This document shows positions 1-64,000 of a stretch of 64,000 nt of DNA, one piece after another. Under the pieces are notes generated by a model, which did not search any database, was not told where the DNA came from, and saw only the letters and a list, made by a program, of their open reading frames with translations. Location of the stretch: the NCBI GenBank assembly GCA_017857595.1, contig JAFMCU010000003.1, forward strand, positions 7,403-71,402, written 5' to 3'. Positions within the stretch are counted from its first letter, which is position 1. Every line of letters begins with the position of its first letter. This DNA comes from Thermoprotei archaeon. Its GTDB lineage: Archaea > Thermoproteota > Thermoprotei > Gearchaeales > Gearchaeaceae. Position numbers and translations under genes: made by a program.

Positions 1-1224
1 GGCATATTTAATCCTATCAGGTATGTCCAAGCCGCGAACTAAAGGGCTATAAAATCTTGAATAACCAATGAGAACATCAACTTTACCTTCCTTGAATTCA
101 TTAATAGCTGAGTAATTCTTTGAAGTTACAATTGCAGATTTTATACCAATTCTTTCTAATCTCTTTTTTATTGACTCTAAACCTATGTTAAATTGTTCTG
201 AAGGTAGAAATATTATGCCTCCGCTTCCTACTAGTTTAATTATTTTTGTTAATGAGCGAATAATATTCTTACTTTCAACTTTAATATCATATATCTTTCT
301 AAAGACTTCCGTTGTTGAACCTGGTTCAAAATTTAACAGTAATTTTAGAAGTTTTATTCTGGAAGATGTTACTCTTGTTGTGGCACTAGAGAATATTAAT
401 TGGCCAACTTTATGTTCTGATTTGTATTTTTGAATCAAATTTATAATATCTTTTTTTTCTGAAAAATCGACGTCTCTTCTTTGAATCTTACCAATATACC
501 CTTTTATCTTTATTAATAATTCTTTATCAAAACCTATTAAATGTAGAATGTAGTCTATATTTTTAGACCTCTTTAACAATGCATCAACATCATCGACAAA
601 AACTAAATCAATAATGCCCAACTGATCTACAGATGTAAATAACTCACGATTTTTACTTAGGAAAGCTGGAGTTAAAATTGCTAATGTATAATTCTTATTG
701 ATTAATTTTTCTTTTAATATCCTTCTATTTTTGTCATTACTAGAGACTAAATTAATTTCTAATTTTAACGTAGATGCAAAATTTTCAAATTTTTCTTTAG
801 TTTGTTGAACTAATGCTTTAGTAGGAGTAATAAACATATATCTTTTATTCCTATCTTTTTGAATATTATAAAGAATGTATAAAATACCAAATGTTGTCTT
901 TCCAAGACCTGTAGGATATGTTATAGCAAAACTTTTTTCACTGATTGCTTTTATTAACCAATTTCTTTGTGCACTTAAAGGTTCACCAACCAATTTTTTT
1001 GCAAAATCAGAGAATTCATTTATTACCTTTTCTTGTTTAACGAATTCTAATAAATCACCAGTTAATTTACTCTTCTCATTTAAATATTCAATTAAATTTT
1101 CTTTATTAACTAACCTTAAATCTTTATCAGGTAAACAAGTTTCACAAACCAATCCATTTTCTAACCTAATTGAAGTAATATCGTTATAATCGTTCGGACA
1201 TAGCTTTTTTAATAATAGTTGCAT
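1..1224 (-). CDS. rgy: Reverse gyrase, N-terminal part (CDS continues beyond window start)
   Basis: Minus-strand ORF from ATG at 1224 is truncated by the window edge. The N-terminus has a Zn-finger (LCPNDYN...LVCETC). It carries helicase motif I PTGLGKTTFG and a reverse-gyrase-type motif II FVDDVDALLKRSKNIDYIL (DDVD rather than DEAD). It also has ...GLDIPDRIKYA. Confidence 0.8.
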   Translation of the reverse strand, partial: MQLLLKKLCPNDYNDITSIRLENGLVCETCLPDKDLRLVNKENLIEYLNEKSKLTGDLLEFVKQEKVINEFSDFAKKLVGEPLSAQRNWLIKAISEKSFAITYPTGLGKTTFGILYILYNIQKDRNKRYMFITPTKALVQQTKEKFENFASTLKLEINLVSSNDKNRRILKEKLINKNYTLAILTPAFLSKNRELFTSVDQLGIIDLVFVDDVDALLKRSKNIDYILHLIGFDKELLIKIKGYIGKIQRRDVDFSEKKDIINLIQKYKSEHKVGQLIFSSATTRVTSSRIKLLKLLLNFEPGSTTEVFRKIYDIKVESKNIIRSLTKIIKLVGSGGIIFLPSEQFNIGLESIKKRLERIGIKSAIVTSKNYSAINEFKEGKVDVLIGYSRFYSPLVRGLDIPDRIKYA

Positions 1225-1260
1225 TAAGCCTACATTATTTCTAAAAGTGTAATGTATTTT

Positions 1261-1596
1261 TTAAATGTTTTTAGTTTCTTCAAAATTATATATATGTCTT
1301 TTAACTGAGGTAATTTTTCTTATACGAATCATTCTCATTCTCTTTTCTATTATATCCATATCTTCATTTTTCACGAATATTCTATTAAAATTAAATTCCA
1401 GTCTTTTGAAACAACTTGGACAAGTGTGTGCATATCTTCTCAATATATCCAATGGAGAAATTACATCTTCTGCATCGTTAAAAAATTTGAACCCACAGGA
1501 TCCACATTTTATTGTTAAGGTCATACACATTACTCGTAATACTTTTTTTATTCTATTTTTTACAATTTGGTGCAAAAAACATGGGTTAAGAGACAT
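1261..1596 (-). CDS. Small C4 zinc-ribbon protein (hypothetical); true start probably at an internal Met (MCM/MTLTIK)
   Basis: CGSCG...(20 aa)...CPSC, a two-CxxC-pair zinc-ribbon pattern. Same strand as, and between, reverse gyrase and the OB-fold gene. The overlapping plus-strand ORF 1265..1702 is low-complexity and likely spurious. Confidence 0.35.
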   Translation of the reverse strand: MSLNPCFLHQIVKNRIKKVLRVMCMTLTIKCGSCGFKFFNDAEDVISPLDILRRYAHTCPSCFKRLEFNFNRIFVKNEDMDIIEKRMRMIRIRKITSVKRHIYNFEETKNI

Positions 1597-1710
1597 AGTC
1601 TTGAAAACATATTTTAAAATCTATGAAAAAAATAGATTAATTAATAATATTTCTTTTCATAAACATGAAATTTATTTTAAAAAAGATTTTAAAAGAAAAT
1701 AAAAAATTAT

Positions 1711-2004
1711 TTAAATTAAGGTAATTTTGCCTCTTCTACCTACATTTAAACTAATTATTCCCTTCCAACTTGTTACATAAGCTTTTTCAAGTTGAACGTA
1801 AGATCCTTCTTTAACTTTATTTATTTGTTCATTCCAAAGTGTTAAATATGTTTTTCCTGTTTCATCTTCAACGACCGCTCGAGCAACTTTAGCCTTGCCA
1901 TATATTGTATTAACATATTTTTCATATTCTATTGAGACAATTTTTACTGTGATAGAAATATCATTCATATCATTTCTTAAGTCTTTTGTTTTTACTCTCA
2001 TGTT
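1711..2004 (-). CDS. Single OB-fold ssDNA-binding protein (RPA/SSB-like)
   Basis: About 97 aa from the internal Met (MRVKTKDL...). The pattern V..aKVaravvEDETGkt.LTLWneq....eGsyv.l..ayv..w.g...LnvGrrGki is typical of short archaeal RPA OB folds. Confidence 0.45.
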   Translation of the reverse strand, partial: NMRVKTKDLRNDMNDISITVKIVSIEYEKYVNTIYGKAKVARAVVEDETGKTYLTLWNEQINKVKEGSYVQLEKAYVTSWKGIISLNVGRRGKITLI

Positions 2005-2107
2005 GGGTTCAGAGACTCTTAAAATAAGTATATAAATAGAAATATCAGCTTCCAATGGTATTACTAGGATAATTCTACAGATAATTCGGAATTTTTATTG
2101 AAGTAAG

Positions 2108-2719
2108 ATGTATTTTAATTTGATGAATAGGATTGAAATTCCAGAATATTCAATTAGTAAAAATGTGTTACTTGAAGCAAAAACTACTGCTTTAATAATT
2201 GTAGATATGCAAAATGATTTTGCTCACTCAAATGGAAAGTTATTTGTGCCTAATTCAAGAAATACTATCAATAAGATAAGTAATCTTATAAGAAAAGCTA
2301 GAGAAAAAAAAGTAAAAATTATATACACTCAAGATTGGCATACAAAAGATGATCTGGAATTTAAAATATGGGGCGAACATGCAGTACAAAATACATGGGG
2401 TTCGGAAATTGTTGATGAACTAAAACCTAACGAAAATGATATTATAATAAAAAAATTAAGATACGATGCTTTTTATGGAACATCATTGGATCATATTCTT
2501 AGAATTAACAATATTCAGAATTTAATAATAACAGGCACAGTTGCAAATATTTGCGTATTGCACACCGCTGGAAGTGCAGCCCTAAGATGGTATAAAGTAA
2601 TTCTACCTATAGATGCTATTTCTGCACTAAATGACTTTGATTATTATGCAGCAATTAGACAGGTTGATTTCTTATATAAAGGAATTATAACCACCTCTGA
2701 TGAAATAGAATTTATATAA
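2108..2719 (+). CDS. Isochorismatase-family cysteine hydrolase (nicotinamidase/pyrazinamidase-like)
   Basis: ALIIVDMQNDF motif, length about 200 aa, and a catalytic Cys context (VANICV). Confidence 0.7.
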   Translation: MYFNLMNRIEIPEYSISKNVLLEAKTTALIIVDMQNDFAHSNGKLFVPNSRNTINKISNLIRKAREKKVKIIYTQDWHTKDDLEFKIWGEHAVQNTWGSEIVDELKPNENDIIIKKLRYDAFYGTSLDHILRINNIQNLIITGTVANICVLHTAGSAALRWYKVILPIDAISALNDFDYYAAIRQVDFLYKGIITTSDEIEFI

Positions 2720-2720
2720 A

Positions 2721-3554
2721 ATGATAATCGATTTCCATGTTCATCCTCCAACAAATCAATTCATATCTACATTAGGTGAACTATTCGAACCTACAGTAAA
2801 GTATTTTAGAGCGAATTTTAAAGTTAGTGATTATAAAAGTTTTGCTGAAGATTTAAAAAATGAGGGAATAACGAAAGCAATATTGTTACCAATCATTTCC
2901 CACTTAAAAGGTGGGGGAAGAATAGAAAATGAACATATCAAAGAAATATGCAATTCAGATCCTGATTTGTTTTATGGTTTCGCATCCTTCGACATGAATA
3001 AAGATTACTTATCTGAATTAAAGTATGCTATAAATGAATTAGGCTTGAAGGGAATCAAAATACATCCTCAACTTCAAGTTATTAGACCTGATGATGAAAG
3101 ATTAAAGAAAGTTTATGATTTTGCTGACAAGTATAATTTACCTATAGTTATACATACAGGAATAACTGGAATAGGAGCTAATGTAAAGGGAGGTGGAGGC
3201 TTAAAATTAGATTTTGGAAGGCCAATTTACATAGATAATGTAGCATCTGAATATCCAAATGTTATTTTCATAATGGCCCATTTCGGTTGGCCTTGGTATG
3301 AAGAAGCTTTAGCTGTTGCCTATCATAAGGCAAATGTTTACATTGATATTAGTGGATGGTCTCCTAAGTATATACCGAATGTTGTAATTAGATATATGGA
3401 TTCTTTACTTCAAGATCGAACACTATTTGGAAGTGATTACCCGATGATAAGGCCTAGTAGAATAATAAATGAATTGAAACAAATAAATCTAAAAGAACAA
3501 ACAATTAAAAAAATTTTATATGAAAATGCATTAAAGATTTTAAATAAGTTGTAA
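2721..3554 (+). CDS. Amidohydrolase-2 family metal-dependent TIM-barrel hydrolase
   Basis: N-terminal IIDFHVHP metal-binding motif and a later HxGxxG...AHFGWPW motif; 277 aa. Confidence 0.6.
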   Translation: MIIDFHVHPPTNQFISTLGELFEPTVKYFRANFKVSDYKSFAEDLKNEGITKAILLPIISHLKGGGRIENEHIKEICNSDPDLFYGFASFDMNKDYLSELKYAINELGLKGIKIHPQLQVIRPDDERLKKVYDFADKYNLPIVIHTGITGIGANVKGGGGLKLDFGRPIYIDNVASEYPNVIFIMAHFGWPWYEEALAVAYHKANVYIDISGWSPKYIPNVVIRYMDSLLQDRTLFGSDYPMIRPSRIINELKQINLKEQTIKKILYENALKILNKL

Positions 3555-3606
3555 TATCAAATTAAATAAAAAACATTTTTAGATTATTTTAACATTATAA
3601 TAATGT

Positions 3607-4077
3607 ATGAGTGAATCTCAGCAAATCTTTAAATTAAGTACTGGTGTTATATTTGCAGCTGGTTATGCTAATAAACTTCGTAGAGTAGCATTAGCAGTTT
3701 TAGGCAATAATGTTCCAAGAGATATAATAATAAATGAAATTTCCAAGTTAAATCAAGAGCTGTATAAGGAAATTGTAGAAAAAATGAAAATCGAAAAAAG
3801 AGATCCAATCCAAATTACCCTCAATGCAATTTACGATAAACAGATGAATAAGTTGGAATTTAAAGATATTATTATAGAGAAATTTGTTCCAGAAAGTAAA
3901 ATTGCTTCTAGTTTAGAGAACGCTAATAAAGAAATAAATAGTCTTAAAGAAGAAATTTCCAATCTAAAAAATAAATATGAAAAAGAAATAGAAGCATATA
4001 AAAAACAAAGCGAGAAAGTTAAAGAATTTCTAAATAATTTATTAAACGAAGTTAAAAATCTGTTAGAAACTATTTAA
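3607..4077 (+). CDS. Hypothetical coiled-coil protein
   Basis: K/E-rich heptad-like C-terminal half; no recognizable catalytic motif. Confidence 0.3.
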   Translation: MSESQQIFKLSTGVIFAAGYANKLRRVALAVLGNNVPRDIIINEISKLNQELYKEIVEKMKIEKRDPIQITLNAIYDKQMNKLEFKDIIIEKFVPESKIASSLENANKEINSLKEEISNLKNKYEKEIEAYKKQSEKVKEFLNNLLNEVKNLLETI

Positions 4078-4342
4078 TTTTTTTCTTTATAGTAACTGTA
4101 AATTGTCTTTCAGCAGTTGTAACTGGTATGTATTCTAGTTCAACGCCTAACTTTTCTTTAGCAAGTTTGTTTAAAATTTCCATGTTATTTCTACCTAATG
4201 GAACTATTAGTTTATAGGGAGCGTTTATCTTTACCATTTTTTCTATTCTTTCTAAATACTTAGATAGTATTGGAATAACCTCATCTTCTCTCATCTTAAC
4301 TTTTTGCGCTGTCAAATCAGATTTTTTATCTAGTTCTACCAT
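4070..4342 (-). CDS. Hypothetical small protein (90 aa)
   Basis: Complete ORF, convergent with the previous gene and overlapping it by 8 nt; no motif recognised. Confidence 0.25.
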   Translation of the reverse strand: MVELDKKSDLTAQKVKMREDEVIPILSKYLERIEKMVKINAPYKLIVPLGRNNMEILNKLAKEKLGVELEYIPVTTAERQFTVTIKKKIK

Positions 4343-4362
4343 ATCAAAGATAAAATAGCTCT

Positions 4363-5325
4363 ATGCTCGATAAAAATTTAAAACTTGAAGAAATTTATAA
4401 TGCGAAAACTAGAATAAGCAAATTAACTTTTCAAACACCCATAATAAAAAGTGAAATATTAAGTGAAGAGTTTGGTAAAGGGATTTATTTCAAATGTGAA
4501 TTCATGCATGAAGTTGGTTCATTCAAGATAAGAGGAGTAGCAAATAAAGTGCTTAAACAAATAGAAAATGGACATAAACCTAGAATGCTTGTAACAGCAT
4601 CCAGTGGTAATCACGGTATCGCTGTAGCATATGTAGGCAATCTTCTAAAAATTCCTGTAGTAGTTTTTGTTCCAGAAGTAGGAACAGATTACAAATTATA
4701 TAAAATGTCTAGATTAGGTGCTAAGATAATAAGAGCAGGGAAGTATTCTGATATAGCCAATAGACATGCTGAAAAGTATGCAAATGAAAATGGAGCGTTG
4801 TATATTCATTCATATGATGATCCTGATGTAATCTCTGGCCAAGGAACGGTAGGATTGGAAATATATGAGCAAAATAAAAATATAGATTGTGTAATATTTC
4901 CTGTTGGCGGTGGAGGCTTAATAGCAGGTGCCTCCTATTATTTAAAACAAATAAATCCAGAAATTAAAGTTATAGGTGTTCAATCAGAATCTGTACCTTC
5001 AATGTATGATGCTATGCTGAAAAATAAAATAATAACTGTTAAAGCTAAAAAAACAATAGCTGAAGGTATGGCGGTTAGAAAAGTAGGTAAAATTGCTTTT
5101 GAAGTTTCAAAAAAATATGTAGATGAAATTCTTCTTGTAAAAGAAGAAGAGATCATAAATTCTTTAATAAAAATCTTTGATGCTGAAAGAATATTGATTG
5201 AAGCAAGCGCAGCTTCATCTTTTGCTATAATATTTAGATATAAAGAAAAATTAAAGAATAATAATTGCTTTGTTCTTACTGGAAGAAATATTTCTTCAAA
5301 AATATTTAAAAAAGTTCTAAGATAA
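4363..5325 (+). CDS. PLP-dependent threonine/serine dehydratase (PALP family)
   Basis: SFKIRGVANK PLP-lysine motif, GNHG, and a Gly-rich GGGGLIAG loop; 320 aa (catabolic-type length). Confidence 0.65.
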   Translation: MLDKNLKLEEIYNAKTRISKLTFQTPIIKSEILSEEFGKGIYFKCEFMHEVGSFKIRGVANKVLKQIENGHKPRMLVTASSGNHGIAVAYVGNLLKIPVVVFVPEVGTDYKLYKMSRLGAKIIRAGKYSDIANRHAEKYANENGALYIHSYDDPDVISGQGTVGLEIYEQNKNIDCVIFPVGGGGLIAGASYYLKQINPEIKVIGVQSESVPSMYDAMLKNKIITVKAKKTIAEGMAVRKVGKIAFEVSKKYVDEILLVKEEEIINSLIKIFDAERILIEASAASSFAIIFRYKEKLKNNNCFVLTGRNISSKIFKKVLR

Positions 5326-5326
5326 T

Positions 5327-5992
5327 TTACTCAGGTTTTAATATTACTAGTTCTATTTCTTTAGGTAATTTTCCTTTAAGGTATTCAGCGTCTGCTTCTG
5401 AACCAACTATAGTACCATAATGCATTGGAATTACAATTTTAGGTTTAATATCTTTAGCTGCCTCTATAGCTTCTTCTTTAGTCATAACATAAGTGCCTGA
5501 GACGGGTAATAATGCAATGGTTGGCTTTAAGTTTTTCATTTCTGGTATATGATCTGTATCTCCTGCATGATAAATTGATGTCTCTCCAAATGTTACCACA
5601 TAACCTACTTTATTGTCTTCTTTAGGGTGAAAAACAACACCTGGTGCTCTAAATTTATTTACATTATATGCATTTACTGCTTTAACCTTGATTAGGTCAA
5701 AGCTTAATTCGTCTCCTGGTTTAACATAGTATTTTTTGTTCTCTTTAAATTTTTCTAATTCATCTTTGCATTCGGTCGGTGCAATAAGAACGGTGCCTTT
5801 TGACAAAACTTTATTTATATCTTCAGGTGATAGATGGTCAAAATGGTTATGTGATATTAGTATGTAATCTGCTTTTTCTTTTTGCGGCTTTATTTTATAA
5901 GGATCAAAATATACATACTTACCTTTGTATTCTACTTTAAAGCTGTCATGACCTAGCCATGTTATTTTAAGGTCTTTATAGTTGTAAACCAT
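5327..5992 (-). CDS. UPF0173-family metallo-beta-lactamase-fold hydrolase
   Basis: KITWLGHDSF...ILISHNHFDHLS (an HxHxDH-like motif); about 220 aa, typical of the archaeal UPF0173 family. Confidence 0.65.
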   Translation of the reverse strand: MVYNYKDLKITWLGHDSFKVEYKGKYVYFDPYKIKPQKEKADYILISHNHFDHLSPEDINKVLSKGTVLIAPTECKDELEKFKENKKYYVKPGDELSFDLIKVKAVNAYNVNKFRAPGVVFHPKEDNKVGYVVTFGETSIYHAGDTDHIPEMKNLKPTIALLPVSGTYVMTKEEAIEAAKDIKPKIVIPMHYGTIVGSEADAEYLKGKLPKEIELVILKPE

Positions 5993-6028
5993 ATACTTAA
6001 AAACTTAATACAGAGTTTTAAATTTAAT

Positions 6029-6961
6029 TTAAGTTAAAAGGCCTTCCTTTTTAAGTTCTTCTATTGCATTATAAATAGCATTTGCTCCTTTCATAAATTT
6101 TTCTTTTTCTTCTTCGTTAAGATTTAATTCAATAATTTGTTCCCATCCGTTTTTACCTAGAATAACAGGTACGCCAATACATATATCTTTCAAGCCATAT
6201 TCCCCGTCAAGATAAACAGAAGCTGGTATTATATCTTTCTTATCTCTTACAATACTCTCTACCATTGTCGCAACGCAGCTTATAGGTGCATAAACAGTAG
6301 CACCTTTTAATGAAATGACTTCTGCTGCAATCTTTCTAGTATTTTCTTCTGCTGCTAAAATTTGTTCTTTAGAAAGTATATCGCTTATTCTAATTCCTCC
6401 TAAAGTTGAATACCGAGGCATAGGTAGCATATTCTCTCCATGTTCACCTATTACAAGCGCTTTAATTGCGCTTCTACCGACATTCAACATATTAGCTAAG
6501 CTCTCTCTGTAACGAGATGAATCTAGAAGCCCTCCCATTCCTATGACATGTTTTCTAGGAAATCCAGTTATTTTGAATACTATATAATTCATTACATCCA
6601 TCGGATTCGTTACCGTGATAACGATAGAATTTTCACAATATTTAGAGATATTTTGGGCTACTTCCTTAATTATACCTGCATTTGTCTTCAAAAGATCCAT
6701 CCTTGTCATTCCAGGTTTTCTCGCAAATCCAGCTGTTACAACAATTATATCTGAATCTTTTATGTCCTTATATTCGTTGGATCCGACCACTTTCACACTT
6801 TTTCCTTTTTCAGATGCCATTTGGTTTAAATCCATAGCTTCACCTTGTGGCAATCCTTTAACTATATCTACAAGAACTATTTCATTTGCAAGATCTCTGT
6901 TTATTATTTCAAACGCAGACATACTTCCTATTCTTCCTGCTCCTATTACTGATATTTTCAT
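6029..6961 (-). CDS. mdh: Malate dehydrogenase (LDH-like MDH family)
   Basis: N-terminal Rossmann motif KISVIGAGRIGS, VTNPMDVM, catalytic His in IGEHGE context; 310 aa. Confidence 0.8.
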   Translation of the reverse strand: MKISVIGAGRIGSMSAFEIINRDLANEIVLVDIVKGLPQGEAMDLNQMASEKGKSVKVVGSNEYKDIKDSDIIVVTAGFARKPGMTRMDLLKTNAGIIKEVAQNISKYCENSIVITVTNPMDVMNYIVFKITGFPRKHVIGMGGLLDSSRYRESLANMLNVGRSAIKALVIGEHGENMLPMPRYSTLGGIRISDILSKEQILAAEENTRKIAAEVISLKGATVYAPISCVATMVESIVRDKKDIIPASVYLDGEYGLKDICIGVPVILGKNGWEQIIELNLNEEEKEKFMKGANAIYNAIEELKKEGLLT

Positions 6962-7037
6962 CGAAATTATAACGAGTTATTTGAATTTATATTTTCGAAA
7001 AGTCTATATAATGAAAAATTTAAAAGATATTTTATAA

Positions 7038-7643
7038 ATGAACATAATAGACAATTTGATACAATTTTTTATAGGTAATTATGTCGGAATTATGATTTTA
7101 ATGCTTTTAGAATCTGCTTCATTACCTGTGCCAAGTGAAGTTGTTATGCCATTAGCAGGTGTTTTATCTAGATTGGGAATTTTGAATTTATATTATGCAA
7201 TTTTTTTTGGTACTGTTGGAAGTTTGATAGGGTCGATAATTGATTACCTCATAGGCTATAAGTTGGGTTATCCCTTTTTAGAAAGATATGGACACTATTT
7301 TTTAATAAATAAAAATCGCCTTGATCAGGTTATTTATCTATTCAACAAGTATGGTATTATAATAGTTTTGATTGCAAGGTTTATACCTTTAATAAGAACA
7401 CTTATTTCTTTTCCTGCTGGGATAGGAAAAATGAATGTCAATAAATTTTTAATAATAACATTGATTGGTAATCTATCTTGGAATTCAATACTTTCAATTT
7501 TAGGCTATGTATATTATGAACAATGGCAATTTTTAATTTCGTTATTAAATGAATATTTATACATATTTGCCGGAATAATATTTACTTCTTTAATAATTTA
7601 CTATTTTTTAATAAGGAAATTTCTACATAAAATATCTTTTTAA
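7038..7643 (+). CDS. DedA/SNARE-associated family membrane protein
   Basis: Multi-TM protein; LESASLPVPSEVVMPLAG and RFIPLIRTLISFPAGIGKM match the DedA signature. Confidence 0.65.
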   Translation: MNIIDNLIQFFIGNYVGIMILMLLESASLPVPSEVVMPLAGVLSRLGILNLYYAIFFGTVGSLIGSIIDYLIGYKLGYPFLERYGHYFLINKNRLDQVIYLFNKYGIIIVLIARFIPLIRTLISFPAGIGKMNVNKFLIITLIGNLSWNSILSILGYVYYEQWQFLISLLNEYLYIFAGIIFTSLIIYYFLIRKFLHKISF

Positions 7644-7978
7644 CCATATCTATATCCTATTCCTTTACCATGCAATGGATACCTAAATTGTATATTTGAA
7701 TAAGGGCAAACTATTCTGCAACTTCCACATTCTACACAATTATCGTAAGAAATTATTAATCTATTTTCTTCCCATTTATAAACATCTGCAGGGCATACTA
7801 TAATACAAGGTTTATGATTACATTTTATGCATGTTTCATTATCCTTTATCACAAGATGAGATACATCATCTCTTTTATATCTAGCCAAAAATAATTTACC
7901 TTCTACATTAGAATTTTCTTCTTTTTTATATACTGGAATTTCTTCTTTTTGTTTTTGAATATAAATTTGTTGACTCAA
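7640..7978 (-). CDS. fixX: Ferredoxin-like protein FixX
   Basis: CIKCNHKPCIIVCP...CVECGSCRIVCP cysteine pattern; about 110 aa; immediately downstream of fixC. Confidence 0.7.
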   Translation of the reverse strand: MSQQIYIQKQKEEIPVYKKEENSNVEGKLFLARYKRDDVSHLVIKDNETCIKCNHKPCIIVCPADVYKWEENRLIISYDNCVECGSCRIVCPYSNIQFRYPLHGKGIGYRYG

Positions 7979-9264
7979 AATAATATCCCTCTTATTAAAT
8001 CAGAAATATCCTTTATAAGCTTGATAGGTCCTACTTTACTAATAATAACATCTCTAATTCTCTTTATCTTTATTTCTTTGGGTTCACCATCAACTGTATG
8101 CCATAACCTTAGGATATCCCTCAACATTTCAGGATAAGAGCTAAAAAAGTGCTTGTTCTTGTACAAAAAAGGAGGAATTCTTCTAAATTTTCTAAGATCT
8201 CTAAGAACGAAACTGTTTCTCAATTTTGTTTCATAAATTTTTAGTACATTTGCACTAAAATCTTTCACTTTATGAGCATAAATAGCTGTTTCGCCAGCTA
8301 ATATACCAGATTCTGCTGCTAAGTTTGTTCCTTCCCATCCCACAACGTTAACTAGTAATGCAGCATCTCCAACTACCATCATACCGTTAGTATACAATTT
8401 TGGTATTGCATTATATCCTCCTTCTGGTATAAGATGAGCCGAATATTCCTTTAAAATTCCATCTTTTATGTAAGGATAAATTGCAGGATGTCTTTTGAAC
8501 TTCTCGTAAAGCTTATTCGGTCTTATGTTATTACTTACTAGATCGCTAAGAAGTACACCTATTCCAACAGATAATGCTTCTCTATCAGTATATAAAAATC
8601 CGCCACCTGTCATACCCTTTAACGGTCCTCCAATAATTGTGGCAGCAACACCTTCTTCAGTCTTTACTTGGAACATTTCATCTATTTTTGTCCTTTGTAC
8701 TTCAATTACTTCTTTTACACCTAATGCTAATTGGTGGGGTTTCCATTCATCATGAAGACCTGCTTTTTGTGCTAATAACGAATTTGCACCATCTGCAGCG
8801 ATAACAATATTCCCAAATAGCTCTCCTCTATCTGTATTAACACCTATCACCTTTCCATCCTTTATTATAGGTTCAAGAGCTTGTGTTCTTGTTATTAACA
8901 TAGCACCAGCTTCTTGAGCTTTTTTTGCATACCATGCATCAAATTTTGCTCTTAAAGCAGTGTATCCACTGGGATTATTTTCAAAAGCATCATCCCTATA
9001 GACAAGTTTAATAAATGAGTCATCGAGTAAAATCCAATATTGGTATTCAACTACTTTTCTTTCTAAAGGTGCAGTTTTTACAAAATCAGGGATTAATTTT
9101 TCAAAGGGATGCTTAAATAAGACACCCCCGAATAAATTTTTTTCGCCTGGTATATTTCCTCTTTCAATTATTACAGTATTTAATCCGGCTCTTGCAGTAA
9201 CTATAGCTGCAGACACTCCCGCAGGTCCTGCACCTACTACAACAACATCAAATTTTTCAACCAT
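7975..9264 (-). CDS. fixC: Electron-transfer flavoprotein-quinone oxidoreductase FixC (FAD-dependent)
   Basis: FDVVVVGAGPAGVSAA FAD-binding motif; 429 aa; clustered with etfBA and fixX. Confidence 0.8.
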   Translation of the reverse strand: MVEKFDVVVVGAGPAGVSAAIVTARAGLNTVIIERGNIPGEKNLFGGVLFKHPFEKLIPDFVKTAPLERKVVEYQYWILLDDSFIKLVYRDDAFENNPSGYTALRAKFDAWYAKKAQEAGAMLITRTQALEPIIKDGKVIGVNTDRGELFGNIVIAADGANSLLAQKAGLHDEWKPHQLALGVKEVIEVQRTKIDEMFQVKTEEGVAATIIGGPLKGMTGGGFLYTDREALSVGIGVLLSDLVSNNIRPNKLYEKFKRHPAIYPYIKDGILKEYSAHLIPEGGYNAIPKLYTNGMMVVGDAALLVNVVGWEGTNLAAESGILAGETAIYAHKVKDFSANVLKIYETKLRNSFVLRDLRKFRRIPPFLYKNKHFFSSYPEMLRDILRLWHTVDGEPKEIKIKRIRDVIISKVGPIKLIKDISDLIRGILF

Positions 9265-11125
9265 ATTTTATTCCTCTACTTTTAAGTTCTTCAGTAAGCA
9301 AAGGTACAACTTTAAAGAGGTCTCCTATAACTCCAAAATCGCTAACGTTAAAAATTGGAGCTTCTGGGTCAATGTTAATCGCAGAAATTATATCTGAATT
9401 TTGCATTCCGACAATATGTTGTATAGCGCCTGAAATTCCGATTGCTATATAAAGTCTGGGTCTAACTATTAATCCAGTTTGTCCTACTTGCCTATCTTTC
9501 GGTAGCCATCCTGAATATACCACAGCCCTAGTCGCTCCAATTTCTGCATTCAAAAGTTTTGCTAATTCTTCTACAATGTATAAATTTTTAGGTGAGCCTA
9601 ACCCTTTACCTACTGAAACAATTATTTTAGCTTCCTCTAATTTTATCTTCTCTCTTGGTATGAATTTCAATAGTTGTGTATTAATTTTATTTTCTGCAAT
9701 TTCTACTTCTTCCTGTATCATTTCTACATTTGGATTTGGTATCTTTGGTGGTATTTTCATCACTCTAGGTCTAACAGTCACCATTTGGGGTTTATGTTTA
9801 GGACAAACTATTGTAGACATTTCGTTTCCTCCGAAATCAGGTCTTGTACCTAACAACATTCCTGTAGCTGGGTCTATGTCTAACTGAGTTCCATCAGCTG
9901 TTAATCCCGTTGGTATTAATGTAGCTACATATCCAGCCCAATCTCTACCATTTTGTGTACCAGGCATTAGCAGTATATCTGGTTTATATTTAAGACAAAG
10001 TTGTGTTAGAGCAAAAGAATATGGTTCTGTTCTATAATCTTCTAATATAGGATGGTCAATATAATAAACTTTATCTGCGCCATATGAAGCGCATTCATCG
10101 ATTAAATGCTTTATGTTATGTCCTACGATTACAGCTGCACATTTTACTCCTAATAATCTTGATAACCTCCTAGCTTCACCAAGAAGTTCCCATGAAACAC
10201 TATCAGCCTTTCCATATCTATGTTCAACTGTACTCCAAACTTCTCCAAATTTCTTTGTTTTATCTTGTGCAATAGGTAAAGGTTTAACTTCTTCATATTT
10301 TTCAGCAACTTTTTCGCTAAAAGCATTTACCTTTATTAAATTGTCAACTAACCATATTGCTGCATCCTTTTCTCTATTTCTACCATCGAATATTTGTCCT
10401 TTCTTTCTTGGTGGAGGAGCAAAAACTCTCTTTACAAAAGTAGGAGATCCTCTTAAACCTATTTTATCATCTTCAAGTTTTAAATCATCTTTATTCCATC
10501 TAACAATTTTCGCTCTATAAGCCTTTATAATATCGCTTATTGATGGTACTCTCGGTTTACTAGCTTCTTCTGTTATACTTAGTGCAGCAGGTAATTTTGC
10601 TTTTACAATTTCTTCTCCATCATATGTTTTTCTGTTAGCTATTACATACTTCTCTTCTAAGTTAATTTCTTGAATTTTATACGCGTATGTGATTATAGGA
10701 ATACCAAACCTTGCTGCAACACCAGGTCCTGTTTGACCAGTTTCACCATCTATAGCCTGTCTTCCAAAAAATATAAAGGTAAAGGGTCCATGTATCTCTA
10801 CAATTTTTTTTATTGCCATGTATAAAGTATAGGATGTAGCTAATGTATCAGAACCTGCTAAAGCTCTATCCGAAACATGATATGCATAATCAGCTCCCAT
10901 AGCTAAAAGTTCTCTTAGACTACTTTCAGCTTGTAATGGGCCCATCGTTACAACTGATAAAATCCCTCCGAATTTTTCTTTAATCCTTAATGCTTCTTCT
11001 GCAGCATATAAATCTGGTGGATTGGTGACAGATGGAACACCTTCTCTAATCAAATTATTAGTTTTAGGGTCTATTCTCATGTCTGTTGAATCCGGTACCT
11101 GTTTTGTGCAAAGTATTATATGCAT
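9257..11125 (-). CDS. etfBA: Fused electron transfer flavoprotein beta-alpha (EtfB-EtfA / FixA-FixB fusion)
   Basis: N-terminal half is EtfB-like (MHIILCTKQVPD...). C-terminal half is EtfA-like (PRLYIAIGISGAIQHIVGMQNSDIISAINIDPEAPIF). 622 aa single ORF. Confidence 0.8.
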   Translation of the reverse strand: MHIILCTKQVPDSTDMRIDPKTNNLIREGVPSVTNPPDLYAAEEALRIKEKFGGILSVVTMGPLQAESSLRELLAMGADYAYHVSDRALAGSDTLATSYTLYMAIKKIVEIHGPFTFIFFGRQAIDGETGQTGPGVAARFGIPIITYAYKIQEINLEEKYVIANRKTYDGEEIVKAKLPAALSITEEASKPRVPSISDIIKAYRAKIVRWNKDDLKLEDDKIGLRGSPTFVKRVFAPPPRKKGQIFDGRNREKDAAIWLVDNLIKVNAFSEKVAEKYEEVKPLPIAQDKTKKFGEVWSTVEHRYGKADSVSWELLGEARRLSRLLGVKCAAVIVGHNIKHLIDECASYGADKVYYIDHPILEDYRTEPYSFALTQLCLKYKPDILLMPGTQNGRDWAGYVATLIPTGLTADGTQLDIDPATGMLLGTRPDFGGNEMSTIVCPKHKPQMVTVRPRVMKIPPKIPNPNVEMIQEEVEIAENKINTQLLKFIPREKIKLEEAKIIVSVGKGLGSPKNLYIVEELAKLLNAEIGATRAVVYSGWLPKDRQVGQTGLIVRPRLYIAIGISGAIQHIVGMQNSDIISAINIDPEAPIFNVSDFGVIGDLFKVVPLLTEELKSRGIKYG

Positions 11126-11193
11126 CCTTTTTAATAATTAAGAAAAACTTGAATATATATAATTCGTTAGAATAAAAGAAAAAAATATAATAA

Positions 11194-12477
11194 GTGAATC
11201 AAATGTTCAAAGGTAAACCGTTGTTGCCTAAGAGTTTGCTGAAGTATGAATTCGAAGTGTATATTATTATCCTTTTTATTTCCAGATTCTTTCCAGTTTT
11301 GTTGATTCCGATCATACATTTTCCTTTGGTTACTTATTTTACTTCATGGCTTCATGATATTTACATAATTCAGCAAAAGAATGGGATTTTAAACGTTTGG
11401 ACGCCTTATCCTTTTCTATTTAATTTGTATTCATACATTCTTAATTTCTTAACTATGAATAGTTTGCTAAATTTTTCAGTAATATTTTATTTCATCAATG
11501 CTATTTGTGACTCTATAACAGGAATATTAATATGGAAAATACTTGAAGAATCACCAAACCATTACTCGCAATATGTTAGGTGGCTTTATTTGTCATCACC
11601 GCTACCCCTTTTTTGGATTTATACACAACAAGTTTATGATCCTGTTGTTATCTTATTTTTAGTTTTAGGGTACTACTTCATAAACAAGAAGAGTAAATTA
11701 AGTACATTTTTTATTTCAGTTGGAACATCCTTGAAAATTATTCCGATTTTCATTTATGGAAGCTGCCTTTTTGATAAAAACATGAGAAAAATTTTCTTTA
11801 AGTATTTGCCATTTTTAATTCTTGGTTTAATTGTATTTAATGTTCCGATATTTTTTAATTTAAATTTATACACAAGCTCTTTAGCTTGGCAATCTAATAG
11901 GCCTGCATGGGAATCCATGTTTGGTCTGTTTGATTACTTAAAGAATGGCTTTTACATTCCAACAGGAGCTTATTTAAATTGTCCTTCTGATAGTTTTACA
12001 TTACAACTTGTAGGTTTTCATATGATAGGAATTACACCCTGTCCTTCTATATTTTCTGAACCTTTAAAATATAATGTTTCATTTTTTTCACAGAGCATCT
12101 TAAAAACCATATCTTTAGCTCTTGTTGTTATTTTCACAATCGTTTTTTTATATTTTGCTACAAGTAAGCTTACATTTGAAAAAATTACATTAGGTTTACT
12201 TTCTTTAATATTTGCATTTTCATTTGGATTTTCACCACAGTATGCACTTTATGAATTAGTTATATTAATAATTGCTTCAAAGCCCGAGAAAATTATTTTT
12301 AATTCAATCGTATTACAGTTGCTTTTATTGATTGAATATCCTTTTTTGTCTATACTTGTCCCAATGTTTTTCCATTTAAGTGTTGATGTAATATTAATTC
12401 CTTTTTGGTTCATAGTTTTTGTAAGAAGCTTTTTCTTAATTTATATAGCTATGTCTGTAATGTTAAATAAGATATGA
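11194..12477 (+). CDS. Polytopic integral membrane protein, possible GT-C-type glycosyltransferase
   Basis: At least 10 predicted TM segments and aromatic-rich loops; no soluble catalytic motif. Assignment is weak. Confidence 0.3.
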   Translation: MNQMFKGKPLLPKSLLKYEFEVYIIILFISRFFPVLLIPIIHFPLVTYFTSWLHDIYIIQQKNGILNVWTPYPFLFNLYSYILNFLTMNSLLNFSVIFYFINAICDSITGILIWKILEESPNHYSQYVRWLYLSSPLPLFWIYTQQVYDPVVILFLVLGYYFINKKSKLSTFFISVGTSLKIIPIFIYGSCLFDKNMRKIFFKYLPFLILGLIVFNVPIFFNLNLYTSSLAWQSNRPAWESMFGLFDYLKNGFYIPTGAYLNCPSDSFTLQLVGFHMIGITPCPSIFSEPLKYNVSFFSQSILKTISLALVVIFTIVFLYFATSKLTFEKITLGLLSLIFAFSFGFSPQYALYELVILIIASKPEKIIFNSIVLQLLLLIEYPFLSILVPMFFHLSVDVILIPFWFIVFVRSFFLIYIAMSVMLNKI

Positions 12478-13148
12478 GTTCAGAAGATTTTATTAAAAAA
12501 ATAGATTCTATATCAAAGGCTAAAAAAAGTAAGCTCATTTTAGCTATAGACGATGCGAATCACTATTCAAAGGTCTTTCTAGAACAATTAAGAGAATATT
12601 CTGTAGGAATTAAAATAGGTCTAACTTGTTTATTAGAAGCATATTCTTATGCTGAAAGACTAAATTATGAATTATCAAAAGATTTTGTTACAATAGCTGA
12701 TCTGAAAATAGCTGATGTTCAACATATTTGTGAAAAAATAGGAAAGCTTGCAAAAAAATTGAATTTTGATGCTGTTATAGCTCATACATTTATTGGCGAA
12801 TCTTCTCTTAAAGCTTTAAATAAAGTTATCCCGACGTTAGGTATAGTAGCGATGACTTCACATGATTCAATAAAATATGATGAAAATCTTGAATATTTTG
12901 TTGAGATATGCAATAATTTAAGCCTTGCAGGGATAATTGCTCCAGCAACAAAGCCTGATATTTTAAAAAGACTAAGGTCAAAAACACATTTAAAAATTTT
13001 TTCTCCTGGAATAGGTGCACAAGGAATGAAATATGGGTCTGCAATAAAGAATGGGGCAGATTATGAAATTGTTGGTAGATCTATTTTTGAAGCAAAAGAT
13101 TATATAAGCGAAGCGAAAAAAGCTGTTGAATTACAATGGATATCATAA
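12474..13148 (+). CDS. pyrF: Orotidine 5'-phosphate decarboxylase
   Basis: LILAIDD...ADLKIADV (catalytic DxKxxD); 224 aa; overlaps pyrE start. Confidence 0.8.
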   Translation: MSSEDFIKKIDSISKAKKSKLILAIDDANHYSKVFLEQLREYSVGIKIGLTCLLEAYSYAERLNYELSKDFVTIADLKIADVQHICEKIGKLAKKLNFDAVIAHTFIGESSLKALNKVIPTLGIVAMTSHDSIKYDENLEYFVEICNNLSLAGIIAPATKPDILKRLRSKTHLKIFSPGIGAQGMKYGSAIKNGADYEIVGRSIFEAKDYISEAKKAVELQWIS

Positions 13149-13672
13149 TTAAAAAATTGCTAGAAATAGGTTCTATTAAAACAGGTAAATTCTTACTTTC
13201 TTCAGGCAAAGAATCCAATATTTATATAGATTTAAGAGTTGCTTTATCTTTTCCGGATATTTATAGTTATATTGTTGAAGAATCGGCAAAATTGATAGAT
13301 AAAATTAAGTTCGATGCTATAGCTGGCATTCCAACAGGTGGTTTAGCTTGGGCATCTTTCATTGCTTATAGACTTAAAAAACCTTTAGTATATATAAGGA
13401 AGGAAACTAAAGGTCACGGAACACAAAAGTTGATTGAAGGAAAAGTTGAAAAGAATTCTGAAATTTTAATTGTTGATGATGTTGCTACTACAGGTGGAAA
13501 TATATTTGATGGCTATGAAAAATTGAAAGATGAAAACTATTTTGTAAATTATGCCTTCGTTATTGTAGATAGAGAAGAAGGTGCATATAACAAGCTAAAA
13601 GATTATGGAATTGAACTAATTTCATTATTTAAATTGAAAGATATTTTAAATCAGATAAAGGAAATAATTTAA
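13136..13672 (+). CDS. pyrE: Orotate phosphoribosyltransferase
   Basis: PRPP-binding motif ILIVDDVATTGGNI; 178 aa. Confidence 0.8.
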   Translation: MDIIIKKLLEIGSIKTGKFLLSSGKESNIYIDLRVALSFPDIYSYIVEESAKLIDKIKFDAIAGIPTGGLAWASFIAYRLKKPLVYIRKETKGHGTQKLIEGKVEKNSEILIVDDVATTGGNIFDGYEKLKDENYFVNYAFVIVDREEGAYNKLKDYGIELISLFKLKDILNQIKEII

Positions 13673-13695
13673 ACTGATTAAAGAAATTAGATTTC

Positions 13696-14616
13696 ATGAA
13701 TATGAATTGGTTCAACAGGGATATCATTACAATAGAGAACTTTAGTAGAGAGGAGCTTGAACACTTATTTAATATTGCAGATAAATATATGAATATTAAA
13801 TTTAAGGATTCATTAAAAGGTAAAATTATTGCTAATTTGTTTCTTGAGCCAAGCACTAGAACACGAGTTAGTTTTGAAGTAGCAGCTAAGAGATTGGGAG
13901 CTGAAGTTGTTAATGTAACGGGAGAGTATGCTTCGATAAAAAAGGGAGAAAGTCTTTATGATACATTAAAGATGTTAGATTCATACTGCGACCTCATCAT
14001 TATAAGAAGTCCAATAGAAGGCTCTGCGCAGTTTGCAGCTGACATTTGTGAACATCCAGTAATAAACGCAGGTGATGGAACACTTAATCATCCTACACAG
14101 GCAATGATTGATTTATACACGATAAAGAACACTTTCAACAGGTTAGATAAATTGAACATTGGTGTATATGGAGACTTAAAATATGGCAGGGCTGTTGTTT
14201 CATTTATCCTAGCGATTTCTAAATATGATAATAAAATATACGCAATTTCTCCTGAACAATTAAAAATTCGAAATGAAATAAAAGATGAGCTCTTAAATAA
14301 AGGTGTAAAAATTGAAGAATTTACTAACTTAGAACATGTTATTTCCGAGCTCGATGTTTTATATGTAACTAGGTTGCAAAAAGAAAGATTTGTAGACCTT
14401 GCTGAATATGAGAGAGTAAGAGGTTCTTACAAACTTGATTTAAAGAGCTTAGAGAAGTCCAAGCCAAATATGATTGTAATGCATCCATTGCCAAGGGTTG
14501 AGGAGCTTACATATGAATTAGATTCGACATCTAAACAAGCTTATTTTAGACAAGCGAAATTTGGAATACCTTTAAGAATGGCTATTTTATCATTAATATT
14601 TGGGGTTGAAGTATAG
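13696..14616 (+). CDS. pyrB: Aspartate carbamoyltransferase catalytic subunit
   Basis: STRTRVSFE, HPTQ and HPLP motifs; 306 aa. Confidence 0.9.
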   Translation: MNMNWFNRDIITIENFSREELEHLFNIADKYMNIKFKDSLKGKIIANLFLEPSTRTRVSFEVAAKRLGAEVVNVTGEYASIKKGESLYDTLKMLDSYCDLIIIRSPIEGSAQFAADICEHPVINAGDGTLNHPTQAMIDLYTIKNTFNRLDKLNIGVYGDLKYGRAVVSFILAISKYDNKIYAISPEQLKIRNEIKDELLNKGVKIEEFTNLEHVISELDVLYVTRLQKERFVDLAEYERVRGSYKLDLKSLEKSKPNMIVMHPLPRVEELTYELDSTSKQAYFRQAKFGIPLRMAILSLIFGVEV

Positions 14617-14618
14617 CC

Positions 14619-15104
14619 ATGGAAGAATACGAAATGAAAGTTACTAAGATAAAGAATGGCACCGTTATCGACCATATTCCTGCTGGAAAAGCGCTTTCTG
14701 TTCTTAGTTTATTAGAATTGACAGGTAAAGAAGGATATACGATAGCTTTAGTTATGAATGTAAAAAGCAGAAAATTGGGAATTAAAGATGTTGTTAAAGT
14801 AGAAAATTTAGAAATTAATCCAAATTTGTTGAACAGATTAGCACTTATTGCACCTGAAGCTACAATAAATATCATAAGAGACTATAAGGTTTATGAAAAA
14901 AGAAAAATAGCACTACAAGACGTGGTTGAAAACATTCTTAAATGTAATAACCCAACTTGTATAAGTAGACAGTATAATGAACCAATAATCTCTAGCTTCC
15001 GTGTCATATCGAAGAAGCCTTTAAAGCTTAAATGCAACTATTGTATGCGATATTTAAATGAAAGTGAAGTTATAGAGCAAATTGTTGAGCGAAGTAAATT
15101 CTGA
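14619..15104 (+). CDS. pyrI: Aspartate carbamoyltransferase regulatory subunit
   Basis: IKNGTVIDHIPAGKAL N-terminus; C-terminal Zn domain CNNPTC...CNYC; follows pyrB with a 2-nt gap. Confidence 0.85.
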   Translation: MEEYEMKVTKIKNGTVIDHIPAGKALSVLSLLELTGKEGYTIALVMNVKSRKLGIKDVVKVENLEINPNLLNRLALIAPEATINIIRDYKVYEKRKIALQDVVENILKCNNPTCISRQYNEPIISSFRVISKKPLKLKCNYCMRYLNESEVIEQIVERSKF

Positions 15105-16311
15105 AGACTATTGTATTGAGGGTAAAGCCTATGTAAATAATGATTTAATAGAATGTTCAATTCTAATCAGCGGAGAAAAAATATCTAAAATATCAAAGGT
15201 TTCAAATATAGATATTAAAAAAATTAAAATTGGTAAAGGAAGTGTAATCCTTCCAGCAGGCATTGATTTACACGTTCACTTTAGAGATTGGAATGAAAGT
15301 TATAAAGAAACGATATTATCAGGTTCTTTAGCTGCGTTAGCTGGAGGGATAACAACAGTTTTAGATATGCCCAATACTAAACCACCTGTTAATACAATAG
15401 AAAATTTAAAGAAAAGATATGAGGACTTTAAAAACAAATCCAAGGTTGATTTTGGTCTGCATATAAAGCCTAGCTATGAAATATTGAGAAACAATAAAAT
15501 AAATGAGTATTTTGCAGTAAAATTTTATGAAGAAGACCTTAAAGCATTGCCTAATTTCGAGGAATTATTAAATGATAAAAAAGCAGTTTTTCATGCACAA
15601 TTTGGGTTAGATGAAGTATCCGCTGTAAATTATGTATTGGAGCATTCAAAAAAATTAAACAACATACGTTTTGCTCATATATCTAGAGCGGAATCAATAG
15701 AATTGATAGAATCTTATAGAAGAAAATTTGAGGATAAAAAAGTTTACATTGAAGTAACACCGCATCATACTTTTATTTGTATTGATGATGTTGCAAATAA
15801 GCCAAAAGGCTATTCTACTGTACGTCCGCCTTTAGCATTGAGACGAGATAATGAAGCAATTATAAATGCAATTAATGTTGGAAAAATTGATTTTATAGCA
15901 AGCGATCATGCTCCTCATAGTTTAGAGGAAAAATTATCAGAAAATCCTCCTCCAGGTTATCCTTCTATAGAAGTAATGTATTCTATATTTTTAGATAGTT
16001 GTTTTAAAGGCATAATAAAATTAAATAAACTAATAGATTGCCTTTGTGTGTATCCTGCGAGATATTTAGGAATAAAAAAAGGCATTATTAGAGAGGGTTA
16101 TTATGCAGATTTAGTTATATTTAATTTTGAAAATGATATGGTAATAGACTCTAGTAAATTTATATCAAAGTCAAAATTTTCTCCATTTGATGGATGGAAG
16201 ATTAAAGCTAAAATTGAAACCACAATTAGAAGAGGCAAGATTCTATTTAATAACGGTGAATTTTATAATTTGAATTATCCTTCAAAAAATATAATAGAAT
16301 TAATAAATTAA
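15082..16311 (+). CDS. pyrC: Dihydroorotase
   Basis: DLHVHFRDW and DHAPH metal-binding motifs; 409 aa; overlaps pyrI end. Confidence 0.8.
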   Translation: MLSEVNSEDYCIEGKAYVNNDLIECSILISGEKISKISKVSNIDIKKIKIGKGSVILPAGIDLHVHFRDWNESYKETILSGSLAALAGGITTVLDMPNTKPPVNTIENLKKRYEDFKNKSKVDFGLHIKPSYEILRNNKINEYFAVKFYEEDLKALPNFEELLNDKKAVFHAQFGLDEVSAVNYVLEHSKKLNNIRFAHISRAESIELIESYRRKFEDKKVYIEVTPHHTFICIDDVANKPKGYSTVRPPLALRRDNEAIINAINVGKIDFIASDHAPHSLEEKLSENPPPGYPSIEVMYSIFLDSCFKGIIKLNKLIDCLCVYPARYLGIKKGIIREGYYADLVIFNFENDMVIDSSKFISKSKFSPFDGWKIKAKIETTIRRGKILFNNGEFYNLNYPSKNIIELIN

Positions 16312-17244
16312 TCTATTGCTAAATTCTAAGAATTCTGATTTAGAAAAGTTAAAATCATATTTTCCTAGTGTTCTCATAAGATTATAGGAAAATAATTGAG
16401 CATAAAAACTACCGATTATATAACTTTCTTGCAACCTTTGAGAAAAATCTATTTTTATACAGAAATTAATTTTTTCACTTAAACTATCGAACAATAATTG
16501 AGCCTTTTTATCTTCAGGCCTGCTCAGAATTATAAGGCCGTCATTTCTATTTAAGAAGAACAAATCTACATGACTAAATAATTCAACCCTTTCTGCGAAT
16601 GCCTTTATCCCTGTTGTTTCAGCAGTTTTAGCTTTCCAATAATATGCTATAGGATATAATAGTGGTGATGCCAATATAAACAAAGATCCATCACCAAAAT
16701 AGCCAAATCTTTTTTCCTTTGATTTTTCATATTCCCTTTTTATTATTTCGAAATCTAAATCTATTCCAAATAATGAAAATGAAGCAACTAAAGATTTTGT
16801 AAACGATAATGTTCCAGGTAGTATTATCTTTTCTTTATAATTCATATCGATAACTAAATCTGCTATTTTTGCTAGTTCAGAATCCCTATTACCTGTAATA
16901 GCAATTATTCTGTTTTTTAATTCTTTTGCTTTTTTTGCTAAATTTATATTCGCATTTGTTTTTCCAGATACAGATATAAAGATAAAATTTTTTCCGAAAG
17001 GTAATTTTTTATATTGCCATTCATAGGGTTCACCATAAACACAACCAGTTAATTCACTTACGGCAATTGATGCAGCATATGAATCTCCTAAACCAAAAAA
17101 GTAACTTTCATTTTCTTTTTGGTTCAAAATACCAAAATATTCGCTTCTTTTAAGATCTTCATAATAACTTTTCAAAATGCTTACTTGACCTTTTATTTCA
17201 TTAATAAATTCTACTATCATTATAAAATAATTATTTAATCCCAA
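16300..17244 (-). CDS. SIS-domain protein, possibly a bifunctional phosphoglucose/phosphomannose isomerase
   Basis: Two SIS-like phosphosugar-binding segments (FISVSGKTNANI..., IAITGNRDSELA); about 310 aa like archaeal PGI/PMI. Confidence 0.4.
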   Translation of the reverse strand: MGLNNYFIMIVEFINEIKGQVSILKSYYEDLKRSEYFGILNQKENESYFFGLGDSYAASIAVSELTGCVYGEPYEWQYKKLPFGKNFIFISVSGKTNANINLAKKAKELKNRIIAITGNRDSELAKIADLVIDMNYKEKIILPGTLSFTKSLVASFSLFGIDLDFEIIKREYEKSKEKRFGYFGDGSLFILASPLLYPIAYYWKAKTAETTGIKAFAERVELFSHVDLFFLNRNDGLIILSRPEDKKAQLLFDSLSEKINFCIKIDFSQRLQESYIIGSFYAQLFSYNLMRTLGKYDFNFSKSEFLEFSNRLIY

Positions 17245-17310
17245 TTATAGAAGATATATACAAATTATTTTGTAATAACATTTAAATTTGTAATACAATT
17301 TAATAATAAT

Positions 17311-17937
17311 ATGAACTCAAAACAAATAGCTATAGTAGCACTTTTAGGTAGTTTGGTCTCTATTATTTCTCTAACTCTTTCTCACTATTTTCCATTCCCA
17401 ATACTGCCATATTTGGAATTTGATCCTGCTGAAATAATAGTTATTTTAGCATTCTTATTATTTGGACCTTTTATTGCAATAATAATTGAAGCTATTCATT
17501 TCTTATTGCTCAACATTTTCTCTCAATTTCCATTAATAGGTCCTGCAGCAAAATCAATAGCCGTGCTATCTACCATTCTTGGTTATTATTCAGCTTTTCT
17601 GGTACTAAAGAGGTCAAGCTACGAAAAGTTAATGTCTCTAGGAATTGTATTTGCAATGATTTTAAGGGTGGGAGTAATGACGATAGTAAATTATTTGTTC
17701 TTTATAACAATCTTTGCAGGATATATAAATTACGCATCTCATTCAATTTTAGTTACTACAGGAATTTATTCAAGTAATCCATTAATTTGGATTCTAATAT
17801 TTACAGCTATTTACAATGCATTGCATACTTTATTAAGCGTAATTCCTGCAGCTTCAATTGCTAAAATTCAATCTATTCAAAAAATAGTTATACCAATTTC
17901 AACCCCTTGGTTTTTGAAGTTTTTGATTAAAAAATAA
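17311..17937 (+). CDS. Small membrane protein, possibly an ECF-transporter S component
   Basis: 6 predicted TM segments in 208 aa. Confidence 0.3.
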   Translation: MNSKQIAIVALLGSLVSIISLTLSHYFPFPILPYLEFDPAEIIVILAFLLFGPFIAIIIEAIHFLLLNIFSQFPLIGPAAKSIAVLSTILGYYSAFLVLKRSSYEKLMSLGIVFAMILRVGVMTIVNYLFFITIFAGYINYASHSILVTTGIYSSNPLIWILIFTAIYNALHTLLSVIPAASIAKIQSIQKIVIPISTPWFLKFLIKK

Positions 17938-17958
17938 ATAAGAATTTCCAACCAATAA

Positions 17959-18558
17959 TTGCTATTAGTGGATATATTAACAAGTTTCCTATTAGGAACT
18001 TTATATGGCATATCTTTAGCTGCACCACCAGGTCCTATATTAGCTATGATGGCCCAACGAACAATCATTTCATATTTGAATGGTATAAGTGTAGGTTTTG
18101 GAGCTATGACAGCAGATTTTATTTTCATGATAATAACTCTATTACTTTATGGATTTATCAAGAATTTGCCTTTATTCCCATTTTATATAATAGGTTCATT
18201 ATTTATGATGTTTTTAATTTATTCTTCTTTAAAAAGTACCAAGAATGAGTTTAAAAGAGGAAATGAAAAAAGCTCAAATAGCTATTTATTAGGATTGGGA
18301 ATTGCATTGGTAAATCCTTTGCAAATTGGTTGGTGGCTTACAGCAGGATTAACCTTTATTTCACTATTTGGAATTATTTCTGTTGTAGGTTTCTTTACAG
18401 GAATAATAATTTGGGTATTATTTTTTGCATTCATTGTAAGAAAGGGTTATAGTATTAATAGAGGGATTGCTTCTTTAGCAATTAAAATATTTTCTATAGG
18501 AACGTTTTTTTTCTTTGCATCATATTTTATGTATATAGCAATAATAAGCTTGATCTAA
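17959..18558 (+). CDS. LysE/RhtB-family amino-acid exporter
   Basis: N-terminal GISLAAPPGPI signature and about 6 TM segments in 199 aa. Confidence 0.55.
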   Translation: MLLVDILTSFLLGTLYGISLAAPPGPILAMMAQRTIISYLNGISVGFGAMTADFIFMIITLLLYGFIKNLPLFPFYIIGSLFMMFLIYSSLKSTKNEFKRGNEKSSNSYLLGLGIALVNPLQIGWWLTAGLTFISLFGIISVVGFFTGIIIWVLFFAFIVRKGYSINRGIASLAIKIFSIGTFFFFASYFMYIAIISLI

Positions 18559-18559
18559 T

Positions 18560-18895
18560 ATGGAAGATAAAGGCATTGATCATAAAAAAATAATAAATTT
18601 AATAGTTAGTGGAGATACAGAAAAGGCTATAGAAGAGCTCTCTAACTATTATGGTGTTAAAAAACCCAATTTAAAAGTAGGGATACCTAAAGGTAAATAC
18701 AAAGCTTTAGCTATGTATGATCCAATAAAAAATACTATATATTTTAGAAAGGGTGAATATATGTACAATGCCTTTATAGTCCTTCATGAATTTTATCATG
18801 TTATAAGAATTTTTTGTAACAGGCATAGAGGTAATGAGAAAAAAGCTGATGAATTTGCACTGGAATTCCTTCAAAAATTGTATAAAATAAAATGA
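18560..18895 (+). CDS. Small HExxH protein, mini ImmA/IrrE-like (DUF955-like) putative metallopeptidase
   Basis: VLHEFYHVI followed 17 aa later by EKKADEFALEFL, matching the ImmA/IrrE HExxH...E..A..FA..fL pattern. 111 aa. Confidence 0.35.
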   Translation: MEDKGIDHKKIINLIVSGDTEKAIEELSNYYGVKKPNLKVGIPKGKYKALAMYDPIKNTIYFRKGEYMYNAFIVLHEFYHVIRIFCNRHRGNEKKADEFALEFLQKLYKIK

Positions 18896-18925
18896 ATTTA
18901 AATAATATTCTGTATTTCCATAAGC

Positions 18926-19309
18926 ATGGAAGATATTGCAAAAAAATATTTTCATGGCAATATTAATGATAAGGAAAGGGCAATATTTGAATTAGGAATA
19001 GCCTTAGGTTTTGTTTATCATCAATTTATGGCCATGCCTTTCAAAACCAAAGATATTGAAGTTATCAAAAAGGCTATTGAAGCTTCAATTCTTGCTCAAC
19101 CCTATCGAGTTTCAGCAAAAATTCAAATTGTTGATAAAAATCAAGAGATTAATCCATATTCTTATAATGAAATCAACAAAAGAAATATTAAAGCTGAAAT
19201 AAAAGTAAAATATGGTAATTATGTTGTTACAGGAAAATTAGAATATATTGAAGAAATTAATTATCCTTTGATGTATATTTCTAACATTGAAGAAATTAAT
19301 CATTTATAA
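18926..19309 (+). CDS. Possible archaeal dihydroneopterin aldolase (MptD-like)
   Basis: 127 aa; E..G...G..YHQF with E-to-H spacing of 10 and a downstream Gln, matching the reported MptD Glu/His/Gln spacing. Adjacent to an MptE-like gene. Confidence 0.35.
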   Translation: MEDIAKKYFHGNINDKERAIFELGIALGFVYHQFMAMPFKTKDIEVIKKAIEASILAQPYRVSAKIQIVDKNQEINPYSYNEINKRNIKAEIKVKYGNYVVTGKLEYIEEINYPLMYISNIEEINHL

Positions 19310-20118
19310 ACCAATTCAACATATTTTTTCAAAGTAATAGGTTGGAATCCTTTAATGTCATCATTCGCATCTTTTGTCAAATTGAACAATTTTATATTCC
19401 TTTTTTGTTCTTGAATCTTCTTTGCAAATAATTCTAACAATTCTTTTGCAATTCTGAGTTTTATAATTTTTCTTGTTCTATCGAATATTATAGGTTTTGA
19501 GTAGGTGCCAACTTCTTCTGATAGATTCATACCTATTAATGTTATAGATGCAGGATTAAAGCTACCTATAATATAGGCAGCTCTATCTCCATCGGTGAAC
19601 CCACCAAAATTATATACTTTTTCCTTAGGTCTTACTTGCGTTGTACCTATAACTTTATCCAATTTCGGAACATATGTAGCTATTTGTTCTTTGTTATCTC
19701 CATGGGCATGGACAATTACTATGCTTCCTTCTTTAGAACATGCTACTTGTTCTTTAGGAAATCCATCAAGGTCTGTTACAATTAGATCAGGTATATCGTC
19801 CATTATTTCTTGAAAAGCTTTTGTTGCTCCATCGCATGTTACATAAATAACTTTCTTTCTATCTATTTTTTTAACGTTTTCTAAGTCATCAACTATTGAA
19901 GGACCTGCACCTGCAATTATTACATGTTTCTTATAAACAATTGATTCCAATACCTTTGCTTCTAATCCTTTATTTCTAATCAAAACAGATAATAATTCCG
20001 TCGCCCTTGTATCCTCTTGGAATGATAAATTTAACTCCTTTGAAATTTTTTCATATATTTTTAACCATTCTTCTAAATCAATCATATTTTTTAATTTCTC
20101 TGCCATAATTATTCGCAT
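19300..20118 (-). CDS. 6-hydroxymethyl-7,8-dihydropterin pyrophosphokinase, archaeal MptE-like (DUF115)
   Basis: HVIIAGAGPS, LIVTDLDG, VHAHGDN and GFTDGDRA motifs characteristic of DUF115/MptE. Confidence 0.55.
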   Translation of the reverse strand: MRIIMAEKLKNMIDLEEWLKIYEKISKELNLSFQEDTRATELLSVLIRNKGLEAKVLESIVYKKHVIIAGAGPSIVDDLENVKKIDRKKVIYVTCDGATKAFQEIMDDIPDLIVTDLDGFPKEQVACSKEGSIVIVHAHGDNKEQIATYVPKLDKVIGTTQVRPKEKVYNFGGFTDGDRAAYIIGSFNPASITLIGMNLSEEVGTYSKPIIFDRTRKIIKLRIAKELLELFAKKIQEQKRNIKLFNLTKDANDDIKGFQPITLKKYVELVYK

Positions 20119-21010
20119 ATGAATTTATAATATCTACATTTGAATATAATCTATCTATTATTTTTTCTTTAACTTTTATTAAATCTCTTACATAGAACAA
20201 TCCATATATTGTTGGTCCCCATGAACTTTGGCCCACTCCAAATGCACCTAATCCCTTTAGCATATCTATATAATCTTTGAAGATGAAGATGTCTTTTTGT
20301 ACAGAAGAGAAATTCAATCCAACATTAATTTGTAGCTGAGTTAAATTTTTTCCAAAACTTTCTATATCTCTTTCTTTTATAGCGTCTTTCATTCCTTCGA
20401 TTAAGTTTAACATTTTTTCTATTCTATTCTTAGGTGTTATTGGTAATATTTTAAATAGCTCTTCTTCTTCTTTTCCTGATATTCTTTTTACTTTGTAATC
20501 AATAATTAATATAAATCCCCAATCATTCGGAAAATCACATTTGAAAGATAGTTTAGTGACCTCATTTAAATTATTTTTCCCATTATCGATCAGAAATCCA
20601 CCAAAAAGATAAGCACCAATTCCAATTCCTGAAATTTTTCCTATTTCCAATATAGGAGCAATTTCATATGGATCAAATCTAAGATCGTTTGCAATAAATA
20701 ATGCTTCAGAAATAGCTAAGACTGTTTGAGTTGTTGAACCAAGTCCTACATGTTCAGGAATTTCATTTATTAAATTTATTTCTAAATTTTTATTTAATTT
20801 GTAATATTTCAATAATTTTGATAATCTAAATTTTATATCTTCTCTATATACATTAATTTTTAATGAATTTTCTTTTTCATATGCTTCTATGATGGAAAAA
20901 GGGTTGCTTAAAGCTAAACCTACTGAACCGTAAAGATTAAAATCAGAGTTTTTGATATTTATTACTCCAAAATGTAACCTACTAGGTGTTTTTATCCTTA
21001 CCTTTTTCAT
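20078..21010 (-). CDS. GHMP-kinase-fold protein, beta-ribofuranosylaminobenzene 5'-phosphate (RFAP) synthase-like
   Basis: N-terminal TPSRLHFGVINI...GSVGLAL and a GHMP motif EHVGLGSTTQ; 310 aa; in the pterin cluster. Confidence 0.5.
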   Translation of the reverse strand: MKKVRIKTPSRLHFGVINIKNSDFNLYGSVGLALSNPFSIIEAYEKENSLKINVYREDIKFRLSKLLKYYKLNKNLEINLINEIPEHVGLGSTTQTVLAISEALFIANDLRFDPYEIAPILEIGKISGIGIGAYLFGGFLIDNGKNNLNEVTKLSFKCDFPNDWGFILIIDYKVKRISGKEEEELFKILPITPKNRIEKMLNLIEGMKDAIKERDIESFGKNLTQLQINVGLNFSSVQKDIFIFKDYIDMLKGLGAFGVGQSSWGPTIYGLFYVRDLIKVKEKIIDRLYSNVDIINSYANNYGREIKKYD

Positions 21011-21638
21011 ATCTTAGTTCATCTTGAATTTTCAAATCTATTTCAAACATCATATTATCATAGAGAGTATTAGGTGCAACTCTTTTAATCAATCTTTCAT
21101 AATAATCCACTAGAGAGAGTAAATTTTCTAATTCTTCTTGCATATTTAATTCTTTAAACACTCTAACACGTGTGGAATGAATTAAAGCTTCAAGGACAGC
21201 AAATTCAGCACGAGTAATAGGTTTTAAATGAGTTTTCTTTGATACAAAATTAACAATATTCATTATCAATTTTGGTCTTATTTGGTCTTCCTCTATTTCT
21301 TCTAATTGGCATTCTAAATAAAAAAGAGAATCCTTTAATTTTGGTATCTTAAGCGTTCTAGATAAATTGAATGATTTTTCATTTATTTTACCAAAATTTA
21401 CTTCGTAAAAGTATTTCACGTCGTTAAAGATATTTATAACTGCTTGTTTCATTTTTGAGACGTATTCGTATGTCCTTGTATTCTTAAAAGGTTTGATTAT
21501 TAGCTTAAATTTATCATTGAAGGAAAATCCCATATTAGCAGCATGAGGAGATTTTTCAATTGAGTAACAAGTTAGTATTCCTTCATAAATAACATTTGGA
21601 ATAAATATTCGTTTAATTAGTTCTTCAGATTTTTTCAT
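20982..21638 (-). CDS. Hypothetical protein, possibly DUF447/FMN-binding split-barrel (H4MPT-pathway associated)
   Basis: 218 aa; IYEGILTCYSIEKSPHAANMGFSF resembles flavin-binding split-barrel N-termini; co-operonic with the RFAP-synthase-like gene. Confidence 0.25.
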   Translation of the reverse strand: MKKSEELIKRIFIPNVIYEGILTCYSIEKSPHAANMGFSFNDKFKLIIKPFKNTRTYEYVSKMKQAVINIFNDVKYFYEVNFGKINEKSFNLSRTLKIPKLKDSLFYLECQLEEIEEDQIRPKLIMNIVNFVSKKTHLKPITRAEFAVLEALIHSTRVRVFKELNMQEELENLLSLVDYYERLIKRVAPNTLYDNMMFEIDLKIQDELRYEKGKDKNT

Positions 21639-21723
21639 TCAATCATAAATAAATCATGATTATTACTTTTATAGGTTTTGTTTAGCTTAGGTTAATAATA
21701 CTTTAAATATATTTTATAAACCA

Positions 21724-23289
21724 ATGGTACTATTGCTTGTTACAGGAACACTTGCAAAAGATATTGTGGTTGAACAATCAAAACTATGTAAGATTCCTAC
21801 GAAGGTATTAGTTTTAGATTTACCCGTTGCTTCTCTTATGAAACCTCTGTATATATTATACAATATTAAGGACAAAATAACACCAGATATAGATTGCATC
21901 ATGGTTCCTGGTCTTGTACAGGGCGATATAAGAATTATAGAAGAGAAAACGGGAATAAGAACTGTGCGCGGACCAAAAAGTGCCTATGACATATCTTTTA
22001 TCGTTAATAATTTTGGTTTAGAAAACTTATCCAAAGATATACCAGCTTGTACACTTTTCAAAAAAAGAATGAAGGATGAATTGATTCAAAGTTTAGAAAA
22101 GATAGAAAATGATTCCGTTTTGCAATTTCAAGAAGGAAATTATTCTTTGAAGGGTCTAAGTTATGGTATAAGCTTTCCAACAAGAATTATTGCAGAAATA
22201 GTCGATGCACCTTTACTAACGAATGATCACATAAAGGAAATTGTGAATTATTATGTTCAGTCAGGTGCAGATGTGATAGATATTGGTATGTTAGCCACTG
22301 AAGATTCTTCTAAAGAATTGCCAAGAATAATAAACTCAATTAAAAGTGTTACAGACAAACCAATTAGTATTGATTCGATGAATGAAAATGAAATAAATGA
22401 AGCAATAAAACTTGGCATAGACATGGTTATTAGTCTTGATAGGAGTCTATTGAGAAAAGTGGCTATAAGCGAGAACGTTCATTATGTTTTAATACCGATT
22501 GATTTAGAAAGGAAATATTTTCCTAAAGATCCTGAAGAAAGGATATATTTATTAATTCAAATATATGAAGAAGCGAAAAATTTAGGTTTCAGGAACTTAA
22601 TACTAGATCCAATACTCGATTCTCCTTTTTCTCAGTCACTTGTTAAATCCATTGTTTCTTATTTTCTTTTAAGAAATAAATTAAAGAATGTACCAATACT
22701 AATGGGAACAGGAAACATTACCGAGATGATCGATGCTGACTCTACTGGTATGAATGCTCTTCTTGCAGCCATTGCATCAGAACTGAATGCATCTTTTATA
22801 TTAACAACAGAAGTAAGCAACAAGTGTAAATCTACTGTTAAAGAATTGTCGATCGCAAGTAAAATGATGTTTGCAGCAAAGTTAAAAAAGAGCTATCCAA
22901 AAGATTTAGGAGTGGACCTTCTTATTTACAAAGATAAGAAACTTCAAGATGAACCCATAGAAGATGATAAGAATGCAAAGGTTTATTATTGCAATGAGCC
23001 TCTCTCATACATGAATGATCCAAAAGGCTGGTTTAAAGTTTATGTAGATAGAATTAGGAAAGAGGTTGTTGTTCATCATAAACCAAAGTATAATTCGCTT
23101 GAGAGCGATGTTGTAATAAGAGGAACTAGTGTTGAGGGAATTTATAGAACTATCGCTAGCTTAGGCCTTGTATCTAGACTTGATCACGCATCATACATTG
23201 CTGCCGAAGTTCAAAAAGCTTATATTGCTTTAAAAATGAACAGAACCTATATTCAAGATTCTGATATATTAAATAGAGATTACGATTAA
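21724..23289 (+). CDS. Dihydropteroate-synthase-like pterin-binding protein (MptH/MJ0107-like, about 520 aa)
   Basis: Central pterin-binding/DHPS-like segment (VIDIGMLATE...SIDSMNENEINEAIKLGIDMVISLD); 521 aa; divergent from the mptE/RFAP-synthase operon. Confidence 0.5.
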   Translation: MVLLLVTGTLAKDIVVEQSKLCKIPTKVLVLDLPVASLMKPLYILYNIKDKITPDIDCIMVPGLVQGDIRIIEEKTGIRTVRGPKSAYDISFIVNNFGLENLSKDIPACTLFKKRMKDELIQSLEKIENDSVLQFQEGNYSLKGLSYGISFPTRIIAEIVDAPLLTNDHIKEIVNYYVQSGADVIDIGMLATEDSSKELPRIINSIKSVTDKPISIDSMNENEINEAIKLGIDMVISLDRSLLRKVAISENVHYVLIPIDLERKYFPKDPEERIYLLIQIYEEAKNLGFRNLILDPILDSPFSQSLVKSIVSYFLLRNKLKNVPILMGTGNITEMIDADSTGMNALLAAIASELNASFILTTEVSNKCKSTVKELSIASKMMFAAKLKKSYPKDLGVDLLIYKDKKLQDEPIEDDKNAKVYYCNEPLSYMNDPKGWFKVYVDRIRKEVVVHHKPKYNSLESDVVIRGTSVEGIYRTIASLGLVSRLDHASYIAAEVQKAYIALKMNRTYIQDSDILNRDYD

Positions 23290-23383
23290 TCAAATTAATC
23301 ATATAAAAAATGAAAATCGAATTTAATTGATTTAAATATATATATAGTGAAAATATATCACTCTTTTTAATATATTTTTAGAT

Positions 23384-24682
23384 TTGTATATGGCAATCTA
23401 TGCATTAGAACGAAAACAATGGATACAAGTTTTTGCTGCTTGGACAGGATGGTTATTAGATGGTTTTACTACAATAGCATATGCTCTTGTTGCAACGACA
23501 ATTAGTAAAATATTCTTGCCATCTTCTTTACAAACGTTAGGATTAGCGATTATTTTTGCAGGCTTTGCTGTTGAAGCTTTAGCGAGACCGATCGGTTCTT
23601 TAATTTTTGGTAATTATTTAGGAGATAAAATTGGAAGAAAAAATATGTTATCGTTTACAATTTTAGGCTTTTCTATATTTGCTGGTTTAAAAGGTTTATT
23701 ACCTACTTATGATCAAGTTGGATTACTTGCACTTATTCTTTTATATATCGTATTATTCATAGAAGGAATGTTTGCAGGAGCTGAATATGGTGGTGGGACT
23801 GTACTTGCATTAGAAAGTGTCCCTCCAGAAAGTAGGGGATTTATTGGCTCGTTTGTTCAAAGCGGTTTTGGTACTGGATATTTCTTAATTTCATTTATTT
23901 TTGCAGGAATAAGTGCTTTATTTCCAGGTAATTCATTTCAAAATTACGGTTGGAGAATATTCTTTTTAATATTATTCATACCTGGTATAATTGCATTTAT
24001 TTTGCGAGTCTTTGCACACGAATCACCCATCTTTGAAGAGCTTGTAAAACAAAAAGAAATTGAAAAAGTTCCATTATTCCGATTGTTTCGAGAATCTTAC
24101 AAAAGTGTTTTGTATGGCCTTCTTATAACTACAGGACTATTATTCATAAATACTGCTACTTTTTCATTTTACCCAACGATAATGAGTTTATTAGGCTACA
24201 ATAATATTCTAATTGGAACTTATCTAGCCATAATTAACTTTGTATCTTTATTAGGCGTTTGGTTTGGAGGCTTTATATCGAACTACTTAAAAGGGAGAAA
24301 GAAAAGTCTATTGATATATTCAATAATGTTTGTAATCTTGGTAGGACCATTAACATACATTGGCTATACGTCTGTTTCAGAATATCTACTTATTGCATAT
24401 TCTCTACAAGCTTTTTTGGAAGCGATGATATTCGCAACTTTACCTTCATTTTTATCCGAAACGTTCAGCAAAAAATATAGAACGACTGCTGTTGGTTTTA
24501 CATACAATGGAGGAGCTATAGTTGGTTCACTTGCCATTTCAATAATTTTTATTTTAAGTGGAACATTTGGATTATTAACTTCATGGATTTTAATGCTATA
24601 TATTGCATCAATAGTTATGTTAATTGGAATTATTCTTTCAAGAGAAACTTGGACAAGCAAAGAAGATTATATAAAATATTGA
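23384..24682 (+). CDS. MFS transporter
   Basis: 12 predicted TM segments, GDKIGRK loop motif between TM2 and TM3; 432 aa. Confidence 0.7.
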   Translation: MYMAIYALERKQWIQVFAAWTGWLLDGFTTIAYALVATTISKIFLPSSLQTLGLAIIFAGFAVEALARPIGSLIFGNYLGDKIGRKNMLSFTILGFSIFAGLKGLLPTYDQVGLLALILLYIVLFIEGMFAGAEYGGGTVLALESVPPESRGFIGSFVQSGFGTGYFLISFIFAGISALFPGNSFQNYGWRIFFLILFIPGIIAFILRVFAHESPIFEELVKQKEIEKVPLFRLFRESYKSVLYGLLITTGLLFINTATFSFYPTIMSLLGYNNILIGTYLAIINFVSLLGVWFGGFISNYLKGRKKSLLIYSIMFVILVGPLTYIGYTSVSEYLLIAYSLQAFLEAMIFATLPSFLSETFSKKYRTTAVGFTYNGGAIVGSLAISIIFILSGTFGLLTSWILMLYIASIVMLIGIILSRETWTSKEDYIKY

Positions 24683-24683
24683 A

Positions 24684-25613
24684 ATGGGTAAGTATAAGAT
24701 TTATACCCCAGCTGGTCTTTCTAGTTTTTTTGAAGCTTGTATTTTCAATGAGAAAGGTAACATTATAGAAGATCCGAGTATAAAAGGAGCTAGAGGTGGT
24801 GGTTTTACTCTAGAAAAAGGAACAATAACAACAACTACTATCGATGAAAACAATAAAGAAGTTGAGGTATATATAAATGGAAAAAAGGAAAACGCTGTGA
24901 CAACAAAAAATGCTGTTAAGCTTCTTTTAAATTTCCTTAATAAAAAAGATATAGGCGTAAAAGTATACCATAAAATATCTTTACCAATTGGAGCAGGATT
25001 TGGAACAAGTGCATCTGGCGCTCTAGGAGCGATTTTATCTCTATCTTATGAATTGGGTCATCCTATTTCTATCATTAATGCGATCCGATTATCACATATA
25101 GCAGATGTTTTATCCTATACAGGATTGGAAACTGCTGAGGGTTTCGCAACCGGTGGTGTTGTTTTAATCACGGAACCTGGCACCTTTTGGAATGCAGAAG
25201 TTGAAAAGATAGCATATAGTAGAGATATTTTAATCGTTGCTGCTTATTTCGAACCAATTAAAAAAGAATCAATTTTAAAATCTATAGACGCATTAGTTGA
25301 ATTAAACAAGGTTGCTAAAGAAACAATGAAGAATGTATTAAAATATCCTACAGTAGATAATTTACTTAAAGAATCAAGAATTTTCGCAGAAAAATCTGGT
25401 ATAGGAGATAAAGAGATGCTTAAAATTTCTGATGAATTGGTCAAAAACGGTGCTATAGGTGCTACTCAAAACATGATAGGTAGGGCTGTACATTGCGCAG
25501 TTTATAAAAAGACATTATCTAAGATTGTAGATTTACTTAAGCAATATACTGAAAATGTTTATGTTTCGAAAATACATGATGGAGGACCTTTGATTTACTC
25601 ATATTATCAGTAA
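24684..25613 (+). CDS. GHMP-kinase-family protein, possible archaeal pantoate kinase
   Basis: PIGAGFGTSASGALGAI GHMP motif; N-terminal IYTPAGLSSFF resembles the pantoate kinase (COG1829) N-terminus. Confidence 0.4.
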   Translation: MGKYKIYTPAGLSSFFEACIFNEKGNIIEDPSIKGARGGGFTLEKGTITTTTIDENNKEVEVYINGKKENAVTTKNAVKLLLNFLNKKDIGVKVYHKISLPIGAGFGTSASGALGAILSLSYELGHPISIINAIRLSHIADVLSYTGLETAEGFATGGVVLITEPGTFWNAEVEKIAYSRDILIVAAYFEPIKKESILKSIDALVELNKVAKETMKNVLKYPTVDNLLKESRIFAEKSGIGDKEMLKISDELVKNGAIGATQNMIGRAVHCAVYKKTLSKIVDLLKQYTENVYVSKIHDGGPLIYSYYQ

Positions 25614-25934
25614 AACAATGCTTATTATTGGAAATATGAATCCTAACGCATAGAGTATTGGTTCGATGTATTTTTCCAATTTTATCAGACCTATGTCATG
25701 TAAGAAGGCTTTAAATCTGTACATCCCATGATAAATAGCTGAAGCAATAATTATGAATATATATACTTTAAATGCATAACTGCTCAACATTTTAGCTAGT
25801 ATTTGTTGACCCATTGTATTTGAAATTAAAGATGGAACAAATTCAGTTGCAATGATATGTATAGGAATAAATATAGCTGCTAATGTAGATGTTGCAGCAA
25901 ATAAACCCCACATTACAGATTCAAATTTGCTCAT
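25599..25934 (-). CDS. sdhD: Succinate dehydrogenase membrane anchor subunit D
   Basis: 111 aa, 3 TM segments, conserved His; last gene of the sdhABCD operon. Confidence 0.6.
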   Translation of the reverse strand: MSKFESVMWGLFAATSTLAAIFIPIHIIATEFVPSLISNTMGQQILAKMLSSYAFKVYIFIIIASAIYHGMYRFKAFLHDIGLIKLEKYIEPILYALGFIFPIISIVLLII

Positions 25935-25935
25935 T

Positions 25936-26307
25936 TTAATAAAGCCAAATGTAATAAACGATGAAAAATAAAATTATTGATAATAATAACCAAACTACAA
26001 CCATTTCTGAACTGTTTAATGTTTTACTTCCAACTTTTATTGGCTGTGCTTTAGGTAATAATGAAAACCATGTTATACCGTGAATTAGTGCGAATATTAA
26101 GAATACAATTGAAAGAGCTACTTCCAAAGGACCAGAAAATAAATATTGATACATGCTTGTTAAATTAAAATCGAAATAGTAAAGTTTTATTAAAAAGTAA
26201 ATTCCATACAATGCGATAATGAAGCTTGAAAATTCTCTTATTAGTATAAAAGTATATATTGGTCTTTTAAAATATCCAACCTTCTCTTTAATTTTCTTTT
26301 TTTCCAT
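25936..26307 (-). CDS. sdhC: Succinate dehydrogenase cytochrome b subunit C
   Basis: 123 aa, 3 TM segments, His in LIHGITWF. Confidence 0.6.
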   Translation of the reverse strand: MEKKKIKEKVGYFKRPIYTFILIREFSSFIIALYGIYFLIKLYYFDFNLTSMYQYLFSGPLEVALSIVFLIFALIHGITWFSLLPKAQPIKVGSKTLNSSEMVVVWLLLSIILFFIVYYIWLY

Positions 26308-26308
26308 C

Positions 26309-27016
26309 TTAACTAAACAAATTATTTAATGTAGATATTACCTTTAATCTTTGAATATGGAATGAAGGATCTACGCCCTTCGGACATACAACTGTGCATT
26401 GACCTACCATTGAACACATGTAAGCTGAGTTTTTAAGCGATGCTATTTTTATTCTTTCTGATTTTGCTTGATCTCTAGGATCATGCAAATACCTATATAA
26501 TATTGCGAGTGCTGCAGGACCAATAAATTCTTCATCTGAGCCGAATACAGGACATGCTGCATAACATAGCATGCAATTAATACAAGAGCTAGAATGTTTT
26601 ATTAAATCAAGTTGTTCAGGCTTTACTATGTATTCTTTATCTAAATCTTCTTCTTTCTCTCTTATTATGTAAGACTTTACAAACTTTAACTTATCTAAAA
26701 AGATGTCTATGTCTACGACTAAGTCCTTTATAATCGGGAAATTATAAAGAGGCTCGATATAAATTGGTTTCTTTACCGATTCAATTAAAGTTCTACATAC
26801 CAGTGTTGGCTTTTTGTTGACAACCATTCCACAACTTCCACAGGATGCCATTCTACATGAATATCTAAAGCTCAGTGTTCTATCTAAGTAGTCCTTTATG
26901 TAAATGAGGCCAGAAAGTATTGTTGTATCACTTTCATAAGGTACTTTATACTCACTCGTATAAAATACTCCTTTTTCTGGATTATACCTTTTAATTATGA
27001 AAGTTGTTTCTGGCAT
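26309..27016 (-). CDS. sdhB: Succinate dehydrogenase iron-sulfur subunit
   Basis: 2Fe-2S CRMASCGSCG...C, 4Fe-4S CINCMLCYAACP and 3Fe-4S CTVVCPKG motifs. Confidence 0.9.
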   Translation of the reverse strand: MPETTFIIKRYNPEKGVFYTSEYKVPYESDTTILSGLIYIKDYLDRTLSFRYSCRMASCGSCGMVVNKKPTLVCRTLIESVKKPIYIEPLYNFPIIKDLVVDIDIFLDKLKFVKSYIIREKEEDLDKEYIVKPEQLDLIKHSSSCINCMLCYAACPVFGSDEEFIGPAALAILYRYLHDPRDQAKSERIKIASLKNSAYMCSMVGQCTVVCPKGVDPSFHIQRLKVISTLNNLFS

Positions 27017-28765
27017 CTAATACTTCCTCTCAGCAGGTTGCCATTTAGTAATTTTAACGGGTAGATAATCTATTTGTGGTTTCTCTCTAGTTTTATATAC
27101 TAATGTATGTGCAAGATATTCTTTATCATTTCTTTCAGGATAATCTGTTCTATAATGTGCACCTCTTGATTCTTTTCTATACAATGCAGAATAAGCTACA
27201 GCTTCTGCGACATCCAACATAAAGTCTAGTTCTAATATTTCAACAATATCTGTGTTAAATATCATTGTTTTATCACCTGCGCTTACATTTTTAAACATTT
27301 CCTTTAATTTTTCTACTTCTCTACAAGCTTCTAACAGTTCCTTTTCATTTCTTAAAATTCCAACTTTTTCTTCCATTGTTTCCTTTAATTTGTACTTTAT
27401 CTCAGCAGGAGCAATTCCACTTTCTTTCTTTAGTAATTGATCGAATATCCTTTTTTCTTCAATTTGAATATTTTCATAAGCTACATTGCAATAATCATGT
27501 TCAATTGCAAATTTCGCTGCATGTTCACCACTAATTGCACCAAATACTAGGCATTCAGGTAGTGAATTTGAACCTAATCTATTTGCTCCATTAATGCTCA
27601 CACAAGATGCTTCTCCTGCAGCAAATAATCCAGCAACAGGTGTACTAGTATTTAAATCTACATGAACTCCTCCCATGAAATAATGCTGGCCAGGTCTTAC
27701 AGGTATCAATTCATTAACAGGATCTATGCCAACAAATGTCTTTGCAAGTTCCCTTATTTGAGGAAGTTTTTCTTCGATCTTTTCTTCGCCAAGATGTCTA
27801 AGATCCAAAGCAACGTAATCGCCATGTTTTCCTTTAAATCCATTGCCCAATCTTATTTCGTTGACTATGGCTCTAGATATAATATCTCTTGGTCCCAATT
27901 CCATCTTTGTAGGTACGTAGTTTTTAAGGAATCTTTCATATTTGTTATTCAAAAGATATCCGCCTTCTCCTCTTGCAGCTTCACTTATAAGTATACCACT
28001 TCCTGGTAAACAAGTTGGATGAAATTGAACAAATTCCATGTCTTTTAATGGCACTCCTATTCTATATGCAAGAGCCATACCGTCTCCTGTGTTTATAGCT
28101 CCATTCGTTGTGAATTTATATATTTGTCCTGCACCACCTGTAGCAATTATAGCAGCTTTACCTTTCAAAAAGTGAAACGCGCCATCTCTTAAAGATAAAG
28201 CTGTTATTCCGCAAAATCTATTGTTTTCAACTATTATAGAAGTTACAAAATATTCGTCGTATCTAACTATGTTATCATATTTTAGAGAAGTTTGAAATAA
28301 CGTATGCAGTAAATAAAATCCTGTTTTATCTGCAGCATGAATTGTTCTTTTTACGCTCATTCCACCAAACCACCTTACATCAATTTTTCCTTCTTGGTCT
28401 CTATTCCATGGACATCCCCAATGTTCGAGTCTAATTATTTCTCTTGGAGCTAATCTTACGAAAAGTTCTACTGCATCTTGATCTGCTAAAAAATCACTTC
28501 CTTTAATTGTATCATAAGCATGTAAATCAAAGTTGTCATCAGGCTTTATTGCAGCAGCCGCTCCTCCTTCTGCAGATACAGTATGACTTCTCATTGGATA
28601 TACTTTAGAGACAATTGCTACACTTAATTTGGGACTTTTTGACGCAGCTTCTATAGCAGCTCTTAATCCTGCAGCTCCGCCACCAATTACAATTACATCA
28701 TGCGAATATTTATCCACATTATTATAATGTTTTTGTTTAAAATATAGTTGATTAATAAAAGGCAA
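27017..28765 (-). CDS. sdhA: Succinate dehydrogenase flavoprotein subunit. Likely start is GTG at 28717 (M/V-DKYSHDVIVIGGG) rather than ATG at 28765.
   Basis: HDVIVIGGGAAGLRAA FAD motif and RSHTVSAEGG (covalent-FAD His); 582 aa. Confidence 0.9.
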   Translation of the reverse strand: MPFINQLYFKQKHYNNVDKYSHDVIVIGGGAAGLRAAIEAASKSPKLSVAIVSKVYPMRSHTVSAEGGAAAAIKPDDNFDLHAYDTIKGSDFLADQDAVELFVRLAPREIIRLEHWGCPWNRDQEGKIDVRWFGGMSVKRTIHAADKTGFYLLHTLFQTSLKYDNIVRYDEYFVTSIIVENNRFCGITALSLRDGAFHFLKGKAAIIATGGAGQIYKFTTNGAINTGDGMALAYRIGVPLKDMEFVQFHPTCLPGSGILISEAARGEGGYLLNNKYERFLKNYVPTKMELGPRDIISRAIVNEIRLGNGFKGKHGDYVALDLRHLGEEKIEEKLPQIRELAKTFVGIDPVNELIPVRPGQHYFMGGVHVDLNTSTPVAGLFAAGEASCVSINGANRLGSNSLPECLVFGAISGEHAAKFAIEHDYCNVAYENIQIEEKRIFDQLLKKESGIAPAEIKYKLKETMEEKVGILRNEKELLEACREVEKLKEMFKNVSAGDKTMIFNTDIVEILELDFMLDVAEAVAYSALYRKESRGAHYRTDYPERNDKEYLAHTLVYKTREKPQIDYLPVKITKWQPAERKY

Positions 28766-28801
28766 AAGTATATTAACTTCTTGAATAAAATAAAGAATGT
28801 A

Positions 28802-29158
28802 ATGTTTGAATTTATACCTTTAGCTGTTGCACTTGTTATATCAGCAATTGTAGCAGCATTAATCGTTGGAATAAACTATTTATTAATACCTTCTTCACCA
28901 AAAGATGATATGAGGTTTTCACCATATGAATGTGGTGAAGAAGTTATAGGAGAAGCTCAAGTAAGAATGAATGTGCAATATTATGTATACGGTATAGCTT
29001 ATTTGATAACTGACATACTTGCAGTTACAATTATAATATGGGCTTTCTATCAATACAATTTATCCATTTCCAGTATTGTAGCACTTTCATTCTTGGCATT
29101 TTCTATGCTTTTTGGAATCTTATATTCGATTAGAAAGAGGTTGTTAAGATGGGTATAA
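28802..29158 (+). CDS. nuoA: NADH-quinone oxidoreductase subunit A. The ORF as given starts at 28748; internal ATG at 28802 (MFEFIPLAV...) is the more plausible start.
   Basis: SPYECGEE motif and 3 TM segments. Confidence 0.75.
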   Translation: MFEFIPLAVALVISAIVAALIVGINYLLIPSSPKDDMRFSPYECGEEVIGEAQVRMNVQYYVYGIAYLITDILAVTIIIWAFYQYNLSISSIVALSFLAFSMLFGILYSIRKRLLRWV

Positions 29159-29697
29159 ATAACATTTTCCAAGACCTTAGGATAAAAATAGTAGATCCTA
29201 AAAAACTTTCATTTGTAGATAAATTGCTAGTTTGGAGTAGAAGGAATTCTCTATGGCTTTTAGTCTTTGGTATAAAGTGTTGTGCAATAGAAGATTTAAT
29301 GGTTCCAGGCGCTTCGAATTATGATTTTGAGAGATTTGGTGTTCTTCCTAGGAATAGTCCAAGACAATGTGATTTGATGATAATAACAGGTCCTATAACG
29401 CATAAAATGTCTCAGCCTTTAAGGACTTTATATGAACAAATGGCAGAACCAAAGTATGTCATCGCTACAGGAGAATGTTCTATTTGTGGAGGACCTTGGA
29501 AAGGAATGTATAGTGTTTTAGATGGGGCTGACCAAGTTATTCCGGTGGATGTTTATATTCCTGGTTGTCCTCCTAAGCCTGAATCACTCATAGAAGGTAT
29601 AATTAAACTTGAAGAAAAAATTCTTAAAGGAGAAGTAAGAAGAAAGTTTCTACCTCCTACAGGTTTACCTCAATTAAAAACAGATTGGAGATGTTAA
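29149..29697 (+). CDS. nuoB: NADH-quinone oxidoreductase subunit B (N2 cluster)
   Basis: GIKCCAIE...GECSICGG...GCPPKPE cysteine pattern. Confidence 0.9.
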   Translation: MGINNIFQDLRIKIVDPKKLSFVDKLLVWSRRNSLWLLVFGIKCCAIEDLMVPGASNYDFERFGVLPRNSPRQCDLMIITGPITHKMSQPLRTLYEQMAEPKYVIATGECSICGGPWKGMYSVLDGADQVIPVDVYIPGCPPKPESLIEGIIKLEEKILKGEVRRKFLPPTGLPQLKTDWRC

Positions 29698-29698
29698 T

Positions 29699-30124
29699 AT
29701 GAGCGAGTTAAACGTAGAAGATATAAAGAAAATATTACCTTATGCTGAAATTTATAAAATTTATAAAAACAAATTTTATGCAAAAATACCAAAAGAGAAT
29801 TGGATAGATTCTGCTAGGAGATTAAAAGAAGCAGGTTTCTCTTTATTAATTACAGTTACAGGAATTGATAGGCAGAATTTTATGGAAGTTAACTATATTT
29901 GTAGAAGACCTGAAGGAAATGGTTTAGTTATTGTAGGAACTCAAATTGATAGGAGAGATCCTCGAATACCTAGCTTAGTAAATGTTTGGCTTGGAGCACA
30001 TTTTCATGAAAGAGAAACATTTGATTTATTAGGTATATATTTTGAAGGTAATCTCGATCTAAGAAGAATATTGCTCCCTGAAGATTGGGTAGGACATCCT
30101 TTGAGGAAAGATTATAAATGGTAA
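29699..30124 (+). CDS. nuoC: NADH-quinone oxidoreductase subunit C (30 kDa family, short form)
   Basis: Position between nuoB and nuoD; ERETFDLLGIYFEG and HPLRKDY motifs. Confidence 0.8.
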   Translation: MSELNVEDIKKILPYAEIYKIYKNKFYAKIPKENWIDSARRLKEAGFSLLITVTGIDRQNFMEVNYICRRPEGNGLVIVGTQIDRRDPRIPSLVNVWLGAHFHERETFDLLGIYFEGNLDLRRILLPEDWVGHPLRKDYKW

Positions 30125-31239
30125 ACGATCAACAAACTAGTCTGGAATCAAAAGATATAAGAACACTTACAATAAACGTTGGACCTCAGCATCCTAGTAC
30201 ACATGGCCCAATGGACATTGTAGTTACAATTGAAGGAGAAACAATAATAGGTGCAGATGTAAAGTTAGGATATATACATAGAGGCATAGAAAAGCTTTGT
30301 GAACTTAGAAATTTCTTCCAAATCCCTGTTTATCTTAATAGACTTTGCTATGTGAGTGGAATGTTTTGGGAATACGGCTTTGTAAAGGCTGTAGAAGAAA
30401 TTATGAATCAAAAAGTTCCAGAACGTGCTGAATGGTTAAGAGTTATTGCTTGCGAATTAACAAGAATAGCAAGTCATATGATATTTTTTGCCTCATTTGG
30501 AGCAGATGTAGGAAATTTAACATTGTATTCATGGGGGATTAGGGACAGAGATAGAATTATCGATGTATTAGAGCTTTTAAGCGGCCAAAGAATGACTTTT
30601 GGATATTTTAGAGTTGGTGGTGTTCGATATGATGTTCCTGTTGGGTTTGAAGATAATATTGAAAAATCTTTAAGATATGTTGAATCGCATTTAAGGGATT
30701 ATGAAAGATTGACTGTAGAAAATCCAGTCTTTATTGCAAGAACTGAAAATATTATACTTGCTGATTCTTCTAAAGCTTTAGAATTGGGATGGACCGGACC
30801 ATTATTAAGGGCTACAGGATTAAAAAGGGATCTAAGAAGAGATGAACCTTATGCAGTTTATGATACAATCGATTTTGAAATACCTACTGGAAAAAGAGGG
30901 AGTGTTTTAGATACATTTTATGTAAGAATTGAAGAGGTCAAAGAAAGCATAAAAATAGTTAGGCAAGCTATTAAAAGAATTCCTTCAGGACCTTTTCAGC
31001 ATAGAGCATTACTATATCCTCCTCCAGGCATTGGTTATGCCCATGTTGAAGATTCAAGAGGAGAATGTGGTTATATGATTGTTAGTGACGGTTCACCAAA
31101 GCCTTACAGAGTAAAAATAAGGAGCCCCGCATATGTTCATGTAATGAGTTTGCCCTATATATTAAAGGGATTGAAGTTAGCAGATTTATATGCTGTCATT
31201 GGAGCAATAGATCCTTGCTTAGGAGAAATTGATAGATAA
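30118..31239 (+). CDS. nuoD: NADH-quinone oxidoreductase subunit D (49 kDa)
   Basis: INVGPQHPSTHG, RGIEKL and RIPSGP motifs; 373 aa. Confidence 0.9.
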   Translation: MVNDQQTSLESKDIRTLTINVGPQHPSTHGPMDIVVTIEGETIIGADVKLGYIHRGIEKLCELRNFFQIPVYLNRLCYVSGMFWEYGFVKAVEEIMNQKVPERAEWLRVIACELTRIASHMIFFASFGADVGNLTLYSWGIRDRDRIIDVLELLSGQRMTFGYFRVGGVRYDVPVGFEDNIEKSLRYVESHLRDYERLTVENPVFIARTENIILADSSKALELGWTGPLLRATGLKRDLRRDEPYAVYDTIDFEIPTGKRGSVLDTFYVRIEEVKESIKIVRQAIKRIPSGPFQHRALLYPPPGIGYAHVEDSRGECGYMIVSDGSPKPYRVKIRSPAYVHVMSLPYILKGLKLADLYAVIGAIDPCLGEIDR

Positions 31240-31273
31240 ATATATATACTACACTCTTTAAAAAATCTCTCAT

Positions 31274-32359
31274 ATGATTACAGAATTATACTTGCCTCCT
31301 TTTTTATATGACATTTTTAAATCTGCTGTTGCAACGATAATTGCCATTGTTTTCACATTATTAAACGTCATAATTTTTATCTATGCTGAAAGGAAAGTTT
31401 GGGCAAGATCGATGCAAAGAATGGGGCCTACTTACGTAGGAAAATGGGGCTCATTACAACTTATAGCCGATCTTATTAAGTTATTGAGCAAGGAAATAAT
31501 TGTTCCCTCAAAAGCTAATAGAGTTGCATTTTTGTTATTACCAATATTAGTTGCCATCGTATCTTTGATGATAGCGATAATTCTTCCTTATGATTATGTA
31601 GTATTTTACACTTTACAAATTTTTCAACCCTTAATCCCCTCAGTTAGTTACCTAACAAAATTTGTAGTCTCTAATTCCTTCACAGCTGGCTTGTTTATTA
31701 TTTATGTGGTATTGGGCTTGAATCCTGTTTTGATATTGCTAACAGGTTGGGTTAGTAACAATAAATATACCGTCGTTGGTGGTTTTAGAGCAGCTGCACA
31801 ACTTCTAAGCTTTGAAATACCATTATTAGTTGTTATTGCTTCAGTAGTTGTTTTAACAAATTCATTGAATTTATATGATATTGTTAATATGCAGCAAAAA
31901 GTTTGGTTTGTAATTGTTGCTCCACTTGCATTTATATTATTTTTAATCACAACTTTAGCTGAGGGAGAAAGAACACCGTTTGATATTCCTGATGCAGAAA
32001 GCGAGATAATAGCAGGATGGAATACAGAATATAGCGCAGCTCCATACGCACTTTTATTAATGGGCATGTATGCTAGAGCTTTCTTTAGTGCAACATTAAT
32101 TGCAATATTGTTTTTTGGAGGATGGTTAGGACCTACTCTTCCCGGTTTTTTAGCGCCTTTTAGTGGACCTTTTTGGTTGATGCTTAAGACTTATTTCTTT
32201 ATGATACTTTTTATTGTTATTAGAGCAGCTTTTCCAAGATATAGAATCGACCAACTTTTAAGTTTAAATTGGACGAAGTTATTACCTTTATCTATAGTTA
32301 ACTTAATATTGGTAGTCATAGCAAAGTATATTGTACTATCATTGGGGTTGATATCATGA
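31274..32359 (+). CDS. nuoH: NADH-quinone oxidoreductase subunit H
   Basis: RKVWARSMQRMGP..., EGERTPFDIPDAESE and AGWNTEYS signatures; 8 TM segments. Confidence 0.9.
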   Translation: MITELYLPPFLYDIFKSAVATIIAIVFTLLNVIIFIYAERKVWARSMQRMGPTYVGKWGSLQLIADLIKLLSKEIIVPSKANRVAFLLLPILVAIVSLMIAIILPYDYVVFYTLQIFQPLIPSVSYLTKFVVSNSFTAGLFIIYVVLGLNPVLILLTGWVSNNKYTVVGGFRAAAQLLSFEIPLLVVIASVVVLTNSLNLYDIVNMQQKVWFVIVAPLAFILFLITTLAEGERTPFDIPDAESEIIAGWNTEYSAAPYALLLMGMYARAFFSATLIAILFFGGWLGPTLPGFLAPFSGPFWLMLKTYFFMILFIVIRAAFPRYRIDQLLSLNWTKLLPLSIVNLILVVIAKYIVLSLGLIS

Positions 32360-32787
32360 GCAGAGTAAGAGAAATTTTTAATGCTGTTTATAGGATCATA
32401 TATGGCTCTTTATTAGCTACATACGCTGCAACAAAGTATCTTTTTTTAAGAAGACCCACAATAGAATATCCAACTCAAACAATACAGTTTACAGAAAGAT
32501 ACAGAGGTGCATTGGAAGTTGATGATAATCTATGCGTAGGCTGTGGCATATGCGCAAAAGTTTGTCCAAACACATGTATTTTTATGGTACCTTATGAAAA
32601 GGGCAATCCTGCAATGATCCCTGAAATTGATTTACAACATTGTATGTACTGCGGTTTATGTGTAGATTATTGTCCTCCTGGAGCTATTTATCATACGCAC
32701 GTTGTAAAAATTGTTGGATTCAAGAGATCAGACCTCTATTTATCTCAAGAGAAAGTCACAAATGTTCAAGAACTAGAATATAAATGA
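32356..32787 (+). CDS. nuoI: NADH-quinone oxidoreductase subunit I (2x[4Fe-4S])
   Basis: CVGCGICAKVCP and CMYCGLCVDYCP. Confidence 0.85.
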   Translation: MSRVREIFNAVYRIIYGSLLATYAATKYLFLRRPTIEYPTQTIQFTERYRGALEVDDNLCVGCGICAKVCPNTCIFMVPYEKGNPAMIPEIDLQHCMYCGLCVDYCPPGAIYHTHVVKIVGFKRSDLYLSQEKVTNVQELEYK

Positions 32788-33266
32788 CATTTGATACTAC
32801 AATTTATATCATTGCAGTAGCATTGGTTATTTTATTTTCTTATTTAGCTATCAGAACTAAGAGTATTTTAATATCATTGATATATTTAGTGGGGATGTAC
32901 GCTGCCGGAGCTTGGGCATTAATTCAAGTAGGGGCATGGTTCTTGGCGTTAATTTATTTATTTGTGAATGCTGGCGGAGTTTTAGTTTTAATTATATTTG
33001 CATCCATGTTAACAAGACCAGCTAGGGATATACCAACTAATAGAAGAATTACATTTTATGGAATTATTACTTCAACATTGCTTATTGCTTTAATTGGTTA
33101 CTACATGTATGCAAGCAATATAAATTATGTTGCATCTTACTCATCCAATTATTACAGTATAGCATCATTCATTTTCTCTTATTATTTTATAGGCATAATA
33201 GTAGTAGCAATAGCTGCTCTTTCAATATATTTCGGTGCAATATATGTAGCAGGTGAAGAAAAATGA
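32784..33266 (+). CDS. nuoJ: NADH-quinone oxidoreductase subunit J
   Basis: 160-aa 5-TM protein in the conserved nuoI-J-K position. Confidence 0.7.
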   Translation: MTFDTTIYIIAVALVILFSYLAIRTKSILISLIYLVGMYAAGAWALIQVGAWFLALIYLFVNAGGVLVLIIFASMLTRPARDIPTNRRITFYGIITSTLLIALIGYYMYASNINYVASYSSNYYSIASFIFSYYFIGIIVVAIAALSIYFGAIYVAGEEK

Positions 33267-33565
33267 TTGACGTCTTAGTTGCAATACTTGTTGTATTGCC
33301 TGCCTTTGGCATAGGAATATTTGGTCTTTTAGCAAGAAGGCATTTCATAAGAATAATAATATCTGTTGAAATTGCACTTAATGCAGTCATTCTGACGTTG
33401 GGTGTATTTTCAGCACTTAATGGAACAATGGGAGAAGCGATCGGCATATTATTTTTATTCATAATAGCAATGGAAGTTGCGATTGGATTGGCTATAGCTA
33501 TACAAATGGATAAGGTATTTCAGACAGTTGATATTTATGCAGTAAGAAAAATAAAGGACGAATAA
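33263..33565 (+). CDS. nuoK: NADH-quinone oxidoreductase subunit K
   Basis: 100 aa, 3 TM segments, conserved Glu in IAMEVAIGLAIA. Confidence 0.75.
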   Translation: MIDVLVAILVVLPAFGIGIFGLLARRHFIRIIISVEIALNAVILTLGVFSALNGTMGEAIGILFLFIIAMEVAIGLAIAIQMDKVFQTVDIYAVRKIKDE

Positions 33566-33567
33566 AT

Positions 33568-34998
33568 ATGGTAAACTTAGTAAATTTAGAAAATACTATA
33601 TTTTACTTATTCGCACCTTTTATATTATTCATTTTCAGTTTAATAGTTGCAATCGTAGGTTTATTCAAAAAATATTTAGTTGCTAAGATTTTATCATACA
33701 TCTCATTACTGTTAGCTTTAATAACATCGATATATTTTCTGTCTTATTCAAGCGCATTATTTTTATTTAATGGAAAAATAATTATTGATAAATTTTCTTT
33801 AATTGTTTGGATAGCTTTAATAATAGGAGCATTTTTCTCTTTATCATCAATGGAAAATGACCTTATATCCAGAGAAGCACTTCCATTACTTCTTTTATCA
33901 CTCTCATTAGCATTGATCGCTATCATTTCTAGAGATTTGCTAATTTTGTTTTTAGCCGTTGAAGGAAGCATATTGCCAACATATGCGTTGGTTGCGCAGT
34001 TTAAGAAAGAACCTTTCTCTCTTGAAGCAACCGTAAAATATTTTATTTTTGGTATTCTAGCTACTTTGTTATTTGCATACGGTATTACTGTTATTTTTGG
34101 TAATTTAGGGTCAACATCATTTGCTATCATTTCAGATAAGATTCCAAATTCAAATTTGTTACTATCAGTTCTTGGCTTTATTTTAATAATTTTATCATTA
34201 GGTATTAAATCAACACTTGTTCCATTGCATACATGGGCGATAGACACATATCAAGGAGCACCAACCAGTATTACTGTCTTTCTATCAACAACATCTAAAA
34301 TTCTAGGTATTTCAGTAATAGCCTTGCTTATTACAGGGCCATTCAGCGGATTGTATAAGTTCACTACTATCTATTATATACTTGTAGCTTTTGCATTGCT
34401 AACTTTAGTAGTGCCTAATATAGCTGCACTCATACAACGCGATCTAAAAAGACTGTTAGCGTATTCATCAATTGCACATGCTGGTTATATGTCTTTAATA
34501 TTCGTCTTTCCATTCCAGACAATTTACATTTTAGGATACTATCTTATAACTTATAGCATTGCTAAATCAGTTAGCTTCATGGTTGTAAAGATTATATCTG
34601 GTGAAGGTAGCTACAGTTCTTATGATTCTTTAAGGGGTCTTTTTAAATCCAATCCTTTAATAGCTTTTGCATTTTCAATCAGCTTGTTATCGTTAGCTGG
34701 AATACCTCCCTTTGCAGGTTTTATGGCAAAGTTCTTGCTATTTTTATCAACAGCTTTATCAAGTAGTGTAGGAATTTCCTTAGCTTTAATAGCATTAATA
34801 ATGAGCGGTGTATCTGTTTATTATTATGTTATTGTTATTAGGTTTGCCTCTTCAAAAAGTTTAGGAAACGGTAATGAAAAGTTATTGAACCTCAGCTTTG
34901 AAAAATATTTATTTTTAATATTATCTATTGTTTTGTTGATTGTGCTAACTTTCTTTCCTAATTACTTTTTTGTTTCAATCCCAATAATTTCTCCTTAA
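33568..34998 (+). CDS. nuoN: NADH-quinone oxidoreductase antiporter-like subunit (NuoN/NuoM family); the only one in the cluster
   Basis: 476 aa, about 14 TM segments; HTWAIDTYQGAPT and AYSSIAHAGYM motifs of Mrp-antiporter-like complex I subunits. Confidence 0.7.
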   Translation: MVNLVNLENTIFYLFAPFILFIFSLIVAIVGLFKKYLVAKILSYISLLLALITSIYFLSYSSALFLFNGKIIIDKFSLIVWIALIIGAFFSLSSMENDLISREALPLLLLSLSLALIAIISRDLLILFLAVEGSILPTYALVAQFKKEPFSLEATVKYFIFGILATLLFAYGITVIFGNLGSTSFAIISDKIPNSNLLLSVLGFILIILSLGIKSTLVPLHTWAIDTYQGAPTSITVFLSTTSKILGISVIALLITGPFSGLYKFTTIYYILVAFALLTLVVPNIAALIQRDLKRLLAYSSIAHAGYMSLIFVFPFQTIYILGYYLITYSIAKSVSFMVVKIISGEGSYSSYDSLRGLFKSNPLIAFAFSISLLSLAGIPPFAGFMAKFLLFLSTALSSSVGISLALIALIMSGVSVYYYVIVIRFASSKSLGNGNEKLLNLSFEKYLFLILSIVLLIVLTFFPNYFFVSIPIISP

Positions 34999-35037
34999 TT
35001 AATTTAATTGAATAAAAGCTTTGTTTTTCTGGAAGAA

Positions 35038-35961
35038 TTAGACGTCCGATGTTAAATCACATATATCTATGATAAGATTTGCTATGTCATCGAAAATTTT
35101 AATTATTGTTGTATTATTAGCTACTTCTTTAACCTTATTAATTAAATTTAATATTTCTTTCTTTACTTCTTCATTATTCATACCTTTATTCCTCAAAAAG
35201 TTAATCAATGCTTTTTCTTGAAGCTTTTGAAGTTCTAGAGCAAATTCATGAATCGTATTCAAAAATTCTTCTTTAAATTTCCCGTTGGAATTAATAAGTT
35301 CGTTAATTAATTTTGCAGTTTCATCACCTATTTTTTCTATTATTTCTCCAACAAGCCTTAAATCCATGCAATTTATCATTGTTAAATTCAATTTGTTCAT
35401 AAGAATAGGTTTAGTGATAATACTTCTCATCTGCCTTACAAAAAGGAAATATAACCTATCTATTTCTGTCTCTCTTTCTAATAATCTTTGTAAGAAATGT
35501 TTATCATTATGGGATTTTAAAGCGTCTACATACATCATTGAAGCAATTGAATTTATCCTAAATAACAATTTTATAGGATCAATTGAAGATTCATTTACCA
35601 GTGTTTGGAGAACGATTAAATTCCTTGATTCTTCAACTATTTCAATTCCACTCAATTTCTTTGCAACCTCTAATATTTCTTCTCTTTCATGTTGATTCAA
35701 CCCTGTTTTTGAGAAAATTTTTATTGTATCATATCCTAGCAAATAGTAGCTTATTATTTTTCTCGAAATGTTCTTTTTATCATATTCAATATCTACAACC
35801 TTTTCATCTTTATTTTCCTTGGCAGGGCATATAGCAATTTCTCCATTTTCTTTTATTATTAAATTTATCTCATCGCCTTTTGTAATATTTAATTTAGATA
35901 TCCATTCTTTTGGTAGCGATATATAAAAAGTGTTTCCAATTTGTTGTATCTTCCTTATCAT
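35038..35961 (-). CDS. AbrB/SpoVT-domain plus PhoU-repeat protein (phosphate-uptake-regulator-like transcription factor)
   Basis: N-terminal swapped-hairpin motif MIRKIQQIGNTFYISLPKEWISKLNITKGDEI; helical PhoU-like repeats in the remainder; 307 aa. Confidence 0.5.
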   Translation of the reverse strand: MIRKIQQIGNTFYISLPKEWISKLNITKGDEINLIIKENGEIAICPAKENKDEKVVDIEYDKKNISRKIISYYLLGYDTIKIFSKTGLNQHEREEILEVAKKLSGIEIVEESRNLIVLQTLVNESSIDPIKLLFRINSIASMMYVDALKSHNDKHFLQRLLERETEIDRLYFLFVRQMRSIITKPILMNKLNLTMINCMDLRLVGEIIEKIGDETAKLINELINSNGKFKEEFLNTIHEFALELQKLQEKALINFLRNKGMNNEEVKKEILNLINKVKEVANNTTIIKIFDDIANLIIDICDLTSDV

Positions 35962-36044
35962 TTAATCAATTATTATTAAATCATGCAAATTAGATAAATT
36001 TAAATCTCTAGAAAAGTTTAAATAGGTTTTTAAGTAGGTTTTTC

Positions 36045-36857
36045 ATGCAAGATAACCTTCAAATTAATCATTTTCTTTCAACTCTGATTGGAAAATCGAA
36101 AAATACAAAGAAAGTTTATCTACACACAATTCAAAAATTTATCAATTTTGTTAGAAAAGAAAACTATGACCAATTTGATGTGATAAACTACTTAAATTAT
36201 CTTGACTCTATAGGTCAAAAAATATCAACTATAAGGTTAGTGGCAGTAGTTTTAAAGCGTTATCTGAAATTTTTGGGAAAAGATACTTCAAAAATTGTTT
36301 TACCTAAAATGGGAAATGAAATTAAGAACATATATGTTAGAGAAAAATACTTAAAAGATTTTTTGAATGCCTTTGATTCATTTCGTGATAAACTTATTGT
36401 AAGATTTATTTTGCTAACAGGATGTAGAGTTGGGGAAGTAGCAAACCTTAGAGTTGAAGATATAGATTTTGATAAGAGAATGATTAAAATCGTTGACCAT
36501 GGAAAGTATGAAATAAAGAAGCAAAGAATAGTACCAATAGATAAAGTAACTTGTGATATGTTAAAAGAATTTATTGGTGAAAGAAAAACAGGAAGCGTAT
36601 TTAATTTGAGTGTGAGAGCTATTCAAAAGATAATAAAGAAAGGGGCATTAAAATCTAAAATACCTTATTGTGACAAAATAACTCCTCATAAACTTAGACA
36701 TACTATGGCAATTTATTGGATAACTAAAGGAGGAGATTTAAGAACGCTTCAAAGAATATTAGGTCATAATAGCATTAAGACTACAGAAATTTACTTAGAT
36801 TACGATATACAGGACATGATTAAAGTATACGATAGAATTTCTGAAAAACTTCTGTGA
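36045..36857 (+). CDS. xerA: Tyrosine recombinase XerA-like (Xer/integrase family)
   Basis: C-terminal catalytic motifs LLTGCRVGE, HKLRHTMAIYWI and LGHNSIKTTEIYLDY (R..HxxR..Y); 270 aa; no obvious mobile-element cargo around it. Confidence 0.6.
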   Translation: MQDNLQINHFLSTLIGKSKNTKKVYLHTIQKFINFVRKENYDQFDVINYLNYLDSIGQKISTIRLVAVVLKRYLKFLGKDTSKIVLPKMGNEIKNIYVREKYLKDFLNAFDSFRDKLIVRFILLTGCRVGEVANLRVEDIDFDKRMIKIVDHGKYEIKKQRIVPIDKVTCDMLKEFIGERKTGSVFNLSVRAIQKIIKKGALKSKIPYCDKITPHKLRHTMAIYWITKGGDLRTLQRILGHNSIKTTEIYLDYDIQDMIKVYDRISEKLL

Positions 36858-36904
36858 TTTCATTAAATAGAAAGCGTTATAAGCAATTTTTTGAAATATT
36901 TTAA

Positions 36905-37939
36905 ATGACTCATTGGAGATTTATAACTGAAGTAGGAGATGCTGCATACAATTTAGCTGTTACTGAAGTTATTCTTAGAAGTGTAGGCAACTTGAGAGCT
37001 AACAATACATTAAGAATAGCTTATTGTAATCCAAATTCAGTAATTATTGGTATTCAACATATTCCTTCTCAAATAATTAATATTCCCGAGTTAAGAAACT
37101 TAAAGTTCAATATTGCAAGAAGGTTAACAAGTGGTTCGCCAATCTTTTTTACGGATAAACAAATAGCAATACAATTCTTTGTTTATGATCAAGCCCCTTC
37201 AAAAAATATTCTCAGGAATAAAATAATATCCTGTATAATTGAAGCATTTAAACAAATGGGATTGGAGGTTAACTTTCAAGAACCTTATAAAATTCTCTGT
37301 AATGGCAGAATGATCGCATATCTAGATACATTAAGAATAAATCATGGACTTTCGATTTCTCTTTTCATAAACGTAGAAAATGATGCAGATTACAGAGAAA
37401 AAATTCTTACTGACAAGTACGCAGCAAATTTAAAGAATTATTTATATGGAATTACAAATGTTAACTTTGAATTAGGAGGAAATTTTTCCAAAACTGAATT
37501 AATTGAAACATTTAAATCAGCAATAAAGAAGGAATTTGAAGTCAGTTTTTCTAATGAACACTTAAATCAGTATGAAAACTTACTTTTGAAGTCGCATATT
37601 GAAAAACACACAATGAGTGAATGGATCCTTGGCTTTAGAAATATTAGTGAATTTATTTCACCTGATGTAAAATCTATTACAATTAATACGAATGAAGGTT
37701 TTATAACTGTTGTTGCATCTACAAATAGAGGCTTAATAACTAATTTGCATATTTCAGGAGACTTTTACATCTATCCACCAGAGGCTTTAAATGCATTAGA
37801 AGTAGGTTTAAAATTTTCTCCAGCAGATGATAGTTACATTCAGGATTATGTTGCAAGATATATAAAGATAGCAAAGGTTCAAATATTTGGTATTAAAGAA
37901 ATTGACATCGTCGAAGCAATCAAAAAAGCAGTATTATGA
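36905..37939 (+). CDS. Lipoate-protein ligase A-family (BPL/LPL catalytic domain) protein
   Basis: 344 aa; RRLTSGSPIFF resembles the LplA RRxTGGGAV motif; see the finding on the possible missing catalytic Lys. Confidence 0.45.
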   Translation: MTHWRFITEVGDAAYNLAVTEVILRSVGNLRANNTLRIAYCNPNSVIIGIQHIPSQIINIPELRNLKFNIARRLTSGSPIFFTDKQIAIQFFVYDQAPSKNILRNKIISCIIEAFKQMGLEVNFQEPYKILCNGRMIAYLDTLRINHGLSISLFINVENDADYREKILTDKYAANLKNYLYGITNVNFELGGNFSKTELIETFKSAIKKEFEVSFSNEHLNQYENLLLKSHIEKHTMSEWILGFRNISEFISPDVKSITINTNEGFITVVASTNRGLITNLHISGDFYIYPPEALNALEVGLKFSPADDSYIQDYVARYIKIAKVQIFGIKEIDIVEAIKKAVL

Positions 37940-38609
37940 TTTTAATAAAATATATCAGAAAATATTAAATAAAAATTTTACAGTAAAAGAAGCTAGAGAA
38001 CTACAGAGATTTATTTCACAAAATCTTAACGAAGTACCTTTAAGCAATTTTAAATTGGTAGCTGGTATTGATTCTTCTTATTACAAGAACAAAATAATAA
38101 CTTCAATAGTATTTTATGACGTATCAGGCAAAAAAATCGTATATCAAAATTATTTAATAGACAAGGTCAATTTTCCCTACATACCAACTTTATTATTCTT
38201 AAGAGAAGGACCTTTGCATGTAAGAATTATAGTTGAGACAGAACTTAAGGCAGATGCATATTTAATAGACGGTCATGGAAAAGCACATCCTCTTAGAGCT
38301 GGTTTAGCGAGTTTTGTAGGTTATTTTTCTAAGATGCCTACAATAGGTGTAGCTAAGAGTAAATTGTTTGGAAGCATTGAATGGTCAAATAATGAAGGAA
38401 ATATTGTTGCAGAAAATGAAATTATTGGTAAAGTAATAAAGCTATGTAACAGAAATTTGTATATCAGTGTAGGTTGCAATATTGATTTAGAATCTAGTGT
38501 TAATGTATTTAAGGCTTCAATCGTTGGTTGTGAATGTTATCCTTTAACAAAGGCACATGAACTTTGCACAAAAATAGCTAACGATATTAAGGAAAAATCT
38601 ATAAAATGA
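37887..38609 (+). CDS. nfi: Endonuclease V
   Basis: DGHGKAHPLRAGLASFVGYFSKMPTIGVAKSKL matches the EndoV DGxGxxHPRxxGLAsHxG..PtIGVAK core. The ORF as given starts with TTG and overlaps the upstream gene by 53 nt, so the true start is uncertain. Confidence 0.7.
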   Translation: MVLKKLTSSKQSKKQYYDFNKIYQKILNKNFTVKEARELQRFISQNLNEVPLSNFKLVAGIDSSYYKNKIITSIVFYDVSGKKIVYQNYLIDKVNFPYIPTLLFLREGPLHVRIIVETELKADAYLIDGHGKAHPLRAGLASFVGYFSKMPTIGVAKSKLFGSIEWSNNEGNIVAENEIIGKVIKLCNRNLYISVGCNIDLESSVNVFKASIVGCECYPLTKAHELCTKIANDIKEKSIK

Positions 38610-38614
38610 ATTGA

Positions 38615-39226
38615 ATGAAGGTAGTAAAATTTGTATTTCCTCCATTGGACAATAACGTTTATTTAGCTTACGATAAATCAGAAGGAGTAGTTATAGATGT
38701 TGCTTTAGGAGCTGATGCTATAGTAGAATTTGTTAAGAAACATAATATCAACATTCTTTATTTAATTAATACACATGCCCATATTGATCATACAGCTCAT
38801 AATTATAAATTAAAGGAATTACTTGGAATAAAAATAGCTTTACACAAAAATGACCACGCATTATTAAAGGAATTTTTCAATTCAAATTATCCGTTTATAC
38901 ATGAAGAATTTAAATATGTTGAACCTGATGTTCTTTTAGAGGACGGGCAAATTATCAAATTTGGTAATGTAGAAATGAAAGTAATCCATACACCAGGTCA
39001 CACACCAGGTTCTATTTGTTTATATGTTGAGAATGAAGGCATTCTTTTTTCTGGTGATACATTATTTGCGGGCACATATGGTAGAACTGATTTCCCATAC
39101 AGTAGTGAGGAAGATATGATTAAAAGCTTAAGAAAGTTAAGCAATTTACCTAAAGACGTAAAAGTATATCCAGGTCATTATGAGGAAACAAAAATAGGTT
39201 ATGAAAGTTGGCTAAAAGAAATTTGA
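38615..39226 (+). CDS. Metallo-beta-lactamase-fold hydrolase (glyoxalase II-like)
   Basis: INTHAHIDHTAHN (HxHxDH), HTPGHTPGS; 203 aa. Confidence 0.6.
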   Translation: MKVVKFVFPPLDNNVYLAYDKSEGVVIDVALGADAIVEFVKKHNINILYLINTHAHIDHTAHNYKLKELLGIKIALHKNDHALLKEFFNSNYPFIHEEFKYVEPDVLLEDGQIIKFGNVEMKVIHTPGHTPGSICLYVENEGILFSGDTLFAGTYGRTDFPYSSEEDMIKSLRKLSNLPKDVKVYPGHYEETKIGYESWLKEI

Positions 39227-39262
39227 AAGTAATGTTAAATATAAGCTTACATTGAAAAATTT

Positions 39263-40342
39263 GTGGATATAAAAATTGAATATTTAAAGAAGTATTTAAG
39301 TAGTGTATACAATTCGAATGTTGAAATAATTGATATAAAAGGAATTAAAGTTGAAAAAGGTGAAATAAAGGGATATGGTTATGGCATCCCTATCATAATC
39401 GAGTATAAAGTTAATGGAGAATTGAAAAAAGCTGTTTTAGAAACGGTTAAGGAAGATATTTTTGGGCATGAATATATTTCTGATCGTGTGTCTAATATTA
39501 TTTTAGCTTATAAAACATTCAACAGACTTCCAAAACATGCAAAAGCTATTTCAATCGGATATTTTACAGAATCAGATGATATAGTAAAAATTGATGATTT
39601 CAAAGAATTTTTCTTATTAGTGGAGTTTATACAAGGTCAATTATATTACAAAGATTTAGAGGATATTAAATCTAGAGGAGAATTAAAGGATAAAGACATA
39701 GAAAGGTGTCGTAGACTTAGTAATTATTTAAGTCAAATTCATTCTTTGAAAAGCAAAGATTATAAGCTATACATGCGTAGAATTCGCGACCTAATAGGTC
39801 ATGGAGAATGTATCTTTGGGCTTGTTGACAGCTATCCTAGTAGTTTTGAACATTTTAGTGAGAAAGAATTTATCGAATTTGAGAAGAATCTAATAAATTG
39901 GAGATGGAAGTTGAAAAAATATTCGCATAGATTAAGTGTTATTCATGGAGATTTTCATCCGTGGAATATTTTCTTTTTTGATAACGATGACTTTATTGTT
40001 AATGATAGGAGTCGTGGTGAATACGGAGATCCTGCAGATGATGTATCAGCCTTAACTATTAATTATCTTTTTTATTCCATCCAGAAATACAAAAAATTAC
40101 ACGGACCGTTCGAAACGTTATGGCTTTCATTTTTCGAAAATTATCTTAGATTCACTGATGATGAAGAAATTTTAAGAGTTATACAGCCTTATTTTGCATG
40201 GAGGTCGTTAGTTGTAGCAAATCCTATCTGGTATCCTAACTTAGATTCTGCGGTTAGAAAATTATTATTTAATTTTACAAAAAACGTGTTAAATATTGAT
40301 TTTTTTGATTTCAAAAATGTCAACGATCTTTTAAATGAATAA
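39263..40342 (+). CDS. Phosphotransferase (APH/choline-kinase-like) family protein, GTG start
   Basis: VIHGDFHPWNIFF (HGDxxxxN catalytic loop) and downstream D-containing motif; 359 aa; 3' end overlaps cysC by 8 nt. Confidence 0.5.
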   Translation: MDIKIEYLKKYLSSVYNSNVEIIDIKGIKVEKGEIKGYGYGIPIIIEYKVNGELKKAVLETVKEDIFGHEYISDRVSNIILAYKTFNRLPKHAKAISIGYFTESDDIVKIDDFKEFFLLVEFIQGQLYYKDLEDIKSRGELKDKDIERCRRLSNYLSQIHSLKSKDYKLYMRRIRDLIGHGECIFGLVDSYPSSFEHFSEKEFIEFEKNLINWRWKLKKYSHRLSVIHGDFHPWNIFFFDNDDFIVNDRSRGEYGDPADDVSALTINYLFYSIQKYKKLHGPFETLWLSFFENYLRFTDDEEILRVIQPYFAWRSLVVANPIWYPNLDSAVRKLLFNFTKNVLNIDFFDFKNVNDLLNE

Positions 40343-40856
40343 CACTTTTTGTATATGGTTAACTGGATTACCATCATCAGGTAAATCAACAATAGCAAAA
40401 CTTTTAAAAGAAGAATTAAAAAAGTTAAACGTTAACGTATTCATTCTTGATTCAGACGATTTAAGAAAAATATTAACTCCAAATCCAAAATATACTGAAG
40501 AAGAAAGAGATTGGTTTTACAATGTTTTGGTTTATTTTGCAACGATACTGGTTCAGAATCAAGTAAATGTAATAATAGCTGCAACTGGAAACAAAGCTAA
40601 ATACAGAGAGAATTGTAGAAGATCTATTAAAAACTTCATAGAAGTTTATATAAAATGTTCTTTATCAGAATGTTTAAAAAGAGATTCAAAAGGTCTCTAC
40701 AATCTTGCTTTGCAGGGTAAGATAAATAATTTACCCGGATTACAAGATATTTATGAAGAGCCTTTAAATCCTGAATTAGTTGTTGAAAGTGATAAATTAA
40801 CTCCTGAACAAAGTGCTAATTTGATAATGCAAGAAATAAATAAAAGATTTCTTTAA
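40335..40856 (+). CDS. cysC: Adenylyl-sulfate (APS) kinase
   Basis: IWLTGLPSSGKSTIA (P-loop), FILDSDDLRKIL, and FIEVYIKCSLSECLKRDSKGLYNLALQGKINNLPGLQDIYEEP, closely paralleling E. coli CysC FIEVFVDTPL...RDPKGLY...GIDSVYEAP. Confidence 0.7.
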   Translation: MNNTFCIWLTGLPSSGKSTIAKLLKEELKKLNVNVFILDSDDLRKILTPNPKYTEEERDWFYNVLVYFATILVQNQVNVIIAATGNKAKYRENCRRSIKNFIEVYIKCSLSECLKRDSKGLYNLALQGKINNLPGLQDIYEEPLNPELVVESDKLTPEQSANLIMQEINKRFL

Positions 40857-40883
40857 ATAAATATTGAGCAAATAAATTTATAT

Positions 40884-41210
40884 ATGGCTTTAGATCCTGT
40901 TGAATATTATAAATTGTTTATTAAAGTATTCGGTAGCCCCGTTAGATTAAAAATATTAAATTCATTAAAGAGCTCACCTAAATCTGTACAAGAGATCTGT
41001 AAGGAGTTAAATTTAGAGCAAAGTTTAGTATCTCATAATCTAAAATGCCTTTTAGATTGCGGTTTTGTGAATAATAAAAGAGAAGGTAAAAGAGTTATCT
41101 ATTCGATTAATGAAAGTATAGTATTTCCGTTATTCGAGTTAATAGATAAACATATTGAAAAATACAAGGATAAGCTAATTTCATGCGGAATAATTAAATC
41201 TGAATCGTAA
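40884..41210 (+). CDS. ArsR/SmtB-family HTH transcriptional regulator
   Basis: VRLKILNSLKSSPKSVQEICKELNLEQSLVSHNLKCLLDCGFV, an ArsR-type wHTH; 108 aa. Confidence 0.7.
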   Translation: MALDPVEYYKLFIKVFGSPVRLKILNSLKSSPKSVQEICKELNLEQSLVSHNLKCLLDCGFVNNKREGKRVIYSINESIVFPLFELIDKHIEKYKDKLISCGIIKSES

Positions 41211-41226
41211 CTCATTTAAACAAATA

Positions 41227-41244
41227 TAATATAAGCTTATATTA
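41227..41244. promoter_or_regulatory. 18-bp perfect palindrome TAATATAAGCTTATATTA in the arsR-dsrE intergenic region, followed by a direct repeat AATGTTATA-ac-AATGTTATA; candidate operator overlapping a TATA-like element
   Basis: Read directly: self-complementary over 18 nt, centred about 35 nt upstream of the dsrE-like start. The core TATAAGCTTA recurs at 39239-39248 upstream of the kinase operon. Confidence 0.4.
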
Positions 41245-41270
41245 ATGTTATAACAATGTTATAGAGTAAT

Positions 41271-41654
41271 ATGAGTCAAAAACAGGAGTTACATATTGTG
41301 TTAGTTTCCAACGACCCTCAAAGAGTTTACCCTGCTTTAACATTGGTATTGGCATCTACAGCTTTAGGCGTTAAAGCTCATTTATATTGTACGATGAGCG
41401 GTTTGGATGTTGTTAAAAAAGAAACAGCAAATAAAATAACATTGCAAGGCATGCCTCCTATTGATAAGTATCTTAAAGATGCAATCGATTCAGGTACTTA
41501 TGTTTGTGCCTGTGCTCCTTCTAAAGAATTTTTAAATAAAATGGGTATAACTGAAGAAACAGTATTTCCAGGTGTAAAATTGGAAGATGCTGTTACATTC
41601 TTAAACAAAGCGTTGAATGCTGCAAGGAATGGGGGAATAGTTTTATTTGTTTAA
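41271..41654 (+). CDS. DsrE/DsrF-like sulfur-relay family protein
   Basis: 127 aa; LHIVLVSNDPQRVYPALTLV...GTYVCACAPS with the conserved Cys; immediately upstream of a TusA-like gene. Confidence 0.6.
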   Translation: MSQKQELHIVLVSNDPQRVYPALTLVLASTALGVKAHLYCTMSGLDVVKKETANKITLQGMPPIDKYLKDAIDSGTYVCACAPSKEFLNKMGITEETVFPGVKLEDAVTFLNKALNAARNGGIVLFV

Positions 41655-41662
41655 ATTCAAAT

Positions 41663-41902
41663 GTGAGTATTATGGAAACAAAAAAGCAAATTCTTGACGT
41701 TAGAAATTTAATGTGTCCTTATCCTTCTTTTCTTACAGTTAAGAAGTTAAATGAAGTTGAGAAAGGGACTATTTTGGAAGTCATTTGTGATAAAGTTGAG
41801 ATGACAATTAATTCTTTAACAACAACGCTAAAGAATAGAGGATATAAATTTGAAGTAAAAGAAGATAAGGATAATTATATAGTTGAGGTGTACAAAGATT
41901 AG
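41663..41902 (+). CDS. tusA: TusA-like sulfurtransferase
   Basis: LDVRNLMCPYP (CPxP motif); 79 aa. Confidence 0.7.
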   Translation: MSIMETKKQILDVRNLMCPYPSFLTVKKLNEVEKGTILEVICDKVEMTINSLTTTLKNRGYKFEVKEDKDNYIVEVYKD

Positions 41903-42947
41903 GACAGAACAATTTGAATTCAACATTAAGAAAATTGATAATTGGATATTAAACATCGATAAAATAAAGTCTGGAAAATTCATAAGGGATGAACTTAAAG
42001 TAGGAAATACGCCAATAGTAAGGTTAGAAAATATAGATACAAATAATTTAGAACTTTATGCAAAAATAGAATGGTTGAATCCTTTCGGGTCAATAAAAGA
42101 TCGAGCTGCTTATTGGATGATAAAAATTGCAGAAGATAAAGGAATTCTTAATAAAAATAAGACTGTTATAGAACCTACATCAGGTAACATGGGCATAGCG
42201 TTAGCATGCATAAGCATGAGCTTAGGATATAAATTCACTGCTGTGATACCCCAAGCTGTAAGCGAAGAGACAAAAAACTTGATTAGATTACTTGGAGCAG
42301 AATTATTGGAAACTTCAGATGACCTCTGTCCTAGAGTTGGAAAAGGCACTGATCAATGCATTGCATTAGCAAAAGGAATTGTTAATTCATTCCCCAATGA
42401 ATATTTTATGCCAAATCAATATGAAAATGAAGCTAACTTCTTAGCACATTATAATGGAACAGGGCCTGAAATTTTTAATCAAATGAATGGTAATATAGAC
42501 TATTTTATTACAGGTATAGGTACAGGAGGTACTGTAACAGGTGTTGGTGCATATTTAAAAGAACGTAAGGATGTAAAGATTATAGCAGCTCAACCTCAAC
42601 CAAATCATCACATCCAAGGATTGAGAAATCTACAAGAATCTGATAAACCTGCAATTCTATCAAAACGATTTCATGTTATAGATGATATATTTACGATTTC
42701 AGATGAAGAAGCATTTAGAGCTGTTAGACTTATTGCAGAAAAAGAAAAACTTTTAGTTGGTCCTTCTTCTGGTGCTGTTCTAGCAGCAGCCTTAAAGTTA
42801 GAAGAGAAGGGATTAAAAGGAAAAGCTGTTTTAATCTTTGCTGATGACGCTTTGAAGTATAGTTCTGTTTATAGACAATTTAAGGTTCTAGACGAAGAAA
42901 CTTTAAGAAGCTTAGAAGAGCTGATTTCTCTTCAAAAGGTCAATTAA
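41883..42947 (+). CDS. Cysteine synthase / cystathionine-beta-synthase-family PLP enzyme
   Basis: VGNTPIVRL, GSIKDRAA (PLP Lys), GNMGIALA, and a GTGGT Gly loop; 354 aa; overlaps tusA by 20 nt. Confidence 0.7.
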   Translation: MRCTKIRTEQFEFNIKKIDNWILNIDKIKSGKFIRDELKVGNTPIVRLENIDTNNLELYAKIEWLNPFGSIKDRAAYWMIKIAEDKGILNKNKTVIEPTSGNMGIALACISMSLGYKFTAVIPQAVSEETKNLIRLLGAELLETSDDLCPRVGKGTDQCIALAKGIVNSFPNEYFMPNQYENEANFLAHYNGTGPEIFNQMNGNIDYFITGIGTGGTVTGVGAYLKERKDVKIIAAQPQPNHHIQGLRNLQESDKPAILSKRFHVIDDIFTISDEEAFRAVRLIAEKEKLLVGPSSGAVLAAALKLEEKGLKGKAVLIFADDALKYSSVYRQFKVLDEETLRSLEELISLQKVN

Positions 42948-42982
42948 TAAAAATATATATGTAATATATTTCATATGAAATT

Positions 42983-44410
42983 ATGGGCATAAAGGAATAT
43001 GATTTGGCAATAATTGGTTATGGAGCTGCTGGATTTTCTGCTGCAATAAAATATAGTGAATTAACTGAAGGTTCAGGAAAAGTAGCATTAATAGGCAAAG
43101 GCCCTATTGGAGGAACATGTGTAAATGTCGGTTGCGTACCTTCTAAATATTTATTGGAAGCCTCACATAAGTATTTTTATTCAAAGTTTTCAAAGTATGC
43201 AGGCATAAAAGGTGTTTCTGCTGAAATAAACTTCGGTGCTTTGATTGAAAGCCTAAATGATTTCGTACAAAATATGAGAAAGTCAAAGTATGAGGACGTT
43301 ATTAGTAACTATGAAAATGTAGAAATAATTAAAGGAGATGCCAATATTATATCCGATTCAAGGGTCGTTGTTAAAAATGGGAAAGAAGAGTTAAAATTAT
43401 CATTTAAAAATCTATTGATTTCTGTAGGTTCAAGACCTTCAGTACCGCCTATAGAAGGTTTGAAAGATACAGGATATTTAACGAGTGATGATGTTTGGAA
43501 ATTGCGAGAGTTACCTAATAAAATTGGCATAATTGGTGGTGGAGCAATAGGACTGGAAATAGGTCAGGCATTAGCACATCTAGGAGCAAATGTAACAATA
43601 ATCGAGGCATTACCTAGAATAGCTTATACAACTGAACCAGAGATTTCTGAAATTCTTGAAGATATTTTAAAAGAAGAAGGAATTAAAATTTATAAACGTG
43701 TAAGGGTTTCTAAAGTTTATAAGTCTGGAAATGAAAAAGTTGTAAAAATATTATCACATGATAAGGAATTAAACCTCAATTTTGATGAGATAATTGTAGC
43801 CACAGGGAGAAGGCCTAATACTGACAATTTAAATTTAGAAGTTGCTAATATTAAAGCGAACGAAAAAGGCTACATATTAACTAATGAAAGAATGCAAACT
43901 TCAAATCCCAAAATTTATGCAGCTGGAGATTGTGTCTCTAAAAAGCTGATGCTTGAAACAGTTGCGGCTAGAGAAGGCGTTGTTGCTGCTACAAATATTG
44001 CAGGAAAGGAATCTAAAATGGATTATTTGCCTGTTCCATGGGCAATATTTACCCATCCTTCTGTTGCATCAGTAGGCTATACAGAAGATGAAGTAGTAGA
44101 AAAATACAATGCATGTAGTTGTAGAATTATAGAAATAACTGATATACCTAAAGGTCTCATATTAAAAGAAGATAAGGGTTTAGTTAAAGTGGTTATACAC
44201 CCAGAAAACGGAAAAATTCTAGGTGTTCATTCTTTGGCTCCAAATTCTATTGAATTCATTATTGAAGGCGCAATGGCTATTAAGTATGGGTTAACTATTT
44301 GGGATATAATTGAGACAACGCATATATTTCCAAGCATTAGTGAAGGAATAAAACTTGCTTCTCAAGCATTTATTAGAAACATTAAAGCAATGTCTTGCTG
44401 TGTAGAATAA
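42983..44410 (+). CDS. merA: Mercuric reductase-like pyridine nucleotide-disulfide oxidoreductase (core MerA without NmerA domain)
   Basis: GPIGGTCVNVGCVPSK redox-active CxxxxC nearly identical to the MerA core. The C-terminus SISEGIKLASQAFIRNIKAMSCCVE parallels MerA ...EGLKLAAQTF..DVKQLSCCAG, including the diagnostic vicinal Cys pair. 475 aa. Confidence 0.6.
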   Translation: MGIKEYDLAIIGYGAAGFSAAIKYSELTEGSGKVALIGKGPIGGTCVNVGCVPSKYLLEASHKYFYSKFSKYAGIKGVSAEINFGALIESLNDFVQNMRKSKYEDVISNYENVEIIKGDANIISDSRVVVKNGKEELKLSFKNLLISVGSRPSVPPIEGLKDTGYLTSDDVWKLRELPNKIGIIGGGAIGLEIGQALAHLGANVTIIEALPRIAYTTEPEISEILEDILKEEGIKIYKRVRVSKVYKSGNEKVVKILSHDKELNLNFDEIIVATGRRPNTDNLNLEVANIKANEKGYILTNERMQTSNPKIYAAGDCVSKKLMLETVAAREGVVAATNIAGKESKMDYLPVPWAIFTHPSVASVGYTEDEVVEKYNACSCRIIEITDIPKGLILKEDKGLVKVVIHPENGKILGVHSLAPNSIEFIIEGAMAIKYGLTIWDIIETTHIFPSISEGIKLASQAFIRNIKAMSCCVE

Positions 44411-44415
44411 TTATT

Positions 44416-45354
44416 CTATTTTTCTTTATAAAAATATTCGGAGTTAAATTCGTTAATTTTCTCTAAAGCTTTTTGAATGATTGTTGATTTGTAATAGCCT
44501 AGATAAATTCTTATAGCATTATCTTTTTTAAAAAAACATAAAGGGGTTAATAAGATGTTTTTCTTTTGCAATAAACTTTTGCAATAATCTAGAGAATTTA
44601 GATTTTCTTTTTCTAAAACTGCTACAGGCATATTTTCTGTGTATTTTATATTAAAATAATTTAATTTAGATTTTTTTAGTATATTATAGTTATGTTGAGT
44701 TATTCTCTTATTCCTATTTTTAAAGAATTCGTAATTTTTAAAGATATACTTTATAATTTCTTTATCAAAAATAGGTTCAGGTGAAATTAAATCTTTAATT
44801 TTAGAAATTTTTTGGATGTATTCTTTTTTTGCTACAATCCATCCAACTTTAATGCCTTTTATATTGAAAAATTTGCTTGTACTTGAAATTAATATTGCAT
44901 TATCATGAGTGAATATTTCATCTGTAACAAATGGCTTAAATATTTCATCGACTATCACTAAGTTATTTTCTACTAATTCATGTAAATTTACAAGCGATCC
45001 ATAAGGATTATTAGGATTTGAAATTACAATTATTTTATTCCTCAAATTTTCATAATTTTCAAAAAACTTAAATTTTATTCCCAAGGCTTCAGCCTGTTCA
45101 TAAAAAGGTGGATATGCTGGAATTTGAATATAAACCAAAGACGGTTTTAATGCTAAATAAACGAAAAATAGAGCTTCTTGTGCTCCGTGGACAATTAATA
45201 CATTATCAACACTTACTTTATATTGATTCGCAATTAATTCTTCAGGTTTTATATCTTCCTTATCTAAAGATTGAAAATCTTCAATAGGTTCGATGCCGCT
45301 TATTGATAGATTATAATCGCATTTATTTTCTTCCCAATCAAAAAGTTCTACCAT
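44416..45354 (-). CDS. Class I/II aminotransferase-fold protein, short form (CobD/HisC-like)
   Basis: SNPNNPYG and STSKFFNIKGIKVGW (PLP Lys); only 312 aa, with a short N-terminal arm. Confidence 0.5.
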   Translation of the reverse strand: MVELFDWEENKCDYNLSISGIEPIEDFQSLDKEDIKPEELIANQYKVSVDNVLIVHGAQEALFFVYLALKPSLVYIQIPAYPPFYEQAEALGIKFKFFENYENLRNKIIVISNPNNPYGSLVNLHELVENNLVIVDEIFKPFVTDEIFTHDNAILISSTSKFFNIKGIKVGWIVAKKEYIQKISKIKDLISPEPIFDKEIIKYIFKNYEFFKNRNKRITQHNYNILKKSKLNYFNIKYTENMPVAVLEKENLNSLDYCKSLLQKKNILLTPLCFFKKDNAIRIYLGYYKSTIIQKALEKINEFNSEYFYKEK

Positions 45355-45415
45355 TTTTACAAATACTTAATTCTTAATAATCAAAGATAAATAATAAGAA
45401 AGTTTTTAATTTTTA

Positions 45416-45700
45416 ATGTCTCAAATAATGGTTAATAAAAGGAATGGTTCTAAAGAACCCTTTATAATAGAAAAAATAGTTGTAAGCTGTGTTAAGGCTG
45501 GTGCTGATATTGAAAGTGCAAGAAAGGTTGCGAAAAATATTGAGAAAGTTTTAGAACAGAGAAAAGTAGAGGTTGTTGATTCTAATGAATTGACCAAACT
45601 TGTTTTTAATGAGCTTAAAAGATTAAATGAAGAATGGTATAAAAATTGGATTGTTTATGATAAGGCAGTAAAAAGGAGAGATACAAGTAAGCTTGTTTAA
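45416..45700 (+). CDS. Standalone ATP-cone domain protein
   Basis: MVNKRNGSKEPFIIEKIVVSCVKAG...VEVVDSNELTKLVFNEL fits the ATP-cone consensus (V.KRdG..E.F...KI); 94 aa, with no attached catalytic domain. Confidence 0.5.
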   Translation: MSQIMVNKRNGSKEPFIIEKIVVSCVKAGADIESARKVAKNIEKVLEQRKVEVVDSNELTKLVFNELKRLNEEWYKNWIVYDKAVKRRDTSKLV

Positions 45701-46113
45701 TATAGTATTTTTTTATACTTAGAAATAGAATAAACTAGGCTTACTATTATAAGAATTGCAGATACATGAGCTATAGTACAATATAAACAAATATAGCCTA
45801 TAACTCCTATTTCAACAAAAATTAAATAAATCAAAGAACCAATGCCAAGAAACATAAAAATAACATGAATTAATACGTCATCATGTCCAGTTAAAGATAA
45901 TAATAGAAAAGCTATAAACCATATCATACCTAATAATGACCAAGGTATTCCAAATAAATGTGAATACGGACTATTCAATACATTTTCGCAACTTATAAAA
46001 GATAAATTTGTATTGCAACTTAACGTAGCATTAGATTCAAAAAAAGTAATATAGCTTGAATCTGAAAAACCCAAAAGAGAAAAAGCTAATATAATGTATC
46101 TAATAATAGTCAT
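45697..46113 (-). CDS. Vitamin K epoxide reductase (VKOR)-family membrane oxidoreductase
   Basis: 4 TM segments in 138 aa; loop Cys pair (LSCNTNLSFISC) followed by SPYSHLFGIPWSLLG, and a CxxC in the last TM helix (ICLYCTIAH). Confidence 0.55.
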   Translation of the reverse strand: MTIIRYIILAFSLLGFSDSSYITFFESNATLSCNTNLSFISCENVLNSPYSHLFGIPWSLLGMIWFIAFLLLSLTGHDDVLIHVIFMFLGIGSLIYLIFVEIGVIGYICLYCTIAHVSAILIIVSLVYSISKYKKILY

Positions 46114-46843
46114 TACATTTTGGTATCAAGGATAATATGAATTGATTTACATTGGGTAAAGTTATGTAACTTGATAATTTATTTAGCGCATTTAAAATCG
46201 CATTTACTAACTGCTGGCTTTCTTGATAAACTGCTTGATATAGCTGTCCTTGTTTAGAACTTATCATTTGTTGTACTTGTTGGAATGATAATCCTAAAAA
46301 TAATGCTGGGCTGATACCAGAGCCTATTCTAAAATATATTCCACCTACAGAAATAAACGGTATTGCGCCGCCTGGGTCATATGTACTAAATAGTTGTTCT
46401 TCTAAAGAATTCATTTGTTGCAACGATACGTTACCATATCTATTACTTAGCTCAACTTCCAAAAATTCAATTTTATTACTTTTGTAGATCGCATCAACAA
46501 AAGTATAAGTTGGTATATTAGGATATGTTTCTTCGTAAGGTGAACTGTAAATTGGTTGTAAGTTGCTCCAATTCCCAAAATGAGATAGAGCCATCACAAT
46601 TGCCCATCTTTCTGCAGCACAATAGGGACAGTATTCTGCACCAATATATATAAATGCTAACTTTCCATTTTGTGTAATAATTGGGTTATTTGGATAGTAT
46701 GTTAAGTTTGTAGCATAAACACCTGTTACTTTATTCGATTCTTGATTCATAATTATATAAATTGAAATTATTAAAATTAAAGCTACAATAAAAATAAATA
46801 TAAAAATATTTCTATTCTTGTTATTCTTTTTTGACTTTTTCAT
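46100..46843 (-). CDS. Membrane-anchored thioredoxin-fold protein (DsbA-like partner of VKOR)
   Basis: N-terminal signal/anchor helix, then AEYCPYCAAERW (CPYC thioredoxin active site); 247 aa; overlaps the VKOR gene start. Confidence 0.5.
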   Translation of the reverse strand: MKKSKKNNKNRNIFIFIFIVALILIISIYIIMNQESNKVTGVYATNLTYYPNNPIITQNGKLAFIYIGAEYCPYCAAERWAIVMALSHFGNWSNLQPIYSSPYEETYPNIPTYTFVDAIYKSNKIEFLEVELSNRYGNVSLQQMNSLEEQLFSTYDPGGAIPFISVGGIYFRIGSGISPALFLGLSFQQVQQMISSKQGQLYQAVYQESQQLVNAILNALNKLSSYITLPNVNQFILSLIPKCNDYY

Positions 46844-46870
46844 TTATTATTATTATTTTCTAAGTTTCTT

Positions 46871-47920
46871 TTATTGATTCCCTCCGCTTCCTCCTTGATT
46901 ACTGTTGCCTCCTCCGCCTAACCTGTCTTTTAGTTTCTCTCTGACTTCGTCTGCAAGTTTCTTATTCTCACTTATTACACTATCCCATTTACCTTTATCA
47001 TTTCCAAGTATTTGTAATATAACATTCTCTAGTAACTTTTGCATTTCTTTTATATCTCTTGTAACTAAAGCATCTACTTCCCAACTTTCATCACCAAATT
47101 CTTTATTATACCACTTGAATCTAGGGTCTGTTTCTTTTGCTGGATTTGGAGGAAGATTGTAATCAAGAATTTGCTTCGCTGTTAATGCAACTCTAACTTC
47201 ATCTAAATCAAAGTGATGGAATATCTTAAGTAAGGCCATATAGAATCTATTAATATCCAATCCACTTGGATCATGGTCACTTATTATTAAAGCCCAAACT
47301 TTATGACCTTTATCTAATTTTTCTTTTATTTTTGGGGCTAATCTTGATATTCTGGTCCAGACTGCACCATAACCTTTGAACGAAACCAATGGAACATAAT
47401 ATTTTTCGCATACAGAATTAATTTGTCCAAAAAGTTCTCTTTTCTCTGTAAAGACATAAACACTCTTGCCTATTTCTTCCCAAGGGTCTTTACCCATTGC
47501 CGGTATTGATTCCATTGCTTTCTTTATAGCTTCATCTATATTTGAAACTCCCCATAACACAGGTTCAAAGTATAAAGATTCTGTCTCTGTAATCATGTTC
47601 CAATCAACTATACCTAATATTCTTGCTTTAAGCATGAAATCAACTAGCTTATTATAATGCTTAAGATCGTTTCTATAATCAGGTAATTCTAAGCCTACTA
47701 GATAGTAATGAACCTGTCTTATTGTTACTGGATTGTTTAACTCAGCAAAAGCCTTTTTTACAAAATCAACTGCTCTCTGTTGCCAATCCGTTTTTACAAT
47801 TCTTGCTTTCTTATCTTTAGGAACTGTTCTTGTTACATCCTTTTGCCTTCTGCCATACATCTTTTGAAGCCATTTGAGCGTATAATCAGAATCTTTGTGC
47901 TTTATAAGTTTCTCACTCAT
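46871..47920 (-). CDS. Standalone DNA topoisomerase VI subunit A / Spo11-like protein (Mini-A-like)
   Basis: 5Y-CAP-like TIRQVHYYLVG with tandem Tyr. TOPRIM-like VYVFTEKRELF...KGYGAVWTR...LIISDHDPSGLDI, paralleling Top6A VEKxaxF...KGyPDvaTR...DxDPyGxxI. Gly/Asn/Gln-rich C-terminal tail. No Top6B nearby. Confidence 0.6.
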   Translation of the reverse strand: MSEKLIKHKDSDYTLKWLQKMYGRRQKDVTRTVPKDKKARIVKTDWQQRAVDFVKKAFAELNNPVTIRQVHYYLVGLELPDYRNDLKHYNKLVDFMLKARILGIVDWNMITETESLYFEPVLWGVSNIDEAIKKAMESIPAMGKDPWEEIGKSVYVFTEKRELFGQINSVCEKYYVPLVSFKGYGAVWTRISRLAPKIKEKLDKGHKVWALIISDHDPSGLDINRFYMALLKIFHHFDLDEVRVALTAKQILDYNLPPNPAKETDPRFKWYNKEFGDESWEVDALVTRDIKEMQKLLENVILQILGNDKGKWDSVISENKKLADEVREKLKDRLGGGGNSNQGGSGGNQ

Positions 47921-48074
47921 AAACGCTATATTTTATTTTAAATATCAATTCAATATATATACTTTTAATGATGATTGATTATATAAAGAAGATGATTTTT
48001 GCATATCAATCTCAATTTTTTTAAAAACGCTTGAATTTATTTCATAATAACAAAAATATCTAAATTAATTATAA

Positions 48075-49502
48075 TTATATAAACAAAGGCTTTTCATAGC
48101 TTTTTTGCTTAAATATTGTACAATATCTAGCTCTTTGCTCTAATTCAGGGCATCTTCTTAATTTAAAGCAATTTGCATGTGTTATATAAGTCAACTCCTT
48201 TAAATCTTCTTTAATAAACACTTCATTTATTTTGTTATTTATCATGCTTGCTATGATTTGAGTTTCAGCTTGTGCTAACTCACAGCATCTATTTCCTATG
48301 AAGCCTCTAAAATTGAAAATATTATAGCCATCTAGTCTTAACGTTGAAATCATAGCTAAGTTAGATGGTAAAACTATTATAGCATCGTTTTCATCTTCAT
48401 TTTTTAATTCTTCATAAAGATTAATTGAATCATTTAAAAATTCCACATACTTTTTTTGTTTATCACTGTTTAATGTTCTGATCGAATTTGGAACTATCAT
48501 CTCCATCCTCTCTGCTGCTTCATATAAACTTATTGATTGTTGTTGAATAGTTCTATGTCTTATTATTTGGTGTCTACTTACAAGACTATCTTTAACGCCA
48601 AAAAGGAAAAATAAATCATTGAAATCTCTAAAGTTGCCTTCTTTTACTCCTTCAACTATAATATTCTTTATTTCATCTTTTGTGAATTTCTTGATTGGTT
48701 CTACATTATATGATATCAAATTAACTTCATTTTTTCCATTCTTAGAAAATACGTTCTCTATTTTTTTCGCAAAATTTGAAGATGCAAATGGAAAAGGGTT
48801 AGGATAAAATTTGCCTATCTTTATTTGACTACTTACAACATTCACTAAATTTCTATATTCTATGCTAAGGGAATCACTTAAATTGTTAATTAAATCAGTC
48901 CATATTGAAGGAATTTTTAAGCTATGTTCTTTATAATATCTGATGGTTGATAACATGTGGACTATATGACTTAAGTTTATGCTACAACTGATAAATGTAC
49001 CTATGCACAACGGTAAATGATATCTTGCATCTTCTTCAGGTTTTCTTGTTTCTAAAACTTGAATTTCGGACATCAATTCGTTATAAAAAGAATAAGCTCT
49101 CTCTACATAACTTATAATTTTATTCTCTTTATTTTTTAGTGTGTTAGGAATGAAGATAAAAATGTTCTTTTCTTCTTTCTCTTTAATTAATGGCATCGTA
49201 TATCTTAATGACTGTTGTAGAAAATTGCTTCCTATTGAATATGATACTAGCGCTAATGTTGCAAGTCTGGGTAAAATTAAAGAAGCATGTATATTTGGCA
49301 TTTCCAAAATAGATGAATAGCCATCTTTAATTGCTGCTATTATATCTGAACTTCTTTTTTCAACTTCCTCCTCATTCAATTCATAATCGATATAATGTGG
49401 AGTTTTTTTACTCCATGTAGAAATTGTTTCGGAAATTAATCGCTTAAAGGATATATTGCATTGAATATCGATAATACTTGCAGATCTTAAAATCTTTATC
49501 AT
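48075..49502 (-). CDS. thyX: Tandem-duplicated flavin-dependent thymidylate synthase (ThyX)-like protein
   Basis: First half: ...LE(M)-18 aa-SYS-IGSNFLQQSLRY... keeps SxRY but has SYS in place of RHR; ARYHLPLCIGTF matches ThyX ARivLPLnlyTrF. Second half: IIRHRTIQQQSISLY keeps RHR but loses the Arg of SxRY; IVLPSNLAMISTL...NIFNFRG. 475 aa, about twice a normal ThyX. Confidence 0.55.
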   Translation of the reverse strand: MIKILRSASIIDIQCNISFKRLISETISTWSKKTPHYIDYELNEEEVEKRSSDIIAAIKDGYSSILEMPNIHASLILPRLATLALVSYSIGSNFLQQSLRYTMPLIKEKEEKNIFIFIPNTLKNKENKIISYVERAYSFYNELMSEIQVLETRKPEEDARYHLPLCIGTFISCSINLSHIVHMLSTIRYYKEHSLKIPSIWTDLINNLSDSLSIEYRNLVNVVSSQIKIGKFYPNPFPFASSNFAKKIENVFSKNGKNEVNLISYNVEPIKKFTKDEIKNIIVEGVKEGNFRDFNDLFFLFGVKDSLVSRHQIIRHRTIQQQSISLYEAAERMEMIVPNSIRTLNSDKQKKYVEFLNDSINLYEELKNEDENDAIIVLPSNLAMISTLRLDGYNIFNFRGFIGNRCCELAQAETQIIASMINNKINEVFIKEDLKELTYITHANCFKLRRCPELEQRARYCTIFKQKSYEKPLFI

Positions 49503-49533
49503 TAAATATCTATGAAGAAATTTTTATAATAAC

Positions 49534-49860
49534 TTATTTAAAAAGCTCTTTGACAAATTTAATTAGTTCAGAATTATTCGTTATTTTTACCGAATATTTT
49601 AACTCCAGTTCGTTTATAATTCTATTCAGAATTATTTGAGAGAGATCATTAAAAATTTCAATTAAAAATTCTATAAAATCATCTATTCTATCGACAATCT
49701 CATCTTTATCCAAGTTCTTTCTTATTTTCAAATGAAAATATAAAGTTTCTGTTTCATCTTTTCCAAAAAGCATCTTAAGAACGTTGTCAATAATTTTGAT
49801 TAGTTCTTTCTTTTTTTCATTTTTTGAATCTTTTTTGCTGTAATTATTTCCTTTATGCAT
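49534..49860 (-). CDS. Hypothetical small helical protein
   Basis: 108-aa ORF, K/E-rich; no motif recognised. Confidence 0.2.
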   Translation of the reverse strand: MHKGNNYSKKDSKNEKKKELIKIIDNVLKMLFGKDETETLYFHLKIRKNLDKDEIVDRIDDFIEFLIEIFNDLSQIILNRIINELELKYSVKITNNSELIKFVKELFK

Positions 49861-49967
49861 TTAGTTAAATTAATTATATTGTATATATTAATCTTACTTT
49901 AATTAAGGTAAAATTGTTATTTAGTAATTTAAAATTTTTTAAAATAAATTTCAAAAATTAAATAAAT

Positions 49968-50336
49968 TTACAAATTGTTGGAAAGTATTCTATTTTTTGC
50001 GGATTCTTCACTAATAAATTCAATAAGTTTACTATTAACTTTATTATTCAATTCCGCGATTTGCTTCTCATCTTTATTAATGATTAGATAGATTTTTGAT
50101 CCAATGTCTAGAGCTGTAATTGTACTTCTTAAAGCCTCTTTTTCTAAATTTTTTTCATCCACAACGTTAAAATATATTCTTTTATCATTATGTGAAAGTA
50201 GAATATCTATCTTATGAGCTATATTACTTTTACCAACTACCTTTACATCTTCAATCAAATTAAATTTTGTACTGCTTTTCTTATTCAACTCACTTAATAA
50301 TTCTTTAAATGCTAAATTTTTGTTCTCTAACGCCAT
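49968..50336 (-). CDS. Small PD-(D/E)xK protein, Holliday-junction-resolvase (Hjc/Hje)-like
   Basis: LAFKELLSELNKK...VGKSNIAHKIDILLSHNDKRIYFNVVDEK parallels Sulfolobus Hjc ...SAVERNIVSRLRDKG...SGSKRKDPIPDIIALKNGVIILIEMKS (E...D...(D/E)xK spacing); 122 aa. Confidence 0.35.
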   Translation of the reverse strand: MALENKNLAFKELLSELNKKSSTKFNLIEDVKVVGKSNIAHKIDILLSHNDKRIYFNVVDEKNLEKEALRSTITALDIGSKIYLIINKDEKQIAELNNKVNSKLIEFISEESAKNRILSNNL

Positions 50337-50385
50337 AATTTATGCGAAGTTTTGAATATATTTAATATATAAGCTTTATCCTATT

Positions 50386-50394
50386 CCCCCCCCC
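50386..50394. repeat. C9 homopolymer tract in an AT-rich divergent intergenic region
   Basis: ctattCCCCCCCCCagttat; longest G/C homopolymer in the window; 50-58 nt upstream of the Hjc-like gene start. Confidence 0.5.
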
Positions 50395-50503
50395 AGTTAT
50401 ATGGAATTTTTTTATTTTTTTAAAAAAGTAAAGAAAATTTTTGAAAAATATTAAAAAATTAGAAATCAAAAAAATTTTCCAAACTCGATAATGGCTAACA
50501 TTT

Positions 50504-51220
50504 ATGTATCTTTTAATTAATAATCTTTTTATGGTAAGGTTTCGAAGTTATATTTCAATACTGAGATTTTATTTTCCGAGCGATGTTAGAATAGGATCCA
50601 GAAAATCCCATGTTGAACTTAGACATATACTAATTTCATGGTTAGTACTCAGCTTTTTATTTTCATATCGATTTTTAGTTCTTGAAGGTTTAAGAATATT
50701 TCCAATTTATTTCTTTGTTAGCTTGGTTACAGTCGGTTTAGGCTTTATATTACACGAGCTTTCACATAAATATATAGCTAGGCATTACGGTCATTGGGCA
50801 GAGTTTAGAATGTCGATTCAAGGATTACTTTTTGCAATTCTATTTACAATAGTATCATTTGGGTTATTTATATTCGCAGCTCCAGGAGCAACTGTTATAG
50901 TGCCTGCAGGAGGTATATTTGGTTATGGAATATCTAAAAGAGAGAATGGAATTATTTCTGCAGCAGGTCCTTTAGTTAATCTTATTTTGTCTGCTATTTT
51001 TTATGTGCTCTATATTTTAGGGAATCTTTATAATATCATAATACTTTTCCTAGTAGGTTATTATGGTTCTTTTATAAATGCTTGGCTTGCAGCCTTCAAT
51101 TTAATCCCTATTGGTATCCTAGACGGAAGGAAAATATTTTCTTGGAATATTTTAGTTTGGGTCTTATTAGCAATACCTTCTTGGCTAATATCTGCACTTT
51201 TTATTTTAGGAATTATTTAA
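50504..51220 (+). CDS. Site-2 protease-family (M50) intramembrane zinc metalloprotease
   Basis: HELSHKYIARHYG (HExxH in a TM helix); multi-TM; 238 aa. Confidence 0.65.
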   Translation: MYLLINNLFMVRFRSYISILRFYFPSDVRIGSRKSHVELRHILISWLVLSFLFSYRFLVLEGLRIFPIYFFVSLVTVGLGFILHELSHKYIARHYGHWAEFRMSIQGLLFAILFTIVSFGLFIFAAPGATVIVPAGGIFGYGISKRENGIISAAGPLVNLILSAIFYVLYILGNLYNIIILFLVGYYGSFINAWLAAFNLIPIGILDGRKIFSWNILVWVLLAIPSWLISALFILGII

Positions 51221-51222
51221 GT

Positions 51223-51834
51223 TTAAAAATTTTTATAATACCAATTTTTTATGATTTTTATATCATCAAAAGTTAAATTATGTCCATAAGGTATCCATTC
51301 AATCTCAACAATAGCTTTATATTCTATTAAAATATTGAACAATCTTTTAGGATACTCTTTGTTCACAAGTTCATCAAACATTCCTGCTAAAATTAAAATC
51401 TTCTTATCCTTTAAGTTAATATTTTCTTTAGGTTCAAATGGGATCATTGGTCTAATTAAGATAGCAGCATTAAATGCGTTAGGAAATGTGAATAATAAGC
51501 TTATGGCCATATTTGCTCCATTTGAATATCCTAGCGTAATCATCTTATGGTCTTCTAATTCATATTTAACTTTCGCTCTTATTATGAAATCGTATAGTTC
51601 TTTTGTTCTAAATTTTAAATCTTCCAAATCAAATACACCTGGGGCTATTCTTTTAAAATATCGAGGCATTCCATTTTCAATAACTTTTCCACGAGGACTT
51701 AGAATAGCAACGCTATTATCTATCTCTTCAGCAATTGGTATAAGGTCTTTTTCATCACCTCCTGTACCATGTAACAATAAGAAACAAATTTTTTTTGGCG
51801 AAGAAGATCTTTTAAATATATGAATGAAATCCAT
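51223..51834 (-). CDS. Alpha/beta-hydrolase (phospholipase/carboxylesterase family)
   Basis: FLLLHGTGGDEKDL, GYSNGANMA (GxSxG nucleophile elbow); 203 aa. Confidence 0.6.
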   Translation of the reverse strand: MDFIHIFKRSSSPKKICFLLLHGTGGDEKDLIPIAEEIDNSVAILSPRGKVIENGMPRYFKRIAPGVFDLEDLKFRTKELYDFIIRAKVKYELEDHKMITLGYSNGANMAISLLFTFPNAFNAAILIRPMIPFEPKENINLKDKKILILAGMFDELVNKEYPKRLFNILIEYKAIVEIEWIPYGHNLTFDDIKIIKNWYYKNF

Positions 51835-51838
51835 TTTC

Positions 51839-52945
51839 TTATACCCAAAGGTCTAATTTTTCAATTCTTGTTGAAACGTTTTTCATGAATTCAAAATCTA
51901 CATTAACGCCAATTCCAGGAGAATCGTAAGGAATTATTGTACCATTGTTCATTTTGAAAAGATTTAAAACAATATCTTTATTAAAATATCTTTCATTTGG
52001 TGAAGTATCACCAGGCATATTTATTGAATTTAAGCTTGCTAACGCTATGTTGAAAGCTCTGCCAATTCCAGTTTCAAGCATGCCTCCTATCCATACACCT
52101 TTTTTAAATTCTTTAGCTAATTCAATAACTTTTAAAGAATTATATACCCCTCCCAATCTACCTGGCTTTATATTGATTATATCTGCGGCCCCGATCTCGA
52201 ATGCTTTCAATGCTTTTTCATATGATGTAATTGGTTCATCTAAGCATATAGGTGTTGATATTTCTTTTCTAAGCTTAGCATGATGTATAATATCGTCATG
52301 CTGCAAAGGTTGTTCAATATATAGTAAATTATATTTATCTAGAGCCTTTAAAATTTCAATATCTTTTATAGTATAACAGCCATTTGCATCTGCAGATAAT
52401 GGTATGTCAGGAAAGTATTCTCTTATTTCACTCAATATCTTAATTTCTTTTCCTTTGTCAATCTTAACCTTTATCCTTCTGTAACCTGATTTTATAGATT
52501 CGTGTATAAAATTTATCATTTTCTTTACATCATCAATGCCGATTGATATTCCTATTAGAGCATAGCCTTTTGATTCTCCAATGTATTTGTATAATGGAAT
52601 TTTTTTAACCTTTGAGTAGTAATCCCAAAGAAGCATTTCAATTGCCGCTTTAGCCATATTATGACCTTTTATCTTCTCACTTCTTTCTAGAAATTTTGAA
52701 GGTTCAGGCACATCTTTAATGTAATTTATTAAATATGTTTTTATTATATGCAAAGCAGTTTCATTATCTTCATAACTATAATAAGGGCCTTCATCTGTCA
52801 CGCATTCTGAATAAGCGTCTATACCATTATACATTAAATGTAAAATTATAGCATTCCTATAATGTTGAGTTCCAAAGCTTGTTGTAAATGGTATCTTTAA
52901 GGGGAGTCTTATTTTATAAATCGTAAGAGACTTATTTGAAAACAT
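51839..52945 (-). CDS. Enolase-superfamily enzyme (mandelate racemase / muconate lactonizing enzyme family)
   Basis: KVKIDKG (KxK), metal ligands in ADANGC...YIEQP...LDEP; C-terminal GGMLETGIG; 368 aa. Confidence 0.7.
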   Translation of the reverse strand: MFSNKSLTIYKIRLPLKIPFTTSFGTQHYRNAIILHLMYNGIDAYSECVTDEGPYYSYEDNETALHIIKTYLINYIKDVPEPSKFLERSEKIKGHNMAKAAIEMLLWDYYSKVKKIPLYKYIGESKGYALIGISIGIDDVKKMINFIHESIKSGYRRIKVKIDKGKEIKILSEIREYFPDIPLSADANGCYTIKDIEILKALDKYNLLYIEQPLQHDDIIHHAKLRKEISTPICLDEPITSYEKALKAFEIGAADIINIKPGRLGGVYNSLKVIELAKEFKKGVWIGGMLETGIGRAFNIALASLNSINMPGDTSPNERYFNKDIVLNLFKMNNGTIIPYDSPGIGVNVDFEFMKNVSTRIEKLDLWV

Positions 52946-52993
52946 TCATATTTAAAATACACATTATATTAATTAAAGTTAGATAAAAAGCAA

Positions 52994-54361
52994 ATGGTTG
53001 TAGAATTGAGATATCAAGGAGGAACATTGGTAATTAATGGTTTTGAAACTCATTATTTACCTTCATTAAATTTTATCAAATATGATCCTAGGATTAATGC
53101 ATACAGATGCGTGGCATATAAATATGCTGATTTAATTAGCTTTTTAAAAGACAAAGAAATACCTTTTATTGATAACGCATTAAAGCCTCTACAAGGTAAA
53201 ATCGATATCAAAAGAGAGATAATATTAAGGAATTATCAAAAGGAAGCAATAGATTCATGGAAATTAAACAATTATAGAGGAATCATAGTTTTCCCTACAG
53301 GTTCTGGTAAGACATATCTTGCTATTCAGGCGATGCAAATGTTAAACAAGTCAACTTTGATAACTGTTCCTACAATTGAGCTTTTAAACCAATGGTATAG
53401 TATTATAAACAAAACATTTTTAACAGAAGTTGGTAGACTAGGAGGAGGTTTTAAAGAAATTAAATTTATAACAGTATCAACTTACGATTCTGCATATCTT
53501 CAAGCTGAAAATCTCGGAAATAAATTTGAGTTTGTTATATTCGATGAAGTGCATCATTTAGCCAGTGAAAGTTATAGGCAAATCGCTCAAATGTTAATAG
53601 CTCCATTTAGAATGGGTCTTACAGCTACACCAGAAAGAGTTGATATGCAACATATTATATTTCCTGAGATAGTGGGGGATATTGTTTATAAAAGACGTGT
53701 AGCTGACCTCGCAGGCAAATATCTAGCAAAATTCGAAGTGATTAGGCATTATGTTAACTTAACTGAAGAAGAAAAGTTAGCTTATGAAAAGTTTAGAACA
53801 AAATTCAAGAAATTCTTTGAGGAAAATAACATCCAAATTAGAAGCTTAGAAGAATTTTATTATTTAATAATGAAAAGTGGGATGGACAGGAAGGCTAGAG
53901 AAGCTTTACTCGCTTGGAATGAGGCAAGAAAAATTGCTTTGAATGCTTCTGAAAAATTAAAAATGCTCGAAAATTTACTTAAGAAGCATAAAGGTGATCG
54001 TATTTTAATATTTACAGAGCACAATATGCTTGCTAAGGAAATATCAAAAAGATATTTGATTCCCGAAATTACATATAAAACAAATGATAAGGAAAGAGAA
54101 CAAGTTATGGAGAAATTTAGGCAAGGGATATATAATGTAATTGTTACGAGTAAGGTTTTGGAAGAAGGTATCGATGTGCCTGAAGCAAATGTTGCAATAA
54201 TTTTAAGCGGGAGTGGAAGCAAAAGGGAATTTATTCAAAGATTGGGTAGAATATTAAGGCCTAAAGAGGGTAAAATCGCTAAGTTATACGAAATAGTGAC
54301 GAGAGGTACAACAGAAGTTAATCTATCATACAGAAGGCAAGCTAAAGAGGAATTGTTTTAG
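52994..54361 (+). CDS. xpb: XPB (ERCC3/Rad25-like) SF2 DNA helicase
   Basis: VFPTGSGKTYLA (Walker A), FDEVHHL (DEVH), TATPER, and an RED-like/thumb region; 455 aa like archaeal XPBs; followed by bax1. Confidence 0.8.
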   Translation: MVVELRYQGGTLVINGFETHYLPSLNFIKYDPRINAYRCVAYKYADLISFLKDKEIPFIDNALKPLQGKIDIKREIILRNYQKEAIDSWKLNNYRGIIVFPTGSGKTYLAIQAMQMLNKSTLITVPTIELLNQWYSIINKTFLTEVGRLGGGFKEIKFITVSTYDSAYLQAENLGNKFEFVIFDEVHHLASESYRQIAQMLIAPFRMGLTATPERVDMQHIIFPEIVGDIVYKRRVADLAGKYLAKFEVIRHYVNLTEEEKLAYEKFRTKFKKFFEENNIQIRSLEEFYYLIMKSGMDRKAREALLAWNEARKIALNASEKLKMLENLLKKHKGDRILIFTEHNMLAKEISKRYLIPEITYKTNDKEREQVMEKFRQGIYNVIVTSKVLEEGIDVPEANVAIILSGSGSKREFIQRLGRILRPKEGKIAKLYEIVTRGTTEVNLSYRRQAKEELF

Positions 54362-54362
54362 A

Positions 54363-55586
54363 GTGCTACCAAGTGAGTTAGCAAGATATAAAATAATTAA
54401 GAATCAATATATTGTTCCTTTGTTTGCTGAAGTTAATGAAGAAAATTTGTTCATAGCTGATTCTTTAATAAAATGTTATGAAGAAAATGTAAATAAAAAA
54501 ATTTTAGATTTAAACAACTCAATTCGAGAACTTGAATTCATGGCTAATGCATTTGGATACGATTTTAAGCTTGTAAGAGGATTGAAATCATTATTAGATA
54601 GAAGAATAAGGCTAAATGATAACGTTGATGAAAATCTAATATTTGAAATCCGGTCTCAAATATTTGAGTTAAGTAATAAAATGTATAAGGGATCAGTTTT
54701 AAATGAAAACGAGAGAGATAAAATATTTTCCATTATTGCTGAAAAATATAAAATTAGCAAAGAAAAAGTTGAAGAATTGTTCCTTTCAGTATATGAGGAT
54801 GAAATGTTCATTAAAGGCTTTGAGAGTATTTCTCCTGAAGAATTGATTAAGCAATACAATCTTTCATTGCTTCAAACAATTCTCTTTAAGTGTAAACAAT
54901 TGCAAATAACGGTCGATTTAACCGGTCATGATATGCGTTTATTGCTTTGGAGTATAAAAAAGTTAGGATTGTTATATCATGCTGAAAATAATTTTAACAA
55001 AATAAACTTGATCATCGACGGTCCTTTGTCTATTTTAAAGCAAACAGAGAGATATGGAACAAGAATTGCAAAGCTCATTCCATTAATATTAAGTTTTAAA
55101 GATTGGAGCATAAAGGCAATTATTGTAAAGAAATTTAGAAAAATTAAAAATTTTGAAAAAAATTATACTTTATTGATTAGCAAAAATCTTGCTTCTTATT
55201 TTCCAAAATATGAACATAAAGAAATAACATATGATAGCGAAGTGGAAGCAGATTTAGCAAAAAAGCTAGTAACTGTTGGGGGTGAATGGCAAGTAATAAG
55301 AGAGCCAGAACCGATAATTTCTGGCTCAACAATATTCATACCAGATTTTGCATTAATAAAAGGAGATAAGAAGGTTTATTTAGAAATCGTAGGATTTTGG
55401 ACGCCTGATTATTTAAAAAGGAAATTAGAAAAAATAAAATCATTAAAAGGAATAAATTTGATATTGGCGATAGATGAATCTTTACATGAATTTAAAATAG
55501 ATGATGTTGGAAATTTTAATATTATCAAATATAACAAAAAGGTTTCTTCTATTGATATTATAAAAATATTGAAAAAATTTGAATAA
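54363..55586 (+). CDS. bax1: Bax1 (XPB-associated nuclease, DUF790)
   Basis: Immediately downstream of xpb with a 1-nt gap. C-terminal nuclease-like IFIPDFALIKGDKKVYLEIVGFWTPDYLKRK (PD...E.K-type core); 407 aa. Confidence 0.6.
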   Translation: MLPSELARYKIIKNQYIVPLFAEVNEENLFIADSLIKCYEENVNKKILDLNNSIRELEFMANAFGYDFKLVRGLKSLLDRRIRLNDNVDENLIFEIRSQIFELSNKMYKGSVLNENERDKIFSIIAEKYKISKEKVEELFLSVYEDEMFIKGFESISPEELIKQYNLSLLQTILFKCKQLQITVDLTGHDMRLLLWSIKKLGLLYHAENNFNKINLIIDGPLSILKQTERYGTRIAKLIPLILSFKDWSIKAIIVKKFRKIKNFEKNYTLLISKNLASYFPKYEHKEITYDSEVEADLAKKLVTVGGEWQVIREPEPIISGSTIFIPDFALIKGDKKVYLEIVGFWTPDYLKRKLEKIKSLKGINLILAIDESLHEFKIDDVGNFNIIKYNKKVSSIDIIKILKKFE

Positions 55587-56519
55587 CTATTTCTTAAGAT
55601 TCTCTTTTATTTTTCTAGTAAATATCGGTAAAAATTGATATAGGTCTGCAACAACTCCATAATCAGCGTACTTGAATATGGTTGCATTTTTATCTTTATT
55701 TATTGCTACTATTATTTTAGAATCCATTATTCCTGAAACGTGTTGAGGGGCACCTGAAATACCTACAGCAATATAGAGCTTTGGTCTTATTATTTTTGAT
55801 GATATACCTATCCAAAGGTCATTAGGTAACCAGCCATAATCCGCTGCGATTGGTCTTGAGCAGCCTATTACACCGTTTAAAACTTCAGCTAAATCTTGCG
55901 CCAATTTGATATCTTCTTTACTTTTAAATCCTCTACCTATTCCTACTACCACGTCAGCATTTTCGATATTAAATCCGCTTTTTTTAATTTCTTCAAAACC
56001 TTTTGATGTAATCTTTGTCTTTTCAATCTCTGTAATTTCCTTTATGAGAGATTGCTTATCTAATTTTATTCTAGGGTAAACTTTTATTGGAACTGTTACC
56101 GAAAGCTTTAAACTTTTTTCAACTTCTATGTATGATATTCCTCTTCCTCCTAAAACTTGCCTAGAAAATATTAGGGTAGCATCATTATCCTTAATTGAAG
56201 TAGCATTTGAAATCATTGGCAAGTTATACTTTGCACTTACATAAGCAATTATATCGTTATTATTTACAGTATGCGGTGAAACTAAATATTGAATCTCATT
56301 CTCTTTATAGAATTTAATTAGGAACTTGGCCCATTGCTCAGGTATTAAATTTTCCTTTGCAAAATGAATTTCGTCAAAATTACTTAGAACATCATTATCT
56401 TCAGTTAATTTTGAGACACCAAAAATTTTTCCTTCATTGCCTTTTAATATGTTTGCTATGTATACTGCTTCGTTGATTACTCTAGGATCTTCAGAAAATA
56501 CTAAAATGTTTCTTTTCAT
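55587..56519 (-). CDS. etfA: Electron transfer flavoprotein alpha subunit (second, unfused copy)
   Basis: PKLYIAVGISGAPQHVSGIMDSKIIVAINKDKNATIF signature; 310 aa. Confidence 0.8.
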   Translation of the reverse strand: MKRNILVFSEDPRVINEAVYIANILKGNEGKIFGVSKLTEDNDVLSNFDEIHFAKENLIPEQWAKFLIKFYKENEIQYLVSPHTVNNNDIIAYVSAKYNLPMISNATSIKDNDATLIFSRQVLGGRGISYIEVEKSLKLSVTVPIKVYPRIKLDKQSLIKEITEIEKTKITSKGFEEIKKSGFNIENADVVVGIGRGFKSKEDIKLAQDLAEVLNGVIGCSRPIAADYGWLPNDLWIGISSKIIRPKLYIAVGISGAPQHVSGIMDSKIIVAINKDKNATIFKYADYGVVADLYQFLPIFTRKIKENLKK

Positions 56520-57322
56520 GCTTTAATCACACCTTCTTGAATCAAATTATCTACAAGCTTTTGCGCGATCTCTTCTAAATTGCCACCCTCATATATGATG
56601 TTCTTTCTCACAACAGGTCTAATTTCTATTCTTTGTTTCATTAGTTTAGCATTTAAATTGATTCCTAAATCCTTCAAAGTATATTTCATCAATGGCTTAT
56701 TCTTAGATTGCAAAATTTGTCTTAAAGTTGGTAATCTTGGTTGATTTATTTCTCCTGTAACGCTAATTACAGCAGGCATAGGTACTTCAACAGTTTCAAT
56801 TCCATTTGGCATTTCTCTTTGTAGTATTAAATTATTTCCACTAATTTCCACTTTTCTCACATAAGTTACAAATGGAATATCTAAAATTGAAGCAATCCTA
56901 GCAGGAATTTGAGAATTGGAAATATCCATAGAAGATTCTCCAGCAATAAATAAATCAAAATTTCCAAGCTTTCTTATTAAGCTTGCTAACGCTAAAGAAG
57001 TTTCCAAGGGAGTGCAATTATCTAAAACGTCATCTATAATAAAGTGGGCTTCATCGACACCTAAAGCAAGAACTTCTCTTAAAATTCTTTCGGCATCTGA
57101 TATTTTTTTGTTGACAGGCCCCCATGTTAAAGCAGAGACGCAAACAATTTTACCACCATGTTTTTCTTTTATCCTTATTGCTTCTTCAATCGCATTCTTA
57201 TCATATTCGCTTATAGCAAGTTGTGTATCAGCTGTATTGACTCTTCCGTCAGATTCGATTTTTAGAAGATTTAAGTTCAAAGATAATTTTACCAACGTCG
57301 CTATATTAACCATAAATAACAA
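56516..57322 (-). CDS. etfB: Electron transfer flavoprotein beta subunit (second copy)
   Basis: 268 aa; EtfB-like N-terminal fold; overlaps etfA start by 4 nt. Confidence 0.75.
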   Translation of the reverse strand: MLFMVNIATLVKLSLNLNLLKIESDGRVNTADTQLAISEYDKNAIEEAIRIKEKHGGKIVCVSALTWGPVNKKISDAERILREVLALGVDEAHFIIDDVLDNCTPLETSLALASLIRKLGNFDLFIAGESSMDISNSQIPARIASILDIPFVTYVRKVEISGNNLILQREMPNGIETVEVPMPAVISVTGEINQPRLPTLRQILQSKNKPLMKYTLKDLGINLNAKLMKQRIEIRPVVRKNIIYEGGNLEEIAQKLVDNLIQEGVIKA

Positions 57323-57363
57323 TTAATTTTATGAAATATAATTAATTAATCTATAAGGATATC

Positions 57364-58569
57364 ATGAAAGAAATTTCTAAAGTTTTCAATAAAGGTTCTG
57401 TATTATTGGTTAGAGGTCCAGCCTCGATTAAAGTTATTAAAGGGAAAGTAAGCTGTCTCTCAAATTTTATATCATATTCACCTGTGATTGTGAGAAAATG
57501 GAAAGTTTTACCTCTTGAATGTGAAGATGATATATGTGAAGTTTCTATTTTAGCTTCCGACAACTCTTACGTTGAAGTTGCCAGCTCAAATTATGGGACA
57601 TATATTTGGAAACATTATGTCGAAAATATATTAGAAAATTTAGGAGGAAAATATAAAAAGATTGTAATCATAGGTGCAACTGATGCAGGAAAGTCAACGT
57701 TTTCTGTGTATTTAATTAATCTTGCATTAAGTAAAAATCTCCTACCTGGAATAATAGATGCTGACGTAGGTCAAAGTGATCTTACACCACCTTCATTCAT
57801 AGGATGTAAAAAGATTAAAAAGCAAATTTTCGACCTTAGAGATGAGAAGGCAGATTACACGTTAGCTATAGGAGTTATCGACTCATTTCATTTTAATGAT
57901 TTAATTATAAATGTAATAAAGAAAGAAATTGAATTACTACAAGATGCAAATATAATTATCATAAATACGGATGGATTTGTTGTTGATAAAGGTTTAGAGA
58001 ATAAGATATCTTTAATAAATCAAATTAATCCTGATTTAATTTTTATACTAGGCAATACTGAATTGTTTTCAAAAATTATTGAACTTTACAAAGAAAAATG
58101 TATGATTTTACCTAGGTGTGATATAATCAGAGATAGAAATGAAAGAGCAGAAAGAAGAGAAATACAATATCAAAAATATTTGATAGATTCAAAGAAAAAA
58201 ATTATTAACTTAACTAACTTAAAGATTGGACTTTTTGGTAGAATCTATGAGAAAACTTTAGTTGAGAAAGATACAGTTACAATGTTTAGTAAAGATAATT
58301 ACGCTTTAAAGATTTTTCCAAGTAAGTATGAGATGTTTATTATAAATTCGATGGAAAAAACCACCTTCATAACAAATGAATCATTGAGGGGTATGTTCGT
58401 AGGATTATCTGAAGATGAATTTATTATAGGATTTGGTGTAATAGAATCGTTCAATGGAAGTAAAATAAGAATTTTAACAAATTTTGATGGTAAATTTGAT
58501 TGTATTTGGTTAACTACAATACGAATTACAAAAACGGGCGAACAGAAAATAAGCTTAAGATTTATTTAA
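57364..58569 (+). CDS. Clp1/Grc3-family polynucleotide 5'-kinase
   Basis: IVIIGATDAGKSTFS (P-loop), IIDADVGQS, and a Walker-B-like IINTDG; 401 aa. Confidence 0.6.
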   Translation: MKEISKVFNKGSVLLVRGPASIKVIKGKVSCLSNFISYSPVIVRKWKVLPLECEDDICEVSILASDNSYVEVASSNYGTYIWKHYVENILENLGGKYKKIVIIGATDAGKSTFSVYLINLALSKNLLPGIIDADVGQSDLTPPSFIGCKKIKKQIFDLRDEKADYTLAIGVIDSFHFNDLIINVIKKEIELLQDANIIIINTDGFVVDKGLENKISLINQINPDLIFILGNTELFSKIIELYKEKCMILPRCDIIRDRNERAERREIQYQKYLIDSKKKIINLTNLKIGLFGRIYEKTLVEKDTVTMFSKDNYALKIFPSKYEMFIINSMEKTTFITNESLRGMFVGLSEDEFIIGFGVIESFNGSKIRILTNFDGKFDCIWLTTIRITKTGEQKISLRFI

Positions 58570-59314
58570 AATTAAATATTTCTTGTGCGTTTTTTGTTGT
58601 TGCATTAATAACTTCATTAATAGGTATTTTTTTAATTTCAGCTATTTTGGCTGCAGATATTACGATGTTAGAAGGAGTATTAATTATATCTTTTGTCGGT
58701 CCTAATACAGGGGCATCGCTCTCTAGTAGAATTTTATCCAAAGGTAGATGTTTAGCCATTTTTTGTTTCTGTTCAGATCTAACTATTGAAGGAGGGATAG
58801 AAAAATAGAAACCTTTTTTGACTCCTTCAATTGCATAACCTACTGAACCATCAAATGCATGCATTATAACTCTTTTAGCTCCTTCTTCTGTTAATATTTT
58901 AATAGCATATTTTCCAGCACTTCTAGAATGAACTACTATTGGCATATTTAGTTCATTAGAAAAACTAATCCAATTTTTGAATATCGTTTCTTGTTTCTTT
59001 TTTTCTTCTTCTTTTATAAATATAAAATAATCTAATCCAACTTCGCCTATTCCAATTATTTTATTAATTCTTCTTCTTATTTCCATCATAAACTCATTTA
59101 CTTTATCTAAATCTAAAATTGTATAATCTAAGCTTGCTGTACAAAATATTAAACTTGGATATTTTTCCATGATTAGAAAGGTTTTTTCTAATGAATCGAT
59201 ATTTAATGCTGATGAAACAATCTTTGTAACTCCTACCTTAACAGCGTTGGATATTATTTCATCTCTATTTGAATCAAACTCTTTTGCATCAATATGACAA
59301 TGTACATCTATCAT
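58562..59314 (-). CDS. tatD: TatD-family metal-dependent deoxyribonuclease/hydrolase
   Basis: MIDVHCHID, GEVGLDY, VVHSRSA, HAFDGS, ESDAP motifs. Confidence 0.75.
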   Translation of the reverse strand: MIDVHCHIDAKEFDSNRDEIISNAVKVGVTKIVSSALNIDSLEKTFLIMEKYPSLIFCTASLDYTILDLDKVNEFMMEIRRRINKIIGIGEVGLDYFIFIKEEEKKKQETIFKNWISFSNELNMPIVVHSRSAGKYAIKILTEEGAKRVIMHAFDGSVGYAIEGVKKGFYFSIPPSIVRSEQKQKMAKHLPLDKILLESDAPVLGPTKDIINTPSNIVISAAKIAEIKKIPINEVINATTKNAQEIFNFK

Positions 59315-59341
59315 GATATGAGAATGTTTTTTTTATTAAAA

Positions 59342-60322
59342 TTAATAACTCACTTTATAATTTTTCAAGGACTGTCTAATTTCGTTTAATTCTTTTTCTC
59401 TTATGTTTCTCCTTATATTTGCTTCTTCCCATTCTTTAATTTCTGCTTCTGATTTTGGAGTATATTCAGGTAATTTTGTAGGCTTGCCATTTTTATCGAT
59501 GTTAACAAAAACAGTATGTACGGTACAAACATGTCTCTTTATGTTTTCAAAAGGAGTTTCTGCTATAATCTTAACCTTTATTTCCATCGAGCTTTTCCAA
59601 ACTCCTGTTATTGCTGCATCTAAAGTTATAATATCACCTATTCTTATAGGAGAATAAAATTCCATTTTTTCTAAACTACCAGTAACGCATATTCCATTGG
59701 AATATTTAGAAGCCAATATGCTAGCTATTTCATCTATATACATTAGCAATTTTCCTGCAAACATAAGGTTTCCTTGAAAAGCATCTTCCGGCATTGCTAA
59801 TCTGTATGTTGTTAATCTCCAGCTAAATTCATCCAAAAGTTTAATATCATTAACCTTGATTTTTCTGTCTGCTATTCTTTCATTCCTTACTTCTTTTCTT
59901 TGTTTTGCTTTCAAATATATATCATTTTCATCATTATCAGGCTCTATTTTTTCATCAAGTTCTCTTGGTCTTCCTTGATAATCTACAGCTACAAATGACA
60001 TGTAAGCTTTTGTAGCATGCTTTATAATTTTTGTGGCTGATTCTTCAAGTTGCACGTCAACAGATACTTCCATAGAACTTCTGCTTATATATTCGACTTG
60101 AGCACTCAAAATTACATTATGGCCAAGTTTAACTGGTTCTAAGAAATATATGCTGTCAAGCGAACCGAGAACTGTAAATCCTTTAGATACTTTAGTGGCA
60201 GCAATGGTACCTACTAAAACGATCCAATTCATCATTCTACCTCCATATAATGTTCCAATTGGATTTGCGTATTCAGGTAAAACATAATATGTAGTTAAAA
60301 TTTTTGTATCCTTTATTCTCAT
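59342..60322 (-). CDS. Tandem hot-dog acyl-CoA thioesterase (4HBT family, double domain)
   Basis: Two repeats of the acyl-CoA hydrolase motif (ANPIGTLYGGRMMNWI... and QGNLMFAGKLLMYIDEIASI...); 326 aa. Confidence 0.55.
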   Translation of the reverse strand: MRIKDTKILTTYYVLPEYANPIGTLYGGRMMNWIVLVGTIAATKVSKGFTVLGSLDSIYFLEPVKLGHNVILSAQVEYISRSSMEVSVDVQLEESATKIIKHATKAYMSFVAVDYQGRPRELDEKIEPDNDENDIYLKAKQRKEVRNERIADRKIKVNDIKLLDEFSWRLTTYRLAMPEDAFQGNLMFAGKLLMYIDEIASILASKYSNGICVTGSLEKMEFYSPIRIGDIITLDAAITGVWKSSMEIKVKIIAETPFENIKRHVCTVHTVFVNIDKNGKPTKLPEYTPKSEAEIKEWEEANIRRNIREKELNEIRQSLKNYKVSY

Positions 60323-60449
60323 ATAGTAGTTTTACTTATTTTTACCGACTAATATGCTTTATGAAAAAGATTTGAATAAGACTTTATTTTTCATTAAATA
60401 CTGTTTAATTGTTGTATAAAAATGTTTGTTAAATTATAGATATAATTAA

Positions 60450-60504
60450 TTGACAAATTTTCTATTAAAGAGCACTTTTTCTAATTTAGAAAATAATTTG
60501 TCAA
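60450..60504. promoter_or_regulatory. Inverted repeat TTGACAAATT ... AATTTGTCAA (10-bp perfect arms, about 35-nt spacer) upstream of glnA
   Basis: Arms at 60450-60459 and 60495-60504; 80-135 nt upstream of the glnA ATG, in a divergent promoter region. Confidence 0.4.
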
Positions 60505-60583
60505 CATAACCAAGATTATATTAAAAATTTTTTTAAAATATTATCAATAAAAGTTTATATATTTAATTATTACTAAGAAAAAT

Positions 60584-61999
60584 ATGAATGAATTTATTGA
60601 GAATGCTTTAAAACTTCTAAAAGAAAACGACGTCGATTGGGTTGATCTACATTTTACTGATTTGCCAGGAAGATTGCATCATATAACTGTAAGAGCAAAG
60701 GAATTCAATGAAGATAGCTTCAAGAACGGATTTGGTAAGCTAGATGGTAGCAGTATTAGAGGGTTTACAAATATATATGAGAGTGACCTTGTTTTAGTTC
60801 CAATACCTGAAACCATGACTTTAGTTCCTTGGTCGCAAAAAATGGCAAGAGTAATATGTAAAGTTTTTTGGGGAGGTGATAAGGGAAGGTTTGAAAGGGA
60901 TCCAAGATTGTTTGCTGAAAATACAGAAGAATACTTAAATAATCAAGGTTATTTAACATTCTATGGTCCAGAACTTGAATTTTTCATATTTGATAAAGTA
61001 GAATTGGACATAACATCTCCTCAAGGAGGAACCGGTTATAAAATTTATTCTCGTGAAGCACCTTGGTCTAAAAATGGTTCTTATTTGATTAGATATAAAG
61101 AAGGTTATTATCCTGTTCCACCAATAGACCAGTTAATGGATGTAAGGGTTGAAGCAATAGATGTATTATCTAAGAATTTTGGATTTTTAATAGAAACTAC
61201 TCATCATGAAGTTGCAACTGCTGGTCAAGGGGAAATAGATTTCAGATACTCTACACTTGTTGATACTGCAGATAAAGTTCAAACGTTGAAATATGTAGTA
61301 AAAAATGTCGCATCAAAAAGAGGTATGGTTGCGACGTTTATGCCAAAGCCTTTATACGGAGATAATGGTACAGGAATGCATGTCCATATTAGCTTTTGGA
61401 CTAAAGATGGGATGAAGAATTTAATGTATGATCCCAATGAAGATTACGCAGAAATAAGCCAAATTGGTAGATATGCAATAGGTGGTCTTCTCGAGCATGC
61501 TAGATCTTTATCGGCTATAGTATCCCCTACAACAAATAGTTATCGAAGACTTGTACCTGGATTTGAAGCACCTGTTTATCTTGTTTGGAGTAAATCAAAT
61601 AGAAGTTCAATTATTCGAGTTCCTGCATATTATAAAGGTATGGAAAAATCTAAGAGAATTGAATATAGGGCTCCAGATGCAGCTTGTAATCCATATCTTG
61701 CATTTGCTGCTATATCATTAGCTGCTTTAGATGGCATAAATAAAAAAATAGATCCTGGAGACCCGGTTGATGATAATGTTTATCATTTATCACCAGAAAA
61801 AAGAAAGCAATTAAAAATAAGAGAGCTTCCCAGATCTTTAGATGAAGCTTTAGATGAATTAGAAACTGATAATGAATATTTAAAGCCAATATTTAATTCT
61901 TCTATTCTCGATACTTATATAGAAATTAAAAGGGAAGAAGCAAAATCTATACAACAATATCCTCATCCCATGGAGATTTATTATTATTTAGATATATAA
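60584..61999 (+). CDS. glnA: Glutamine synthetase type I
   Basis: [35 protein letters not shown] signatures; 471 aa; TATA-like tttatata about 30 nt upstream. Confidence 0.9.
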
Positions 62000-62292
62000 T
62001 TAAGCCTAGATATTTTTCTATTTATTCCAAATAATTCTTTAACTATATCAAAAGATTTTCCGATTTTTATGATATCGTAAATTAGTAATCCCGCTCCTAT
62101 GAAATCTGTTATATGAGTTGGGTCTGGTATAGCAAGTAAAGCAATTGCCAGTTTCCTAATTTTTAGACTTTTTAAAAAATAATCGTCTCTTAATTTAATA
62201 CTTTCATCAATTTTCTTTAAATCAAATGCGAGAGAACGATAATAGTTTTTATATTCATTTAGAAGCCAGTTTACTTTTTTAAAGTTATTCAT
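61984..62292 (-). CDS. Hypothetical protein (102 aa)
   Basis: Same strand as, and downstream of, the DUF59 and Mrp genes; no motif recognised; overlaps glnA 3' end by 16 nt. Confidence 0.25.
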
Positions 62293-62409
62293 TCAATTAT
62301 TATATTGATTATTTAAAAAACGAATAAAAAATACTATTTTTTGTATTACATAGATAATACGTTCATGAAAGCTTATAATCAATTAGATGTTTGGTATCTA
62401 GATTTTAGT

Positions 62410-62709
62410 TCAACCTATACCTAAGATTGCTTTAGCTTCCTCAGACATCATTTCCGGTGTCCATCTTGGTTCCCATACAAGGTCAATTTGTACGTCTTTT
62501 ACACCTGGTAATTTAAGTACTTCAGTTCTAACCTGGTCTAATACAAAAGGTCCAGTTGGACAAAATGGAGTTGTGAAAGTCATTTTAATGTAAACTTTAT
62601 CTTCTTCAATTTTGATATCATAAATTAATCCTAAATCAACTATATTTACAGGTATTTCAGGGTCATAGCAATTCTTTAAAGCATTTAAAACTTCTTCTTT
62701 AGTTACCAT
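62410..62709 (-). CDS. DUF59 (MIP18/SufT-like) Fe-S cluster assembly domain protein
   Basis: EEVLNALKNCYDPEIPVNIVDLGLIY, the DUF59 signature; 99 aa. Confidence 0.65.
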   Translation of the reverse strand: MVTKEEVLNALKNCYDPEIPVNIVDLGLIYDIKIEEDKVYIKMTFTTPFCPTGPFVLDQVRTEVLKLPGVKDVQIDLVWEPRWTPEMMSEEAKAILGIG

Positions 62710-62734
62710 TTCTTTGTTTAAACTATTTTACTAT

Positions 62735-63808
62735 TTATATATTTTTTACGTCTTGTTTTGCATATTTGCTTAACGCTATAACGCTTATACGTGCAGCAAC
62801 TTTCTTTGCAATTTCATAATAACATCTGCTGGCTTCATTATGACTTATATCTATTGTTATAGGTTGTCCTTCATCTGATCTTTCTCTTATAAATGAATCT
62901 AGTGGTATTTCTCCTAAAAAAGGCATATTAAGTTTCTCAGCAATTGCTTTACCTCCACCATACCCAAAAATCTCTGATCTTTTACCGCAGTGAGGACAAA
63001 TAAAGTAACTCATATTTTCTATTATGCCGATGATATTAGTATTCAACTTTTTAAACATTTGTAATGATTTGGTTGCTATTGTATATGATGTAGGTTGAGG
63101 AGTTGTTACAATAATAACTCCAGCTAATGGTAAAGTTTGTGCGAGCGTTAGTGGAATATCTCCTGTTCCAGGAGGTAAATCTACAATAAGATAATCCAAA
63201 TCTCCCCATTCAACTTCAGTTATTAATTGCTTTAAAACATTAGATATTATTGGCCCTCTCCAGATAAGAGGCGTATCTTCTGTAATAAAAAAACCTACAG
63301 AGATAACCTTTACATTATGTACTTCAGGCGGGTATATTTTTTTACCATCAGTTTTTGGTGGCTCTTTAACGCCCATAATTCTTGGTACACTTGGACCATA
63401 GATATCACCATCTAATAAGCCAACCTTTGCGCCTAAATTTGCTAATGCAATTGCTAGATTGCATGCAACAGTTGTTTTACCGACACCTCCTTTTCCGCTC
63501 GCTATAGCTATGACATTTTTTACTGTAGGCAAAATATCTTCAGGCATTATAATTCTAGAAGGATTAACCTTTGCACCTACTTTAACTTCAATTTTTCCAA
63601 TTTCTTTTAATTCAGATAAAGATGCCTTAACTCTAGCTTCCACCTCATCCTTCAAAGGACAAGCAGGGGTTGTTAAATCAACATATACAGTAACATCGTT
63701 ACCTTTAATTTCAACCTTTCTTACCATGCCCAATCTTACAATACTTGCACCTAGTTCAGGATCTTTAACTTTAGATAAAGCATCCATTACTTCTTTTTCA
63801 TCAACCAT
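62735..63808 (-). CDS. apbC: Mrp/NBP35 (ApbC) Fe-S cluster carrier ATPase with N-terminal DUF59 domain
   Basis: N-terminal DUF59 (VKDPELGASIVRLGMV); deviant Walker A IAIASGKGGVGKTT; CPHCG cluster-ligand motif; 357 aa. Confidence 0.85.
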   Translation of the reverse strand: MVDEKEVMDALSKVKDPELGASIVRLGMVRKVEIKGNDVTVYVDLTTPACPLKDEVEARVKASLSELKEIGKIEVKVGAKVNPSRIIMPEDILPTVKNVIAIASGKGGVGKTTVACNLAIALANLGAKVGLLDGDIYGPSVPRIMGVKEPPKTDGKKIYPPEVHNVKVISVGFFITEDTPLIWRGPIISNVLKQLITEVEWGDLDYLIVDLPPGTGDIPLTLAQTLPLAGVIIVTTPQPTSYTIATKSLQMFKKLNTNIIGIIENMSYFICPHCGKRSEIFGYGGGKAIAEKLNMPFLGEIPLDSFIRERSDEGQPITIDISHNEASRCYYEIAKKVAARISVIALSKYAKQDVKNI

Positions 63809-63858
63809 ACAAAACTCATGTAATCAATAACGTATTTAAAAGTTAAACTAATGAAAAA

Positions 63859-64000
63859 TTAAAAGAAATCTGGTAAATTTATCTTTTTATTTTTTATTTC
63901 ATTATATATTGAAAGAATCGTTTTAAAATCCTTTAATAAGGCATCTTTCATCTTTGGATTATATAAAGCTACTGCAGGATGATATGTTGGAAAATAAATT
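63859..64000 (-). CDS. udg: Uracil-DNA glycosylase family 4, C-terminal end (CDS begins beyond window end)
   Basis: Minus-strand frame reads ...FPTYHPAVALYNPKMKDALLKDFKTILSIYNEIKNKKINLPDFF*, with stop at 63859-63861. HPA/S..L(Y/R)NP is the conserved C-terminal motif of thermostable family-4 UDGs. Confidence 0.45.
   Translation of the reverse strand, partial: IYFPTYHPAVALYNPKMKDALLKDFKTILSIYNEIKNKKINLPDFF

Follow-up and report, generated by a model that had tools for sequence, protein, structure and literature searches.

The locus described here probably combines a minimal ArsR-type mer system with a sulfur-relay and cysteine-synthase unit that lies between its genes and is regulated separately. 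A first-pass annotation had read the same genes as one operon coupling persulfide trafficking to a MerA-like reductase; its gene identities stand, while the single coupled operon is not supported. Given that each part seems to have a control site of its own, the locus is probably ordinary mercury resistance beside sulfur genes rather than a new combined pathway.

Results

Five plus-strand ORFs were confirmed in the window (the whole 64-kb stretch of DNA analyzed), encoding an ArsR regulator, a DsrE-like protein, TusA, a PLP enzyme, and a flavoprotein disulfide reductase. All five had been placed correctly by the first-pass annotation, with gaps of 60 nt between arsR and dsrE and 8 nt between dsrE and tusA, a 20-nt overlap between tusA and the PLP gene, and 35 nt between the PLP gene and merA. 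Families were assigned with Pfam and NCBIfam models, which agree on the earlier identifications, and the motifs quoted for TusA (MCPYP) and for the reductase (GGTCVNVGCVPSK and ...EGIKLASQAF...SCCVE) are present. The genes and their putative control elements are as follows:

40884-41210, plus strand: ArsR/SmtB-family regulator, 108 aa, with Cys55, Cys59, and Cys101
41237-41263, plus strand: dsrE promoter region, TATA-like box plus palindrome
41237-41244, plus strand: dsrE TATA-like box TTATATTA
41249-41263, plus strand: dsrE palindrome TATAACAATGTTATA, 7 nt upstream of the dsrE ATG
41271-41654, plus strand: DsrE-superfamily sulfur-carrier protein, 127 aa, active-site Cys81 in CACAPS
41663-41902, plus strand: TusA-family sulfur carrier, 76-79 aa, active-site Cys in MCPYP
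41883-42947, plus strand: fold-type II PLP enzyme of the CysK/CysM/CBS clade, 354 aa, overlapping the tusA end by 20 nt
42950-42991, plus strand: merA promoter and predicted operator, TATA-like box plus two overlapping inverted repeats
42950-42959, plus strand: A/T-rich merA TATA-like box
42958-42978, plus strand: inverted repeat TATG-N10-CATATGA, exact pattern match
42974-42991, plus strand: second, overlapping repeat TATG-N10-CATA, spanning the merA ATG
42983-44410, plus strand: mercuric reductase MerA, core form without NmerA domain, 475 aa

Independent Yellowstone metagenome contigs show the identical five-gene order, which is also found in a relative with a 73%-identical MerA (L007 and L042), indicating that the arrangement is real and inherited rather than an assembly accident. 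The order of ArsR, sulfur genes, and MerA is kept across two lineages whose proteins are 71-86% identical.

By family score, relatives, and signature residues, the reductase is a bona fide MerA, with Hg(II) reduction as its predicted function. It carries Pyr_redox_2 (225.9 bits) and Pyr_redox_dim (93.6 bits) domains and passes the MerA equivalog TIGR02053 with 543 bits (cutoff 454.45), and its five best solved relatives are all MerAs, including those of Lysinibacillus, Metallosphaera, and Tn501. Published criteria for MerA are a vicinal C-terminal Cys pair (628/629 in Bacillus; PMC3466566) and Tyr264 in Bacillus numbering, together with Tyr, or the archaeal Phe, at position 605 (PMC3466566, PMC4500099); in thermophile MerAs, Phe441′ is paired with Glu317 (PMC3466566, PMC4500099). 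Every signature residue is present in the reductase (C46/C51, Y103, E325/F449, and C472/C473): the redox-active CxxxxC lies in GGTC46VNVGC51VPSK, the C terminus (...AMSC472C473VE) aligns with the SCC of 5x1y, 4ywo, and 1zk7, Tyr103 (in SKYEDV) corresponds to Tyr100 of the Tn501 core, and Metallosphaera MerA has aligned counterparts of both Phe449 (in HIFPS) and Glu325 (in LMLETV). The alignment to solved MerAs confirms the MerA-type active site and C-terminal Cys pair proposed earlier, and the suggested check of conserved tyrosines returned Tyr103, with the archaeal-type Phe449 at position 605. An identity as a lipoamide or CoA-disulfide reductase is not borne out, the MerA cutoff being passed and the lipoamide dehydrogenase model (TIGR01350) giving 373.7 bits, below its cutoff of 408.8.

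The merR (ArsR family)-merH (TRASH)-merA-merI cluster of Sulfolobus (Saccharolobus) solfataricus likewise combines an ArsR-family repressor with a core MerA that lacks NmerA and belongs to the archaeal Phe605 type. In contrast to that cluster and its TRASH chaperone, no HMA, TRASH, or DUF7128 chaperone gene was found within the window, the range over which we followed up the earlier suggestion to look for a TRASH/HMA protein, nor did the window hold a mercury transporter or chaperone near merA.

This lack of a transporter or chaperone nearby would suit a MerA-like enzyme that regenerates DsrE or TusA by reducing disulfides, persulfides, or polysulfides, in line with the earlier suggestion of a persulfide/polysulfide reductase instead of true mercury resistance. 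So would the position of a class I flavoprotein disulfide reductase beside adjacent DsrE-family and TusA genes, as in Metallosphaera cuprina, where dsrE3A-dsrE2B-tusA lies next to dihydrolipoamide dehydrogenase and hdr-like genes (PMC4175335); in Sulfolobales, too, a dihydrolipoamide dehydrogenase gene adjoins dsrE3A-dsrE2B-tusA. We nevertheless consider this reading very improbable, given the MerA equivalog score and failed lipoamide dehydrogenase cutoff, the MerA-specific C-terminal Cys pair, Tyr103, and archaeal E/F′ pair, and a merA promoter bearing an operator whose regulator subfamily is, in other loci, found beside MerA and MerB. The locus differs from M. cuprina in that its reductase is MerA and not lipoamide dehydrogenase, no hdr-like or lipoate-binding genes are adjacent, and its DsrE lacks the Cys-X7-Cys motif defining the DsrE3A group (PMC4175335). 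With only Cys81 conserved and no second Cys at the position eight residues on, an assignment to DsrE3A, the dehydrogenase-linked thiosulfonate carrier, was rejected. The presence of a cysteine synthase homologue as partner enzyme points to assimilation rather than sulfur oxidation.

The regulator matches the winged-helix domain HTH_5 of Pfam (PF01022, E-value 1.4e-15) and scores above cutoff with the metalloregulator subfamily model NF033788 (71.3 bits, cutoff 55). It shares the ArsR/SmtB fold with CmtR (Rv1994c), a Mycobacterium tuberculosis protein that senses Cd(II)/Pb(II) and in which a Cys pair in helix alpha-4 and the C-terminal Cys of the partner subunit form the metal site. Cys55, Cys59, and Cys101 align to CmtR Cys57, Cys61, and Cys102, reproducing the CmtR-type (alpha-4C) thiolate-site pattern of CxxxC in helix alpha-4 plus a C-terminal Cys, and the triad is invariant in 14 subfamily members. 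However, identity to CmtR is only 32% over 75 residues, and the CmtR equivalog (NCBIfam NF047906) scores 41.6 bits against a cutoff of 150, so that the two proteins share a similar sensing-site design but are not orthologues. They also differ in genomic partners, which for our regulator are MerA and MerB. An identity as a BigR/SqrR persulfide sensor was also rejected (NF040642 score 34, cutoff 155); Cys39 is replaced by Ser in a 76%-identical orthologue, and the BigR/SqrR Cys pair (alpha-2, alpha-5) is not conserved.

MerA lies within 2 kb downstream of ArsR homologues in 23 of the 60 loci with sufficient flank, and in 35 of 75 loci a gene for MerA, MerB, or an HMA-ATPase is no more than 4 kb away; the genes directly downstream are usually MerA, MerB, metal pumps, or thioredoxin genes, MerA and MerB being the commonest neighbors. 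In the case of a 67%-identical homologue, a 173-aa ORF stands between the regulator and a downstream MerA, and all full-length reductases adjoining ArsR homologues in 80 metagenome loci carry GGTCVNVGC.PSK and the C-terminal CC. ArsR-type repression of Sulfolobus mer has been summarized previously (PMC3466566). On this evidence, the regulator is likely a repressor of this ArsR-type mer class, responding to a thiophilic metal (Hg) or to thiol stress.

Some ArsR relatives adjoin thioredoxin, thioredoxin-reductase-like, and IscS-IscU genes, suggesting that ArsR may sense general thiol stress and not Hg(II) specifically. ArsR would then act as a general thiol-stress or redox sensor through a Cys55-Cys59 disulfide or S-modification switch, and merA would belong to a wider thiol-stress regulon. 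Subfamily members indeed precede a glutaredoxin/thioredoxin-like gene with a thioredoxin-reductase-like gene, or DsbD-like, DUF3105-thioredoxin, and IscS-IscU genes, and the CxxxC pair, located in the helix after the recognition helix, could be a redox switch. We regard this account as possible but doubtful, given that MerA and MerB are the subfamily's commonest neighbors, that the three-Cys layout fits the Cd/Pb site of CmtR, and that mer is controlled by ArsR-type repressors in Sulfolobus and Streptomyces (PMC3466566). It concerns the inducer only and is otherwise compatible with two systems lying side by side.

The operator of the ArsR subfamily, TATG-N10-CATATG, is found in 60 of 75 homologues between the TATA box and the start codon, and in those 60 the start codon falls within the operator repeat. 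With a weight matrix trained on 50 operators of ArsR homologues, the best match in the entire 64-kb window lies immediately 5′ of merA, scoring 14.7 against a training-site median of 26 and a score of 13.6 for a chance site within a coding region. The merA operator block is ~90% conserved in L007, and its 15-nt core, TTTCATATGAAATTA, matches the operator/start region of the ArsR homologue in L124 letter for letter. These features suggest that ArsR would bind at the merA operator. The Sulfolobus mer repressor site is reportedly also located between the TATA box and the start (Schelert et al. 2006). In our locus, three sulfur genes separate the regulator gene from merA, a distance of 1.8 kb. No comparable matrix match was found upstream of arsR, where relatives carry an autoregulatory operator, indicating that arsR regulation differs from theirs.

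The dsrE promoter carries a different element, and no operator match comparable to that of merA was found 5′ of dsrE in the 64-kb scan. The sole match to TATAAC-N3-5-GTTATA in the window is the dsrE palindrome (0.03 expected), which is conserved across phyla, 5′ of dsrE in L007, L041, and Thermoplasmata and Brockarchaeota loci. In a Brockarchaeota genome, it also precedes cysteine-synthase-like, ThrC-like/ThiS, and other genes, and in L010 it is present at five promoters, which serve genes for sulfur amino acids and sulfur carriers. The DsrE protein matches Pfam DrsE_2 (PF13686, 40.8 bits, cutoff 25) and DsrE; Cys81 is nearly invariant in the family alignment, and the family profile matches structures 3pnx, 3mc3, and 2qs7, Cys81 aligning with the Cys of 3pnx and 3mc3. 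TusA matches PF01206 (50.6 bits, cutoff 28.6) and falls below the cutoffs of both the E. coli TusA and the YedF equivalogs; on the identical metagenome contigs its start is called at ATG 41672. A TusA gene stands directly 3′ of the DsrE homologue in most of 32 genome loci, and Nitrososphaerales, Thermoplasmata, and Methanomassiliicoccales keep this adjacency with neither MerA nor ArsR alongside; in none of the 32 other archaeal genome loci is MerA beside the pair. DsrE-TusA is an old pair, spread across archaeal phyla without MerA.

The PLP enzyme is a predicted cysteine-synthase-like beta-replacement enzyme by its PALP score (237 bits), its best solved relatives, which are O-acetylserine sulfhydrylases, and its motifs (the SIKDR Lys, TSGNMG, GTGGT, and PSSGA), with subfamily scores below the cutoffs for cysKM (283.7, cutoff 344), cysK (265.5, cutoff 351), and cysM (235.8, cutoff 394). 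L007, L042, and L041 are the only loci in which an orthologue comes after DsrE-TusA. A cysteine-synthase-like gene beside the pair is a feature of this clade only, and MerA beside the set is confined to this lineage and the 73%-identical relative.

A single operon would have no internal promoter or operator. We found separate conserved TATA-like boxes and distinct palindromes upstream of dsrE and merA, that of merA being an ArsR-subfamily operator and that of dsrE a cross-phylum element. The DsrE-TusA pair of the 32 other archaeal loci is never beside MerA, and the nearest MerAs outside the lineage keep unrelated neighbor genes. These observations argue against the coupled operon, and the dsrE unit and merA would be carried on separate transcripts. 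The 35-nt spacer between the PLP gene and merA has no obvious terminator, making read-through from the dsrE promoter into merA possible.

Could dsrE, tusA, the cysK-like gene, and merA be expressed together, as a single unit inducible by Hg(II) or thiol stress? DsrE and TusA would then pass sulfur to the cysteine-synthase-like enzyme, which would restore or enlarge the pool of low-molecular-weight thiols; these thiols would buffer Hg(II) and deliver it to MerA, in parallel with oah2 of Thermus. Thiol ligands would be useful to a MerA without NmerA in a window without an HMA, TRASH, or DUF7128 gene; the genes are tightly packed, ArsR is directly upstream of the sulfur genes, some ArsR relatives also flank thiol-homeostasis genes, the order is retained in L007 and L042, and thiol- or cysteine-biosynthesis genes within mer operons have published precedents (PMC8261052, PMC3466566). 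We consider both co-expression and such a thiol hand-off unlikely, since the dsrE palindrome differs and is common to genomes without neighboring mer genes, merA alone is preceded by the ArsR-type operator, and neither the 32 other DsrE loci nor the ~30 other ArsR-MerA loci bring the two gene sets together. The order shared with L007 and L042 extends across the entire neighborhood and, with the whole region collinear, represents ordinary synteny.

Discussion

We propose a model in which two systems work side by side. An ArsR-type repressor dimer would sit on the TATG-N10-CATA repeats at 42958-42991, between the TATA-like box and the merA start, blocking transcription initiation, and Hg(II) or another thiol-reactive agent would engage the Cys55/Cys59/Cys101′ triad and release it. 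Hg(II) would be taken up by Cys472/Cys473 at the MerA C terminus, and passed to Cys46/Cys51 of the partner subunit, where NAD(P)H/FAD-dependent reduction would yield volatile Hg(0). The older dsrE-tusA-cysK-like unit (41271-42947) would be transcribed from its own promoter, its palindrome bound by a factor other than ArsR. DsrE and TusA would carry activated sulfur on their cysteines and would probably pass it on to the cysteine-synthase-like enzyme, which is tightly coupled to them.

In Thermus thermophilus HB27, oah2 is co-transcribed with merA and required for Hg(II) resistance (PMC8261052). Both are thermophile mer loci with a sulfur amino-acid or thiol gene inside (PMC8261052), but the Thermus regulator belongs to the MerR family and ours to ArsR, and the sulfur genes here have their own conserved promoter element. 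By analogy with oah2, thiol supply could possibly aid Hg(II) defense in our archaeon. A cysteine-supply unit next to ArsR would make functional sense if ArsR senses general thiol stress. In a bolder version, to which we give little credence, an archaeal response to mercury or thiol stress has taken on the dsrE-tusA-cysK-like unit as its thiol-supply arm, with protein-bound persulfide sulfur being turned into cysteine. It is similarly improbable that this cysteine buffers Hg(II) and presents it to the chaperone-less core MerA, with the two parts coupled by read-through or dual control. If true, Thermus oah2 would have a counterpart in archaea, built on a DsrE/TusA relay.

If instead the two-system reading holds, the locus documents an ArsR-type mer system in an uncultured hot-spring archaeon from Yellowstone. 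It would define a regulator subfamily with a CmtR-like Cys triad, whose operator, TATG-N10-CATATG, overlaps a probably leaderless start, while the second, cross-phylum palindrome appears to mark an archaeal regulon of sulfur-carrier and cysteine-biosynthesis genes. It would also mean that tight gene packing in AT-rich archaeal genomes is not proof of an operon. Taken together, the regulator subfamily, its operator, and the palindrome would provide handles on metal and sulfur regulation in archaea that are not yet culturable.

Organization and Occurrence of the Locus

The first-pass annotation had described an ArsR-type regulator followed by four tightly packed plus-strand genes and read the latter as an operon that may couple persulfide or thiosulfate trafficking to a MerA-like reductase, either for thiol-based detoxification of Hg(II) or soft metals or as a persulfide/polysulfide reductase system in place of true mercury resistance. 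We recovered the five ORFs at exactly the positions it gave, found in the proteins the motifs it had quoted, and obtained support for all five family assignments from Pfam and NCBIfam.

Genes of the locus (window coordinates)
40884-41210, plus strand, ArsR; 60-nt gap to the DsrE-like gene
41271-41654, plus strand, DsrE-like protein; 8-nt gap to tusA
41663 or 41672 to 41902, plus strand, TusA; 20-nt overlap with the PLP-enzyme gene
41883-42947, plus strand, PLP enzyme (cysK-like); 35-nt gap to the reductase gene
42983-44410, plus strand, flavoprotein disulfide reductase; last of the five genes

The G+C content of the window is about 29%, and its sequence is also present on Yellowstone metagenome contigs (record names beginning BSEYNP and BSDYNP). 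A relative with the same gene order, L007/L042, whose MerA is 73% identical, is collinear with the window lineage throughout, from an integrase gene to an aminotransferase gene; since the whole neighborhood is collinear in both, the common gene order alone is no argument for selection. An Rfam search of the window found no RNA families.

Upstream of arsR (38615-40856) lie genes for a GloB-like MBL-fold hydrolase, an APH-like kinase, and an APS kinase, the latter two overlapping by 8 nt; 27 nt separate the APS kinase stop from the arsR start, and arsR may be co-transcribed with the APS kinase gene. No sulfate adenylyltransferase was found among the called genes about 8 kb to either side of this stretch. 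A VKOR-family protein adjoins a DUF929 protein at 45697-46843, a possible pair for disulfide-bond formation, and a ThyX-domain protein of unusual length (475 aa) is encoded at 48075-49502.

The Reductase Is a Mercuric Reductase

The reductase passes the NCBI model for the MerA equivalog, TIGR02053 (543 bits against a cutoff of 454), while its score with the lipoamide dehydrogenase model (374 bits) stays below the cutoff of 409. Its top five solved relatives are mercuric reductases (Lysinibacillus 5x1y, Metallosphaera 4ywo, and Tn501 1zk7 with its variants), lipoamide dehydrogenases ranking next, about 40 bits lower. The NmerA domain, which archaeal MerA proteins usually lack, is absent from the window MerA. 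Published screening of MerA relies on a redox-active Cys pair, a C-terminal vicinal Cys pair, Tyr264, and Tyr605 in bacteria or Phe605 in archaea (PMC3466566), and thermophile enzymes show an extra pairing of Glu317 with Phe441′ (PMC4500099); all of these have their counterparts here, namely C46/C51, C472/C473, Y103, F449, and E325. The grouping with lipoamide or CoA-disulfide reductases that would have spoken against the first-pass annotation was not borne out, TIGR02053 being passed and the residues complete, and we consider it very improbable that the enzyme is a persulfide reductase and no true MerA.

The nearest MerA proteins outside the lineage are 55-58% identical and have unrelated neighbors. 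At another locus, L125, ArsR is 67% identical to the window protein and MerA only 41%; MerA and ArsR therefore do not have a single common history, which speaks against their co-evolution. At L045 (7097-8261), a MerA homologue located 3′ of a 62%-identical ArsR is broken into several short ORFs, and may be a pseudogene or reflect sequencing errors.

ArsR Defines a Subfamily Found Beside mer and Thiol Genes

The window ArsR passes the ArsR/SmtB metalloregulator model. In an alignment with CmtR, the Cd/Pb sensor of Mycobacterium tuberculosis (sequence identical to PDB 2jsc), its Cys55 and Cys59 match CmtR Cys57 and Cys61, and Cys101 matches Cys102; these three residues are invariant across 14 subfamily members, and Cys39 varies. 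A CmtR orthologue was rejected by score (41.6 bits against a cutoff of 150), as was a persulfide sensor of the BigR/SqrR type (34 bits against 155, Cys39 being non-conserved).

Scanning the subfamily alignment against metagenomes yielded 80 loci. The full-length reductases that stand beside ArsR homologues in these loci all carry GGTCVNVGC.PSK and a terminal (S/A)CC(S/T/V)E, and are therefore MerA. Among the 60 loci with a downstream flank of at least 600 nt, 23 have MerA at most 2 kb downstream on the same strand; MerA, MerB, or an HMA P-type ATPase lies within 4 kb in 35 of 75. Downstream of one 67%-identical ArsR homologue come a 173-aa ORF and, next, a signature-complete MerA. ArsR and MerA of the window probably constitute a minimal mer system, of a kind already known in archaea. 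ArsR-type repression of mer is established in Sulfolobus and Streptomyces (PMC3466566). Further neighbors of the ArsR homologues include DUF7128, thioredoxin- or glutaredoxin-like, thioredoxin-reductase-like, and DsbD-like genes, as well as IscS-IscU; because the subfamily adjoins thioredoxin, glutaredoxin, DsbD-like, and IscS-IscU genes, ArsR may respond to thiol-reactive stress generally, beyond Hg(II).

At several loci, a small Cys-rich protein (CxxC...CxxxC...C; weak DUF7128 match) is encoded between the ArsR homologue and the MerA or thioredoxin genes; by analogy with the TRASH protein MerH, it could be a metallochaperone.

Small Cys-rich DUF7128-like proteins
L098, 6322-6540
L108, 4532-4726
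L124, 2771-2947
L048, 859-1020

A tblastn search of the window gave no match to this protein, and a regex scan of the window for HMA or TRASH chaperones returned spurious 40-aa ORFs only. A subclade of ArsR homologues lies directly 5′ of a gene for the cysteine desulfurase IscS and of IscU (L086, L099, L106, L113, L117, L119-L121); most of its members lack the C-terminal Cys, its operator is a related CATATGAAT..ATTCATATG, and a role in Fe-S or thiol regulation is possible. The IscU/NifU gene of L106 (2020-3540) contains an intein that bears a LAGLIDADG homing endonuclease domain.

A Predicted ArsR-Type Operator Precedes merA

A TATA box followed by TATG-N10-CATATG is found 5′ of 60 of 75 ArsR homologues (loci L043-L125; e.g., L074 around 5965-6005 and L124 2425-2470). 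The ATG that closes the repeat probably serves as the start codon, pointing to leaderless, autoregulated genes in the ArsR subfamily. In the window, an exact instance stands at 42958-42978, with an A/T-rich TATA-like stretch on its 5′ side and the merA ATG on its 3′ side; a second, overlapping copy spans this ATG. With a weight matrix trained on 50 unique operators and applied to both strands, the merA-upstream site received the top score in the window (14.7). The runner-up (13.6) lies in a NuoA-like coding region and was read as chance, as was the second exact operator-like match (28909-28929), inside a NuoA-like coding region. Neither the pattern scan nor the matrix scan of the window turned up a comparable operator 5′ of arsR or dsrE.

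In the relative L007, the top matrix scores are again upstream of merA, where conservation of the block TATATGTAA.ATATTTCATATGA with the window reaches about 90%. Moreover, 15 nt of the merA promoter, TTTCATATGAAATTA, recur unchanged across the operator and start of the L124 ArsR homologue, and ATGAAATTA, just 5′ of merA (42975-42983), equals the first three codons of that homologue (L124 2452-2460). These identities point to an arsR promoter as the origin of the merA promoter; an ancestral copy would have been captured along with a vestige of the 5′ part of arsR. At more distant MerA loci, the ArsR operator was not found within 300 nt of the merA start of L008, and L009 has a lone TATG-N10-CATA match just inside merA (position 8013); of L122 and L123, both inspected by eye, L122 has a palindrome of another kind.

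The dsrE-tusA-cysK-Like Genes Have Their Own Promoter Element

The dsrE ATG and the TATA-like box ahead of it are separated by a palindrome, TATAACAATGTTATA (41249-41263). The corresponding pattern, TATAAC-N3-5-GTTATA, matches once in the window, against 0.03 matches expected, and recurs at the equivalent position 5′ of dsrE in L007, L041, nine Thermoplasmata/Methanomassiliicoccales loci, and three Brockarchaeota/Thaumarchaeota loci. Five transcription units of the Brockarchaeota locus L010 have the palindrome at most 40 nt ahead of them, as an exact copy in four cases and as a variant in one; they encode an HMA P-type ATPase, DsrE with FTR1, a CysM-like PLP enzyme, a YeiH-like membrane protein, and a threonine-synthase-like PLP enzyme with ThiS. 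In L050, the palindrome stands 5′ of a hemerythrin gene with another DsrE-family gene.

Palindrome copies in other loci
L010, 57-71, 6064-6078, 8032-8046, and 8167-8181
L019, 5974-5988
L041, 5976-5991
L050, 2040-2054

The arms are conserved in sequence and show no covariation, and the element looks like a protein-binding site, a predicted operator of an archaeal regulon for sulfur carriers and sulfur amino acids (cysteine).

DsrE-like homologues were placed in 32 archaeal genome loci (50-80% identity; Cys81 nearly invariant), with the TusA gene directly 3′ of DsrE in most loci of Nitrososphaerales, Thermoplasmata, and Methanomassiliicoccales. The remaining neighbors are variable housekeeping genes (Hel308, MBL-fold, eIF-2B-like, Rad50/Mre11, FTR1), and MerA or a window-type ArsR was never found beside the pair in these 32 loci. 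An orthologue of the PLP enzyme follows DsrE-TusA in the window lineage, L007/L042, and L041 only, and MerA follows the three-gene set in the first two only. Judged by distribution and promoter sequence, dsrE-tusA-cysK-like is probably a separate module of greater age, under a conserved promoter element that is specific to it. In L041 (5875-6385), a Thermoprotei locus that has kept the PLP-enzyme orthologue, DsrE ends after about 63 conserved residues, ahead of the active-site Cys, and TusA has a start codon only on a 40-aa C-terminal ORF; a deletion or a faulty assembly may account for the truncation.

The active-site cysteines of DsrE and TusA are present in the window proteins, and the PLP enzyme has the full set of cysteine-synthase motifs, with O-acetylserine sulfhydrylases as best solved relatives and a score below the cutoff of every equivalog. 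In three lineages, the start of its gene either overlaps tusA or directly adjoins it. On the simplest interpretation, a relay of protein persulfide or thiosulfonate would feed a cysteine-synthase-type reaction. The DsrE3A group is linked to a dehydrogenase gene (PMC4175335). DsrE3A identity was rejected for the window DsrE, which lacks the Cys-X7-Cys motif of that group, so that the Sulfolobales sulfur-oxidation arrangement is a poor model.

Probably Two Juxtaposed Units

ArsR and MerA are interleaved with dsrE-tusA-cysK-like in one lineage and one relative only. We regard the first-pass interpretation as partly supported: the gene identities stand, by Pfam/NCBIfam and the MerA signature, whereas the separate conserved promoter elements and the narrow distribution speak against a single coupled system. 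Our reading, held with moderate confidence, is that the mer system and the dsrE-tusA-cysK-like module are two juxtaposed, separately controlled units. A functional link, in which the sulfur genes supply thiols to mer, would draw on possible read-through into merA, on the thiol-homeostasis genes that also adjoin the ArsR subfamily, and on precedents, namely the thiol-biosynthesis gene oah2 inside the Thermus mer locus (PMC8261052) and the cysteine-biosynthesis homologues remarked in putative mer operons (PMC3466566); these points leave the link some probability, though we judge it unlikely. The outcomes most open to reuse are the pair of conserved operators and the delimitation of a mer-linked ArsR subfamily.

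What the first reader, a model, noticed from the sequence alone, without database searches (positions are those of the whole stretch)
46871..47920. Standalone Topo VI-A / Spo11-like protein (Mini-A-like) with no B subunit nearby
The 349-aa product carries both halves of the type IIB topoisomerase A-subunit catalytic machinery. One is a 5Y-CAP-like segment with tandem tyrosines (TIRQVHYYLVG). The other is a TOPRIM segment with Glu (VYVFTEKRELF), a KGYGAVWTR segment matching KGyPDvaTR, and an acidic DxD..G cluster (ISDHDPSGLDI). It is shorter than canonical Top6A, ends in an unusual Gly/Asn/Gln-rich tail (GGGGNSNQGGSGGNQ), and no GHKL-ATPase Top6B gene is adjacent. Its neighbours are a thioredoxin-like gene and a tandem ThyX-like gene. 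Standalone A-subunit homologues have been reported mainly on mobile elements and have no known function. A chromosomal copy beside nucleotide-metabolism and resolvase-like genes could be a DNA break/rejoining or DNA-processing module of unknown role.
Basis: partly seen in the sequence, partly recalled or inferred. Interest (0 to 1): 0.7.

Follow-up and report, generated by a model that had tools for sequence, protein, structure and literature searches.

The report
Host-domesticated Mini-A topoisomerase-like gene
A hot-spring archaeon keeps in its own chromosome, and conserves about as tightly as a core translation factor, a small DNA-cutting protein (Mini-A) so far described only as a gene of viruses and mobile elements, which suggests the cell has taken it over for a job of its own.

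Summary

The new point is context. The family is very large (about 13,000 clusters at 50% identity) and mostly virus-borne. This clade, found in YNPFFA-type hot-spring Thermoproteota, instead sits alone among housekeeping genes in five different chromosomal neighbourhoods, with no viral genes, no B subunit and no flanking repeats. Its synonymous sites are as saturated as its neighbours', but it changes 2-5 times less at the protein level (dN/dS 0.07-0.10). It is 88.8% identical where EF-2 is 89.6%. Its nearest relatives (38-45% identity) lie in archaeal mobile-element replication modules (UDG, PolB, ERCC4 nuclease, Mini-A).

Best reading: a gene captured once from a mobile element and now a constrained host enzyme that breaks and rejoins DNA through Tyr72. 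Its cellular role is unknown.

The parts
46871..47920 (-). Complete Mini-A coding sequence (349 aa plus TAA stop)
   Evidence: ORF listing. PHROG 6247 'DNA topoisomerase' E=1e-46 over residues 64-331. 1152 homologues. AF2 model pLDDT 87.1, pTM 0.79.
47789..47920 (-). Archaeal-type N-terminal extension (aa 1-44): short helix YTLKWLQKMYGR followed by a basic linker (14 K/R, pI 10.3)
   Evidence: Present in the chromosomal clade and in archaeal MGE relatives, absent from the roughly 300-aa phage-type proteins. Nearly invariant within the chromosomal clade. Residues 1-20 have pLDDT 92-95. Charge. Function inferred only: an extra DNA contact or a partner contact.
47486..47788 (-). Winged-helix 5Y-CAP-like domain (aa 45-145)
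47705..47719 (-). R68-Q-V-H-Y72: predicted catalytic tyrosine motif (R-x-x-[Y/F/H]-Y)
   Evidence: R68 and Y72 are invariant in 31 sequences. The spacing equals the R-x-x-Y/F-Y motif described for Topo VI and Mini-A. Coordinates checked.
47051..47485 (-). Toprim domain (aa 146-290)
47444..47446 (-). E159, the Toprim metal-site glutamate (in VFTEKRE)
   Evidence: Invariant together with K160. Placed on the Top6A Toprim glutamate (ILAIETAG) in the extended HHalign alignment.
47261..47278 (-). D215-H-D217-P-S-G220, the DxDxxG Mg2+-binding motif
   Evidence: All six residues invariant. Aligned to DGDPYG of Top6A by phmmer and HHalign.
47120..47152 (-). PPNPAKETDPR (aa 257-267), a highly conserved family motif after the Toprim core
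   Evidence: P257, P260, K262, D265 and R267 invariant. Aligns to LPTHPLKEQD of Top6A.
47066..47086 (-). S-W280-E-V-D-A-L285, the Mini-A-type T2BI box (xWELDAL)
   Evidence: W280, E281, D283 and A284 invariant. [quoted passage not shown]
46916..47050 (-). Long C-terminal helix (aa 291-335)
   Evidence: A single helix H292-335 at pLDDT 87-98, conserved in length across the family. Its role is not established; dimerisation is a possibility.
46874..46915 (-). Gly/Asn/Gln-rich low-complexity tail (aa 336-349)
   Evidence: pLDDT below 65. Expanded only in the window and in L006; the rest of the clade ends in a short GG(G/S).
47952..47964 (-). TATA-like box AAGTATATATATT, 32-44 nt upstream of the ATG (candidate own promoter)
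   Evidence: Sequence. Similar A/T-rich TATATA boxes lie about 30-45 nt upstream of the orthologues in L001, L006, L008, L011 and L012, although their upstream genes differ. This is weak evidence in a 30% GC genome.

Best explanation
[quoted passage not shown] It is the archaeal subtype, which has an extra basic N-terminal arm.

Unlike the rest of this very large, mainly virus-borne family, the clade it belongs to is a resident chromosomal gene of YNPFFA-type hot-spring Thermoproteota. Most likely it was captured once from the replication module of an archaeal mobile element. Since then it has been inherited vertically under purifying selection as strong as that on EF-2. That implies a host function.

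Inferred mechanism: two copies form a Top6A/Spo11-like dimer on duplex DNA. Tyr72 of each copy, positioned by Arg68, attacks a phosphodiester next to the Mg2+ site (E159, D215, D217) and forms a 5'-phosphotyrosyl link. The break is then either resealed or handed to replication or recombination enzymes. With no ATP-operated B-subunit gate, it probably cannot carry out controlled strand passage. It therefore most likely acts as an ATP-independent DNA breaking-and-rejoining (or nicking) enzyme on replication or recombination intermediates.

Shown: family membership, fold, intact catalytic residues, chromosomal context, long residence and strong constraint. Inferred: dimerisation, chemistry, substrate and cellular role.
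For: Membership:
- PHROG 6247 E=1e-46.
- All Mini-A motifs are invariant across 31 sequences, judged against the criteria in PMC7671362.
- The family profile finds 13,163 clusters at 50% identity.

Fold:
- The only significant Foldseek hit in the PDB is Top6A in the Topo VI-DNA complex (E=1.4e-6, 325 columns).

Chromosomal, not viral:
- The window is core chromosome: complex I, SDH, ETF, GlnA, XPB-Bax1, EndoV.
- Orthologues lie beside EF-2, DNA ligase, S8e, TFIIB, ProRS, Dfp, MoxR and CTP synthase, in five different neighbourhoods.
- There are no tRNA genes and no flanking repeats. The only recombinase is XerA-like, 10 kb away.
- Peptides specific to this clade find nothing in IMG/VR. The family motifs find at least 572 viral contigs, all 35% identical or less.

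Long residence and constraint:
- Window vs L006: pS 0.77 (neighbours 0.67-0.85), pN 0.061 (neighbours 0.19-0.34).
- L001 vs L009: pS 0.80 and pN 0.066, against PPDK 0.112 and DNA ligase 0.189.
- dN/dS 0.099 and 0.065 where dS can be measured.
- Mini-A 88.8% vs EF-2 89.6% identity in the same genome pair, with synteny on both sides.
- GC3 is at the upper edge of the neighbours' range.

Origin:
- In an NJ tree the chromosomal clade is tight and monophyletic, nested in archaeal MGE sequences.
- Those MGE copies sit in UDG-PolB-ERCC4/HhH-Mini-A modules or ORFan-rich contigs.
- Phage copies sit among helicase, primase, ligase, RecT, RNase H and ThyX genes.

Mechanistic precedent: mouse SPO11 alone cleaves DNA and stays covalently attached (PMC11922746, abstract seen).
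Against: - No biochemistry exists for any Mini-A, so the chemistry is inferred entirely from conserved residues and fold.
- The 5Y-CAP half is not detected by any sequence or profile method I could run. A CAP-only HHalign gives E=0.41, and the extended alignment is out of register there. My Top6A profile was very shallow (Neff 1.4-1.8).
- Five different neighbourhoods at 72-92% protein identity could also mean the gene moves on its own.
- The tree is distance-based, with no support values.
- I could not test whether the gene is present in all genomes of the lineage, whether it is single-copy, or whether these genomes also carry canonical Topo VI.
- The contexts of the 56%-identity relatives (P0007, P0008) are on contigs too short to judge.
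- Nothing in the data identifies the substrate or the cellular process.
Confidence: 0.6

Rival explanations
1. It is an alternative A subunit that works with a B-type ATPase encoded elsewhere (the host's own Top6B or an unrecognised 'Mini-B'). The resulting complex would be a second ATP-dependent type IIB topoisomerase or a Spo11/Top6BL-like complex. The archaeal-type N-terminal extension would be the docking element.
For: Archaeal-type Mini-As carry a conserved N-terminal extension of about 35-45 aa that phage-type proteins from bacteria lack. It is nearly invariant in the chromosomal clade, and its first 20 residues are modelled with pLDDT above 90. [quoted passage not shown] Foldseek aligns almost the whole length, 325 columns, to full-length Top6A. 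Thermoproteota normally possess Topo VI (general knowledge; PMC8185306).
Against: No GHKL or transducer gene lies next to the gene in any of five chromosomal neighbourhoods or in the MGE and phage contexts. By contrast, top6B lies directly upstream of canonical top6A in the bacterial example I examined (L103). There are 71 residues before the tyrosine, still about 30 fewer than in Top6A. The extension is mostly a basic, low-confidence linker, which looks more like a DNA-binding arm. The T2BI box is of Mini-A type, not Topo VI type.
Confidence: 0.13
2. It is simply part of an integrated virus or other mobile element, or a remnant of one. This is the default reading in the literature, and it would mean no host function.
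For: Every published account places Mini-A on viruses, proviruses or MGEs. Its nearest relatives outside the clade are MGE-borne. A ThyX-like gene lies next to it in the window, and ThyX or ThyA also occurs near viral and MGE copies. The gene occupies different neighbourhoods in different genomes.
Against: No viral or MGE hallmark gene lies within at least 10 kb on either side in the window or in the long orthologous contigs. There is no tRNA target and there are no terminal repeats. The nearby recombinase is XerA-like, with 11 cellular genes in between. Synteny with housekeeping genes is kept on both sides between species whose synonymous sites are saturated. dN/dS is 0.07-0.10, and the gene is the slowest-evolving one in each neighbourhood, the opposite of a decaying remnant. 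The clade is absent from IMG/VR.
Confidence: 0.07
3. It is a host defence nuclease that cuts invading DNA, analogous to the Topo VI-A-like nucleases MksG/JetD of the Wadjet/MksBEFG systems.
Against: No PADLOC model matches. No condensin-like MksBEF/JetABC genes, or any other defence genes, are nearby. The match to MksG covers only the Toprim-sized part, whereas Top6A matches over 209-215 residues. The invariant R-x-x-H-Y tyrosine motif points to covalent topoisomerase-type chemistry. Conservation at the level of EF-2 and stable housekeeping synteny are not typical of defence genes.
Confidence: 0.05
4. It acts as a replication initiator, by rolling-circle or nick-priming, as proposed for skuldvirus Mini-A. 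It would have been captured together with an origin and would now fire a chromosomal origin.
For: The initiator hypothesis for viral Mini-A is in the literature. There is tight linkage to PolB in archaeal MGEs. Capture of extrachromosomal replication modules by crenarchaeal chromosomes has precedent (general knowledge).
Against: The intergenic regions flanking the gene are short (27-180 nt). They show no conserved repeats or shared motif beyond a TATA-like box. No origin-like region travels with the gene across the five neighbourhoods. Many phages that carry Mini-A also encode their own primase-helicase and other replication proteins.
Confidence: 0.1

Closest known systems
Mini-A (Topo mini-A), the standalone type IIB topoisomerase A-subunit homologues of Takahashi et al. 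2020 (PMC7671362); PHROG 6247
   Same: The architecture is the same: 5Y-CAP plus Toprim, with no ATPase. The R-x-x-aromatic-Y tyrosine motif, the Toprim E and DxDxxG, and the diagnostic xWELDAL box are all present and invariant. No B-subunit gene is nearby.
   Different: It is not on a virus, provirus or plasmid. It is a solitary chromosomal gene among housekeeping genes, vertically inherited and very strongly constrained. At 349 aa it is longer than the typical 300 aa, because of a basic N-terminal extension shared with archaeal MGE copies and a Gly-rich tail. His replaces Tyr/Phe just before the catalytic tyrosine.
Topoisomerase VI subunit A (Top6A; PDB 1D3Y, 2ZBK, 2Q2E, 9O8P)
   Same: Best structural match over both domains. 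The Toprim core is homologous at profile level. The spacing of Arg and catalytic Tyr is the same, and so are the metal ligands.
   Different: The Pfam and NCBIfam Top6A models are far below their thresholds, and TP6A_N is not detected. About 30 N-terminal residues are missing. The T2BI box is of a different type. There is no adjacent top6B, whereas top6B-top6A are adjacent in the canonical locus L103. It has an extra long C-terminal helix.
Spo11 (eukaryotic meiotic double-strand-break enzyme; PDB 8URU)
   Different: A different branch of the family. Spo11 keeps a Top6B-like partner and many accessory factors. No link to any recombination programme is shown here.
MksG / JetD nucleases of Wadjet (MksBEFG) plasmid-defence systems (PDB 8B7F)
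   Different: Only a Toprim-sized region matches (145 residues). No PADLOC hit, no SMC-like partner genes, and the tyrosine motif is invariant here.
Topo VIII (plasmid-borne fused B-A type IIB topoisomerase)
   Same: [quoted passage not shown]
   Different: Topo VIII carries the Bergerat ATPase and transducer and an RVELNAM box. This protein has neither.

Membership tests
Mini-A (Takahashi et al. 2020) | Significant full-length similarity to the family | tested here: met
   PHROG 6247 E=9.9e-47, residues 64-331 against profile positions 35-293 of 303. 1152 homologues. The profile finds 13,163 clusters.
Mini-A (Takahashi et al. 2020) | Short standalone protein with a 5Y-CAP and a Toprim domain and no ATPase domain | tested here: met
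   349 aa with no GHKL or other domain hit. Fold match to both Top6A domains. The CAP half is supported by structure only, not by sequence profiles.
Mini-A (Takahashi et al. 2020) | Conserved Arg and catalytic Tyr in R-x-x-[Y/F]-Y | tested here: met
   R68-Q-V-H71-Y72. R68 and Y72 are invariant in 31 sequences. His replaces Y/F at -1 in the archaeal subtype.
Mini-A (Takahashi et al. 2020) | Toprim metal ligands: E followed by DxDxxG | tested here: met
   E159 and D215-H-D217-P-S-G220, all invariant.
Mini-A (Takahashi et al. 2020) | T2BI box of the xWELDAL type, the motif said to discriminate Mini-A from Topo VI and Topo VIII | tested here: met
   S-W280-E-V-D-A-L285. W, E, D and A are invariant.
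Mini-A (Takahashi et al. 2020) | [quoted passage not shown] | tested here: inconclusive
   There are 71 residues before the tyrosine, against about 35-40 in phage-type Mini-A and about 93-102 in Top6A. The extra 35-45 residues are a conserved helix plus a basic linker. Whether they relate to the Top6A N-terminus could not be determined.
Mini-A (Takahashi et al. 2020) | Encoded by a virus, provirus or other mobile element (a stated characteristic of the family) | tested here: not met
   Cellular genes only around the gene in the window and in five orthologous neighbourhoods. No att-like repeats, no tRNA, no integrase other than a distant XerA-like gene. The clade is absent from IMG/VR.
Mini-A (Takahashi et al. 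2020) | No B-subunit ('Mini-B') gene in the vicinity | tested here: met
   No GHKL or transducer domain among the neighbours.
Canonical Topo VI subunit A | Matches the curated Top6A models (Pfam TP6A_N plus TOP6A-Spo11_Toprim; NCBIfam equivalogs) above threshold | tested here: not met
   PF21180 scores 14.7 bits against a cutoff of 24.1, and there is no TP6A_N hit. NF003337 scores 17 bits against 675.
Canonical Topo VI subunit A | Adjacent top6B gene forming an A2B2 enzyme | tested here: not met
   None in the window or beside any orthologue. Compare L103, where top6B is directly upstream. A distant Top6B partner cannot be excluded.
Canonical Topo VI subunit A | Top6A fold (winged-helix CAP plus Toprim) | tested here: met
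Type IIB topoisomerase activity | Mg2+-dependent DNA cleavage through a 5'-phosphotyrosyl intermediate, with or without religation or strand passage | not testable with these tools
   Needs biochemistry. None is reported for any Mini-A up to February 2026.
Topo VIII | Fused or split Bergerat ATPase plus transducer, and an RVELNAM box | tested here: not met
   No ATPase domain. The box is SWEVDAL.
MksG/JetD (Wadjet) nuclease | Encoded with MksBEF/JetABC condensin-like genes, and recognised by defence-system models | tested here: not met
   No PADLOC hit. No such neighbours. The structural match is limited to 145 residues.

The most novel reading that the evidence does not exclude
A cellular lineage has turned a viral standalone A subunit into an indispensable host enzyme that makes programmed, tyrosine-linked DNA breaks or nicks without any B subunit. 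That would be a prokaryotic parallel to the way eukaryotes recruited a Topo VI A subunit as Spo11. It would also be the first case in which Mini-A's function could be tied to a cellular process, such as replication restart, recombination initiation or chromosome resolution. A variant of this reading: the conserved archaeal N-terminal arm recruits the host Top6B or another partner, giving a second, hybrid type IIB machine.
Probability: 0.3. Interest if true: 0.85.

Novelty: new variant of a known kind. Interest (0 to 1): 0.6.

Why it matters
Mini-A is the third branch of the type IIB topoisomerase/Spo11 family. It is very abundant: about 13,000 clusters at 50% identity, at least 572 IMG/VR contigs and 77 cultured phages. 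Even so, it has had no known activity or role since its description in 2019. Every source I could read treats it as a gene of viruses and mobile elements.

A clade that is chromosomal, vertically inherited and conserved as strongly as EF-2 changes that picture. It shows that the standalone A subunit can carry a function valuable enough for a cell to keep under tight constraint. That argues against its being a mere accessory of viral replication.

It also gives experimenters a thermostable orthologue with all catalytic residues intact, and a clear comparison: domesticated against MGE-borne sister proteins at 38-45% identity, which differ mainly in the charge of the N-terminal arm.

Finally, it bears on the open question of whether the ancestor of Topo VI and Spo11 was a standalone A protein. 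It also offers an independent example of an A subunit being recruited by a host, as happened with Spo11.

Tried and rejected
- **Sequence recovery of the 5Y-CAP.** Pfam, NCBIfam and PDB phmmer/hmmsearch find only the Toprim core, at marginal E-values. HHalign of the Mini-A alignment finds the same 74 columns, at E=2e-5 to 2e-4, against Top6A Toprim fragments, one reconstructed full-length Top6A and 28 full-length Top6As. A greedy extension is out of register in the CAP, and a CAP-only comparison is null (E=0.41). My Top6A profiles were shallow (at least 75% identical, Neff 1.4-1.8), so I call this inconclusive, not negative.
- **First Top6A search.** The search seeded with a 108-aa fragment returned only Toprim-only fragments and was of little use.
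- **Structure libraries.** The BFVD viral structure library gave no meaningful match. The afdb50 library was unavailable.
- **Defence.** PADLOC found nothing for the protein, so I rejected the defence-system reading.
- **Mobile cassette.** No credible terminal direct or inverted repeats around the gene in five loci. No tRNA or Rfam features in the window.
- **Shared regulatory motif upstream of orthologues.** Only a TATA-like box, which is weak evidence in AT-rich DNA. The sigma-70 promoter and terminator scan does not apply to archaea and was at background level.
- **Functional linkage to the ThyX-like, DUF929 or VKOR neighbours.** Rejected, because that synteny exists only with the closest genome.
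- **Recombinase at 36 kb as an MGE integrase.** Rejected, because its best match is archaeal XerA over the full length.
- **Recent horizontal transfer as the cause of the high identity.** Rejected, because synonymous sites are as saturated as in the neighbours.
- **Supplementary tables of the Mini-A paper.** Not held, so I could not check whether these SAG sequences were in its dataset. The main text never mentions Crenarchaeota.
Full report
**Observation.** Every quoted peptide is present. The residues are not chance look-alikes. In an alignment of 31 homologues down to 26% identity, R68, Y72, E159, K160, D215-H-D-P-S-G220, D222, P257, P260, K262, D265, R267, Y271 and W280-E281-x-D283-A284 are invariant. 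Three corrections apply. Only the first of the 'tandem tyrosines' (Y72) is conserved, in an R-Q-x-[H/Y]-Y motif. The long Gly/Asn/Gln tail is shared only with the nearest relative, and other clade members end in a short GG(G/S).

**What the protein is.** Curated models for canonical Top6A barely see it. Pfam TOP6A-Spo11_Toprim gives E=0.031, below threshold, and there is no TP6A_N hit. An NCBIfam Top6A equivalog scores 17 bits against a cutoff of 675. PDB 1D3Y matches at E=0.006 over the Toprim core only. In contrast, PHROG 6247 ('DNA topoisomerase') matches nearly full length at E=1e-46. The paper that defined Mini-A (PMC7671362) lists these criteria: about 300 aa, 5Y-CAP plus Toprim without an ATPase, R-x-x-Y/F-Y, E plus DxDxxG, and a C-terminal xWELDAL 'T2BI' box that separates Mini-A from Topo VI and Topo VIII. 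All are met, with His in place of Tyr/Phe before the tyrosine.

**Limit of that evidence.** HHalign of the Mini-A alignment against Top6A Toprim fragments, against a reconstructed full-length Top6A from locus L103, and against 28 full-length Top6As gave the same 74-column Toprim match each time (E=1.7e-5, 2e-4 and 5.4e-5). The extended alignment puts E159 on the Top6A Toprim glutamate, but it has no confidence in the CAP and is out of register there. A CAP-only comparison is null (E=0.41). My Top6A profiles were shallow (Neff 1.4-1.8), so I regard this as inconclusive. The 5Y-CAP assignment therefore rests on four things: the fold matches, the helix-helix-helix topology of residues 45-101, the invariant Arg/Tyr pair at the canonical spacing, and the family's published alignment.

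**Context in the window.** The organism is an AT-rich archaeon (GC about 30%). The window is ordinary chromosome. It carries complex I subunits, succinate dehydrogenase, ETF, glutamine synthetase, endonuclease V, APS kinase, the XPB-Bax1 pair, TatD, an M50 protease and others. It has no Top6B or second Top6A, no tRNA or Rfam features and no viral hallmark gene. The one tyrosine recombinase lies 10 kb away, and its best match is archaeal XerA over the full length. Eleven cellular genes separate it from Mini-A.

**Relatives and their contexts.** Close relatives (72-92% identity) occur in eight species-level genomes of uncultured hot-spring Thermoproteota. These include the single-cell genomes SCGC AAA261-N23 and AAA471-B05, the latter assigned to candidate division YNPFFA. 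In all of them the gene is solitary among cellular genes, in five different neighbourhoods:

- ThyX-like | Mini-A | DUF929-VKOR (window and L006).
- DUF429 | Mini-A | EF-2, with DNA ligase, S8e, SRP19 and TFIIB nearby (L001, L002, L009, L010).
- CBS | Mini-A | Dfp, with ProRS nearby (L003-L005).
- MoxR | Mini-A | M19 dipeptidase (L007).
- MBL | Mini-A | CTP synthase (L008, partly L011 and L012).

No partner gene recurs, and no flanking repeats suggest a cassette.

**Resident or recently arrived?** Wherever two genomes share synteny, Mini-A is the most conserved gene: 92% against 46-71% (window/L006), 88.8% against 56-83% (L001/L009), 87.5% against 77% (L008/L012). High identity could mean recent transfer, so I compared synonymous and non-synonymous change. 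Mini-A's synonymous sites are as saturated as its neighbours' (pS 0.77 against 0.67-0.85; 0.80 against 0.69-0.84). Its non-synonymous divergence is 2-5 times lower (pN 0.06 against 0.11-0.34). Where dS can be measured, dN/dS is 0.099 and 0.065. In L001/L009 synteny holds on both sides, and Mini-A (88.8%) is as conserved as EF-2 (89.6%). Its GC3 is at the upper edge of the neighbours' range. The gene has therefore been in place as long as its neighbours and is under very strong purifying selection. That is incompatible with a decaying provirus remnant.

**The wider family.** The Mini-A profile finds 13,163 clusters at 50% identity among 1.84 billion representative proteins. At least 572 IMG/VR viral contigs carry a family member, but none is more than about 35% identical to this protein. 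Peptide patterns specific to its clade find nothing viral. Seventy-seven cultured phage genomes carry a homologue at under 35% identity. In Xylella phage Salvo, for example, it ends an early operon.

The next-closest archaeal relatives (38-45% identity, sharing the N-terminal extension) are in mobile-element contexts. Two show a recurrent UDG - family-B polymerase - ERCC4/HhH nuclease - Mini-A module with ThyA nearby (L099, L100). One is an ORFan-rich contig with PolB, a PD-(D/E)XK nuclease and methyltransferases (L014). One carries T2SSE/F-like ATPase genes (L015). A bacterial member lies in a prophage next to dnaN. Across 80 viral loci, the recurrent neighbours are an SF2 helicase, a DUF3987 primase-helicase, an ATP-dependent DNA ligase (directly upstream in 7 loci), RNase H, RecT, a PD-(D/E)XK nuclease and ThyX.

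A neighbour-joining tree places the chromosomal copies as one tight clade nested within the archaeal MGE sequences (no support values). The simplest history is a single capture from an MGE replication module.

**Mechanism.** The following is shown: intact catalytic residues, a Top6A-like fold, no ATPase partner nearby, and strong constraint. The following is inferred from established type IIB enzymology. A homodimer forms two hybrid active sites. Tyr72 (with Arg68) attacks the DNA backbone beside the Mg2+ held by E159/D215/D217 and forms a 5'-phosphotyrosyl link. The break is then resealed or processed. Without a B-subunit ATP gate there is nothing to hold a cleaved dimer together during strand passage, so a breaking-and-rejoining or nicking role is more likely than true type II topoisomerase activity. 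Mouse SPO11 alone was recently shown to make covalent double-strand breaks in vitro (PMC11922746, abstract), which is a precedent for activity without a B subunit.

The constant association of MGE and phage copies with replication and recombination genes points to action on replication or recombination intermediates. The basic N-terminal arm, which is more basic in the chromosomal clade than in MGE sisters, may add DNA contacts or recruit a partner. The cellular process served is unknown.

**Rivals.** I considered four.

- A hidden B-type partner, possibly the host Top6B docking on the N-terminal arm. I give this 0.13. It is attractive but unsupported by gene context.
- A provirus remnant (0.07). 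The selection and synteny data contradict it.
- A defence nuclease of the MksG/JetD kind (0.05). There is no PADLOC hit, there are no partner genes, the tyrosine is invariant, and the evolutionary rate is wrong for a defence gene.
- A captured replication initiator (0.10). No origin-like DNA travels with the gene.

**Novelty.** Every source I could read describes Mini-A as a gene of viruses, proviruses or MGEs with unknown function. These are the founding paper, two archaeal topoisomerase reviews (2021, December 2024), two Topo VI/Spo11 phylogenomic surveys (2022, 2024) and two Asgard-virus papers (2021, February 2026). The founding paper contrasts 'virus (Mini-A)' with 'non-mobile chromosomal (Topo VI)' and never mentions Crenarchaeota. 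The protein is thus a member of a known family, but a chromosomal, vertically inherited clade conserved at the level of EF-2 is a new variant of it.

**Caveats.**
- The host lineage is uncultured.
- The contexts of the 56%-identity relatives are unresolved.
- The tree has no support values.
- Nothing here reveals the substrate.

Noticed in passing
window 48075-49502 (-): A 475-aa ThyX-like protein lies directly upstream of Mini-A. It has two Thy1-matching stretches (Pfam E=1.7e-30) but scores below the TIGR02170 ThyX cutoff. Only one RHR-x5-S ThyX motif is present (residue 315, C-terminal half). The N-terminal half looks like a degenerate copy, and the two halves are not BLAST-similar. It is syntenic only in L006 (68% identity). 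ThyX or ThyA also occurs near viral and MGE Mini-A genes, so a common MGE origin of the pair cannot be excluded.
   Followed up: partly
window 45697-46843 (-): An overlapping gene pair: DUF929 (247 aa, N-terminal membrane anchor, CPYC motif) and VKOR (138 aa). It is probably an extracytoplasmic disulfide-bond formation module. It lies 27 nt downstream of Mini-A on the same strand and is syntenic in L006.
   Followed up: no
window 45416-45700 (+): A standalone 94-aa ATP-cone protein with no attached ribonucleotide reductase or NrdR domain.
   Followed up: no
window 49534-50336 (-): Two small proteins of unknown function (108 aa and 122 aa). The 122-aa one has weak CARF/Csx1-like PADLOC hits (E=0.002-0.008), and the 108-aa one has a weak DUF7145 hit. 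Both are conserved in L006 at only 46-48% identity.
   Followed up: no
window 36045-36857 (+): A 270-aa tyrosine recombinase whose best match is the archaeal XerA model (NF040815, E=1.8e-58, full length, 198 bits against a 220-bit cutoff). It is probably the chromosome-dimer resolvase, not an MGE integrase.
   Followed up: yes
window 37887-38609, 52994-55586, 57364-59314: The 25 kb around Mini-A is rich in DNA-metabolism genes: endonuclease V, the XPB helicase with its Bax1 (DUF790) nuclease partner, a Clp1-like P-loop kinase and a TatD DNase. No linkage to Mini-A is conserved in other genomes.
   Followed up: no
window 35038-35961 (-): A 307-aa protein that fuses an AbrB/MazE-type antitoxin-like DNA-binding domain to a PhoU domain.
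   Followed up: no
window 11194-12477 (+): A 427-aa ORF with no Pfam match at E<=1e-4, between the ETF genes and a run of metabolic genes.
   Followed up: no
L099 2971-7962; L100 2459-6989; L014 10001-16040: Archaeal mobile-element contigs share a replication module of uracil-DNA glycosylase, family-B DNA polymerase, ERCC4/HhH (XPF-like) nuclease and Mini-A, with ThyA or an asparagine-synthase-like gene upstream. It is a candidate for a conserved functional unit in which Mini-A acts.
   Followed up: partly
IMG/VR loci, e.g. L056 2220-3128: An ATP-dependent DNA ligase gene sits immediately upstream of Mini-A, on the same strand, in 7 of 80 viral loci. This pairs a break-making enzyme with a break-sealing one.
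   Followed up: partly
chromosomal orthologues L001, L003, L006-L012 (C-termini): All chromosomal-clade proteins end in Leu/Met-Gly-Gly(-Gly/Ser), whereas the MGE sister proteins do not. In the window and in L006 this has expanded into a Gly/Asn/Gln-rich tail.
   Followed up: no
L103 2067-4510: In a bacterial 428-kb contig, canonical top6A is split by a frameshift, so only its Toprim half (169 aa) was called as a gene. Many database 'Top6A' entries of 146-189 aa look like the same kind of fragment.
   Followed up: partly

Follow-up and report, generated by a model that had tools for sequence, protein, structure and literature searches.

The gene at positions 48,075–49,502 of the window, which is the whole 64-kb stretch of DNA analysed here, presumably codes for a functional FDTS (flavin-dependent thymidylate synthase) in which two fused ThyX domains share out the active-site residues, and which is predicted to form a dimeric pseudo-tetramer; we put the probability of this reading at roughly 70%. 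Judged by its sequence, the protein is an ordinary member of a large family of tandem ThyX proteins and is not peculiar to this genome. The value of the finding lies in the family-wide design and in a conserved cysteine cluster, not in the window locus as such. ThyX serves as a target for antibiotics, and both its physiological reductant and the way in which its subunits cooperate remain a matter of debate. A widespread fused form in which the residues are cleanly divided would offer an asymmetric ThyX ready for use, in which single mutations would affect one site role only and would thus help to dissect the roles of the subunits.

The gene and its genomic setting

The gene lies in a region of low GC content (25–31%) and has the following extent in the window:

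48075..49502, minus strand: complete open reading frame of the tandem ThyX, 475 aa plus stop codon, ATG start, frame unbroken according to the ORF list

It is surrounded by ordinary chromosomal genes, coding for an XPB helicase, ETF subunits, a VKOR protein, a DUF929 protein and an ATP-cone protein. The last of these, 94 aa long and encoded 2.4 kb away, is the sole neighbour in the window that Pfam relates to the dTMP pathway. No second thymidylate synthase was found within the 64-kb window, where the ThyX HMM matched this ORF alone and E. coli ThyA gave no match; for the genome as a whole, a search of 64 kb is a weak test.

An identical 475-aa protein is carried by 22 public metagenome contigs. 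The closest named genome, the Yellowstone "Crenarchaeote SCGC AAA261-N23", encodes a protein with 68% identity, followed by other Thermoproteota MAGs with 46–61% identity; among the tandem relatives, identities to the window protein range from 22 to 70%. Joining of two adjacent thyX genes by mis-assembly, or by a missed stop codon or frameshift, is ruled out by the identical protein on 22 independent contigs. Full-length relatives come from many studies and fall into more than 100 clusters, the frame is continuous, and the structural model is confident through the linker, so that an artefact has practically no probability left. All that can be said in its favour is that there are half-length relatives, such as P0019 (a 236-aa protein from a contig of 2.5 kb), which might represent fragments or split genes.

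Two ThyX domains in one chain

The earlier note on this DNA had described the 475-aa ORF as a tandem of two ThyX-like domains, and each half is indeed significant on its own, both with Pfam Thy1 and with hhalign:

48786..49502, minus strand: N-terminal ThyX domain, residues 1–239 (Thy1 E = 5.7e-15 when scanned alone; hhalign E = 3e-40)
48078..48785, minus strand: C-terminal ThyX domain, residues 240–475 (Thy1 E = 1.3e-14 when scanned alone; hhalign E = 6e-39)

Pfam Thy1 (PF02511) matches the whole protein in two stretches with an E value of 1.7e-30 and a score of 106.7 bits, above the gathering cut-off of 24.8. When the halves were scanned separately, the match covered residues 45–185 of the N half (56.0 bits) and approximately residues 271–428 of the C half (54.8 bits). 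Family profiles of both halves align with canonical single-domain ThyX at an hhalign probability of 100%, whereas the two halves match each other with E values of 5e-14 (hhalign) and 0.1 (BLASTP). Since each half is closer to canonical ThyX than to the other half, the duplication is old and the copies have specialised. With the NCBIfam thyX equivalog TIGR02170, the protein scores 65.4 bits, which is below the cut-off of 87.9.

The single-chain AF2 model, built on 107 relatives, has a pLDDT of 95.4 and a pTM of 0.93; it forms one rigid body and is also confident across the linker. A Foldseek search of the PDB with this model returned single-domain ThyX only, mainly that of T. maritima, over about 205 columns with a target TM score of about 0.66. 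No solved double-domain ThyX was among these PDB matches.

Active-site residues are divided between the halves

Residue equivalences were taken from hhalign profile alignments to T. maritima (Tm) ThyX. Residues 42–176 of the Tm sequence used agree with PDB alignments. The positions that define the partition are:

49302..49322, minus strand: G61-Y-S-S-I-L-E67, N half, equivalent to Tm G52-H53-E-T55-P-F-E58, where a third subunit makes its flavin/folate contacts (hhalign)
49236..49244, minus strand: S87-Y88-S89, degenerate RHR of the N half, equivalent to Tm R78-H79-R80 (hhalign)
49200..49211, minus strand: S98-L99-R100-Y101, SxRY kept in the N half, equivalent to Tm S88-G89-R90-Y91 (hhalign)
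49023..49025, minus strand: R160, N half, equivalent to Tm R147, which contacts the dUMP phosphate; the C-half counterpart is I375
48552..48560, minus strand: R315-H316-R317, RHR kept in the C half, equivalent to Tm R78-H79-R80 (hhalign)
48522..48530, minus strand: S325-L326-Y327, degenerate SxR of the C half, equivalent to Tm S88-G89-R90, with Arg replaced by Tyr (hhalign)
48288..48290, minus strand: R405, equivalent to Tm R174, which activates dUMP; kept in the C half only

The alignment of the two halves with Thy1 and with the T. maritima enzyme TM0449, which had been proposed as a check, thus gives two recognisable domains, neither of which has the full RHR...SxRY motif. The earlier reading of the motifs, namely SYS in place of RHR with SxRY kept in the N half, and RHR kept with loss of the Arg of SxRY in the C half, is right residue for residue. 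The contiguous signature RHRxxxxxxxSxRY is present in neither half (SYS...SLRY in the N half, RHR...SLY in the C half) and is complete only when both are combined. Equivalents of Tm R78, R80, R90, R147 and R174 all occur in the chain, as R315, R317 and R405 of the C half and R100 and R160 of the N half. An LPL motif had been noted in both halves as well, but the two copies are not equally intact, because the Arg that precedes LPL and corresponds to Tm R147 is present in the N half (R160) and replaced in the C half (I375).

The equivalents of Tm H53, T55 and E58 are likewise conserved in the N half and not at their C-half counterparts. In the family profile, the G61 column has Gly in 95 of 107 sequences and the H53 column has His in 94 of 107 (Tyr in the window protein); these are followed by S/A and by D/E. 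The clade of the window protein departs from the family consensus twice, with Tyr62 at the position of H53 and Ser178 at that of R165.

Spread and conservation of the tandem family

An exhaustive profile search yielded 2543 relatives at E ≤ 0.001. Among the best 150 cluster representatives (clusters defined at 50% identity), more than 100 are 420–555 aa long and match the whole profile in a single stretch. Placed by genome hits and source names, the tandem proteins come from Thermoproteota, from Woese-, Pace- and Micrarchaeota, from CPR bacteria, from Thermodesulfobacteriota and Smithella, from Zixibacteria, and from Oscillospiraceae and Lachnospiraceae. A profile search with the alignment of 107 sequences returned close homologues only and no named distant relatives. 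The earlier note had considered the architecture unusual, and had specified beforehand that an architecture shared by related taxa would speak against its rarity. The split is common to the close relatives and to more than 100 clusters from many phyla, and the claim of rarity has to be given up.

The complementary loss of motifs, in contrast, holds far beyond the window: the same partition runs throughout 107 divergent double-length ThyX sequences, the alignment of which has a mean column identity of 16%. In the N half, S98 is conserved in 105/107 sequences, R100 in 106/107, and position 160 is Arg in 87/107. In the C half, R315 and R405 are invariant (107/107 each), R317 is found in 97/107, and position 316 is His or Gln in 98/107. 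S98, R100, R315, R317 and R405 occur together in 95 of the 107 proteins, including that of the window. Conversely, the N-half equivalents of R78 and R80 are both Arg in one sequence of 107, and the N-half equivalent of R174 is Arg in none, while the C-half equivalents of R90 and R147 are Arg in two sequences and in none, respectively. A contiguous RHR...SxRY motif was found in only one of 115 double-length proteins, P0131, where it is located in the N half; by its sequence, P0131 looks like an evolutionary intermediate.

One might suppose that only one half carries out catalysis, that the other is a pseudo-enzyme domain with a purely structural task, and that the complementarity reflects coincidental decay. 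Degeneration of one copy is common after fusion of the domains of oligomeric enzymes, and the strong divergence of the N and C halves from each other, seen with BLASTP and hhalign, would fit such a history. However, neither half has the full set of dUMP-binding arginines, as the C half lacks the equivalents of R90 and R147 and the N half those of R78, R80 and R174. The near-invariance of S98 and R100, conserved to 98–99% despite the low mean column identity, indicates that the N half is not a mere scaffold. We therefore regard a single catalytic half as very unlikely.

Proposed assembly of composite sites

The preferred reading is that the two halves act together. Its structural background is the active site of PBCV-1 ThyX, to which monomer A contributes Gln75 and Arg182 (corresponding to Tm R174) and monomer B contributes Ser88/Gln89 [PMC3498832]. 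R174 activates dUMP, and methylene transfer is helped by S88, R90 and Y91 [PMC8316439]. The conserved residue sets of the tandem proteins map onto these subunit roles when the geometry of the PBCV-1 site and the roles of the Tm residues are taken as reference. From the published description of the PBCV-1 site [PMC3498832] and a symmetry argument we infer the following assignment.

Two chains would pair into a homodimer that is laid out like the canonical ThyX tetramer and has two complete sites, each built from three domains, with two FAD per dimer. To each site, a C half would give Q312, R315-H316-R317 and R405, the equivalents of Tm Q75, R78-H79-R80 and R174 (the role of monomer A). One N half would give Q96, S98, R100, Y101, E157 and R160, corresponding to Tm E86, S88, R90, Y91, E144 and R147 (the role of monomer B). 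The other N half would take the role of a third subunit with Y62, S64, E67 and N176, corresponding to Tm H53, T55, E58 and N163; by family consensus, this role would comprise the equivalents of H53, T55, E58, N163 and R165.

In a tetramer of D2 symmetry, the four sites are made up by the subunits (A,B,C), (B,A,D), (C,D,A) and (D,C,B), given in the order of these roles. With C halves in positions A and D and N halves in B and C, the sites (A,B,C) and (D,C,B) would be complete, and one true twofold axis would be left. The two reciprocal pseudo-sites, where the RHR/R174 role falls to an N half and the other roles to C halves, would be dead. The earlier suggestion of an obligate pseudo-dimer with composite sites gains plausibility from the partition conserved in 107 sequences and from a PBCV-1 site that spans monomers [PMC3498832].

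dTMP-pathway genes next to distant members

Neighbouring genes of the family were identified by clustering and then confirmed with Pfam. At six loci of distant members (L020, L021, L022, L025, L026 and L027), a thymidylate kinase gene is located directly downstream of the tandem thyX. A dCMP deaminase gene is a neighbour at three distant loci (L017, L024 and L029), and nrdD/nrdR genes are neighbours at three (L022, L024 and L025). This association with genes of the dTMP pathway supports a genuine role of the distant tandem members as dTMP synthases. Many DPANN, CPR and thermophilic archaeal genomes probably have no thymidylate synthase other than the tandem protein.

The earlier note had also considered a ThyX-derived protein of altered function, which could be an enzyme that methylates or hydroxymethylates a different nucleotide, or a flavoprotein with an activity other than thymidylate synthesis. 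A changed specificity would explain the altered motifs and the lack of a contiguous RHR...SxRY in either half, as well as the score below the thyX equivalog cut-off and the extra cysteine cluster, which is not found in characterised ThyX. ThyX-like domains with other predicted roles are on record, such as a ThyX-MsrB fusion that lacks the Ser [PMC6211008]. Nevertheless, all dUMP-contact residues (the equivalents of R78, R80, S88, R90, R147 and R174) are present in the chain and near-invariant in the family, a gene for thymidylate kinase or dCMP deaminase directly follows that of the synthase in distant members, and public annotation names these proteins as thymidylate synthases. We consider an altered function unlikely in view of the thymidylate kinase and dCMP deaminase genes that adjoin distant members. 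The named tandem proteins are annotated as "FAD-dependent thymidylate synthase", a naming that is merely homology-based; annotation calls that rely on the motif or on the equivalog model can miss tandem ThyX.

A conserved cysteine cluster

Beyond what had been read from the sequence earlier, the C half contains a cluster of four cysteines, C407, C445, C451 and C461:

48120..48284, minus strand: C407-x37-C445-x5-C451(PE)-x9-C461, putative metal site (family alignment)

C407 follows R405 at a distance of two residues and corresponds to Tm D176; C445, C451 (as part of a G-x-C-P-E element) and C461 belong to the C-terminal tail. C407 and C451 are each conserved in 101/107 tandem sequences, C461 in 99/107 and C445 in 77/107; the trio C407, C451 and C461 is complete in 99/107, and the full set of four in 75/107. 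The four-Cys motif is also present in 18 of the 18 nearest single-domain ThyX proteins. No solved ThyX has it: in the corresponding segment, the T. maritima enzyme reads RADSHAQ and the M. tuberculosis enzyme RASEHAD, and both lack the tail. Since a few tandem members, such as P0063 and P0076, do without the cluster, catalysis probably does not strictly depend on it.

The pattern of conserved cysteines suggests that the cluster probably binds a metal, either as a Zn site or as an Fe-S cluster, and such a putative site would tie the C-terminal tail to the active-site helix. That it is an Fe-S cluster which feeds electrons to the flavin is a speculative proposal to which we give a rather low probability. 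If it were true, there would be a large undescribed class of ThyX, comprising single-domain and fused proteins, that is reduced by ferredoxin-like donors and not directly by NADPH, and the fused two-site pseudo-tetramer would be the most derived form of this class. No paper linking ThyX to an Fe-S cluster was found in the literature searched. In any case, the cysteines are a concrete lead to an unrecognised cofactor.

Comparison with known ThyX proteins

Canonical homotetrameric ThyX proteins, such as those of T. maritima (TM0449), M. tuberculosis and PBCV-1, share the fold and the Pfam family of both halves of the tandem protein. Their dUMP- and FAD-contact residues are all recognisable in the tandem chain, and their active sites are located across domain interfaces, as predicted for the tandem protein; the dTMP-pathway neighbours of the tandem relatives are a further point of likeness. 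The tandem proteins differ in having two domains per chain, a signature that is not contiguous (with one exception in 115 proteins) and an extra cysteine cluster. They have RHR and the equivalent of R174 in the C half only, and SxRY and the equivalents of R147, H53, T55 and E58 in the N half only. Whereas the canonical tetramer has four active sites, two are predicted per tandem pseudo-tetramer, and the window protein, in contrast to canonical ThyX, falls under the TIGR02170 cut-off.

The closest single-domain relatives by profile score are four-Cys ThyX proteins, such as P0155, P0148 and P0133. They have in common with the C half an R-x-C-x2-AQWEIR segment and a C-terminal P-x-C...G-x-C-P-E...C pattern, but are built from a single domain, in which the RHR...SxRY motif is contiguous and intact; because of this motif, they presumably are ordinary homotetramers.

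A route of this kind has a precedent in the monomeric herpesvirus dUTPase, a fused pseudo-oligomeric enzyme with degenerate sites. The logic is alike in that an enzyme with sites at subunit interfaces was duplicated and fused, with complementary decay and fewer composite sites; as fold and chemistry are unrelated, the dUTPase is a precedent for the evolutionary route only. The ThyX of Chlamydia is, as we assume, about 530 aa long and biochemically active; no Chlamydia sequence was among the genome hits and named relatives of the tandem proteins, and the reviews on ThyX give no length for it.

In reviews, ThyX is presented exclusively as a homotetramer whose four active sites are identical. A "domain-duplicated ThyX" was reported, as uncharacterised, for Chloroflexi and "a few other species" by Valas and Bourne in 2009 [PMC3224940]; it has two domains per polypeptide, like the proteins considered here, to which it is assumed to be orthologous. 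That paper [PMC3224940] gave no motif analysis; the present comparison reveals partitioned residues and a far wider spread. Neither structure, mechanism, activity, oligomeric state nor cofactor data of a tandem ThyX, nor a description of the residue partition, the two-site assembly or the cysteine cluster, was found in the literature searched. Thus, the tandem architecture as such is already known and routinely annotated; the partition, the predicted two-site assembly and the cysteine cluster, of which we found no description, are apparently new.

The Topo VI-A-like neighbour

The gene next to the tandem thyX codes for a protein related to the A subunit of topoisomerase VI:

46871..47920, minus strand: Topo VI-A/Spo11-like protein, 349 aa (PHROG 6247 "DNA topoisomerase", E = 1e-46)

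The earlier note had seen added interest in this neighbourhood. The gene is real, but a functional interest is not supported. Only the closest relative (L001) also has it beside thyX; there, the Topo VI-A-like protein is 92% and the ThyX 68% identical to that of the window; the thyX neighbourhoods of L002–L006 lack it. As the adjacency is confined to the nearest relative, a functional link between the two genes was rejected.

The Topo VI-A-like protein itself matches the Toprim domain of 1d3y weakly at the sequence level, and its AF2 model (pLDDT 91) has the A subunit of M. mazei Topo VI as best PDB match, over 325 columns. Residues R68 and Y72 (in an R-Q-x-x-Y-Y motif), E159 and D215-x-D217 are invariant in 38 homologues. 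The family of this protein comprises more than 1100 members of about 300–340 aa, which are unannotated.

Variation within the ThyX family

The following element lies in the tandem thyX gene:

48120-48290, minus strand: Cys motif R-x-C-x2-AQWEIR ... P-x-C-x3-4-G-x-C-P-E-x2-5-C, common to tandem and single-domain ThyX

This motif is present in all 18 of the nearest single-domain ThyX proteins (relatives among P0089–P0165 of the profile search), but was not found in any solved ThyX structure, and a literature search revealed no mention of it. Its presence suggests that a large subgroup of ThyX carries a putative, unrecognised metal cofactor.

P0131, a metagenomic tandem ThyX of 488 aa, retains the full contiguous RHR...SQRY motif in its N half and RHR only in its C half; it may represent an intermediate stage, with the ThyX active site having been divided step by step. 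The search for relatives of the tandem protein also yielded several proteins of 230–290 aa matching one half-profile only, either that of the N half (e.g. P0092, P0095, and P0071) or that of the C half (e.g. P0086, P0072, and P0163). They may be fragments cut off at contig ends; alternatively, the tandem enzyme may have true split counterparts, encoded by two genes and forming heterotetramers.

Genes in the vicinity of thyX

The neighbouring genes comprise:

45416-45700, plus strand: ATP-cone-only protein, 94 aa
45697-46843, minus strand: two overlapping genes, encoding a DUF929 protein and a membrane protein of the VKOR family
46871-47920, minus strand: stand-alone Topo VI-A/Spo11-like protein, 349 aa
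49534-49860, minus strand: small ORF, 108 aa, upstream of thyX and co-directional with it
49968-50336, minus strand: small ORF, 122 aa, upstream of thyX and co-directional with it

The Topo VI-A-like protein matches PHROG 6247 ("DNA topoisomerase"; E = 1e-46), and its top structural match, to a predicted model, is the Topo VI A subunit of M. mazei. The catalytic tyrosine motif R68-Q-x-x-Y-Y72 is conserved, as are the acidic Toprim residues E159, D215, and D217. The homologues, numbering more than 1100 and about 300–340 aa long, all lack annotation; presumably, the protein belongs to the "Mini-A" type IIB-like proteins. It shares 92% identity with its counterpart at L001, the locus of the closest thyX relative, as compared to only 47–76% for the flanking genes, a possible sign of either recent transfer or strong constraint.

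The DUF929 protein (247 aa, with a thioredoxin-like CxxC) and the VKOR-family protein (138 aa) look like a putative disulfide-forming pair, which also adjoins the Topo VI-A-like gene at L001. The ATP-cone protein (Pfam, E = 1.9e-11), encoded 2.4 kb from thyX, has neither an attached reductase nor an NrdR zinc ribbon, and may be a stand-alone nucleotide-sensing regulator. A family search gave no significant match for either small ORF; both are kept at L001 (46–48% identity), and 31 bp separate the end of the 108-aa ORF from the start of thyX.
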